Source: Haliotis cracherodii
Taxonomy: Eukaryota
Assembly: GCF_022045235.1 (NCBI RefSeq)
Contig: NW_027266343.1
Coordinates: forward strand, 44,640,001-44,704,000
DNA: 64,000 nucleotides
Direction: 5' to 3'
Shown here: one piece after another, positions 1 to 64,000 of the stretch
Layout of the letters: every line of letters begins with the position of its first letter
Position numbering within the stretch: the first letter of the stretch is position 1
Program-made: the position numbers and the translations under genes
The notes under the pieces: generated by a model
What the model was told of the DNA's origin: nothing
The model's input: the letters and a program-made list of their open reading frames with translations, nothing else
The model's database searches: none

Positions 1-83
1 GAGTATGATTACAATTAAGGTTAGTATTACTTAGCAGGATTATATCTTTCAGAAACATGAAGAGTATAAGAAAACGAGCCAAC

Positions 84-171
84 CTGTGCTTTTGTGGTCT
101 GTTTTCAGTTGTCGACCTCTCCTGCTTGAGGTCGGTTTGCCATAAAATGATCCACTCTGTTTTTCAAATAC
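84..171 (-). CDS. PARP14: copy A exon 16, linker (VFEKQ...)
   Basis: tctcag|GTA...CAG|gttggc; phase 0 to 1. Confidence 0.78.
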
Positions 172-3100
172 CTGAGAAATGAAATCATTGCAATGTTCTT
201 TACATGTGTGACTACATAGAATAGATCAATATTATTAGCCGTACATTATTAGCCTTTCGTTAACCATACGTGTATGGTAATTCTGTTGTTAGTTATTTGA
301 AAGTTCTTAGTCAAACTTTAAAAATATCAATGATTATTGCTATATTTTCTTGATTAGACTCCAAATCGTGGTACTGTCTCCTACCTTTGCCACATCATTG
401 TCTTTGTCATATATGACAATCTTGATATCAATAAGCGTGGTGTCAGGGTGGTTTCTCCAGAAGTCATCTATTGCTGTGAACATGATTCTGGCAGATACAT
501 CTTTATCATAGAAGAACAATCCTATTCCCAGTGTAGGGAATAATAGACTCGTGAGCCTGCTCTTGTCAGCTTCCTCCAGGCAGAGAGTAACAGCACGATG
601 TAGATTCTAGAGATACCACAGATACCAAGTACAAGTAACGAATTACATGCAACGTCACTGTCAACAATATCACTCCCTCCTTTCCTTTCAAGATAAACTT
701 TTATTTGTGACCAACGTCCACAAGTTCCAGACATTTTGAGTTTGCATTTTATGTTTCCAGAAAGCCCGCACTTCCATATATGCTTCCGATTTGTCACTAT
801 CACCTTCAGAAAAAATGCAAGCATCTAGCTAAATGAATAAGATGCTTCTAAATGCTCTTTCATTGAGCTGGTCAGTTTCTATTTGGGAATTCAACTGCGA
901 GTGCATATGTGACTAATGAAATAACCCATTCGTGAATTACAACTGCTCAGTTCTACACATAATACAGACAAGAGAAAAAGATTTGCGAATTCATCTAATG
1001 CTCGTCGTGATGTATCTATACTGCACTGCACTGTCTGGCTTTCAATTAATTTCTAATTAAACTATTGCATCCCAGTAAACTATATCACCGAGGCTGTTGT
1101 TTCTACTCCTCATTAGTGATTTTTAGTCTCTGGGTGTTAATGCAGAATCAGGTAGATAACAATTAATTATCATCTCATTAGCTCAACAATGATCACATTT
1201 ACTTGTCTTCTATTCCGAACATAATTAGTCTATTCTGAATTCGTTAAGCCCTTTTAATTTTTTTATAATTTCTTCCTTCAAATAAATGTTTGCAGTCAAT
1301 TTATAAAAAATGACTATTTAGTCAGCCTTCACGTGCTTTTACGTGAGCAGGAAAATGCACTTTTGGAAGAAATATAGCATGACTGTTCACATTTTAAATA
1401 TGACAGTAAACTTTCATTTAACTACCTCTTCCCCTCGATCTTTGTTCCACGGTGGTATGACAACATGGTAGATTTCAGACGCCTGTAGGAGACCAGCTGA
1501 TGTAACTGCCAAACTGTAAGTTCCATTTGGATATTTCTTTCGACATTCAGCTTCCAAAGCCGGACCAGCAGCATCCGATATAGCCTTAGATAGTCTGCCT
1601 CTTGAAAGATTGAGTTCTCGGTCAGTTGGATTCACAATAACGTCTGCCTGAGGGGAAAATTGCAAAATATACATTTATATGTGCTAGACATAGGTCATAT
1701 AAAATATAATCAACGTATTCAATCGTTTTAAATTATCCGAATGTGTGTACCTGTTTGGGATTTTTGTGTGTGTTTTTTTTTTTACCTTAAATCTGGTAAT
1801 TGATCCACGTGATAAGATCACCCTCCTTCCAGAATCTGAAACATGATTATTCCTTCTTTAGAAAATGGGTTCATTCTGTTATACATTGCAACCAGCATAT
1901 ATACATTACATTGGCCTGTTTGCACTTGGGTTTGGGACAGACAAGTAAGTGACTGACTCAGTTATCTGTGACAAATAATAAACAATGATAACCAAGGTAA
2001 CAATGTTATCATGCAATTGCCATCTTCGTCGGCTCTTCTCACAATCATTGGAAGGCATGAGACCACGTTCATGCGAGCTGATATTCAGTATCGACATATT
2101 TGGTACACATGTATGTATTTATGGAGACTACAACAACTTCAGTGGTGCTCATCGAACAGAGACAGAAGTACAACTCACCCGAAGTTCGATGTCCACCGGT
2201 TTTCATTTGCTGGGCTTGATCCTTAAACACCTGTGTTATCAATATCAGTGATTCTGATTAGAAACTTCAACACAGTCTGTGATGTCATGGTGGTTTTAGA
2301 TCTATAAATCCTCAAAGAAACCCAGGTCTGGTGTACATTTAGGCGATACCATTAATTCTTCTTTGAATCTAAATAAAATCAGCAACATGCCGGAGGTACA
2401 GCTCACCTTATTTGGTGTTCTTGAACCTGAGAAATGAAGATTTGCTGAACCAGCACTGGATTGTCTGGTCCAGACTCGATTATTTACAAACCGCCGTCAT
2501 ATAGCTGGAATATTGCTGAGTGCGGCGTTAAACAACAAACAATCAATAATAACTTGAAAGGTGTTTACAGCCCACATAAAACAAACTTACTCACTTGAAA
2601 GGTGTTTGCATTACATGCAAAACCATAAGCAAACACATTACATGTTTTTCTGAATGCCACCAGCCAAATAAACCTGTTTGACTTTACAAAATAAGGTAAC
2701 AGCCGTTCTTCATTCATTTTTTTTATCCCCAATGTTGTCTAATGTAGTCCCATACCTCTAGCTACCCCCAAAACATGTCATATGCACTTTTGGTTTTAGG
2801 ACATCACTCCCCAAACACAGTCATACACCTGTAGCTACCTTAATGACAAATAATGACATGAGCTGCGAGGCAATTTCAAATTATAATCAAAGTAGTGTTA
2901 TTGTAAGTACACACTTAACTGTGTTTATACAAATAAAACGATAAAACCATTTCCAATAACGATTGAATAACACCCCGATGGAAGTTACACTTGACGATGG
3001 CTCCAGAAGTACTGAGCCTCATATTGTGATGTCCAAATGGAGAGACAGTTACTCTGAACTGTAACGTCACCAGTGACTGCCCCACCCCACAAGAAATAGA

Positions 3101-6100
3101 GAAAGATGAACTACCGATGTGTGAGCCTATCTCTATTGAAGAAGTAAGGTATGTTGTAATCCACGCTAAGAAAGGCAAGGCATGTGGTGTGGACAGCACC
3201 TCGCGGAGGTTATATGTAATGACACGTGTATTAAATATCTTCACAAACTCTTCACAGTGTGTTTTAACTCTGGGTGTATCCCTGCCAGTTGGGGTAAAGG
3301 CATCATCAACCCTATTCCGAAGGTTTCTACTGAAGACCGAAGTGACCCACTCTCATACAGAGGTCTTACGATTACAACAGCTTCTTACAAGATTTATTGC
3401 AGCATTTTAAATAAACGTCTTTCAACATACGTTGAGGATCATGGTATACTAGAAGATAATCAGAATGGCTTCAGAAAAGGACGATCAACAACGGAGCATA
3501 TCTCTACTATTACTTCTATCATAGAAACACGGAAATCGCTTAAGAAGCCAACATATGCAGCCTTCCGAAAGGCGTATGACTGTGCTGATAGACGAAGATG
3601 TGGGCTAAACTGCTTGAAGTGCACATAAAAGGTAAAATGTTTAACTCTTTTACATCACTGGACAAGAACGTCCTGTCACACTCGGAAGATCTACACCATA
3701 GTTTGATGTAAAATGTGGACTAAAGCAGGGATGCATGTTATCACTGCTACTTTTCAACGTTTTCATAAACGACCTTATCGCTACCATAAACCAAACGTCC
3801 ATAGCAGTTGTTATCGATGAGATGACTGTTAGTAAACTTGCATACGCCGATGATATTGTGCTACTTGAGGAGTCGGAATCCGAGTTAAATCTACTATTCG
3901 ACTGCTTGAGTATATGGTGTCAGACCAACTCGATGGCTGTGAATACTGACAAGTCCAAAGTCGTACACTTCAGGAGTTCCTCAATTACGAAGTCTAATTG
4001 TATTTTCAAGTGAGGGGGTCAGATCTTCGAGATCGGCGATTGCTATAACTATCTGGGAATTCTCTTGACAGAACGTCTCGACTATAATCGTATGGCCAGA
4101 GCAGCAGCCAGTTCAGCCAGCAGATCCCTGGGTCTCCTCGTATCTAAATATAAAGGTCTTGGAGGTATGCAGTACAAGATTTTTACTAAGTTATTTGACT
4201 CCATGGTATGGTCAGTAATAGAGTACGGTGCGGGAATATGGGGGACGTACGACATGTCATGCATTGAAGCTGTTCAGAACAGGGCCATGCGATTTTTCCT
4301 CGGTGTAAGGAAACACACGCGCAACGCCGCTGTCGGTGCAGGCATGGGATGGACTCCCCCCGTCGTGTGGCAGTGGGACTCTGTATCACGCCTTTACATG
4401 AGATTACGCACCATGGATCTAGCACATCAAGTTCTCAATTGGACCTATCGGTGGGCGGCGCGACGTAAACGGAATCAACTTTTTAGAATACACCTGAAGT
4501 TTGATGCACTTGGACTATCTCATTTTAACAACATTAATTACACGTATGACAAATGTTACGTCACAAGGACGGTACAGGAATAGATATTTGAACAGTTCAC
4601 AGAAAATTGGATGAAGCTGATCAATCAAAAGAATAGCGTACATGGAACAGGTGGAAATAAGCTGAGAACCTACGTCACTTTTAAAGTCGAATACAGAATA
4701 TAGAGTCGAATCCTATGTGTTGGAAAGCGCCCTTTCAAGATTCCGGTGCGGAGTTGCGCCGCTTCACATAGAAACTGGACGTTACAACAGTACCCCTATT
4801 GAAGAAAGAACTTGTTATGTATGCAGAGATACAATTGAGGGAGAAAAACATGTTTTATTACAATGCCCACAGTACCAGTCTTACAGATGCCACCTCCTTT
4901 CAAAGTGCAATTCAATCTGCCCTGATTTTAACGATTTTCGTGATAACCAGAAGCTAGATTTATACTTTCCAGCCAAGAAATGATTTTTACATCTGCCAAA
5001 ACCTGCAACAGAATTTTATTAGAACGAACAGGGGCTTTATACAAATGATTTTTACGATTGGTTCTATCACGGTTTTTAGGATTTTGTATGTATTTATATG
5101 CCACACGCTTTTACCCAATAACTTTAGTCTCTCACAACTCTGCTTAGAGTGGCTCGTGCTACACCTTCATATTGTTATACCTAGTAAATATTTTAGTATT
5201 TGTTGCAAACGAGGTCTGTCTGTCCAATAGAAATCTCTGCATAGAGCAGAGTAGATAGCACGATTCCGACTATAACATGAACATGTGTGTTATGAATCAC
5301 TCTCAAAGTGATTCTATTTCCATTGCTATTAACAGAAAGTGTTTAAATGACATGACCTTGTCAAAGAAGTGCAGAAGAAAGTCGGAATCGTACAATTTCT
5401 TGTGGTTATGGACATGCTTTTGTCGCTTCTATCTAAGTGTTAATAAATGTATCACAATTATCATGAATTAAATGTTTGGACAATTAAATTGTACAGCAAA
5501 ACAAAGGAGACAGGGTTCGAGTTTCATAGAAGCTATATCACCCGATAATATAAGGACGTTTTCCTAAGCTGTGAAGAACCTTACGAAGTTACGGTAAAGG
5601 CTCTGGATGAGGAGATAAAAAATGAAAAAAATACACAAGAACAGATTGCCACAGGGAAAAGGTGAAATACATATTTTATTGCAACTTGGTGTCATTAATT
5701 TATTATTTGATGGTAGCCATGGGTTCCCAATAACAGAGATCGAGGAGAATGTTACTGGTCCAGCTGCTTAATAGTGGCATTATGAGAATGGAAACTGATG
5801 TTTACTCATTTTGCTGGATCTTTCACTTTACCGTTACCGTCAATGAAATAATAAGTTAGCATTACAATCATTAAGGCATGGTAAATAATTCCACTTTATA
5901 GCATTTCAAAGAAGATGACGACGTCATGATACATCATCGAAACTGATTCCAGAAACGTAACTTGTCTTTCTTCATTTGAAAGATTTCACTAACCATGTTA
6001 CACAATCCGATGTTCTAATATAAATTTTCCGCGACTTTTGCCTTTTTGAATTCTACTTAACGTTAACCTTTCACGGGAATCTACCAAAGCCTATTCAACT

Positions 6101-9100
6101 GGTGACAATGTGGGCACGTGTTATGTTTCAAATGAACATAACATCACAAAACTTCATTTCTTTATAAGCAGTTTGCAGGTTTATTTCCTTAATAGTAGTG
6201 AGTGAGTGAGTGAGTAAGGTTTTACGCCGCTTTTATCAATATTCCAGCAATATCACGACGGGGGACACCAGAAATGGGCTTCACACAATCGAACCCGGGT
6301 CTTTGGCGTGACGAGCGAACACTTTAACCACTAGGCTACCCAACCGCCCCTCATAAATAGTAGCCTCCATCTTTGTGATCAACTATTCATATGCAAGGTT
6401 TCCTTTACATACACAAGGTTGTTTAATGTATATTAACTCCTATTTCCATTAATATATTAAAAATGTCTTATTGGCGTCCTTCCTAAATAGTTGCTGCGGA
6501 GAAAAGGCTGGCGCAGAAGGCCTCTGACGTCTGTTGTAGACATTTTGAATTTTTCAAAGTGAAACGTCCACTGTGGTATATCCAAGGACACTTAGAACAT
6601 GTTATTAAAATTATAATATGTTCAGTAGATCATGAGAGGAGATTTTAAGTTTCAGTGTTAACGGAGAGGTGGAGAGAAGGACGGGCTGATAAAGACCCTT
6701 ACATAAGCTCGTATTGACGATGTCATTATCAGCTAAAAATATTCCTCTCGCTACTCAAGACAGCCGTAAAGTTTTCCAAATCTACCATGAGAGGGTACCG
6801 AGATTGATGCGCATGCAGCACACTTAAGATGGCGATATAACTGTAAAAGGCATGGAGAGTGACCTGTCAAGACATGAACCTGGTAATTACATACCGTACG
6901 CATACGGTAAAAAGAATTGATTTAACACCCTGGATTATATAATGAATATTTCATTGAAGACTTTTACATAATAGGTGAAACCTTGCCTGGTACAGGTATT
7001 AGTTTTGTTTTATTTTTTTTAACGCCACGCCAAGCAATATTTCAGCTGTATGACGACTGTCTGTAAATAATCGAATCTCGGCCTGATAATCCAGTCTTCC
7101 TTTACCATGAACATTGATATACGCAATTGACATTCATGAACCATTCATAAACCTGATCATTCGATCCCAGTAGTCGCATTTCGACAAGCATGAGTTGCTG
7201 ACGTTCTTCAACGGGGCACATGTGTCTGTAACGAAAAGATATAAAAAAAAGATGACGTGTAAAGAAATACACCAAACCTGTATGTTCTCCCTATCCCTGG
7301 GATAAAGGATGACTCTTATGTCTGTGAGGGATGTATTCGGGCACTGTGACCAGAAGTCGTGTATGGTTGATAACATAGCCTCGGCTACCAGATCTCGAGA
7401 ATATCCTCCAATCCCTGTACCAAGTGCTGGCATTGCGATGCTGGAACAGTTGTGTCTGTCAGCAGTTGTTAAGCATTCCTTAACTATGTCTGCCACAGCC
7501 TGCAAAAGAGATTTCTATTTCAATTGAAACCCACATGTAGAAAGTGATATTGGGGCAGATATTTTCGACGAGCACATTTATATAATATATATCAACAGAA
7601 TGAACACGAAGGTCATGAAAACTGTTCATAATGCCGCCTGCCATATTGTCTTTTGGCAAAAAAAATTCGAGCATAAGCAACTTCGAATACATCTATTTCA
7701 AGGATACAAAACAACAGTAGGTGCGCAATTAGAGAAAAATATGGTAAAATATTTTATGCATCCCCAACAGTTCTGAAATGGTGCTTTCTTTTGCTCACTG
7801 GAGGTACCTTTTTCTGTACCTGAGTTTTATGGGAGTACTCAACAGTCGTTGATAGCCCATACCCGAGTATTTACCAATACAGTAATACAGTTAGGGCTTA
7901 TGGGTATATGGATTATATATCTACATGCTTCTCTGACAAGGCACATGACATCAAGGTCAAACTTTCACAATTATTTTATTTTGAGACACATTTGGGTATG
8001 TCAGGTGCCAGTGGCATTTTATTTCATTCAATCGGATATTGACAGTTGCCACTGTGATCTGTCCACAAGATAATCCATATGTATCAGCATATATTGACAA
8101 TTTCTTCGACATTTTGTGACTTACATCATGAACCATTCTAACGTCGCCTAATCTGATGACAGATGCCAATACCAATATTTATCTAAAGTTATCTGTTATC
8201 CCCATTGTTGTCTAATGCAGTGCAACTTCTATTCAAATTCACTTTTATTACAACACTTTAGGAAAACACGTCCCCAATGGAGCACACGGACATCTTATCT
8301 GTAGCTACCTTTACAACAAAGCTATCAGCACTACGGCGTTGATGACGTCACACCCGGATAAAGTAAATATTAGCGGCAAAACACTTTCCAAGTTCTAATG
8401 ACCCGTGAAGATTCCGGGGTAGAATAGGTCTTCAGCAACCCATACTTGCCGTAAAAGGTGACTATGCTTGTCGTAAAAGGCGACTAACGGGATTGGGTGG
8501 TCAGGCTCGCTGACTTGATGCATGTCATCGATCCCAATTGCGTGGATCGATGCTCATGATATTAATCACTGGATTGTCTGGTCCAGACTCGATTATTTAC
8601 AGACCGCCGTCATATAGCTGGAATATTGCTGAGTGCGGCGTTAAACAACAAATCAACCAACCAACCAACCAACCAAATTCTAATGAGAAATATCTGCTAA
8701 AAGTCCATTCCATGGAGTCCATTCCATGATTCCGACTATGTCATAATCATGTGCTTATGAATCACTATGATATAGTGATACCAGGTGTGCGGAAAGGTGG
8801 GCGTATTCTGCCCCACCTGTTGCACCCGTCACAAACACATGCAAAGACAAATCAAGTGTTCACCTAAACAAAAACTGAAACAAATGGTACAAGTCAAAAC
8901 AGGGGATTGTATCGGACATAATTTTGGTCACCGATGCGTCATATTTAGAAATTTCCTCAATATGTCCACTATAAACCTTTACTAAAGTTTTACTTAGGCC
9001 TTGAATATTTGCAATCCTGATTTAACAGCTTACAAGCACCAATCGTATAATGCTCTTTGGCATCATCATGATTGATTGTACCTCAAAAGTTGTGAAATGT

Positions 9101-12100
9101 TGACTCCAAAGGCTGGAACTCCTGGAATATTTCTCGACATAAAAGGAAATTTGAAGTCATCCCTCATGTCATACAGTCCTGTTTATAGTTTGTTGTCACA
9201 GATAATTTTGCAAAATATTCAATATAATATAAAAAGTCACAGCACCTCTCCAATGTAGCACTACTTTGAAATATCCATGCTTCTAGTTTGTAACAAACTA
9301 TTAAACACTTCTGGTTTAATGACCTTGACCTTTCATCGCAGCCTCAATGATAATTTGTTAAAGACATTCGACACGGATTTGACACATGACTTTTATATAA
9401 AAAGAAGTGCGTGTGTGTTATTAATCACTGAAAGATGTTTTCCATTATATTGAAGTAAGATCCGGTTTACCTTTTAAAGTGACTTTCAGATGACTTTGAC
9501 CTTCATTAAAGGTCGTGCAGAATCCTTATCCTTGAGGTCATGTGTATAAACTTCCATTTCTATTCCGATTATGAATACCCAAATTCTTGTGTGTACTGGG
9601 AACTCGCAATCGCAAAATCATTGCTTGTAAACTAAGGTGGTGTAATCAAATGTTTTTCATACCAGACTGACATTGCTTTCTGAATGAAACTAGTTATTTC
9701 TTGAGTGAATTACTTTCACGGTGACCTTGACATTTCTCACAACCATGATATATGGCATATATTGAGTAGTTTAGAGTCAATCATAAGAGAATGGAAAATA
9801 CTTTTATTTTTCATGAACTAATCTGACATTTCCTGATTTTTGTGACACGTTTCATAAAATGACCACACGCGAAAAGCGAGCCTTTTTGCGTCGCCTAATA
9901 GGTTGCCTGAATGTTAAAGCGATAGAACATATAAATATAGAACGTTAACATCAGAGAAATTCCCGTAGGTGTAAAAAGCAAAGTTATCACTAAAAATCCT
10001 GCTCTTGCGATCATACACCTGTATACTAAGTTTGGTCAAACTTCGATCATGCCTTTTTCAAAGTACACACTTTCACACATCAACACGAATGTCAGTCATT
10101 GTAACGGAGAGATATCCATCACATTAACATTTTTCAAGTACATCTTTACCTTTTTTATAGTTGTATTTTGTGTGTGTTCACGAAAATGACTTTGCTGGGA
10201 TGTGGATGTCTTCAAATAAACATGATACACCTTTTTGCACTTCAGTTTGAAACCAGGTGTGACAACAATTGAACCAGGGTCAATGCCTTGTGGGTATGTT
10301 CTGCAGGCAGACAGTAACTCTGGACCAGCGACTTCAAGGATGGCTGTCGAAACTGGCCCTGCATTTTGTAAATTCAATTCCTTGTTCGTTGTGTTGACGA
10401 TAACATCGACCTGCAAAAACACGAATTACATGTATATGTTCTCGTGTGTATAGGTGTTTACAAATGTTTACAGAATATTTACAAAAGTGAATTTGAATTC
10501 TTCCCAGACCTATCACAATATACATAAAGAATATGGATAGTAGCATGCTCATTATTTGTCTTGTCGAGTCATTCCTGCTCACACAGTATTAATAGCAGCA
10601 TACAAGATGTGTAGTGTATACACTGATACTGTAAACCACAGCCTGATGAATTTGGTTCCGAAAATGTTTTTCTTATCTACATAACAGGGAATTAGCACAC
10701 CTGTCACAAATAACTTGAAATTGTACCATATCAGTAAACATTACCAATTTCGAATGTGCGATTTTTATTTGTTATCAAAATACATATTTGAAGCCCTACT
10801 AAAACACAATATACATTGGCACCTCTATATTAACAGAAACATTCAACGAAATTATACATCATCGTTTGTCAACATCTTTCATAAAGTTTGGCATGATACA
10901 CATGAGTGCTAAGATGTGACAGGTGAATAAAGGTTTCATGATGTTTATACCTTTTGTTCAGCAATGCTTCCGTTAACCAGCTTTACTTTATACCCACACT
11001 TCACATCTGATAGAGCTACAAGGAATAAATAGAAACTGCATGAAATATATGAACGTGGTATAACTATTAAAACATGGGACTTCGTTATTGCCTTGGGTCC
11101 ATGATGCAAAACATTTGTACCACTAATACTGTAGTACATACACTTTTGTCTTGCCATGTAATCAAACCAGAGAAAAAATAGGCCTCGGATAATGATGCCA
11201 TTCACTATTTCAACTTTGTTATGTATTATCATATGCAATTGGTTATTATTTTTCAAGTTGACATACCAGAATCTCTTCTCTGTGTTCTTGGGGATGATTG
11301 TTGCATCTGAGCACCTGTCCCGCCTTGTAAACGTGGTTGTATGTGAACATATGATGCCCCTAAGACGTCTTGCAGCGATTTTACAAAGCTGTCCACAGTT
11401 TTGCCTTTCACTGTACAGAAATAAACGTCCTTGATTGTACTGGATTTATGTTTCACAAAGTAGTCTCTTACTGAAGTGGTTATAACCTTTGTAGCAGCAT
11501 CTTTTGGATATCCAAAGATTCCAGCACTCAAAGCAGGTATTGCAATAGAGCTCCCCTGTCTATTGTCTGTAAGCTCAAGACTCCGGGTGACAGCTTCTTT
11601 CAATTTTTCCTTTTCTCTCTTCTTTCCTCCTTCCCATCTTGGACCCACTGCATGCACAATGAAATCACAGCTACCTTTCAGTCTTCCTGGCTTCGACAAC
11701 ACAGCATCTCCATCCAGAACTGCACCATACGAATTCACGTGTCTGTTACACTCATCTTGCACGTCTTTTCCAGCTGAAATATGTTCAAAAAATTATTTTC
11801 TTCTCTACCAGTTAGGGATACTGATGGTAAATCGCACTTGGCATATCAGAACGTTTGTATAACACTTCCTTAACTGTAAGCACAATCCGTGTTTAAATGT
11901 GGAAACATTTTGTATATATATTCAACATATATTTATTACTTTAAAAAAAAAAGCTATTACCTTTGTCAACGATCAATTTGGCAAGACCTCCACAGTGATC
12001 TAATCTCTTATTAGCAGCATTGACAATGGCACTGACTTTCATGGTCGTAATGTCTCCTTCTCTTACATAGATCTTCCTTCCACCTGCTATGTTTGAGACA

Positions 12101-15100
12101 GCCACTATGGTGGATACTGGCTCTTGAGTGGCTGCATTACTTTGTCCTTCGTGTTTGTTTTCTTCCTCCCCCTTCTCTTCATTGACAACCTCTATGATAC
12201 ATCTTTCAACCTTTTCTACATGAGAAATAATGTGTCCTCCATGTCCTGTTTTGAGCATTCTGGCCATGCCAGCCTTCTGTAACAGTTCCTTGTGTGTGAT
12301 TACTTTGTTAGCCAGGAAGGTCAGTTCCTTTCGGCATTTGTCAATTCCTACTTTTGAGCCATTAATAGTGAACTCGGTTCCATTCTCCTGGTATATAATC
12401 CGGACATGATAGTCCTTCAAATCTTTAGCAATTGTTGCAACTTCTTCTTTGTAGTGGGCCAGAAGGAATCTGTGCTGCCCTTTAGTAAACGAGAGACGTG
12501 TTTCGTCTATGGTGTTAGAGGACAAAAACATTTTGACTTCAGCATAAACACATTCCACATCATCCTTGATCCCTACAATGAGTAGATAATTCTTGTCTTG
12601 GAGATTATGAATACTGAAGGTGTCAGGCAAATGATCAATCAATGATTTCCGTAGGCTTTCCCACGATTCTGATTGCATTAGTAACTGCATTTTTCCTTCA
12701 AGGGGAACAACTCTTTCCACCACAGTATTAAGGATCATTTCACCAACTTGTCCAACTTTTTCTGGAGTAGTTGAAATTACTTCTAGTGATGACTCTTTTG
12801 CATGCCAAGATGCTACAATGCCAGTTTCCTTCAGTACTTTCCTCAGACCATCCTCAACTGCCTTCTTCTGAAGCTCAGTTAGTTGCTGTTTGGAAACATA
12901 TTCAATCTCTGAAGTTTGCGTTCCATTCACCAGTTCATACATTTTAATCGTTGCTTCTTTCACAGAGGTTTCTGGGCCAGACAGATGGACATCATTTGCA
13001 TCAAATATCGCATTCACTCCAGGGAATTGTTTTATCATCTCCTTAAAACCGCACTCTCGAAGAAATTTGGCTTTAAGTGGTGCTAAAGGTTTCACAATTT
13101 CGGGTTTTGGGGGGCCTTTTGAAGATATTCCATGCGCAAATTGTTTCTCAAATTCTGCCTTGACTTCATTAGCTTTCGTAGGAATGCCAACAATTGCTAC
13201 GACCTCCTTGTCAGTGTACATCCTTACCTCTGTTTCATCAACATTGACCTGCATTAACATTGCATCAATGTTGCCCTTTACTTCCATGGGAATCTGAACC
13301 AAGACATGAAGAACAAATTCACTTATGACCGACCTAGCTGAACTCTTGTAATCCATTCCATCAGCAGTTGTAGTTCCACACTCGCCCCCGGCTTGACGAA
13401 ATACGAACAATTGGTTGGACTCATTCAACTTTAATGACAATCCGTAACCACCTAGTTTTTCTTGAATTTTTCTGAGTACTTTGGGTGACTTCTTCAGAAA
13501 CCGTGGTACAAGTTGGTCAACACCTTCAAGGGGTATGGCGCCTGACACCTGAGCTGGTGTGGTGTCATTGGACTCAGGTGACTGCCATCCGACACATTTG
13601 TGATGGAGGTAGACTTTTATATTTGCTTCTCCAAGTGTATGCACTCTCTCGCTGATCTGCTCAACAACTGAGAAAAAAACAGGCAAATATTCAATATATC
13701 ATTATGTTTCTTCCATGCTTTGTTCTATATGTATGCATGTAGTATCGATATTATTGAAGCCATGACTATGCAATCCATAGCAAGCATTATTTCTCATATC
13801 AGTAATCTTTATAGTAAATTCACGGCTCCGGATCTTAAGCGGACCATGTACTGTAGCCCCTTGTTCTTCCTCACCTTTGTGGTCAGCGAGATGGACAAGG
13901 TAGCATCCACGTTGATCTAATCCTTCCACTTTGACTACCTCTGAACTCGTATCATTTCCACATTTCCGGGTTTCAAAGTAATCTGAAATTGTCTCCGAGG
14001 CAAGTGACAATGGGACGCCCTCGACCCTCAGTACTCTGGTGGCAGGTACCTTGAACACTGTCACCGCTTTCGTTTTGAAGGGTTTGTTGTTACAAGCTGA
14101 CTGGAGTTTGGATATATCTGAATGAAGTATAATATATAATTTGTTTGTTTGTTGTTGTTGAACGCAGTACTCAGCAATATTATCGGCTATATGACGGCAC
14201 TCTGTAATCGAGTCTGGACCAGACAATCCAGTGATTGATATCATGAGAATCGACCCATACAATTGGGATACGATGACATGTATCAACCAAGTCAGTGAAC
14301 CTGACCACCATAACCCATTAGTCTCCTCTTACGACAAGCATAGTCACCTCATACCACAAGTATGGGTTGCTGAAGACCGGTTCTTCACGGGTGGTATGAG
14401 TAAGTACAAAGATAAAAGTCAAACATAGCCGTAGTTTATCCACAAAGGTCGACAAAGTTACCATTTTATTTGATTATTATGAATTATTTAACTGATTTAT
14501 TTGTCAAATTCTAAAATATAACTTTTTATGAAGAATACGATGAACACATGTAAAAAAATAACCTATTTTACACATAATGTATTAAATAAATAAAATAAAA
14601 AAATGGACAGTTCTTTGTTTTCATGAGAATTTTTAGATTAGATTTTTAGAAAAATTACTAGAAGTCTGCTTGGAATATGATAATTACACACTATCCAGGT
14701 GGTATCCTATTATAATTCCAAATATTTGATTTAAAATTGAGATTTGATTTTGAGGTTATTTTATGTATAACAAACAAAAGCAAGCATACAGGCAGAAGGA
14801 AACATATTGATCTTTTTAATACTTATAGTATCACTTGCTAATAATATGGTGAAATCAAGATATGTATCACAGGAGTTAATCATATTTACATAAACTTCGA
14901 TATTTCTCCTTACCAATAGGGTCGCTGAAAGTTACCAACAGCACACCATCTTTGGCTCCTTTGTTGACTCCCTTCACATCAGCATTGGCCCTTGCTTGAA
15001 GATAGATAGAAAGGTCCTCTGAGTCCTTATCGAGGTGTGCACCTGGATACTTCAAAAGAACCTTGTCCACATAGACTGGCATTGGTGTATGAGGTCTTAT

Positions 15101-18100
15101 TTCCGCTTCTTCCTTTGCTATGGTTACTCTTCCCTTCTCGACGAGTCTCTGAGCCACTGTAAATATTTAAAAAAAACCAATATGTTGTATCTATTACCGA
15201 ACTCTTAAGATATATACACATAACCCTGCTATAATTACACACACACACACACACACATAACGCTGAACCTATTCATAAGTTTAAGTGTTTATTGAATGAG
15301 GAAACAAAAAGGCTTAATTTACTCCTCGGTTCTTGTAGATTTTATGCCCCTTTCAGCTCATATGACCAATAGGTGAGTCGCCTTTAAGAATACGCAATAC
15401 GCTTTCTGCATTTTGCATTAAAATGCACTCTTTCACATCATTTAGTGAGTGAGTTTAAAATTTACATCTCATCGGCAGTCACATCATTTAAAGGAGGAGT
15501 CGCAAATGTTATGCCTGAAACAGACCAATGATATTTTATAATTTTAAAACAAAGTGATCAAGGTTAGTTGTATTAAATAAGTAATTAATTAACTATTTGT
15601 AATTTACTGAATTATCAAGTTGTGTACAAATAACCTTTCAAATATTTACATCATTTCTTTTGTTTCCCATTTCGGAAGAAATCTGTGACGTATGTCTACA
15701 ATCATCCCCATAATCCAGTGTATCATATCCCTATTCTATTATCATAAATAGTTTGACTTAATCACCACAAAACCTGAAATGACGTGACCGTCCCCGTCAC
15801 ACTTATTGGTAGATTCTCACAATATATTTCTCTCGCACATGAGTATAATTTGAAACGTCGTTTATTTTAAGTGTGCATTTCATACTGGTCTCAAAAAGAA
15901 TGTAAGGTGACGAATACAAATATGGTATTTACTTTAAATATTGATTAATGCACTGAATAAATCACAGAGAATGGTCCAAAATACACAGAATTCGGAAAGA
16001 GTGAGCTTTGTTTAAGGCCTATTTAAATTGGCGCTGACAAACCTAGAAACATAAATCTCGCATTCGAACCCACGATAAGTTTGTGGGACGCCTTAGGGAC
16101 GCAACTCTCCTTTTTATAAAATACATGTATTGATTTCATTACATTAAACTTACCAAACCTAGAAAACGTACCTGAAGGATCTTCGAATGTAATGACAAGC
16201 ATGTTATTTTCCTCGTCATTTTTGAAGTTTTCTATGTCTCCTCCTCCTCGTCTTTCGTTTTCAAAATAATACTTGAACTTGTCCAAACTTCCTGATGCAA
16301 AGTCACATCCATGAACTTCAATCGTTCTCCTGGCATAAACCAGTTCGTCTGCATCGGGATACTTTAAGTGGTGAACTGGAATTGTTTAAACACTTGTTAA
16401 TCCTTAACACAATCAAGGAAGATAAATTTGCTAGACTTTTTACAATCTCAGAAATTCTGTCAAAAGATTTGATTTTTCAACTTTGTACGCCACAATCCCA
16501 CATGACAAACTTAGGGAAAAACATAATTCCTTGATCCATGGGTTTTTTGTTACAAAATGTAGTGATCATAGATACAGTTATATATCTATCGTCAGAGGTT
16601 CGGGTCAATCTGTCAACAATGAAAACAAATGTCATCTGAGGTTTATTGGGAAAACAATATGTGAAATGTTTGACTTCTTCGTTGATAACGTATATGTAGA
16701 ATTTGGGGCTAAGGCATTTAGGGAAGAGGTAGGCATGCACATAGGTACCAATTATGGTCCCCTTCTTGCCGATCTGTTTCTGTGCATTTGAATCAGAATT
16801 TCTGCTCGGGTTGGCAAAGTCAAAACAAGGACATTTGGCCAAGAAGTCTAACTTAAGTTTAGCCAATTTCCTTCCACTGATTTACCCACCTGAACTGATA
16901 TAAACACCAGTGAGACCACTTCATATGTTTCATATTTTTATCTATTCTCCACAAGACTGTATGCGAAGAGGGCTGACGTCATCTTTACCTTCAGCCGACA
17001 TTTCACAACTTTTGAGAGACAATCGAGCATGCTCTTTCTCCTAAGATTCCAAAGAGCCTCATATGTTGCCGAGTTTGTTTTTAGGTGACCAATTGACTTG
17101 CCTTTGCATGTGTTTGTGATGGGTGCAACCGGTTGGGCAGTATCCACTCGCCTTTTCGCGAACACCTGGTCTCATCACGATTCGATTGTGATTCATAAAC
17201 ACATGCTCGAGATATAGTCGGAATCGTACAATCGACTTTCATGAACATAGAAAGGGTTTACTATTCAATGGAATAGCTTTTCACTATAGCTTGGGTTTGT
17301 TTGTTTGTTTTCTTTATTCAGTGGAAATGAATACAATCCCTTACATACCTGACATACCCACGTGGTTAAGGATTATTGGGCCTTATCTTAGCAACTTCTT
17401 TCAATAGTGAATGTTACGGTGGGATAGGGTTTGTGCACTAGAAAAGAAGAAGGGTGTGGAAGAGGAGATAGGATAGCAATATCTAAGTCAAGAATTGGTC
17501 ATTTTTAGTTTAGCTCAAGACTGTCTGTGATGAGGTGAAATGGGGTTTAACGTCGCGTCCAAGATTATTGCACTTATATAGCGACGGGCATGTACGTGTG
17601 TGTGTTTGTGTGGCTGCTTGTACTAGTCCGGACTGATGCCGAATTTATAGTGCTAGCTCACTGAGATACCATGCCGCAGTTTAACATGAATACCCCACTC
17701 AGACACAGTATACTGACTCCGAGCCGACCAGTCCTTGCTTTAGCACCTTAATGCCGAGCGCCAGACAGGGTAACAACAAGTACCATCTTTTAACGTCTTT
17801 TGGTATGACGCGGTCGAGGATCGAACCCCGGACCTTCCGCTCTCCGGGCGGACGCTCTACCACTAGACCACAGAGGCGGTCTCGCAACACTGTCTGTGGT
17901 ATCCAGATATGTTTCTATGTTGTGATAATGTTTTATGAAATATAATATTTGGCTAAAGTCAGGAATAATCTTATTTACGACAAGTGTTTATGTTTTCAAA
18001 GTATTAGAACGGTGGTTTTCGATAATGCTCAATTCGGTTTCTTGTCTTTTCAGTTTCGCTATGGCAAAACGAGCATAGTTCCTCTGAACTTTTTCCAGTA

Positions 18101-21100
18101 TTTAGAAAAAAAACTGTCTGGTTGTCATAATTCTATGCATAAGTTTGTGTTGAAAGTTTCTTGATCCATTACCTAATTCATGTCTGAATCATATGAAAGC
18201 AGTTTGACAGATACTCTTCAGGTAATAAAGTCCCAGTTAGCTTCGACTCCCACTGTGCACAAAGAATATCAAATGGGTTGCTTGTACTTGCCTTAATAAT
18301 TTACATATAAATTTGCAATCGTTAGACGCAAGCATATTTTTCTCTCTCTACAAACACACATTGTACAAGTGTTATCCAATACTGGGGGAAAAGGTTTACT
18401 AGTTTAAAATAGAGACAATGTGATCCTTTTAATTCTAATACTATTGTTAGGTTTGCAAATGTTTTCAAGTGCCCAGTATCTGTGAAAACACCACTTCCAA
18501 ACCACAAAAACATTTTTTATGACGCCTACAATTTTAAATGGTTCTTTTGACTGGCGCAATGGTATATTGGGACATAACTGTTCATTTGAATTCTTCCTTG
18601 AGCGATTCCATGTAGCCATATTTTGGTCACAATTGATTCTTAAACACAAAGCTATAGCAAATGTTCTAAGTACTTATCAATTCTGAGAGGTTTTCTTCTC
18701 ATCCCTTTAAAGTAAAGTTGGCATCATCTGCATATTGGAATATTAAAGTATTCCATTCGTTTGATATCTATACCGTTTATAGATTTGCTACTTTTGATTG
18801 AGCTTGAAAGTAGTTCAGCACATATAGTAAATATACCAGGGGACAATGGATCACCCTGCCTTCAGCCTAAGCCAAGTTAACTGTTGCACTGAAGCTACTT
18901 TTCTGGAAACGTTTGACCCAATATCGCAAAATGGGACCAACGTTAAGAGCCTCAAAAGCTTTATCTATGAATCTCCACTCAACGCTATCACTAAAAATAT
19001 TTAAAACATCTGCAGTAACAAGTAAGCCTGGTATTTCATGTATTTTACAATATTTCAAAATGTTGTATAATATTCGTTTATTATCTCCATTAAAACGACC
19101 CATAAGAAGACCCTATTGTGTCTCACTAATTATATCTGGGAGGGAATGTTTCATCCCATGGGCTATTGCTCCAGATGCTATTTTATAGTCCATGTTGAAT
19201 AAACTCACTTGACGTCAATTTTTTCAAGAAACGTCGATCGCGACCTTATTTAGGGGTGCAGGTAAGCATGAACATATACATGTGTTATGATAGCAACGTT
19301 GCATTTATAACCTTTTACAAAGTCTCATATGTTGGGACAAGGAGTATGACATATAGTTGCAATTTAGATTAATGGGTAAGAATTTATTTACAATCACATT
19401 TGGGGACTTTTCTGATAAACATTGCAATTCATTAGACTTTTAAAAAAGTGTGTTCACAAGTACGAGTTTTGTGGTAACAAATTTTCTTCTGGATCACTTA
19501 CCATCAAAATAAATCATGTGTTTGTCTGACATAAATGGTGTTCTAGATCTTTTAGAAATATATCATCAAGGATGATAGGTATACAGCTGCAGATGAAGGG
19601 TGTGTTTTACTGGCACGGAATAGGTAAATTACCAATTGTCTAAGTGGCACGGATACAAATATATACAAATGTATTTGTATCCGTCGGCGATATAACAACA
19701 ATTTGTCATTCTGATTGTTTTCTTCTTCTGGATTTCGCTTTTTAAGGTCTGCGAATCGGTGAACTCAACAAAACTAAGTGTAAGTGCTTATTGGATTGTT
19801 CTCACCTGTACGTTGTGTAGGCAGTTCAGGTGAGTCGTGCATTTCTTGAGAACGTGGCATAGGGACCGAACTGACTGGGTGGTCGACGGTGATGGACGAT
19901 AATGGCTGTGTGTACCGAGTAGGTTGAGGGAAACCACTTCCGATGTTTGGCTGATTTTGAAAAAGAGGAACTGGCGCAGGTGGTTGTCCTGGGAACCTAG
20001 GAATCGAACCGTGTTGATACTGGTAATAAGGTGGCCAGTGGTAACCCTGGTTTGGATTCACAGGATAATGATTCCATGACGGCGGCCATGGTACTCCTTG
20101 AAACGCAGGTGACTCAGCATTAAAAGACATCCCTGGCGGGTGCGTGGGACGGTAACCAGGATGAAGTGGCTGCCTTGGTGCAAAACCGTCTGAAAGGTGT
20201 ACACTTCCGCTTGTGTTTGGGTAGACGCTGTTCAATGACACGAATCCTCCAGTAATACCTCCCCTCCCACCAGCCTCCGGGTTATCTATATTGTAGTTCA
20301 TTGACTCAAAACCTGACATGGGCGGTTCTTCTAGTATATCCTGACCATGTTGATAACCTCCTGGAGATGACCCGAAAGCACTGTTTAATCTCAAAGAATG
20401 CATCGTCCCCTGTAATTTGGTAATGTGAAAAATAATAAGTGGAGCGAGGTTTGAGACTTTTGTAATCTCTAAAGCCCTTAAACTGAATTTCCAGCATTAT
20501 GGATTTGAATGACACATGAAATCCGAATAAGAATATCCACTTAAGAAATGAGCTAGCGCCAATTATACGGGATTGGGGTTGGGATTCTTCTCCACATTAG
20601 CATGAAACAAAGTTTAAATACGTTGCCACGGCACTGTAGCTCACCATACCACTGCAGACAATGGTTTTTTAAATGTTATATAATGTTACATAAAATAAAG
20701 ACTGCCGCTGCCGACATTGCTATCCAAACATTGTCTAGATAACTGCAGATAACAAATATATTAACAAATGTGAAAGCAGTTTACAGAAAGTCCCTACATT
20801 TCCAAATCTGCAAGAAAATCTACTTTTGGGGATCATCGTTGCAACATACAACAGTTAAACGTACTTTATACAATGTTACTATGACCCTATATACCCGCTT
20901 TGGAGAATATTTCAAACTGTTTCACAAAGTTGATTGGTTGGTTGTTTGTTCGTGGATCATCAATCCACGCAATTTGGATACGATGACATGCATCAATCAA
21001 GTCGGCGAGCCTGACCACCCGATCCCGTCAGTCGGTCTTACGACAAGCATAGTCGCCTTTTACAGCTAGCATGGGTTGTTGAAGACCTATTCTACCTATG

Positions 21101-24100
21101 AACATGGATTAGAGAATATAGAGACCTATCGAACCTGATAGGGAAACAGTTTAAGTGACGGCGATCCACGGTGATCTACGCGATCTGAAGGAGCGCCATA
21201 GATCGCCATATAATGAGGCGATATAGGGGTACTTGTGATCCGATTGCGATCAGATAGCGATCCAATAGCGATCTATGTGATCCGATAGCGATTTGATGGC
21301 GCTTGATCGCCACCCAACCACCCCAAAATGTGGCGTTCTTGCACGATCAGTTCCCGCTCCATTCGCGATCCGATGTGGTCAGGATGCGCTCCAATGGCGC
21401 TCTATTGGCGATCCGATGGCGATCATTGTGATCTATGGCGCTCTTCTCTGATCCGATAGCTATCGAGTGCGATCTATGAAGATCCGTTAGAGCTCAAGTA
21501 GCGCTCTAGGCGATCCGATTGCGACCTGATCGCTGCAAAGGGGCCCGATCCGATAAAGACCTGTGGCGTTCACCTGCGCTCTTCAGTTCTGTGCTTGGCA
21601 GCAGACGGGTATCACCATGAGATGATGCTGCCATATTACAAGTGATTTACACTCTCGTGAACCATGCCATCGTGAACCAGCAGATTGCTCTTCTGGCCCA
21701 GCAGCCTCGAAGAAGAAGGAGAAGGAAGGCTTTTTGGGTGAGACCCTGGAGCGCCATTGGAGCGCCACAGAGCGCCACAGAGCGCCAGAGGGTGGCGCTC
21801 CAAATCGTGAACCAAACAGTGAAGCACAATCAGAGCGCCATCGGAGCGCAATCGGAGCGCCAATGCATCTCCGAGGAGCGCCATCAGATCGCCATGGAGC
21901 GCCGAAGATCGGTAGACCAGCTTTTGTGGCGATCGGCGGCGCTCTATGGTGATCCGATAGCGCTCCGATTGCGACCTTGGCGATCAAGTAGCGCTCCGAT
22001 GGCGATCTAGGCGATCAATTAGCGATCTGATGGCGCTCTGGGTGGAGCGCCACGGATCTTTGTGCAGGGGAGTCAACCGGCGGCGACCTTGACGATCATG
22101 GAGATCAGTTAGCGATCTGTTAGCGATCCGTTAGCGCTTTTGGCGATCTTGGCGCTCTATATGGCGCTCCATAGTGCTCTCACGGAGCGCTTGGGATCGC
22201 CGCGTAGTGGAATGGGGGTATAAGTGTTTCACATGCCTGAGGTTCCGAGGCAGATGTCCTCCATTCTTGCGGCACATCTTCAGCTCCACAAGATGATACA
22301 GTCAGCTGACATCCTTGGTAATTTGGAAACACCTTGCCCTTGATTGTATCTGCATCTGCAATGGTTAATGGGTTGAAGCATATAACTTGTTCACATAGAT
22401 TGATCTCATTTATTGTTGCCAATTTACAAAATAATGCTTTTGTTGATAAGTGTTAACATCAATGTCCTCAAGCCTGTAAGATTCTAAACATGTCGCAATG
22501 AGTTTTTGTTTTGCTCTAAAGGCGTAGAGCGTCTGGTGATCAACAATCTGTCCAAGTTGCTGAAGTACCTAGTCTCTGTTCCACAAAGCGGCCTTTGCGA
22601 TAAGACAATTGATACACATACCTCCTATACTTTAACATAAGATTACTTTGTGGCACAAGGTATTAATGGCCGTAATGGGTTAAAATGTCAGAATGACCGG
22701 GATGTCCACCATGCCATGTGTTGCCCAAAGTGATAAACATCTACAACTTGTGACACAACAAACTTTTTATCAGTTATTCGTGTGGCACCGAATGCACCAT
22801 GTCCAGATTAGGCACAAACGATTGTATATCAGGCATTGGGCATGACTCAAGCTGGTATGATGGCACCACGAGTGAAAGAGCATGAATTCCGAAGTTAATA
22901 CCCCAGTAATTACACGATAATGACATATTTCCACTGAAATCCACCCCTTCACCTTGTCATGTCCCAAGTGCTAGTGGCACCTACTCACAGGGGGCTCATT
23001 CGCCTGAGGCGCCGAAATTCGTTGTGAATTACGTCCCTTTGGCAGACCAGAAACCTATGATTGTGGGTTCGAATCGCGGTTCACCACAAGGTGTCTAGGT
23101 CTTTCCGTGCTCGTGTTTTTCACCAAAATGGTTTTCTTCCCATACGCTGACACTCCGTGTCATAAATGGAATACTGTTCAAAGCGGCGTTAAAACCAACT
23201 CACTCACTCACTGGCATCCCCTTTATTTCCCACACGCTGACACGCCGTGTCATAAATGGAATACTGTTCAAAGCGGCGTTAAAACCAACACTCTCACTCA
23301 CTTGCATCCCCTTTAATAGGAGGGCAGTACCATTTATTAGTGTAAGACACACATCGTGTAACTTGACTTGACATATATTACCCTAAGGTACAGTACCTGT
23401 GTGTTGTGTGGGAACACAGATGTCCCTCCGGTACAGCACCTGTGTGTTGTGTGGGAACATATATGCCCTCCGGAACAGCACCTGTGTTTTGTGTAGGTAC
23501 ATATATGTCCCTCTGACATAACACCACTCAAAGCATGCTGCCTCTAGCAACAGTCTGTGAGGATTGTAAAGTGGCCAGATGCCTCGTGACAGTGTCATAC
23601 ACATCGCACACATACTATTGCCATATAAAGACGATTCATTTTCATGAGAAACATCGATAGAAAGCTGTTAGAGCTACTGAAGTGGTCAGAGCATACATAT
23701 TAAGTGTTTACTTGACATACTGGACATAAGACGGGGGAGACAGCGTGCATTACATTAGGGTGGTCTCTCGTTAAACGGCATTTGTAAACGAAAGCTGTCG
23801 TCCTGTTTTACTGTTTAACTACAAAAAGCAATGACTCATGGTTCGTTTACCCAGAAATATGTGAACGCGGACGGTTGAAATACCCAGAAACATGTCTTAC
23901 TCTTATAAGAATCCATGTAAAGTGTCTATGTATGCCATTAACAGTGGATATTCTCACCATCGAAACAATCTGAGAAAGACATGTTTTATTTTCTGACTGC
24001 ACTGCATTACTTAACTCTCGGGCGTCAGATGAAACATATGATCCAACAGGGCATTGTGTAAAGTATGAAATGGAGTTTGGGTTGGAATACTAGAATGGAA

Positions 24101-34800: not shown

Positions 34801-37800
34801 GGCTCCAACTGCTTCTGCATGCTCTTCATCCTTTTGTTCCAGACACAGTTCGTATACAGATTTGCTCATGGCAGCTACGTCTTCCTTTAAACCCTGGAAT
34901 AGGAAACATTCAAGCAAAGCTTATATGACATCCCCGACATCCAGTGATAATTCATATTAACTTTGTTACTGCAATTACTTCAAAACTGCTTTGGTGGAAA
35001 AAACATTGTGTTTAAGAAGATGTCAAGGCATACATATGTTATAACAGCTCACCTGTAATCTAATTCTACCTAAACGTGTGTTGATGTCTATGGAAACTCC
35101 ACGCTGCCTTGCGATGCTCTGTAGTCTCAAGATCTGCATAAGATACAACACGGTCCGTTATCAGCTCTTATAACTGAATCTGTTCGTGAACATTACATCC
35201 TATTAAATAAGGCATCATGAGGACTTATTGTGTTCTTTAGAAAATATAATTGAATACATACAATGGGTTTCAATAAAGAAATCTTTAAAAAATGGTTTGT
35301 AAAAGAAATGAACCAAAGTTTTGATGAAACACGTGAAGTAGTTGGAGTTGAGGGAGACATCCTTCCGAGAGCTCGGGTGTGTCACAACCTTTAATACGAT
35401 TACATGCATCCTCAATACATAATTTGTAATAATAAGACGAAATGCCGTCTTAAAACTTGATTCTACTTTAGGAATGTAATCAGAAAATGGACCTTTTTGA
35501 ACTAGAAAAAGAGAGATACAGAATTCAATATATTGGCAAAGAGAACTACCTTTTCTTCATCCAACGTCCGTATTGTGTCGTGTTCAACAGGTTGGTCATC
35601 GAACTCTTTGATACAAGCATTCTCCAATTTCTGCTTTGCAGACTGTATACATGTTTTGCTATCAGAGAAGAATTCCACTTCTACCCCATCAGCAGGAAGG
35701 TGTTCGGCGACATGTTGGCGCCGTGACTCAGTTTGACACTTTCCAGGTTGTGTTTTTGGCCTCGCACCTCCGTGGCCTACACGACAACATGTGGTTCAAG
35801 GTCATGTTGTACATTTTAAGAAAAGCTTTCAAACACACGTTATAGCCAGTATTTCGGTTAATACGTTCAAAACATTACCCATACAGCTTAACATACGGGA
35901 GGACGAAGGCGATGTAAACATGAAGCAGCCGAAGTGAGTGAGTTTGGTTTAACGCCGCTTTTAACAGTTTTCCAGTAATATCACGACGTGTCAGCTTAAT
36001 GTGGCATTTCCGGAAAGTCCGAAGTGATGCAGGTCTCTGACGTTTACCACTTCGATGAAACCCACGAGCACGGGTATGGTGCTGACAAACCTAGAAACAT
36101 AATCTGGGCAAACCCACAATCATAGGTTTCTGGCGTGCCCAAGGGACGCTACTCTGCACACCGAATCGCGGCGCCTAAGACGACTGGGCCCCCTAGCCCC
36201 CCGAAGCAGCCGAAAGAGATAAACCATGTTTCTATATCAATCATCGTACCTTTATTCTTGTCACCAAAGAAAGGCTTCTTTGCTATTCCTCGTCTGTTCA
36301 GCAGAGATGCCAGTAGGTCGTTGAATCGATTATACCTGTCTGGTTCGTAAAGGACGAGTCGTACTTCTGTGACATACTTCAAGTTAGACAAGTCTTGCAA
36401 TTCATCATAAAGATAGTCCATCAGTAGATGTTCCGGAACTCCCCCGAAAGGACCTACGTAAATTGTTATACTTGTTAAAAATAGTTCACTTTGTGTACAC
36501 ACGCATAATATTGATTCTGTGCAAGAGCATTTGAAAAATACACTGTTGGATAAAATGTTAGGGGATTGGAGAGTCCAAAAGTTTTCCATGCAACAAACTT
36601 TTCAGTGCTTTTTCAAAGTTCAAATCAATGGATGACAGCTTAAATTTGCATATCTTTACTCTTGCATTACAGCTCATATCACTATTAATAAGTGGCTACA
36701 GTTTCAGAGATGTCATATTTTCAATGTTGTGGAGAAAAAATCCATACGGACATAATGAAAAGAGAATGTAAACCATTTTAATATGATTTTTATACTTTGT
36801 ATATTGCATTTAAAAAATTACATTTGAGCTACAGATTAAAAACAAAGGCGTGGACCAATCCCAGTCATAACATCTTGACTTCTTACACTTGAGTATTTTT
36901 CATAAAAATTTCCCATCTATTTAGCCTATCTTAAATTATAATGCCTGAAACAAGACAACATGTTCTACAGTAAGTAAGAGTAAGTTTGGTTAACAACACT
37001 TTGAACAGTGTTTCAATGACATCAAAGTGTGTCAGCTTGAGCGGTAATCCAGTCTTTGACGTTGACCTCTTTTGTGAAACCCCAAAAGCACAGGCAGAAT
37101 GCTGACAAACCAAGAAACATAATTAAGGCGAATCTCGGTTCGAACCCACGATCACAGGTTTCTGTTAACTCTGAGGGATGCTAGTTTGAACGGCGAATTG
37201 CGGCACCCTTGACGACTGGGCCACTAGTTCCCCCTTTATTTAACTTAAGCAATCTTTACCTTGCCACAACACAATGCTTACCTTGTCCAAGAGCTGGAAG
37301 AGCCACAGATGAACAGTGCATTTTATCTGCCTGTTTGATGCAGGCTTTCAGAATGGCTTTAACGCCATGGCTGAAGTGAAAGGGGTCGTAATGGATAACA
37401 GTGTTGAATGTCGCTCCTGCTATTTGAGACACTGTTAAACCTTTGGAACGGAGATCTTTTTCTGTTGAAAAACGTAATGAGAATGTACATTCATATCAAC
37501 AATTGCAAAAAAGGTTTTGAAAACCCGGATTCAAATTCACATGACACATCTCTTCCATGGTTGTTTGCTGGCATAAGTAGATTAACATAAGCCATGCTTA
37601 CAAATATTCATTTCTGGTGTGATGTGGAATATGTCGGCAGATGATGCAATACCGATTAATCTTCATGGTTTAGCATATAAAACCTTTTCTACACAGCCTT
37701 TGTAATCAAATGAATATGTGTGCATGTCTGTTTATGATGTAATACTAATTTTTGCATATCCAAAATACATCGTGTACTGCCAAGAGAAAGGAAAGTGACT

Positions 37801-39235
37801 GTCATATCAAAAAAGGCAATTTTGTCGGCCATATTTTCAACCTTTTCACAACATTCTTTCCACCTTTCGCGCTTCCCCAAATAAGCCCTTATAATTTTTT
37901 TTTGAAAAAATACAGCCAGTCATGCATTTTCAGGGGTGTACAATCAAGCTGAATGCAAATAATATACATTATAACTTGTTCAAGTTTCTTTATTTCGTAC
38001 ATGTTTAGGCCAACGGCCCATGGTACATATATTGGTCCACAGTATTAATTATTGACTCACGGTAGATAAAGGCATAATACAAATATATTGCGGTATTTCA
38101 AATTGTATTTTGGTTACAGTCAGACATTAACATATTGAATTTATCCAGGGTAGGATGGACATAAAAATGTCATGAATATCTTGTTGTCTTAAATTATCAT
38201 AGGCTTTGCATATAAACAAAAAGTGGTATTCCACATAACCAAAAATACATAATTTACAAATCCTCAGGGTTCTAGGTACATTGTTATATCTTCCCGTTTC
38301 AATATATAAGGAATGCGAACTGCAACGAAAACGAGCTATTGCCTATCTAAATTTACCAATAGTTACAGCAGATATATATGGTTCAACACAAAATGACATT
38401 TTAAATAATGAATGTTAACACATTTTAGAGCTTTTAGAAAATTGCTGAATGCCAATCCTGTTCATAAATACATTTTAGACGTGATACAAATTCAGTAATA
38501 AACAGGTTTGGGGAATCAATACCCTGATTTTCCCAAACATAACCAAACCCAAATTTATTCAAGAGCAACTTGATTTTAGACACCCAATTACATTTACCAT
38601 TAGATGCTTCAAGAAACAACATATTGTAGCTCTTTTAGGGTAACGGGAATCGGGCATATTTAAAATCTTACACCAATATGAAATGCCGTGTTGATAAATT
38701 GAGATATATAAAGGATATCGTCCACATTCACCACGGACAGTATGTGGGAGCTTTAACACCTAAAAACTGCTTATAGCCTAACAAATGGACAGATTCAATT
38801 TCCTTGTAATTATCTACTCCCCAAATTGTCATGTATGTTATACCAGGTTTTCCAAAGCATGTCCTGAAAACGAACCCAAACTCTATGATAAAATACACTG
38901 AAGCTGTACGTTTGGAACGTTGGCTGAAATTTAAAATCCTCAATATTGGTAAAATATATTATTCACGAGTGGAATTGAATTATAGCCATGTGTATAACTT
39001 CTCCAGTTCCTTAACTAGCAGTTTCAGCTCACCTTTCTGTGTTCTGTTATCTGTTCCTACAGCTGGATACTTTCGCAAGAGAACTTGATTAATTGTTCCT
39101 GTAAGTAGGTATGTTACATAAATTATAGCTCACTTCACAGGAATGTCACACTGGTCTGATGACATCACTTCCATTTTAGATAACTCATCAAAATGTCTAT
39201 GTGCAGGACTTAGGGACCGACCATTTGATATCCCC

Positions 39236-39318
<83 letters not shown>

Positions 39319-42300
39319 GTGCGTGTGCTTGTGTGCACTTGCGTTTGTGTGTACAATTTATCTTTTTCGATAACATTTGTCTTTTTAACTGTCCATATTG
39401 AAAAATTAACCTCTCCTATCCAAATGATAAGCAATCAAAATTGTGGTTCAGTTTGGGTAGAACATGCTTACCCTTTTCGTGAACACCTGGTACAATCATT
39501 GATTCTCAAAGATCCTTTCACCACTATTTTGCCTTTTACGTCTTTTACGTAATGGAATCTGTTTCGGCTGATAATGGAGACTGGTTCTGAATTCTCAGGC
39601 GTTGACATTTTATTTATATTTTTCCCCAAAAAGGTTAAAGAACATCCGGGTTTTTTTCATATGACTGTATTTAATTTGTCATGACTGGTGGTTATGGCAA
39701 CAGACAGAGTTCCAATTGCGAGTGTTCTTTAACTCGTTTCGAGTAGTATATATTGGTAAAAAGATACTGACAAGGTGTCACAAATATTTGAAGTGGGAAT
39801 TACCTTTCTTAAGATTAAACTGTGAATCCACACTATTCATGATACAGTCCACGTTTTCTTTCAAAAGATCCCCATGCTTCAGGGTGAAGTGGATGTTGCC
39901 AAATGTAATACCTCCACTTACATCAAATGGCTCTTCTGTTGAATGAATTAATAGAAGGTGTTGATAAACTAATTATATAAGAAAACATCTATGATATACA
40001 CATACGGATGATGCAATTGCTTAGTATACATTTCATTTTATTCATGATAAGCTAAATCAGTCACTTGGCGGCTGGAATCTACATGTTCTTATCATGAAAG
40101 TGAAAGGTTGGGTATGATTACAATCAAGGTGAGTATTACTTAGCAGGAGTATATCTGCAGCTTTCAGAAACATGAAGAGTATAAGAAAAAGAGAGAACCT
40201 GTGCTTTTGTGGTCTGTTTTCAGTTGTCGACCTCTTCGGCTTGAGGTCGGTATGCCGTGAAATGATCCACATTGTTTTTCAAATACCTGAAAAATGAAAT
40301 CATTGCAATGTTCTTTACATGTGTGACTACATAAAACAGATCAATATTATTAGCCGTACATTATTAGCCTTTCATTAACCATACGTGTATGGTAATTCTG
40401 TTGTTAATTATTTGAATAGTCTTAGTCAATTTTTAAAGTTATCAATGATTATTGCTATATTTTCTTGATTAGACTCCAAATCGTGGTACTGTCTCCTACC
40501 TTTGCCACATCATTGTCTTTGTCATATATGACAATCTTGATATCAATAAGCGTGGTGTCAGGGTGGTTTCTCCAGAAGTCATCTATTGCTGTGAACATGA
40601 TTCTGGCAGATACATCTTTATCATATCCGGACAATCCTATTCCCAGTGTAGGGAATAACAGACTCGTGAGCCTGCTCTTGTCAGCTTCCTCCAGGCAGAG
40701 AGTAACAGCACGGTGTAGATTCTAGAGATACCACAGATACCTAGTACAGGTAACGAATTACATGCTACGTCACTGTCAACAATATCACTCCCTCCTTTCC
40801 TTTCAAGATAAACTTTTATTTGTGACCAACGTCCACAAGTTCCAGACATTTTGTGTTTGCATTTTATGTAATGTGACGCTTATCATATATGCTTCCGATT
40901 TGTCACTATCACCTTCAGAAAAAATGCAAGCATCTAGCTAAATGATTAAGATGCTTCTAAGTGCTCTTTCATTGAGCTGGTCAGTTTCTATTTGGGAATA
41001 CACCTGTGACTGCATATGTGACGAATGAGATAACCCGTTCGTGTATTACAATTGCTAAGTTCTACACATATTACAGACAAGAGAAAAAAACTTAATTCAT
41101 CTAATGCTCGTCCTGACGTATCTATACTGCAGTGCACTGTCTGGCTTCCAATTAATTTCTAATCAAACTATTGCATCCCAGTAAACTATATCACCGAGTC
41201 TGTTGTTTCTTCTCCTCATTAGTGATTTTTAGTCTCTGGTTGTTAATGCAGAATCAGGTAGATAACAATTAATTATCAACACAATGTGTGATTACAGTGA
41301 AGTCTGTGATTAGCTCAACAATGATCACATTTACCTGTCTTCTATTCCCAACATAATTAGTCTATTCTGAATTCGTTAAGCCCTTTTGATTTTTTTTATA
41401 ATTTCTTCTCTTCAAATAAATGTTTGCAGTCAATTTATAAAATGACTATTTAGTCAGCCTTCACGTGCTGTTACGTGAGCAGGAAAATGCACTTTTGGAA
41501 GAAATATAGCATGACTGTTCACATTTTAAATATGACAGTAAAACTTTCATTTAACTACCTCTTCGCCTCGAGCTCTGTTCCACGGTGGTATGACAACATG
41601 GTAGATTTCAGACGCCTGTAGAAGACCAGCTGATGTAACTGCCAAACTGTAAGTTCCATTTGGATATTTCCTTCGACATTCAGCTTCCAAAGCCGGACCA
41701 GCAGCATCTGATATAGCCTTAGATAGTCTGCCTCTTGAAAGATTGAGTTCTCGGTCCGTTGGATTCACAATAACGTCTGCCTGAGGGGTAAATTGCAAAA
41801 TATACATTTATATGTGCTAGACATAGGTCATATAAAATATAATCAACGTATTCAATAGTTTTAACTTATCTGAATGTGTGTACTTGTTTGTTTTGTTTTT
41901 TGGTGTGTGTGTTTTTTTACCTTAAATCTGGTAATTGATCCACGTGATAAGATCACCCTCCTCCCAGAATCTGAAACAAGATTATTCCTTCATTAGAATA
42001 TGGGTTCATTCTGTTTTACATTGCAACCAGCATATATACATTACACTAGCCTGTTCGCACTTGAGTTTGGGACAGACAAGTAAGTGGCTGACTCAGTTAT
42101 CTCCGACAAATAATAAACAATGATAACCAATGTCACAATGTTATCATGCAATCGCCATCTTCGTCGGCTCTTATCACAATCATTGGAAGGCATGAGACCA
42201 CGTTCATGCGAGCTGATATTCAGTATCGACATATTTGGTACACATGTATGTATTTATGGAGACTAAACAACTTCAGTGGTGCTCATCGAACAGAGACAGA

Positions 42301-45300
42301 AGTACAACTCACCCGAAGTTCGTTGTCCACCCGTTTTCATTTGCTGGGCTTGATCCTTAAACACCTGTGTTATCAATATCAGTGATTCTGATTAGAAACT
42401 TCAACACAGTCTGTGATGTCATGGTGGTTTTAGATCTAGAAATCCTCAAAGTAACCCAGGTCTGGTGTACATTTAGACGATACCATTAATTCTTCTAAAT
42501 TAATCAGCAACATGCCGGGGGGTATAGCTAACCTTATTTGGTGTTCTTGAACATGAGAAGTGAAAGTTTGCTAAACTAGCTCTTGTATCTTTAAAATCCT
42601 TCTACCCAATACTTACAGTGTTTTCTTTGCTGTTTCGGGTTCTCTCAATCGTTTGGGTGCATATTTTAATGATATTCTAAAATCACACCCATGCCTTATA
42701 TCGATGACTGGAAGAATATTTATTATTTGTAACATGCATAAAATATTTAAGTTCACAAGTTAAAGTCAAAATCATATAAACAAACACTGTGAACAGTGTG
42801 AAACATATTGTCAGTAACATTCAAAAAGGTTATCTGGAAAGGTTACTGCCCATATGATACAAATTTAATAACTTGAAATGTCATCGTATCCCAATTGCGT
42901 GGATCGATGCTCATGATATCAATCCTTGGATTGTCTGGTCAAGACTCGATTACTTACAGACCGCCGTCATATAGCTGGAAATTGCTGAGTGCGGCGTTAA
43001 ACAATCAATCAATCAATCAATAATAACCCGAAAGGTGTTTACAGCCCAAATAAAACAAATTTACTCACTTAAAGGTGTTTGCATTTTATGCAAAACCAGA
43101 AGCAAACCCATCACAATTCTTTCCTGAATGCCATCAGAAAAATAAACCCGTTTGACTTTACAAAATAAGGTAACGGCTGTTCTTTATTCATTTTTATATT
43201 TGTTGTCTAATGTAGTCCCATATCTCTAACTACCCCCAAAACATGTCATATGACCTCCATGACTTCACCAAAAGAAAACTAACAGAAGCAGTCCATATTC
43301 GCCGCCACAAGCCATCAATCAACAGAGATCAAGGCTATTTCATCCCATCCGCCTACTATGAACTCATCAACCAATAATCACCTGTTTATTGGCTTCATGC
43401 CCCTATTGGCTTCTAGCTATGTGTTTTCTGCCCATCGTGTTGTGATAGCATAATCCCTTTGTTGTCACACCTACCTATGTTATCCCACTCATGTATGCCC
43501 TTGTTGTTACTGTTAATCCTCTATTGTTATCATCCACTTGCTATATATATTCTACACTATGTCCCTCATTCAGTCTTGCTTGACAACGGTATAAGGATCT
43601 ATACCGAAACGTCGCCTTTTACAGTATTAAAGAAGTTGTTATCCATAAAAAAATTGTGTCTATCTTGTCATGTCATATGAACTTTTAGTTTCAGGACATG
43701 ACTTCCCAAACACATCCCTAACACAGCACAAGTTTGAAACAAAAGGTCAGTGACAAATTTATAATCGCAGACATGAGATGCCAGACAATTTCAAATTACA
43801 ATCAAAGTAGTGTAATTGTAAATACACTCTTAACTGTGTTTATACAAATAAAGCGATACAACCATTTCCATATCCAATAGAAAGCACGATTCCAACTATA
43901 ACATGAGCATGTGTTTTATGAATCACTATCAAAGTGATTCTATTTCCATTGCTATTAACAGATGGCATGACCTTGTCACACAGCAAGTGCAGAGGAAAGT
44001 CGGAATCGTACAATTTCTTGTGGCAATAGAGAGCTTTTGTCGCTTCTATTTAAGTGTTATGAAATGTATCACAATTGTCATGAGTTAAATGTTTGGACAA
44101 TTAAATTGTACAGCCAAACAAAGGAGACAGGGTTCCAGTACAGCCAAACAAAGGAGACAGGGTTCCAGTTTAATAGAAGCTATATCACCAGATAATATAA
44201 TGACTTTTTCATGAGCTGAGATAAGGTTGTGCAGCGATTTCACAGTAGCAATAATCGCAACCATAAACGTAACCATAACATGCTGGTTAATTCAGACCTT
44301 GACCAAAGGTACTTTGTGACAATTCGAAAATTGGTGACTTATATGATATATTTGAATTATATAATGTTCATTTTAAGGCTTTTCATCAGTTTGAAAGATT
44401 CCTGATTATTAAATTTTGCTGAAGTTTATGATTCAACCTAATCGTGTGAGTGAGTTGGCGTGGTCTTGGGACTGCCTTTGAACAGTGTTTGGTTATATAT
44501 CAATGTTAAATGACTAGCCATTTACATAACAGTATTACCACTACATTTGTTTGCGATCAAATTCAGCTGTTGGGATCAATACCAATACACAAAATCACAA
44601 AACAATATAAATAGATATATATGTGGTGGAGGGGTATATGTGGTGGAGGGGTGAGGGTGGGGCATTTACAATGTCACGGGGGTGGGATGGGGAATGAGTG
44701 AGTAGGGGGAAGAACCTTACAACACAAAGTTACGATAAAGGCTCTGGATGAGGTGATGAAAAATGCAAAAACACAAGAACAGATAGCCACAGGGGAAAGG
44801 TTCAATACATATTTTATAACTACTGGGTGTCATGAATTTATTATTTGATGGTAGCAATAGGTTCCCAAAAACAGATTCATCATGTATACACATGCACAAA
44901 AGTTAAGCGCCACCATATTCACAGTCTCTTGATTTCACGTGTGGGAATCAGAAATACGAAATATGATGATGTATGACTGAATTAGGCTTCTATAGTTTCG
45001 TGAACCCGTGAAGTTTGTCCAGATACCACAAGAAAAGCGTGCCTTTCGTGTTCCTGCAGTTCCCCTAACCTATAAATAGTGAAATTCAAGTTTCAGACAC
45101 GTGGTTGCATTTTGCTCCTGTGTAAGATTCCCTTTCCAATAGAGGTTGAAAATCAGCCATTGTGAGGAGAAAGTTAACGAACGCTGAAAGATGGCAGGTG
45201 ATAGGCATGTCAAATGCTGGCATGTCATGCAGGGCCTTTGCAAGACAAATGGGTCGTCATCACAGTGTTATCACTCGTTTGATTATCAAACATGGTCAAT

Positions 45301-48300
45301 CCAATGATGCCAATGACGGGCATAGGTCTGGTAGGCCAAGAAAGACCTCTAACAGAGAGGATAGACGTCTTTTCAGAATAGTCAGATGAAATCCATTTGC
45401 CACTTCAACAGATTTAAGACTGCAGTGGATTACCCATCAGAGACTCTCGACGATGACCGTAAGGCGTCGCCTGGTTATAACGCCAGAAGTCCAGTAAAAC
45501 GTCCTCAACTGACTGAAAGCACAAGCGGAATCGTCTGATATGGGGTCGTGCCCGTAGTCGGTGGAACTTGGCCAACTGGAGGAGGATCCATTGGTCTGAC
45601 GAGTGTCGAATGGTGCTACGAACTGTTGATGGCCGAATACGCGTTTGGAGGCAACATAACACTCGTTTTGCTCCAAGGAATATCCAGAAGACCATAGCAT
45701 GTGGCGGGGGGTCTGTCATGAGATGGGGTTGTGTTTCCTTCAGCTGCAAACTTCCGCTGGTGACAATTCGTGGAAACCTGAATGGCCAACAATACCAAGA
45801 TGCCGTTCTTCATCCAGTGGAAGTCCCTCAGTTAGACAACCATCCTCTTCAGACAAGACCTGTTTACATGGACGACAATGCTAGACCACACAGATCTCGG
45901 GCAGTTTTGCCTTATTTGCGCCAAGAAGCTATTGCCAATCTTCCTTGGCCGTCCTGTAGTCCGGATCTTAATCCGATTGAGCATCTCTGGGACATTCTTG
46001 GCCGGAAAATCAGACATCGATCTCCCAGTTCAAAATCTCCCTGGACTTGAAGCTGCACTTCATGAAGAATGGATCCGTTTGCCTCAGAAAAGCATTCAAC
46101 GACTTGTAATGTCCGTGGATCATACCCACGTTACTGACGTTTCTGTCTCTGCACTCCCTAGGGTGTCTATGTGACACCTGATATGATCTGCTGATATCAT
46201 GACAGTTACATGACAAAAAAAGTTTTTCAATGTTTTCTGATCCTTCAATTTCTGGTCTTCGGTAAAATTCCTTTCTGCTCATATTCTTTTGGAACACAAG
46301 ATAAACTTGCTTTGGGACAACTTTTGCATCACATGAGGTTTACATATACGGCTTATAACAATCGTACATCTCGTTTTAATAGTCATCATTATGTGCCAAA
46401 AGTAACAAATCAAGACATGAACCTGGTAGTTAGCATACCTTATGTATATGGTTAAAAAGCTTGATTTAACGCCCTAGATTACATAATTAATATTTTATTG
46501 AAGACTTTTACATAATAGGTGAAACCTTGCCTGGCATAGGTATTAGTTGTTTTTTTTTTTGTTTAACGCCGTACCCAGCAATATTTCAGCTGTATGACGA
46601 CTGTCTGTAAATAATCGAATCTTGGCCTGATAATCAAGTCTTCGTTTACCATGAACATTGATATATGCAATTGACATTCATGAACCACTCATGAACCTGA
46701 CCATTCGATCCCGGTAGTCACTTTTCGACAAGAATGAGTTGCTGACGTTCTTCAACGGGGCATATGTGTCTGTAATGAAAAGATATAAAAAAGATTATGT
46801 GTAAAGAAATACACCAAACCTGTATGTTCTCCCTATCCCTGGGATACAGGATGACTCTTATGTCTGTGAGGGATGTATTCGGGCACTGTGACCAGAAGTC
46901 GTGTATGGTTGATAACATAGCCTCGGCTACCACATCTCGAGAATATCCTCCAATCCCTGTACCAAGTGCTGGCATTGCGATGCTGGAACAGTTGTGTCTG
47001 TCAGCAGTTGTTAAGCATTCCTTAACTATGTCTGCCACAGCCTGCAAAAGAGATTTCTATTTCAATTGAAACCCACATATAGAAAGTGATATTGGGGCAG
47101 ATATTTTCGACGAGCACATTTATATAATATATATCAATAGAATGAACACGAAGGTCATGAAAACTGTTCATAATGCCGCCTGCCATGATGTCTTTTGGCA
47201 AAGCTTTTTCCAGCATAATCAACTTTGAATACATCTATTTCAAAGATAAAAAAACAACGACAGTAGGTGCGCAATTAGAGAAAGAGATGGTAAAATAATG
47301 TATGCATCCCCAACAGTTCTGAAATGGTGCTTTCTTTTGGTCACTGCAGGTGCCTTTTTTCTGTACCTGGGTTTTATGGGAGTACTCTAACTGTAGTTGA
47401 TAGCCTATACCCGAATATTTATCAATGCAGTAATACAGTTAGGGCTTATAGATATATGGATTACCGATCGATATGCTTCTCTGTGAAGGCACAAGACATG
47501 AAGGTCAAACTTTCACAATTATTTTATTTCAGGTGGCAGGGGCATTTTATTTGATTCAAACCCTGCTCTTGCGATCATACACCTGTATACTAAGTTTTAC
47601 CTTTACCTTTACCTCAAGTACAGCTTTACCTTTTTGACAGTTGTATTTTGTGTGTGTTGACGAAGAAAGGGCATTCGCAGGGGTGTGGATGTCTTCATAC
47701 AAACATGATACACCTTTTTGCACTTCAGTTTGAAACCAGGTGTGACAACAATTGAACCAGGGTTAATGCCTTGTGGGTATATCCTGCAGGCAGACAATAA
47801 CTCTGGACCAGCGGCTTCAAGAATGGCTGTCGAAACTGGCCCTGCATTTTGTAAATTCAATTCCTTGTTCGTAGTGTTGACGATAACATCTACCTGAAAA
47901 ACACAAAATACATGTATGTGTTCTCGTGTGTATAGGTGTTTACAAAATGTTTACAAAATATTTACAAAAGTGAATCTGAATTCTTCCCAGACCTATCACA
48001 ATATACATAAAGAAAATAGATTATTATTTGGACAGGCTTCATTAATTGTCTTGTCGAGTCATTCCTGCTCTCACAGTATTAATAGCAGCATACAAGAAAA
48101 ATGGTGTATAAACTGATACTGTAAACCACAGCCTGATGAATTTGTTTCCGAAAATGTTTTTCTTATCTACATAACAGGGAATTAGCACACCTGTCACAAA
48201 TAACTTGAAATTGTACTGTATCAGTAAACATTACCATTTTCGAATGTGAGATTTTTATTTGTTATCAAAATACATATTTGAAGCCCTGACTAACACACAA

Positions 48301-49404
48301 TCTACATTGACACCTCTATATTTACAGAAAAATTCAACGAAATTATACATCATCGTTTGTCATCATCTTTCATAAAGTTTGGCATGATACACATGAATGC
48401 TAAGATGATACAGGTGAATAAAGGTTTCATGATGTTTATACCTTTTGTTCAGCAATGCTTCCTTCAACCAGCTTTATTTTATACCCACACTTCACATCTG
48501 ATAGAGCTACAATGAATAAATAGAAACTGCATGAAATATATGAATGTGGTATAACTATTAAAACATGGGACTTCGTTATTGCCTTGGGTCCATGATGCAA
48601 TACTGTAGTACATACACTCATAGCTTGTCTTGCCATGTAGTCAAACCAGAGAAAAAATAGGCCTCGGATAACGATGCCATTCACTATTTCAACTTTTTAT
48701 ATATTATCATATGCAGATGGTTATTAGTTTTCAAGTTGACATACCAGACACTCTTCTCTGTGTTCTGGGGGATGATTGTTGCATCTGAGCACCTGTCCCG
48801 CCTTGTAAACGTGGTTGTATGTGAACATTTGATGCCCCTAAGACGTCTTGCAGCGAGTTTACAAAGCTGTCCACAGTTTTGCCGTTCACTGTACAGAAAT
48901 AAACGTCCTTGATTGTACTGGATTTATGTTTCACAAAGTAGTCTCTTACTGCAGTGGTTATAACCTTTGTAGCAGCATCTTTTGGATATCCAAAGATTCC
49001 AGCACTCAAAGCAGGTATTGCAATAGAGCTCCCCAGTCTGTTGTCTGTAAGCTCCAGACTTCTTGTGACAGCTTCTCGCAATTTTTCCTTTTCTTTCTTC
49101 TTTCCTCCTTCCCATCTTGGACCTACTGCATGCACAATGAAATCACAGCTACCTTTCAGTCTTCCTGGCTTCGACAACACAGCATCTCCATCCAGAACTG
49201 CACCATACGAATTCACGTGTCTGGTACACTCATCTTGCACGTCTTTTCCAGCTGAAATATGTTCTAAAATATACTTTCTTCTCTACCAATTATGGATACA
49301 TACCTGGTAAATCACACTTGGCATATTAAAATATCTGTATAACACGTCATTGACTGTAAACATAATCCGTTAAAGTAAACAGTTTCAATGTAGAAAGATT
49401 TCGG

Positions 49405-49488
<84 letters not shown>

Positions 49489-52400
49489 CTTTTTTTAAAA
49501 TGTATTACCTTTGTCAACAATGACTTTGGCAAGACCTCCACAGTGATCTAATCTCTCATTAGCAGCATTGACAATGGCACTGACTTTCATGGTCGTAATG
49601 TCTCCTTCTCTTACATAGATCTTCCTTCCACCCGCTATGTTTGAGACAGCCACTATGGTGGATACTGGCTCTTGAGTGGCTGCATTACCTTGTCCTACGT
49701 GTTTGTCTTCTTCCTCCCCCTTCTCTTCATTAACAACCTCTATGATACATCTTTCAACCTTTTCTACATGAGAAATAATGTGTCCTCCTTGTCCTGTTTT
49801 GAGCATTCTGGCCATGCCAGCTTTTTGTGACAGTTCCTTGTGTGTGATTACTTTGTCGGCCAGGAAGGTCAGTTTCTTTCGGCATTTGTCAATTCCTTCT
49901 TTTGAGCCATTAATAGTGAACTCGGTTCCATTCTCCTGGTATATAATCCGGACATGATAATCCTTCAAATCTTTAGCAATTGTTGCAACTTCTTCTTTGT
50001 AGTGGGCCAGAAGGAATCTGTGCTGCCCTTTAGTAAACGAGAGACGTGTTTCGTCTACGGTGTTGGAGGACAAAAACATTTTGACTTCAGCATAAACACA
50101 TTCCACATCATCCTTGATCCCCACAATGAGTAGATAATTCTTGTCTTGGAGATTATGAATACTGAAGGTGTCAGGCAAATGATCAATCAATGATTTCCGT
50201 AGGCTTTCCCACGATTCTGATTGCATTAGTAACTGCATTTTTCCTTCAAGGGGAACAACTCTTTCCACCACAGTATTAAGGATCATTTCACCAACTTGTC
50301 CCACTTTTTCTGGAGTTGTTGAAATTACTTCTAGTGACGACTCTTTTGCACGCCATGCTGCTACGATGCCAATTTCCTTCAGTTTGTTCCTCAGACCATC
50401 CTCAACTGCCTTCTTCTGAAGCTCAGTTAGTTGCTGTTTGGAAACATGTTCAATCTCTGAAGTTTGCGTTCCATTCACCAGTTCATACATTTTAATCGTT
50501 GCTTCTTTCACAGAGGTTTCTGGACCAGACAGATGGACATCATTTGCATCAAACCTCGCACTCACTCCAGGGAATTGTTTTATAATCTCCTTAAAACCGC
50601 ACTCTCGGAGAAATTTGGCTTTAAGAGGTGCTAAAGGTTTCACAATTTCGGGATTTGGGGGGCCTTTTGAAGATATTCCATGCGCAATATGTTTCTCAAC
50701 TTCTGCCTTGACTTCATTAGCTTTCGTAGGAATGCCAACAATTGCTACGACCTCCTTGTCAGTGTACATCCTTACCTCTGTTTCATCAACATTGACCTGC
50801 ATTAACATTGTATCAATGTTGCCCTTTACTTCCATGGGAATCTGAACCAAGAGATGAAGAACAAATTCACTTATGACCGACCTAGCTGAACTCTTGTAAT
50901 CCATTCCATCAGCAGTTGTAGTTCCACACTCGCTCCCGACTTGACGAAATACGAACAATTGGTTGGACTCATTCAACTTTAATGACAATCCGTAACCACC
51001 TAGTTTTTCTTGAATGTTTCTGAGTACTTTGGGTGACTTCTTCAGAAACCGTGGTACAAGTTGGTCAACACCTTCAAGGGGTATGGCGCCTGACATCTGA
51101 GCTGGTGTGGTGTCATTGGACTCAGGTGACTGCCATCCGACACATTTGTGATGGAGGTAGACTTTTATATTTGCTTCTCCAAGTGTATGCACTCTCTCGC
51201 TGATCTGCTCAACAACTGAGAAGAAAAAAACAGGCAAATATTCAATATATCATTATGTTTCTTTCATGCTTTGTTCTAAATGTATGCATGTAGTATTGAT
51301 ATTATTGAAGCTATCACTATGCAATCCATGGCAAGCATTATTTCTCATATCAGTAATTTATACTGTAAATTCACGGCTCCGAATCTTAAGCGGACCATGT
51401 ACTGTTGCCCCTTGTTCTTCCTCACCTTTGTGGTCAGCGAGATGGACAAGGTAGCATCCACGTTGATCTAATCCTTCCACTTTGACTACCTCTGAACTCG
51501 TATCATTTCCACATTTCCGGGTTTCAAAGTAATCTGAAATTGTCTCCGAGGCAACTGACAATGGGACGCCCTCGACCCTCAGTACTCTGGTGGCAGGTAC
51601 CTTGAACACTGTCACCGCTTTCGTTTTGAAGGGTTTGTTGTTACAAGCTGACTGGAGTTTGGATATATCTGAATGAAGTATGATATATAATTTGTTTGTT
51701 GTTTGTTTATTGTTTAACGCAGTACTCAGCAATATTATTAGCTAAATGACGGCGCTCTGTAATCGAGTCTGGACCAGACAATCCAGTGATTGATATCATG
51801 AGAATTGATCCATGCAATTGGGATACAATGACATGTATCAACCAATTCAGCGAGCCTGACAACAATAACCCATTAGTCTCCTCTTATACCGCAAGCATGG
51901 GTTGCTGAAGACCGGTTCTTCACGGGAGGTATGTGCAAGTACAAAGATAATAGTCAAACATAGCCGTACTTTATCCTCAAAGGTCGACAAAGTGACCATT
52001 TTATTTGATTATTATGAATTCTTCAAGTGATTTATTTGGCAAATTCTAAAATATAACTTTTTATGAAGAATACGATGAACACAGATAAAACATAACCTAT
52101 TTTACACATAATGTATTTAATAAATATAAAAAAATAATGGACAGTTCTTTGTTTTCATGAGAATTTTTAGATTAGATTTTTAGGGAAATTACTAGAAGGC
52201 TGTTTGGAATATGATAATTACACACTATCTAGGTGGTATCCTTTTATAGTTCCAAATATTTGATTTAAAATTGAGATTTGATTATGAGGTTATTTTATGT
52301 ATTACAAACAAAAGCAAAAATACAGGCAGAAGGAAACATCTTTATCCTTTTAATAATTATAGTATTACTTGCTAATAATATGTCGAAATCAAGATATGTA

Positions 52401-55400
52401 CCACGGGAGCCAATCGTATTTACATAAACTTCGATATTTCTCCTTACCAATAGGGTCGCTGAAAGTTACCAACAGCACACCATCTTTGGCTCCTTTGTTG
52501 ACTCCCTTCACATCAGCATTGGCCCTTGCTTGAAGATAGATAGAAAGGTCCTCTGAGTCCTTATCGAGGTGTGCACCTGGATACTTCAAAAGAACTTTGT
52601 CCACATAGACTGGCGTTGGTGTATGAGGTCTTATTTCCGCTTCTTCCTTTGCTATGGTTACTCTTCCCTTCTTGACGAGTCTCTGTGCCACTGTAAATAT
52701 TTAAAAAAAACAATATGTTGTATCTATTACTGAACTCTAAAGGTATATACATAAATTCACTCTTTCACATCATTTAGTGAGTGAGTTAAAATTTTAATCT
52801 CATCGGCAGTCACATCATTTAAAGGAGGAGTCGCAAATGTTATGCCTGAAACAGACCAATGATATTTTATAATTTTAAAACAAAGTGATCGAGGTTAGTT
52901 GTATTAAATAAGTAATTAATTAACTATTTGTAATTTACTGAATTTTCAAGTTGTGTACAAATAACCTTTCAAATATTTACATCATTTCTTTTGTTTCCCA
53001 TGTCGGAAGAAATCTGTGACGTATGTCTACAATCATCCCCATAATCCAGTGTATCATATCCCTATTCCATTATCAGAAATAGTTTGACTTAATCACTACA
53101 ATACCTGAAGTGACGTGACCATCCCCGTCACACTTATTGGTATAATTCTCACAATATATTTCTCTCGCACATGAGTATAATTTGTAACGTCGTCTATTTT
53201 TAGTGTGCATAACCTTCTGGTCTCAAAACGAATGAATGGTGACGAATACAAATATGGTATTTACGTTTAATATTAATTAATATACTGAAAAAATCCCACA
53301 GAATGGTCCAAAATACACAGAAATCAGAAAGAGTGAGCTTTGTTTGATGCCACTTTAAATTGGCGCTGACAAACCTAGAAACATTAATCTGGGATTCGAA
53401 CCCACGATAAGTTTGTGGGACGCCTAAGGGACGCAACTCTCCTTTTTATAAAATACATGAATTGATTTCATTACATTACACGTACCGAACCTAGAAAACG
53501 TACCTGCAGGATCTTTGAATGTAATGAGAAGCATGTTATTTTCCTCGTCATTTTCGAAGTGTTCTACATCTCCTCCTCCTCGTCTTTCGTTTTCAAAATA
53601 ATACTTGAACTTGTCCAAACTTCCTGATGCAAAGTCACATCCATGAACTTCAATCGTTCTCCTGGCAAAAACCAGTTCGTCTGCATCGGGATACTCTAAG
53701 TGGTGAACTGGAACTGTTTAAACACTTGTTAATCCTTAACACAATCAAGGAAGATGAATTTGCTTGACTTTTTACAATCTCAGAAATTCTGTCAAAAGAT
53801 TTGTACACCACAATCCCACATGACAAACATAGGGAAAAACATAATTCCTTGATCCATGTTTTTTGTTTGTTACAAAACGTAGTGATCATAGATACAGTTA
53901 TATATCTATCAGAGGATCGGGTCAATTTGTCAACAACGAAAACAAATGTCATCTGAAGTTTATTGGGAAAACAATATGTAAAATGTTTGACTTCTTCGTT
54001 GATAACGTATATGTAGAATTTGGGGGTAAGGCATTTAGGGAAGAGGTGGGCATCCACATGGGTACCAATTATGATCCCCTGATCTGTTTCTGTGCATTTG
54101 AATCAGAATTTCTGCTCGGATTGGCAAAGTCAAAACAAGGACATTTGGCCATGAAGTCTAACTTAAGTTTAGCCAATTTCCTTCTACTGATTTACCCACC
54201 TGAACTGATATAAACACCAGTGAGACCACTTCATCTGTTTCATATTTTTATCTATTCTCCACAAGACTGTATGAAAAGAGGGATGACGTCATCTTTACCT
54301 TTTTGTGGAGCAGTATTCCTCCAGCCAACATTTCACAACTTTTGAGAGACAATCGAGCATGTTCAAAGAGCCTCATGCGACTCTTGCTAAGAAGTTGTTT
54401 GATCAAGGTTACAACATTCAAGTCCTCAATCAAGTTTTTTTAAAACGGTTTTATGACATTTCCAAATTTGACGTATCAGTGACAAGAATGGTGTCAGATG
54501 CATTTTCCTATTTTTACTTTAACATATGTTGCTGAGTTTGTTTTTGGGTGACCAATTGACTTGCCTTTGCATCTTTTGTGATGGGTGTAAACGGTAGGGC
54601 AGTATCCGCTCGCCCTTTCGCGAACACCTGGTCTCATCACTATTTGATTGTGATTCATAAACACACGCTCGAGATATAGTCGGAATCGTACAATCGACTT
54701 TCATGAACATAAAAAGGGTTTACTATTCAAAGGAATAGCTTTTCACTATAGCTTGGGTTTGTTTGTTTGTTTTCTTTATTCAGTGGAAATGAATACAATC
54801 CCTTACATACCTGACATACCCACGTGGTTAAGGATTATTGGGCCTTATCTTAGCAACTTCTTTCAATAGTGAATGTGACGGTGGGATAGGGTTTGTGCAC
54901 CAGAAAAGAAGAAGGGTGTGGAAGAGGAGATAGGATAGCAATATCTAAGTCAAGAATTGGTCATTTTTTTGTTTAGCTCAACACTGTCTGTGGTATCCAG
55001 ATATGTTTCTATGTTGTGATAATGTTTTATGAAAAATACTTGGCTAAAGACAAGAATAATTTTATTAACGAGAAGTGTTAATGTTTTCAAAGTATTAGAA
55101 CGGTGGTTTTCGAGAATGCTCAATCAGGTTTCTTGTCTCATGAAAGAAAGGATGTTCTGACCTTTCAGATTCACAAACACACCCTTTGCAAGTGTTATCC
55201 AATACAGTACTGAGGGATAAGGTTTATTAGTTTAAAATAGAGACAATGTGCTCCTTTTAATTCTACTACTATTCTTAGGTTTGCAAATGTTTTCAAGTGC
55301 CCAGTATCTGTAAAAAAATATCTTTCAAATATATCTAACACCACTTCCAAACCACAAAAACATTTTTATGACGCCTAGAATTTTAAATGGTTCTTTTGAC

Positions 55401-58400
55401 TGGTGCAATGGTATATTGGGACATAAATGTTCATTTGAATTCTTCCTTGAGCCATTCCAAGTAGCCATATTTTGGTCACAATTGATTCTTAAACACAAAG
55501 CTATAGCAAATGTTCTTAGAATACTTATAAATTCTGGGAGGTTTTCTTCTCATCCCTTTAAAGTAAAGTTGGCATCATCTGCATATTGGATTATTAAAGT
55601 ATTCCATTCATTTGATATCAATACCTTTTTATAGATTTGCTACATTTGATTGAGCTTGAAAGTAGTTCAGCACATATAGTAAATATATGAATCCAAACTC
55701 AACACTATCACTAAAAACATTTTAAACATCTGCAGTAACAAGTAAGCCTGGTATTTCATGTATTTCACAATATTTCTAAATTTTGTATAATATTCGTTTA
55801 TTATCTCCAATAAAACGGCCCTTAAGAAGACCCTATTGTGTCTCACTAATCATATCTGGGAGGGAATGTTTCATCCCATGGGCTATTGTTCCAGGTGCTA
55901 TTTTATAGTCCATGTTGAATAAACTCACTTGACGTCAATTTTTCAAGAAACGTCGATCGCGACCTTATTTAGGGGAGCAGGTAATGATGCCTTGTCATTG
56001 TATTTATAAGCATGTACATATACCAACGTTGTATTAATATCCTTTTACAAAGTCTCATATGTTGGGACAAGGAGTATGACATGCTTTTTAAGATCTGCAG
56101 ATCCGTGAACTAAGCAAAACTAAGTGTAAGTGCTTATTGGATTGTTCTCACCTGTACGTTGCATGGGCAGTTCAGGTGAGTCGTGCATTTCTTGAGGACG
56201 TGGCATAGGGACTGAACTGACTGGGTGGTCGACGGTGATGGACGATAATGGTTGTGTGTATCGAGTAGGTTGAGGTAAACCACTTCCGATGTTTGGCTGA
56301 TTTTGAAAAAGAGGAACTGGCGCAGGTGGTTGTCCTGGGAACCTAGGAATCGAACCATGTGGATACTGGTAATAAGGTGGCCAGTAGTAACCCTGGTTTG
56401 GATTCACAGGATAATGATTCCATGGCGGCGGCCATGGGACTCCTTGAAACGCAGGTGACTCAGCATAAAAAGGCATCCCTGGCGGGTGCGTGGGACGATA
56501 ACCAGGATGAAGTGGCTGCCTTTGTGCAAAACCGTCGGAAAGGTGTTCAATTCCGCTTGTGTTTGGGTAGACCCTGTTCAATGACACGAATGTTCCAGTA
56601 ATACCTCCCCTCCCACCAGCCTCTGGGTTATCTATATTGTAGTTCATTGACTCAAAACCTGACATGGGCGGTTCTTCTAGTATATCCTGACCATGTTGAT
56701 AATCTCCTGGAGATGACCCGAAAGCATTGTTGGACCTCAGAGAATGCATCGTACCCTGTAATATTGTAATGTGAAAAATAATCAGTGAAGCAAGGTTTCA
56801 GATATTTGTAATCTCTAAAGCCCTTAAACTTATTGTCGGCGGTTTTTTAACATGCTATATAATGTTATATATAATAAATACATTACTATTCAAATATTTT
56901 CTGCATAACTACAGATACCAAATGTATTAACAAATATGAACGCAGCTTACTAAAGGTCCATACATTTCTAAATCGGCAAGAATCAATGTACTTTTGTGGA
57001 ATATTGTTGCAATACACAACAGTTAAACGTACTTTACACAATGTTACTATGACCCAAAATACCCGCTTAGAAGAGTATTTCAAACTGTTTCACAAAGAAA
57101 ATCCTCAAGAAATATCATCATAGCGAGAAACACACATGCCAAAGTTCAGGTTCCCCAACTCTGGAAAGTTCATGGAAGATTGTCATATATAACACTGGAG
57201 AGACCATAAGAGCAATATAGTTCTGTCATGTGGTCATTTTGAAAATTAGATTCGAACCTCTTTAAGGCAATTAGGTGTCATCATTGTTGGGAAAAAGTAT
57301 GTGAAATTTCAGCTTTATTCGTCCAGCTGTGAGGTGATGTTTGCAGTGTGAAGAAAATACATTTTGGAAGGACTTGGGCGAGAAAACCCTTTCCATACTT
57401 ATAGGAAATTTACTCTGAATGCAGTTGATTGTTCGATTCTGACTGTATAATCAGCATGTGTTTATTGCAGGTCTTCGCAAAAAGTTAAGCGTATCCTGCC
57501 TCACCGGTGGCACCCGTCACAAACACATGCAAATGCAAGTTAATTCTTCCCCATGACAAACAGGAAATTCTCACTGATGCGTACAATTTGGAACAGTGTT
57601 CCACATGTCTTCCATAAAACGTTTTCAAAGCTTTGATGAAACAACTTTTGAAGCATGGTCAAAGAGCAAAGGTCAAATAAAGGTTCAAATTTAACCCTAT
57701 TACTGACTGTCCACTTACCAAATATTATTAAATTTTAAATATAAAAAGGTTAAAATTTAGATTATTGGAAAACCCAGAATATGTGTGTGCCCAATTACAT
57801 TACATGGCCTCTGTATCAGGCCAGATGAGTTAAACAAAAGACAAACCAGAAGGAAATAAAGCGACAAATCCCTTTCCATATCTGCATAAAGCAGAGTCGA
57901 TTGTACAATTCCGACTATATCATGAGCATATGTTAACTGAACGCTAACTGAACCACACATAACATAATATAAGACATCGTTTCATGGGAAATATTCAGTC
58001 TGACCATGTGTCTGTGCTGTATATACTATGAACATGGATTAGAGAATATAAAGACCTTACATCGAACCTGATAGGGAAAGTGTTTTAGTGTTTCACATAC
58101 CTCAGGTTCCGAAGCAGGTGTCCTCCATTCTTGCGGCACATCTTCAGCTCCACAGGGTGATACAGTCAGCTGACATCCTTGGTAATTTGTAAATACCTTG
58201 ATTGCATTTGCATCTGCAATGGTTAATGGGTTGAAACATATAACTTGTTTACATAGATTGAGTTTATGAAAACTTGTGTTGATAAGTGTAAACATCAATG
58301 TCTTCAAGCCATTGTTACCAAGGCATAGAGCATCTAGGGATCAACAATCTGTCCAGGTAGCCAAAAGTACCTAGTGCCCCTTCTTACGACATTCGTGTCG

Positions 58401-61400
58401 CCAAGGTTACTTTATGGAACAAAGTCTTTATGGTCGTGATGGGTTAAGCGTTAAAATGTCAGAATGCCCGGGATGTCCACCCTGTCATGTGTTGCCCAAA
58501 GTGATAAAAATCTACCACTTTTAACACTCGCTTTGTCATGTATGTACCAAAGAAACGCACATCTCAACTTCGAACCTCATACAATTTATTTATTTGCAAA
58601 TATAAATACACATAGTACTGGAACGACGTGTGTCCAAAAATGTTCCATTCATCGTTTTGGGATACGATCACTGAACAGAAACTGTTCATATCTATGAGAC
58701 AAACTTGCCGGAACGTGTCCTTCATGGCACATGACAAGCACATGGACTGTTGGGTCTCAAAGGTAATGATACAACAAACGTTCATCAGTTGAATGTGTGA
58801 CACCGAATTCACCATGTCCAGATTAGGCACAAACGATTGTATATCTAGCCTTGGGCATGACTGAAACTGGTATCATGGCACAAGGAGTGAAACATATTAC
58901 GATCTATCGCATGAAACATATTCAAGAAGTGTATGACATAACATCAAGTGCGTGTAACAACAGGTGTTTAGAGACTTTCGGGGATTATTTCAGATAAAAC
59001 TACACTATGAAACATGATCATCGTTTATTGCCATATGCACAAATATCATTTTCATGAATCCATTGACCGGGTTTTTAGATGGTTCCAAGCATGAATTCAG
59101 AAGTTAATACCCCAGTGATCACTCGATAATGACATATTTCCACCGAATTCCACTCCTTCACCTTGTCATGTCCCAAGTGCTAGTAGCACCTACTCACAGT
59201 ATGCCCTTTGGGGGCACGGGGGGCTCAGTCGCCTGAGGCGCCGCAATTCGTTGTGATTTCTGTCCCTTTTGCAAGCCAGATACCTATGATTGTGGGTTCG
59301 AATCCCGGTTCGCCCCTATCATGTGTCTAGGTATTTCAGCAACATACACGTACTCGTGTTTTTCACCATAGTGGTTTTCCTCCCACAAGCTGAACATGTG
59401 TTCAAAGCGGGGTTTATCTCAACTCACTCACTCACTCACTGGTATCCCCTTTAATAGGAGGGCAGTAACATCGATTAGTGTAAGGCCCACACCGTGTAAA
59501 TTGACTTTTGTGTAGGACATAGATGTCCCTCCGGCCCAGCACCTGAGTTTTGTGTGGGGACTTATATAGAGGATATTATATGTGTGTTCATGTCATACTA
59601 TGTCTACGACACGAGCGTTTAAATTCCGGTATTTCCCGAGCGAGAGTGAAAATGAACACGAATATAATGTTCTTTTTATTACCGAAGAAGATGTCTACAT
59701 ACAGATTCGAATTTTAGTGTTTACCTATAAGGACAGAAAGTCGCAACAGCAGCGGAACCACAATTTGTCGAATGACGACAAAAATCTTCAGCTATGACGT
59801 CGTTTATAGTGTGACGTCATTCCGACCTCACGTCACAATAACATTCGTGACCAAATCGTGTTATTCCGTGACAAACATGTTACGGAAAGGGGCGAGTAGT
59901 GAATAAGATTCGAATGACATGACCAATGCCGTCCGGATAACGGAAACAGTATAGTGTTGTCTCGTGACGTAATATGGACGAAAACCCTAGGGCACTTATG
60001 ACTTTTCTGAACTCAGATATGCGCCTGTGTTTTGTGTAACGATAAATAATAGGGGCTATTATAATCGTGTTGATGCCATAGAAAGGATTCATTTATATGT
60101 TTGCAAAAAGTATTTAGGTGTTAAAATAAACACTTCCAGCTTGGTGGTGTATGGAGAATGTAGAAGATTCCCTCTCTATGTATATTCAAATATAAAAATT
60201 ATTAAATACTGGCTGAGACTTATTGACATGCCCTCATATAGATTGCCAAAACAGTGTTATAATATGATGATAGTTTATGATAATAATGGGAAAAGAAACT
60301 GGGTTACAAGTGTTAGAGAATTACTTTTCAGTTGTGGCTTTGGTGATATTTGGCAAAACCAAAATGTGTATTCCAAATCAATGTTTATACTTTCATTAAC
60401 CCAGACAATTAAAGGATATTTATTTACAATCTTGGACTGCATCATTGACTCTAACAAACAAATGCTTTTATTACAAAATGTTTAAATCAGAAATAATTAT
60501 GAAGATTATTTATCAAAAGTTAATGTTAAAAAATTCCGAACGGCTCTTTCACGTTTTAGATGTTCTTCTCACGACCTTTTAATAGAAACAGGGCGCTATG
60601 TAAACATTCCTCGTGAAAAAAGAATCTGTAATCTATGTAGTTTAAACTCAGTAGAAGATGAATTTCATTTCTTACTTGTATGTCCAGTGTATTTACACCT
60701 TAGAGAAAAATACCTGCAAGCTTATTATTACAGGTACCCTAATATTATTAAATTTGTTACATTGCTGTCAAACACAAAAAGAAGTATCTTACAAAATGTT
60801 TCCATGTACATATATTATGCCTCTTTATACCAACAGAACCTTATGAAAGAATAATCTTAGCTGCTTGGTATTAGGAAACTATTGTGTATATACATTAAGT
60901 ACATATTTATAGATATTTGCCATCTGAATAACTACAAACAAAAGAGTTAGAAATGGTATTAAACTACTAGGCTGTCATATGATATTGTGGGACGCGATAT
61001 TACAAATGGTCAAGTATAGTTATATGTATATGAAATGATATGATGTGACATGACATGATGTGAAGTGTTGTGGTGTGATATGATACATGAGGGGATATGA
61101 TGCAATATATTATGTGTATTATAGAAATTGTGTAAATACTGTTTTTTAATGTACATATTATATGGCTTGCGGTCTTCCAGTGTTGAATAAATATTGATTG
61201 ATTGATATGAAATAAATTGGCATGGAATGACATGGCATTATATGGTATGATATGATAAGATATGATGGGACAAGCTATGACATTGCTAATGTGTTGTGTG
61301 ATATGACATGTTGAAATGTGATACAATATAGTTGTGATATATGGTACGATGGTATGTATAGTATGTTATGATAATGTTAAATGAAATATTACTATATAGT

Positions 61401-62723
61401 ATGATCTTATAATAATGATACAATATGATATGATGTTATAGAATATGTTGTATGATATAACAAGTTGTGATATGGTAATATAGAAATTATGAAATTACAG
61501 GGTATGGTATTGTACTGTATGTGTGAAATTATGCGTTGAAATGTGAGGTGGAATGACGTGAGGTGATCTGGTGATATATGTACATAAATTGTATAAAACT
61601 GTATATTCTTCAGATTGTACTATAGGCCTGTGGCCTCTTCAGTATGTGAAATAAAGATTAGATTAGATAATCGTGTTGATGTCATACTATTTACGACACG
61701 AGTGTTCAAATTCCGGTATTTCCCGAGCGATATCGATGGTCAAGTGAGTTGCTCCTCGTAGATGTAGCTGAGCAACGGAGATAAACGCAATGGCCGAACG
61801 ATCGCTTCCAAAATTGAGAGATATATGACAATCGCTGTTGGGAGCAAATGTACAGATAATAGACATGAAAATTGGGAGCATATGCGGGAAATCTCGCCGC
61901 TTACGACAAGCATCGTCACTTTTTACGGAAAGCATGGATATCATTCCACAGCCATGATGCAGGACAAATACTTCCGGCGTGTCATGTCGTGTTACAGAGG
62001 TTGTTATGGACGAGTCAACTCAATTACATAATCATGACTTTTATTGCACAGAAACGCCCACATGAACCACACAACAATCTCTACATTTGAATGTTAAGAG
62101 ATACGTTCACACAACACTTTTATGTGAGAATGTTTAAAAACATTAGTTCACCTAACCGAATTTACCTTTTACAGTATTTCATCTCGGCAAATTAATTTAG
62201 TGCTAAAGTTTATTTATTTTATTGATATAGTCTGCGCCGCGTTTTGTAATGTTTTCATATTTTATTTTCTCCCCCTCCCTACCTCCAAATTCTGTTCCAG
62301 TATTCCAATCCTAACTCCATTCTAAAATCCATTCCACACTTTACACTATGACCGATATATGGTATGACCCCATTTGATATATCTACTCTAGGATAAGCGA
62401 ACATACTGTAGCGGGGAGAAAGCACAGGCGTCCACTATCACCTATGTTTGTGAAATTTGTCAAACCTGTTCCGTCAACGGTGTCTGGCTACATTTAACTA
62501 AGGCCTACACGTAACAAATCTGAGAACAAATCTGACCTTCCACATTCTGGCACAGTACACACCAGTCCGGTGTGTTGGTGGTAGACAGGGTGTGCAGTTG
62601 ACAGATCTTTTTTATCTGTATCCCAGCGAGATTGTAGGGAAGGCGATGTATGTCCTGATGGGGGTTAGGGGTTGTAGAGAAGCCTCGTACGATAACACAA
62701 CGCTGATCAATCCTGTCCTCCAT
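31609..62723 (-). CDS. PARP14: PARP14-like macro-PARP, copy B (complete; 26 coding exons, 2269 aa; 4 macrodomains, WWE, mono-ART domain)
   Basis: All 25 introns are GT-AG with matching phases, exon lengths sum to 6810 nt, and there is no internal stop. Motifs: RRM-like RTIEVHG..YYFENERRGGGD, macro GDIT..IVNAAN..GIFGYP, WWE VQWYY..AYD..N..IE, ART LWHGT..YGNGVYFA..FVIFNDTQAYPKYLI. Confidence 0.9.
32667..32841 (-). CDS. PARP14: copy B exon 25, ART domain (LWHGT)
   Basis: IERVQN..LWHGT..GFNRSYCGKN. Confidence 0.94.
33425..33564 (-). CDS. PARP14: copy B exon 24, ART domain start
   Basis: PHHWETM..EYRSV; AG/GTGAGT. Confidence 0.9.
34569..34893 (-). CDS. PARP14: copy B exon 23, WWE domain
   Basis: VQWYY..AYDQNTNKLIE..YIIDFKDMVE. 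Confidence 0.92.
35053..35133 (-). CDS. PARP14: copy B exon 22 (ILRLQSIARQRGVSIDINTRLGRIRLQ)
   Basis: atgcag|ATC...CAG|gtgagc. Confidence 0.85.
35550..35776 (-). CDS. PARP14: copy B exon 21, KH-like
   Basis: gtgtag|GC...AAG|gtagtt; 227 nt open. Confidence 0.82.
35932..36200 (-). mobile_element. tRNA-related SINE; family relatives at about 16020, 22990, 27140, 28285, 37080, 53350 and 59210
   Basis: Shared agaaacctatgattgtgggtt motif and aagcggcgttaaa..actcact tail. Confidence 0.72.
36250..36453 (-). CDS. PARP14: copy B exon 20, macrodomain 4 end
   Basis: LKYVTEVRLVLYE; AG/GT. Confidence 0.87.
37282..37461 (-). CDS. PARP14: copy B exon 19, macrodomain 4 (VIHY..SVALPALGQG)
   Basis: caacag|AA...CAAG|gtaagc; 180 nt. 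Confidence 0.88.
38240..38830 (-). mobile_element. CR1/L2-group LINE 3' fragment
   Basis: IWG..IESVHL..K.FLGVK, GECGRYPL, NWVSKIK.LL..GFGYVW. Confidence 0.8.
39033..39098 (-). CDS. PARP14: copy B exon 18, macrodomain 4 (GTINQVLLRKYP...)
   Basis: ttacag|GA...AAAG|gtgagc; phase 1/1. Confidence 0.8.
39240..39316. repeat. (TG)n microsatellite
   Basis: perfect dinucleotide run. Confidence 0.98.
39804..39935 (-). CDS. PARP14: copy B exon 17, macrodomain 4 start (FTLKHGDLLKENVDCIMNSVD)
   Basis: caacag|AA...AAAG|gtaatt; macro GD-L/D-I-N motif; not in ORF track. Confidence 0.87.
40199..40286 (-). CDS. PARP14: copy B exon 16
   Basis: 88 nt; weak donor CAG|gttctc. Confidence 0.75.
40500..40721 (-). 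CDS. PARP14: copy B exon 15 (FPTLGIGLSGY)
   Basis: 222 nt. Confidence 0.9.
41559..41780 (-). CDS. PARP14: copy B exon 14
   Basis: 222 nt. Confidence 0.9.
41921..41970 (-). CDS. PARP14: copy B exon 13
   Basis: 50 nt, AG/GT. Confidence 0.82.
42313..42364 (-). CDS. PARP14: copy B exon 12
   Basis: 52 nt, AG/GTGAGT. Confidence 0.8.
43254..43668 (+). mobile_element. 5'-truncated Penelope-like element (GIY-YIG C-terminus plus 3' repeat), B only
   Basis: Encodes KRKLTEAVHIRRHKPSINRDQG; 12-bp TSD catgtcatatga at 43242-43253 and 43669-43680; empty site in A near 2775. Confidence 0.88.
43578..43615 (+). ncRNA. Penelope-type minimal hammerhead ribozyme motif
   Basis: GC-UUGACAA-C-GGUAUA(aggauc)UAUACC-GAAAC-GUC^GC; perfect 6-bp stem II; palindromic ACGU helix III. 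Confidence 0.68.
44169..44215 (-). pseudogene. relic macrodomain-start pseudo-exon in B intron 11 (AHEKVIILSGDIASIK)
   Basis: AG acceptor, phase and length like exons 9/13, macro GDI motif, no GT donor. Confidence 0.6.
44889..46115 (+). mobile_element. Tc1-like transposon, decayed and 3'-truncated (B only)
   Basis: HTH with GRPRKT, WSDE, DDNARPH and WPSCSPDLNPIEHLW motifs with stops; TA at the left end. Confidence 0.92.
46820..47041 (-). CDS. PARP14: copy B exon 11
   Basis: 222 nt, PALGTG. Confidence 0.92.
47630..47893 (-). CDS. PARP14: copy B exon 10
   Basis: 264 nt, one codon longer than in A. Confidence 0.9.
48442..48506 (-). CDS. PARP14: copy B exon 9
   Basis: 65 nt, AG/GT. Confidence 0.87.
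48745..49251 (-). CDS. PARP14: copy B exon 8, macrodomain 1
   Basis: 507 nt, GIFGYP. Confidence 0.93.
49410..49487. repeat. (TA)n microsatellite, expanded in B intron 7
   Basis: Long run in B versus a short run in A near 11913. Confidence 0.97.
49509..51215 (-). CDS. PARP14: copy B exon 7
   Basis: 1707 nt open. Confidence 0.93.
51426..51668 (-). CDS. PARP14: copy B exon 6
   Basis: 243 nt, AG/GT. Confidence 0.88.
52448..52690 (-). CDS. PARP14: copy B exon 5
   Basis: 243 nt, AG/GT. Confidence 0.88.
53504..53707 (-). CDS. PARP14: copy B exon 4
   Basis: 204 nt, AG/GT. Confidence 0.88.
53717..54715 (+). mobile_element. decayed Penelope-like RT fragment (B intron 3)
   Basis: Paralogue of 16385-17250; GIHMGTNY. 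Confidence 0.8.
55050..55990 (-). mobile_element. decayed L1/Tx1-like RT fragment (B intron 3, internally deleted)
   Basis: Paralogue of 17960-19270. Confidence 0.75.
56152..56755 (-). CDS. PARP14: copy B exon 3, low-complexity region
   Basis: 604 nt, AG/GT. Confidence 0.82.
58101..58213 (-). CDS. PARP14: copy B exon 2
   Basis: ttgcag|AT...GAG|gtatgt; 6 nt shorter than in A, frame kept. Confidence 0.78.
60076..61666 (+). mobile_element. 5'-truncated CR1/L2-group LINE with degenerate (ATATG)n 3' UTR, B only
   Basis: YGECRRFPL and RFRCSSHDLLIETGRY motifs; ends in AATAAA plus (GATTA)n; 15-bp TSD ataatcgtgttgatg at 60061 and 61667. Confidence 0.88.
62537..62723 (-). CDS. PARP14: copy B exon 1
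   Basis: ATG; donor gtcaga, phase 1. Confidence 0.75.
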
Positions 62724-62737
62724 GATGAAAAGAATCT

Positions 62738-62750
62738 ACTTTCTCTTTCG
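62738..62750 (-). promoter_or_regulatory. ISRE/IRF-E-like motif CGAAAGAGAAAGT 15 nt upstream of the copy B ATG
   Basis: Matches GAAANNGAAA; TSS unknown, and short motifs occur by chance. Confidence 0.38.
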
Positions 62751-64000
62751 ATTTGAAATATTTCCCCCAATCATACCCCAAAATAGCTCATACAATTAGC
62801 ATGATAATAGTGTTATTTTATGACACTCGCCAAGGCTTTATCGGACAGGTATTCTTTTTACCTGTTCGTCGTGTTTACTTACGTATCGCTAATAATGAGT
62901 TTTATCATTTCATGTGTTTTTATCGTCTCCAAATACTCAAAGAAGTTTCATAAAATCACATGTCGTTGTGCGGAGTTTTCGTTTGCAATGCTGTAAGGGT
63001 CTTTTTCGAGGAGGTAAGCGGCCCGAACAGACAGTGTTGTGCTTCCGGTTGTTTCCACACGTGTCGGAGGGTACGGTTAGTCTGTAATTGTGCTGATACG
63101 GATGCATATACTGGCAACTATAACATCCGCATTTGTACTTTCATGATACTGTCATTCGTGGACAGAATTAGATATTGACATTGATTATTGATTCATGACT
63201 GGCATTGAGACGGGTAAACTAAATGTTCTACTTAATTTTAGGTTAGTCAGTGGCTTCACAGCTTATATTGGTATCTTCATGCGTTACTTCCAAATATGTC
63301 ACGCAGGAAAAAATATTTCTATCCCTTTATTATGCAGATAATAGTCATGTCTATCTTCCCACAGCATGATCATGGCTAAGTCGTCTACTTTATAACTCAA
63401 ATAACAAGAACTCCGAGAGTAAACATGCAAGTGGTAAACCTCCCTTAGGGCTAATTTTAGACATGACAAGCAATATCAAAGGAGTCTATGCCTGGTAAAC
63501 TGCTTTCTTGTCAAAATTCTTAACTAGGTTTATTGTTATGACTTTGACAAAGTATCATTATCTTGGCTACATCGGTAATGGTGGGTTAGTGCTAAACCAT
63601 GTCAAAACGACACTAGATTGGAGAAAACGGCACCAAGATAGACAAAACTGGCATTGCCACCTTGCGTTTCCAACAGCACTGTCTCTTCATAATATTGTTA
63701 TAGTATTTTGATTCCATATCAATAAAACATGAGGTGGACTTTGTATGTCATATTATAGAATTTTATTCTAGTCACTGTTAACACGGATAATTAATGATGA
63801 TACATAATAGTCTTGACTAGCCAATCCAGTGATTGATATCTTGAGCATTGATCCACGCAACTGGCATATGATGACATGCATCAACCTAGTCAGTGAGCCT
63901 AGCCACCCAATCCTGTTAGCCATCTCACAATCTAGTACGACAAGTATAATCACCTCTTACAACAGGCATGGGTTGCTGTAGACCATGATCATGATGGTTT

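Follow-up and report, generated by a model that had tools for sequence, protein, structure and literature searches.

The PARP14 proteins of metazoans contain three tandem macrodomains followed by a WWE and a PARP domain (PMC10221186, PMC13224862), and three macrodomains are described as the ancestral and general state, molluscs included (PMC10221186). The literature (including PMC4245714) reports that PARP14 duplication is frequent and that sponge members have one to three macrodomains. PARP9 and PARP15 are given as partial duplicates of PARP14 (PMC4038475, PMC10221186), and in the PARP15 of elephant and manatee the first macrodomain of the pair is reported to be absent (PMC4038475). In human PARP14, according to PMC10470015, macro 2 and macro 3 bind ADP-ribosylated protein and make macro 1 more efficient. 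Symmetric exons are described as a route to tandem repeats (PMC3632108).

The window analysed here (G000:C80:44640001-44704000; 64,000 nucleotides of the abalone Haliotis cracherodii) harbors on the minus strand a PARP14-like gene, gene A, together with the greater part of its tandem paralog, gene B, with a DNA identity of approximately 92% and the same layout. Tandem gene duplicates are likewise described for lancelet and sponge PARP14 (PMC4245714). A homolog search with the large exon 7 found a single protein, 100% identical, the PARP14-like protein of H. cracherodii (P0191, 2276 aa). Placed on the window, P0191 has 26 coding exons, with which the exon numbers used here agree, and 15 phase-1, 10 phase-0 and no phase-2 introns; its cluster also contains gene B and two H. 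rufescens isoforms (X1 and X2). Gene A belongs to a known gene family and its protein is already in RefSeq. The features are:

31612..62723, minus strand: PARP14-like gene A, 26 coding exons, 2276 aa (RefSeq XP_071089495.1)
48745..49629, minus strand: macrodomain 1, the end of exon 7 plus exon 8 (49251-48745, phase 1-1), with NAAN..GG and GIF motifs, predicted hydrolase
48442..48506, minus strand: exon 9, 65 nt, phase 1-0, opens cassette 1
47630..47893, minus strand: exon 10, 264 nt, phase 0-0 (261 nt in paralog B)
46820..47041, minus strand: exon 11, 222 nt, phase 0-0 (237 nt with the alternative acceptor at 47056)
42313..42364, minus strand: exon 12, 52 nt, phase 0-1, closes cassette 1
41921..41970, minus strand: exon 13, 50 nt, phase 1-0, opens cassette 2
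41559..41780, minus strand: exon 14, 222 nt, phase 0-0
40500..40721, minus strand: exon 15, 222 nt, phase 0-0
40199..40286, minus strand: exon 16, 88 nt, phase 0-1, closes cassette 2
36250..39935, minus strand: fourth macrodomain, of the true macro-3 type, exons 17-20 (132, 66, 180 and 204 nt), each phase 1-1
2179..11015, minus strand: paralog B cassette 1 (11015-10951, 10410-10150, 7499-7278 and 2230-2179; 65, 261, 222 and 52 nt; RefSeq XP_071089488.1)
84..1835, minus strand: paralog B cassette 2 (1835-1786, 1647-1426, 606-385 and 171-84; 50, 222, 222 and 88 nt)

Pfam matches in gene A are to RRM, Macro, WWE and PARP, and Pfam and the protein domain map agree on tandem macrodomains followed by WWE and the PARP catalytic domain. 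In the N-terminal RRM/KH region PF23085 scored above the cut-off in one of three exons tried, PF23248 marginally below it. The order is RRM/KH region, macro 1, 2, 2, 3, WWE, PARP. Gene A shares with metazoan PARP14 the RRM/KH region, a macro 1 with the catalytic motifs, type-2 and type-3 macrodomains predicted to be non-catalytic, WWE and PARP, but differs in having four macrodomains (1-2-2-3), where three (1-2-3) are expected of PARP14; the variant is also seen in other invertebrate members. (By position, the domains of cassettes 1 and 2 are called macro 2 and macro 3 of gene A, and the fourth macro 4; types 2 and 3 denote the kind of domain.)

A sequence-only reading of the window had described exons 9-12 and 13-16 as equivalent four-exon cassettes. 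Its exon sizes and phases were exact for all eight exons, its equivalent boundaries were all found (K/VDVIVN and K/ADVIVN, /VFKDQ and /VFEKQ, the slash marking the border), and the GSI motif that it had pointed out is present in both cassettes. All eight exons have AG/GT ends. The cassettes, 603 and 582 nt long, comprise whole numbers of codons, have equal phase (1-1) at both borders and carry their inner introns at identical profile columns (15, 93 and 167). A unit flanked by phase-1 introns is termed a class 1-1 module. Either cassette can be removed, as that reading had claimed, and the frame stays open without either or without both. All four clustered RefSeq proteins, from two Haliotis species, contain both cassettes.

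The RNA evidence consists of contigs of four sequencing runs (four studies) guessed to be RNA: no run with this stretch is recorded as RNA, and the four were taken as probable RNA because they contain spliced joints such as RNA would give. Six junctions of the cassette region are supported by the joints listed from these contigs (15 of 43), namely 8-9 (three of four runs), 11-12 and 12-13 (four of four each), 14-15 (three of four), and 15-16 and 16-17 (four of four each). One might suspect that the layout is a coincidence or an artefact of reading short exons, since exons of 50-88 nt are easily miscalled and the spliced aligner used here erred on some. This suspicion, to which we assign practically no probability, is contradicted by the probable-RNA joints, by the RefSeq protein and by the same, family-wide layout in 28 loci, and is considered refuted.

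Exon 11 occurs in two forms: in RefSeq P0191 the acceptor lies 15 nt upstream (237 nt), and contigs of the runs X1 and X5 use the 222-nt form. The H. rufescens isoforms X1 and X2 differ by exactly the 5 aa of this alternative acceptor. Two smaller observations concern the neighboring exons: exon 9 has a weak acceptor, with another in-frame AG at 48497, and exon 10 has a long variable loop at its 3' end.

Skipping of whole cassettes had also been proposed. If exons 9-12 and/or 13-16 were skipped as blocks in a regulated manner, gene A would yield proteins with two, three or four macrodomains. Each block skip and the double skip are in frame, and the acceptor scores of exon 9 (2.4) and exon 13 (4.8) are low, those of exons 10-12 and 14-16 being 3.8-11.9. 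Against this, joints 12-13 and 16-17 were found in four of four runs, and among the 15 of 43 joints listed from the contigs of the four probable-RNA runs (contigs drop rare forms) there was no 8-13 or 12-17 joint; the skips seen were all of single exons. One of these, in which exon 10 follows directly on exon 8 and exon 9 alone is missing, comes from a single X1 contig (780 nt, depth 7); it shifts the frame, with a stop 25 codons on, and the transcript is likely a decay target. Annotated ortholog isoforms differ by 5 aa, and an H. asinina relative has an annotated isoform without one 75-aa inner exon. Regulated modular splicing is for these reasons very improbable, and both cassette copies are likely spliced in constitutively. 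A Glandiceps isoform that is 198 aa shorter was considered as a cassette skip and rejected, the difference being an alternative start.

How general the four-exon layout is can be seen from the abalone genome, in which 100 stretches of 10 kb around macrodomain/PARP matches were collected and 28 loci parsed with a spliced profile aligner free of any prior as to where introns fall. In its first pass the aligner recovered, for gene A, the joints 11-12 to 16-17 that the RNA supports. It called at least one border wrongly, in paralog B in the second pass, and also two splice sites that are established by RNA, and its linker calls are error-prone. Phase-0 introns at columns 15, 93 and 167 were present in 38, 41 and 37, respectively, of the 41 type-2 modules from 28 loci, counts that show conservation rather than independent draws, since the paralogs share ancestry. 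The upstream border of type-2 modules was of phase 1 in 21 of 26 (phase 2 in two, none called in three) and the downstream border in 31 of 40 (phase 2 in two, none called in seven). Type-3 modules have phase-1 inner introns at other columns (in 19, 18 and 19 of 19), a phase-1 upstream border in 17 of 19, and a less clear downstream border (eight phase 1, seven none, three other). Because the inner introns of type 3 differ, the positions of the introns suffice to place both window cassettes in type 2; by the same measure exons 17-20 are assigned to type 3. To judge from the parsed loci, the symmetric four-exon block is the ancestral form of macro 2 in the abalone gene family, family-wide and ordinary. 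The match between the two cassettes is far beyond chance and reflects the homology of this layout. GSI was tried as a marker of common origin and rejected as too common among type-2 domains (6 of the abalone's own 41 and 14 of 205 external ones); at this site the four vertebrate macro 2 domains compared have EGV, GNI, GFI and GRI.

For the phylogeny 150 homologs were collected, with 25 clusters named, including the PARP14 of primates, echidna, frog and tuna. A tree of 87 domains was calculated. Of the 148 external proteins with matches 135 were left out of it, as were nine near-duplicate paralog loci, two degenerate or broken type-2 parses and five divergent type-3 domains; later topology tests used LG+F+G4 on 39 type-2 rows and AU with 5000 resamples. 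In the 87-domain tree macro 4 and vertebrate macro 3 form a clade (100/99) outside of which both cassettes lie; both are found inside the invertebrate type-2 group (96/92). The outcome named beforehand as fatal to the duplication, macro 3 of gene A grouping with vertebrate macro 3 or with macro 1, did not occur: the first was rejected when forced (AU p=0.00096), and the domain lies outside the macro-1 clade. Both cassettes are thus assigned on the tree to type 2, outside the macro-1 and macro-3 clades. The predicted grouping with vertebrate macro 2 was not recovered, invertebrate type-2 (96/92), vertebrate macro 2 (100/97) and macro 3 (100/99) forming a three-way fork. Single exons were also used as queries: exon 10 matched macro 2 in human structures better than macro 1 of the same chain, exon 14 alone matched human macro 3 (28.6 bits) above macro 2 (24.7 bits), and exon 11 as sole query found no homologs in a weak search.

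The predicted sisterhood of macro 2 and macro 3 fared less clearly. It was not rejected as an exclusive pair (AU p=0.36 in the first test, 0.21 in the 39-row test), and no tree gave it with support. On the tree macro 3 pairs with the one type-2 domain that a paralog at C80:44.78 Mb possesses (99/96). Macro 2 and macro 3 are 41% identical, each reaching 42-45% with some unrelated type-2 domains, and blastn detected no DNA similarity between the two cassettes. A tree uniting macro 2 and macro 3 (the four window cassettes) with the 44.78 Mb domain fits equally well as the unconstrained one (delta lnL 0 versus 0.2; AU p=0.64); trees with macro 2 among other paralogs fit less well without being rejected (AU p=0.11 and 0.19). 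Of the 41 own modules, five and no others have a Trp at column 142, namely the 44.78 Mb domain plus the four cassettes of the window; 2 of 205 external type-2 domains have it as well. Macro 2 and macro 3 have six rare residues in common (mean 2.4, sd 1.6, n=243; top unrelated score 8), a count that speaks weakly for their sisterhood.

Each of the two blocks, exons 9-12 and exons 13-16, codes for a complete type-2 macrodomain flanked by phase-1 introns. From these results we propose that the second copy probably goes back to an old in-frame duplication within the gene, which would have added a predicted non-catalytic reader. Of the intragenic duplication of a phase 1-1 module claimed by the sequence-only reading, the symmetric module and the open frame were borne out; sisterhood was neither recovered nor rejected, and no DNA match between the copies turned up. 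The starting point would have been an ancestral 1-2-3 gene with two phase-1 linker introns, in which a pair of breakpoints, one in each linker intron, would have doubled the middle domain; phase-1 borders permit such events at the DNA level. They are themselves ancestral and not an adaptation of gene A; type-3 macrodomains have the same upstream border. The doubling would predate both the split of genes A and B and the split from the C80:44.78 Mb paralog, which would have retained only the second copy.

The two cassettes could also stem, not from one intragenic duplication, but from unequal recombination of tandem paralogs with the junction in a phase-1 linker intron, which would give a gene of identical appearance. 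One gene would have contributed its 5' half up to and including macro 2, the other its 3' half with a macro 2, a macro 3, WWE and PARP. For three parts of gene A, namely macro 3 (99/96), macro 4 (100/90) and the last PARP exon (75% identity), the closest counterpart lies in the 44.78 Mb paralog; in the 36 kb upstream of the latter, neither a large exon 7 nor a macro 1 nor a further type-2 exon was found. Macro 1 of gene A falls with other paralogs at weak support (94/63). Macro 2 next to the paralogs at 31 and 52 Mb was not rejected (AU p=0.11), but the tree with this placement is 29.5 log units worse (RELL 0.04), and macro 2 is linked by Trp142 and GSI to the 44.78 Mb domain as well as to macro 3. 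The gene at 44.78 Mb is equally explained as a partial duplicate of the 3' half of gene A, similar to PARP15. We consider such a chimera unlikely and retain the intragenic duplication.

Variation in macrodomain number, also claimed from the sequence alone, was confirmed: across the 28 loci there are 0-4 type-2 and 0-2 type-3 modules per locus, and the type-2 copy number differs in other animals as well. The tree contains eight starred within-gene sister sets in other genes, that is at least eight independent duplications, six of type 2 (the abalone's own C11 and C23 genes, Octopus, Babylonia, Littorina and Glandiceps) and two of type 3 (the own 31.07 Mb gene and Potamilus). Near-identical sister pairs, which the repeats of the Octopus protein are, could be assembly artefacts or the result of gene conversion. 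In the C11 gene each of the two copies was parsed as a block of four exons, and the intron separating the blocks is of phase 1, a cleaner case than that of the window. Among external proteins with a PARP end 14 of 75 carry at least two clear type-2 domains and 9 of 75 at least four macrodomains, in a search that favours repeats.

Deletions were followed in three close paralog pairs with unequal domain content. In macro 2 of the 17.92 Mb gene only the inner two exons, both 0-0, are missing and the outer two are retained, the 10.83 Mb gene is without three 1-1 exons of the type-3 macro 3, and the 52.74 Mb gene is without all four macro-3 exons. The four-exon block, claimed as the unit of loss, therefore matches none of these three natural deletions. 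An ortholog of the 227-nt linker exon was not found in the 52.5 and 52.74 Mb genes. The direction of gain and loss follows from taking 1-2-3 as the ancestral order. It is tempting to go further and to propose, tentatively and well aware that this may prove wrong, an accordion of invertebrate PARP14-like genes in which ancestral phase-1 linkers allow repeated gain and loss of type-2 and type-3 domains, driven by viral conflict over ADP-ribose marks, so that three macrodomains would not be a fixed metazoan state.

The number of macrodomains in PARP14-like proteins of molluscs turns over often, and the exon phases explain how this is possible. This recurrent turnover is the mildly new part; the mechanism, duplication of a symmetric module, is known. 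In the mostly open literature no description of repeated macro-2 cassettes in molluscs was found, and supplement S1 of PMC10221186 with its 741 macroPARPs may hold such cases. If the turnover is adaptive, the abalone paralogs with 0-4 readers are a natural series for the role of extra readers in an antiviral writer-reader-eraser enzyme.

As to function, inspection by the criteria of PMC10221186 and PMC10470015 found the catalytic loop-1 Asn/Gly and loop-2 Ile-Phe residues in macro 1 and neither the loop-1 nor the loop-2 catalytic residues in the two cassettes. By analogy with human PARP14, the extra cassette is predicted to be a non-catalytic ADP-ribose reader, which would raise the avidity for ADP-ribosylated targets or feed macro 1.

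As in PARP9 and PARP15, the macrodomain number in the abalone genes shifts by whole domains, and the 44.78 Mb paralog resembles PARP15 in its 2-3-PARP order, plus a WWE domain. In PARP9 and PARP15, however, domains were lost by partial gene duplication, whereas in abalone one was probably gained inside a full-length gene. With symmetric-exon duplication and exon shuffling as described in PMC3632108, the locus has in common that a unit flanked by equal phases was probably doubled in tandem with the frame kept; it differs in that the unit comprises four exons and encodes an intracellular domain. Moreover, the three inner phase-0 introns of the abalone cassette allow other in-frame units, one of which, the two inner exons, was lost in a paralog. 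Within-gene repeats of type 2 are likewise present in Octopus XP_029633869.1, Babylonia XP_076462556.1, Littorina XP_070212581.1 and Glandiceps XP_077997138.1, and of type 3 in Potamilus KAK3595886.1, all with separate origins on the tree. These invertebrate copies are young (branches 0-0.4), whereas the two cassettes of the window, 41% identical, are old.

The PARP14-like gene A (window 31612-62723) has 25 introns, 15 of them in phase 1, 10 in phase 0 and none in phase 2, and exons 4-8 and 17-20 are every one of them 1-1. Exon 9 (window 48442-48506) has two weak acceptors, spaced 9 nt and both in frame; its skipping, which is out of frame, was found in one contig of X1, one of the four probable-RNA runs. 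At the 3' end of exon 10 (window 47630-47700) lies a loop of 24 amino acids, longer than in other type-2 macrodomain modules, that is only 58% identical between gene A and its tandem paralog, gene B, as against 90-99% for the remainder, and that differs in addition by a 3-nt indel; it is possibly a fast-evolving surface. An X1 contig has a 6-nt gap at some point within exon 10. Macro 4 (window 36250-39935) forms a long branch in the tree (0.9), and its loop 2, GQGPFGG, differs from that of most type-3 domains.

The window also holds the following probable remnants of transposable elements (window positions).

45517-46171, plus strand, transposase-like remnant in intron 11 of gene A, not in gene B
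3030-4580, plus strand, broken reading frame, retroelement-remnant-like
59991-60851, plus strand, broken reading frame, retroelement-remnant-like
38130-38958, minus strand, broken reading frame, retroelement-remnant-like
53845-54210, plus strand, broken reading frame, retroelement-remnant-like
16435-16788, plus strand, broken reading frame, retroelement-remnant-like

The intron 11 remnant, to which copies in the probable-RNA contigs are related, resembles a Tc1/mariner transposase, and the five broken frames resemble reverse-transcriptase retroelement remnants.

Among the paralogs (C80 is the contig of the window; C11 and C23 are others of this genome), macro 1, the predicted hydrolase domain, appears to have been lost from four, at C11:5435091-5435942 and C80:46052775, 46091350 and 52267791, because the large exon stops before the macro 1 start. 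In the 31.19 Mb gene (C80:31189607-31191359) the reading frame of the large exon is broken, and in the 31.13 Mb gene (C80:31132359-31132502) a macro 2 exon is shortened, which suggests that both are decaying copies. Additional introns, probably gained, lie inside macro 2 of the 44.58 Mb gene (C80:44586687-44586946) and inside macro 1 of the 31 Mb genes (C80:31071836) and of the C23 1.62 Mb gene (C23:1625810). At C80:4452256 and 4455719 a last PARP exon is doubled, and at C23:1682501-1682995 an exon end forms a 70-bp tandem repeat.

The nearest paralog to the 3' half of gene A (C80:44776000-44797000) showed neither the large exon 7 nor macro 1 in the 36 kb searched upstream; its domain order is PARP15-like, arrived at independently. 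Several loci at C23:1776903-1921116 and 3132000-3146200 carry type-2 macrodomains in pairs, with no clear match to PARP within the stretches examined, and one of them, with four domains, resembles in its layout H. asinina XP_067675256.1.

Follow-up and report, generated by a model that had tools for sequence, protein, structure and literature searches.

In intron 11 of two tandem PARP14-like genes of the abalone Haliotis cracherodii lies a 47-nt segment that is best read, from its score, phase, length, acceptor, uniqueness and neutral drift, as a dead first-strand micro-exon of a macrodomain. With little better than even confidence, we regard it as the dead first micro-exon of a macrodomain cassette that was lost between macro 2 and macro 3. 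The two copies are:

44169..44215, minus strand, candidate dead macrodomain first-strand micro-exon of gene B, 47 nt, phase 1 to 0, no GT
5522..5568, minus strand, the same segment in gene A by A-B comparison, with a TAG at the second codon and a weak acceptor

The copy in gene B (44215-44169) translates as (A)HEKVIILSGDIASIK and that in gene A (5568-5522) as (A)*ENVLILSGDIASMK. The preliminary description had reported such a segment in intron 11 of both paralogues, with a stop in A, and this was borne out, on the minus strand. It had also called the segment AG-flanked, which holds for the 5' side of both 47-nt copies but not for the 3' side, where CT follows; the reported absence of a GT donor is thereby confirmed in both genes.

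The window, the whole stretch of 64,000 nucleotides that was analysed (G000:C80:44640001-44704000), contains two tandem minus-strand PARP14-like genes, A and B:

31612..62723, minus strand, gene B, PARP14-like, four macrodomains, 26 coding exons (P0001)
1..26556, minus strand, gene A, PARP14-like paralogue (P0003), running about 8 kb past the left end of the window

The large exon of gene B is a 100% match to P0001, a protein named PARP14-like of Haliotis cracherodii. Mapping of P0001 and P0003 onto the DNA gave 26 coding exons each, and the exon numbering used earlier agreed with the P0001 map. The cluster of P0001 and P0003 also includes two H. rufescens proteins, and a domain profile built in this analysis counted four macrodomains in all four proteins. 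Pfam analysis of the host proteins returned RRM, KH, Macro, WWE and PARP, in that order; with tandem macrodomains and a PARP catalytic domain, together with RRM/KH and WWE, the host genes are PARP14-like macro-PARPs. The order is like that of human PARP14 (PDB 3vfq; Pfam PF01661, PF00644, PF02825, PF23085), in which RRM, KH, tandem macrodomains, WWE and PARP follow one another, and the best PDB match of the host protein was PARP14 macro 1-2 (3vfq, E 2.9e-57). The first-strand motif is GDI in macro 1, GSI in macro 2 and macro 3, and GDL in macro 4. Of the host macrodomains, macro 1 alone carries NAAN and GIF motifs. The Asp in the GDI motif is the residue that binds the ADP-ribose adenine. Identity between A and B is patchy (10134-15218 against 47614-52751, and intron 11), with long blocks at 92-96% and others at 70-85%, a pattern that gene conversion between the two genes may have produced.

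Each of macro 2 and macro 3 comes from a four-exon cassette, composed of a micro-exon (phase 1 to 0), a middle exon (0 to 0), a C-terminal exon (0 to 0) and a linker (0 to 1). Being phase-symmetric, such a cassette can be gained or dropped without a frameshift. In gene B the exons concerned are:

48442..48506, minus strand, exon 9, live first-strand micro-exon of macro 2, 65 nt, phase 1 to 0
47630..47893, minus strand, exon 10, middle exon of macro 2 (P0001 mapping)
46820..47056, minus strand, exon 11, C-terminal exon of macro 2, with a second acceptor at 47041
42313..42364, minus strand, exon 12, linker exon, spliced to exon 11 in contigs of X1, X2 and X4
41921..41970, minus strand, exon 13, live first-strand micro-exon of macro 3, 50 nt, phase 1 to 0
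41559..41780, minus strand, exon 14, middle exon of macro 3 (P0001 mapping)
40500..40721, minus strand, exon 15, C-terminal exon of macro 3 (P0001 mapping)

The two acceptors of exon 11 lie 15 bases apart; P0001 takes the upstream one (47056), which adds KSLLQ, and the downstream one (47041) is used by P0002 and an X1 contig.

Exons 9 and 13 both run from phase 1 to phase 0 and finish seven codons past the conserved Gly. The segment likewise runs from phase 1 to 0, with a strand and a G-x-I motif, and ends seven codons after its Gly, so that the agreement with exons 9 and 13 in phase and position within the fold stood up. Its length falls among those of live micro-exon candidates (mostly 44-65 nt), and a phase-1 AG acceptor lies at micro-exon distance (47 nt), good in B and weak in A. 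The segment lacks the following middle exon starting xDxIVN and the C-terminal exon. As it lies downstream of exon 11 and upstream of the live linker exon 12, the linker of a lost cassette would precede it, and the middle and C-terminal exons would come after it. Its GDI had been singled out as kept where macro 2 and macro 3 lack it; these two do read GSI, but GDI is nothing special, since GD occurs in 10 of 26 live micro-exons of this genome, more often than any other form.

Likeness to a macrodomain was scored with a first-strand profile built from 340 non-self segments, taken from other proteins. Segment B reached 16.2 bits and segment A 14.2, against 16.7 for live exon 13, 20.5 for live exon 9 and a lower quartile of 16.7 for the training segments; a 50-segment profile gave 14.0, 12.9, 15.6 and 18.1 bits for B, A, exon 13 and exon 9, respectively. 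On a DNA profile from paralogue exons, the segment ranked first in intron 11 (7.9 bits, compared with 7.3 for exon 13), a score that is not independent of the protein-profile score. Among 1,721,744 windows scanned, 59 scored at least 14.2 bits, and 56 of these read as live macrodomain strands, two were the segment copies and one was another match. Pfam gave no match in the 68-residue open frame that contains the segment. A run-on exon of macro-1/macro-4 type, suggested by an in-register QFN after the segment, was rejected: the next 16 residues scored -34 to -35 bits, a background level reached by 14-16% of all windows.

The main rival to a lost cassette is a chance look-alike, in which AT-rich unique intron DNA spells a hydrophobic strand and GDI..K behind an AG and was copied by tandem duplication. 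We consider this possible but not probable. Comparison with shuffled sequence had been set beforehand as a refuting test, and its outcome was divided. When only the first-strand sub-profile was used, the segment beat the shuffles, the score of B being reached by 14 of 5000 block shuffles of intron 11; it did not when any 14-column part of the domain was allowed, since 19 of 40 shuffles then reached the observed 14.5, a non-significant result in this broad look-elsewhere test that speaks for chance. The signal is real for the narrow first-strand question and weak for the broad, whole-domain question. Chance is also favoured by the expectation over all DNA scanned (2.9-4.4 windows at 14.2 bits and 0.9-1.6 at 16.1), which is in keeping with the two independent non-exon matches seen, by the 12.8 of the 16.2 bits of segment B that come from GDI and the last K, and by the copies in A and B being one event and not two. 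On the other side, score, in-phase AG and acceptor coincided only 14 times under one model and 11 times under another in 99.8 million simulated positions, a rate of 0.11-0.14 per Mb, equivalent to about 0.0006 in intron 11 and about 0.1 in the full 864 kb on a single strand, with thresholds set post hoc at the observed values. The segment also lies on the sense strand within the macrodomain array, and none of 8 inferred changes falls at a second codon position (P 0.039, biased by how the segment was found).

Further copies in the genome, and remains of the other exons of a dead cassette, were also looked for. A DNA search with 391 bases found the segment in A and B only, together with two short matches about 120 bases downstream of it. 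Sequence patterns for the segment likewise occurred in A and B only, and the 665 bases upstream are unique in the genome as well. A dispersed repeat, the other explanation that had been put forward for checking, was accordingly rejected: there are two genome copies, and the low-copy match starts about 120 bases downstream. Several features surround the segment:

44109..44168, minus strand, two tandem 30-nt copies at the would-be donor, the second absent from contigs of organisms B and C
44216..44240, minus strand, acceptor-like stretch ending in AG in gene B, in the top 7.3% of 850 intronic AGs
44222..44708, no strand assigned, block present in B and missing in A six bases before A's copy (A-B alignment)
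45150..46050, plus strand, broken DDE transposase (HTH_38, DDE_3) in intron 11 of B, upstream of the segment in gene direction (domain match)
3030..4983, plus strand, broken reverse-transcriptase element in intron 11 of A, downstream of the segment in gene direction (domain match)

Much of the space of intron 11 is taken by repeats. Neither intron 11 yielded remains of a middle or C-terminal exon, with the domain HMM at maximum sensitivity and with sliding sub-profiles, nor any linker remains ranking on the linker profile; this lack of further cassette remains favours a chance look-alike. A strong acceptor-like AG shared by both genes (B 44743, A 5602), located about 530 bases before the segment in B and followed by GTAAG, was examined as a linker remnant and set aside as a weak lead, the sequence after the AG failing to rank on the linker profile. 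No intact homologue of the segment was found in this genome or among the proteins retrieved. Word-index searches and a full HMMER search showed a gap, with no protein above about 48% identity outside the H. cracherodii/H. rufescens cluster, and protein searches returned no five-macrodomain orthologue of A or B.

The acceptor of segment B scores 1.5 bits, the same as that of live exon 9, and the acceptor of segment A is weak, after loss of the upstream block. Gene A lacks these 487 bases just upstream of the segment, and in organism C part of them survives in an A-type contig, so the block was likely deleted in A, and the loss is likely recent. At the 3' end, the would-be donor site, scored without GT, gave -2.5 in B and -6.8 in A, below all 45 true donors, which also trained the donor matrix; therefore, a breakpoint at the very end of the exon has to be assumed. 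The site looks random, a further point for a chance look-alike. The third base of A at this site is also found in organisms B and C, no change at the would-be GT bases occurs among the rows listed for runs X19, X2 and X15, and gene A has no in-phase GT donor with a fair score downstream of the segment.

Contigs of runs X1, X2 and X4, taken as RNA by guess, no listed run being recorded as RNA, splice 46820 to 42364, from exon 11 to exon 12, across the segment. One X1 contig (depth 7) links exon 8 to exon 10 (48745 to 47893) and omits the 65-nt exon 9, a skip that would cause a frameshift and end the protein after macro 1; exon 9 is included in X2 and X4. These contigs bear on the idea that the segment is still used, either as a rare alternative last exon or as a frameshifting "poison" exon entered from exon 11, leading to a truncated macro 1-2 protein or to decay. 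In phase 0, an open frame of 11 codons does run to the same TAG in A and B, a fair acceptor is kept in B, and the X1 contig shows that micro-exon skipping is possible in this gene. We nevertheless hold continued use to be very improbable. No joint or loose end was seen at the segment edges in 10 contigs from 4 runs, so that zero contigs splice into the segment while three runs splice across it, among the joints listed and given that contigs drop rare forms; the segment drifts at the intron rate, the upstream acceptor context is lost in A, and three of the five A-B changes in the phase-0 frame are radical. The segment appears to be without function.

A and B differ at 6 of the 47 positions. Elsewhere they differ by 0.8-4.6% in five live exons, by 3.9-7.4% in five nearby intron stretches and by 7.9-10.6% in the flanks of the segment, which drifts at the rate of an intron, without constraint, over few sites. 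It is unconstrained and has been dead at least since the A/B duplication. The third residue is Lys in B (1.8 bits) and Asn in A and organism F; the Lys of B is likely a later change, and with Asn in the other two, the older state of the segment scores no higher than B does today, a point against a fossil exon.

The segment could also have arisen as a stray copy of part of a live micro-exon (exon 9, exon 13 or one in a paralogue), with no function at any time and no cassette lost. A single event would account for the presence of this exon alone, and the family duplicates often. The distances make such an origin improbable. Among 41 rows, the best DNA identity of the segment to a live strand was 22 of 42 bases, where the nearest strand was wrongly chosen for some rows (a macro 1 strand taken for exon 10), and the mean between live strands was 18.6; the 12 live strands closest to the segment include neither exon 9 nor exon 13. 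In simulated decay, live micro-exons kept 14.2 bits in 48% of cases at 0.07 changes per base, 22% at 0.15 and 2% at 0.4, and no simulated copy at 22/42 identity to its source held that score. Flank similarity to other loci was found neither in 864 kb nor by genome DNA search. Degenerate codon patterns gave no source exon, one pattern matching A and B only and the other giving 2 matches (10.1 and -0.1 bits on the first-strand profile) compared with 3 in the control; a source since deleted is still compatible with this result. The score loss in simulated decay implies that the death of the segment must fall in a narrow time window, and, combined with the best identity of 22/42, that a fossil would not be a recent copy of exon 9, exon 13 or a sampled paralogue. 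If the segment is a fossil, we infer that it was a coding exon in its own right for a long time and died only a little before the A/B duplication. Its distance from every sampled live exon points to an exon that once worked and not to a recent copy, and it is on this that the lost-cassette reading mainly rests.

Cassette number has expanded in this family. A search with exon 14 found 54 middle-type exons in the genome, and the 864 kb fetched around such exons revealed one to four cassettes per gene. This large macro-PARP expansion, on contigs C80, C23, C5 and C11 of the assembly (G000), comprises 86 Macro matches along with the 54 middle-type exons. The preliminary description had proposed that macrodomain number both expanded and contracted; the expansion is shown for the family, and contraction in this gene is inferred only. 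Among 194 proteins examined, full macrodomains numbered 0 in 2, 1 in 6, 2 in 50, 3 in 103, 4 in 28, 5 in 4 and 6 in 1. The four five-macrodomain proteins are from eel, octopus, brittle star and cod, and none of the 194 was an abalone protein with five macrodomains. Two further observations concern other family members. A plus-strand gene at G000:C80:44771000-44797000 (L020-L023) encodes P0037, which has two macrodomains only, nearest to macro 3 and macro 4 of A and B, with WWE and PARP and without macro 1 or the KH block; it is a PARP15-like truncation that arose in abalone. At G000:C23:3126000-3156000 (L056-L058), a gene carries an internal repeat of two macrodomains and a PARP-like stretch, common to H. 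asinina P0203.

A paralogue with three cassettes at G000:C80:12.81-12.84 Mb, and H. asinina P0057, have the first strands GSI, GDI and GSI, the same order as exon 9, the segment and exon 13. However, the tree does not place macro 2 and macro 3 with the first and third cassettes of this paralogue, and the segment is no nearer to its middle strand than to other strands. In a 61-row tree, built without 7 near-identical genome rows and most non-gastropod rows and after 5 cassettes with a missing or short exon had been dropped from the comparison, a wide distance separates macro 2 from macro 3 of this gene, and the deep order is not fixed by the tree. A neighbouring gene 76 kb outside the window has two macrodomains, the first of which groups with macro 3 (85/95), and the top non-self identity of macro 2 (44%) is a tie between the first cassette of the three-cassette paralogue and one other domain. 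AU tests reject neither a group of macro 2 with cassette 1 (p 0.47) nor one of macro 3 with cassette 3 (p 0.14). Collinearity of A/B with the three-cassette paralogue is therefore a lead only. It seems unlikely, although conceivable, that the ancestor had five macrodomains, with a GSI, GDI, GSI run as in this paralogue and P0057, and that the middle cassette, which alone retains the adenine-binding Asp, was excised shortly before A and B duplicated. Of the ancestral fifth cassette proposed earlier, the dead micro-exon survives as the best reading of the segment; against the proposal stand the missing donor trace, the missing remains of other exons, the missing five-macrodomain orthologue and the broad correction, which removes the signal.

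Under the lost-cassette reading, a third cassette between macro 2 and macro 3 would have been in use for long enough to diverge widely from its neighbours. Shortly before or about the time of the A/B duplication, a deletion beginning at the 3' end of the micro-exon would have taken the donor and the middle and C-terminal exons, and the low-information linker may have decayed or been lost. Exon 11 would since then have been spliced directly to exon 12. Loss of the donor would have been favoured, because an exon of 47 nt disturbs the reading frame when placed between two phase-0 ends. The segment would now be functionless and drifting, and the lost domain would have read ADP-ribose without catalytic activity, like macro 2 and macro 3.

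Tandem exon duplication followed by loss leaves pseudo-exons, that is, exon-like intron pieces that have lost a splice site and evolve neutrally. The segment differs from typical cases in having neither a close source exon nor a donor trace. Among openly accessible papers, we found none on the exon structure of abalone PARP14. One study describes three macrodomains as ancestral, with macrodomain 1 alone active (PMC10221186); on that account the fourth macrodomain is a gain, and the abalone genes differ in having four, with two macro-2-type cassettes and a possible remnant of a third. Turnover of whole macrodomains, through partial duplication and loss, has been described for PARP14/PARP15: PARP15 arose from PARP14 macro 2-3, and one macrodomain is lacking in an elephant/manatee form (PMC4038475). 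As presented there, this turnover rests on comparison of intact genes, whereas the abalone case rests on one intronic remnant.

Since macrodomain turnover in vertebrates is already described, the abalone case adds an example and a mechanism rather than a new principle. If real, it would be direct sequence evidence that macrodomains are lost as well as gained in invertebrate PARP14-like genes, by whole phase-symmetric cassettes, and the segment would date one such loss. If the five-macrodomain ancestor also existed, this would be a datable case of an immune PARP retuning its array of ADP-ribose readers by the loss of an exon cassette.
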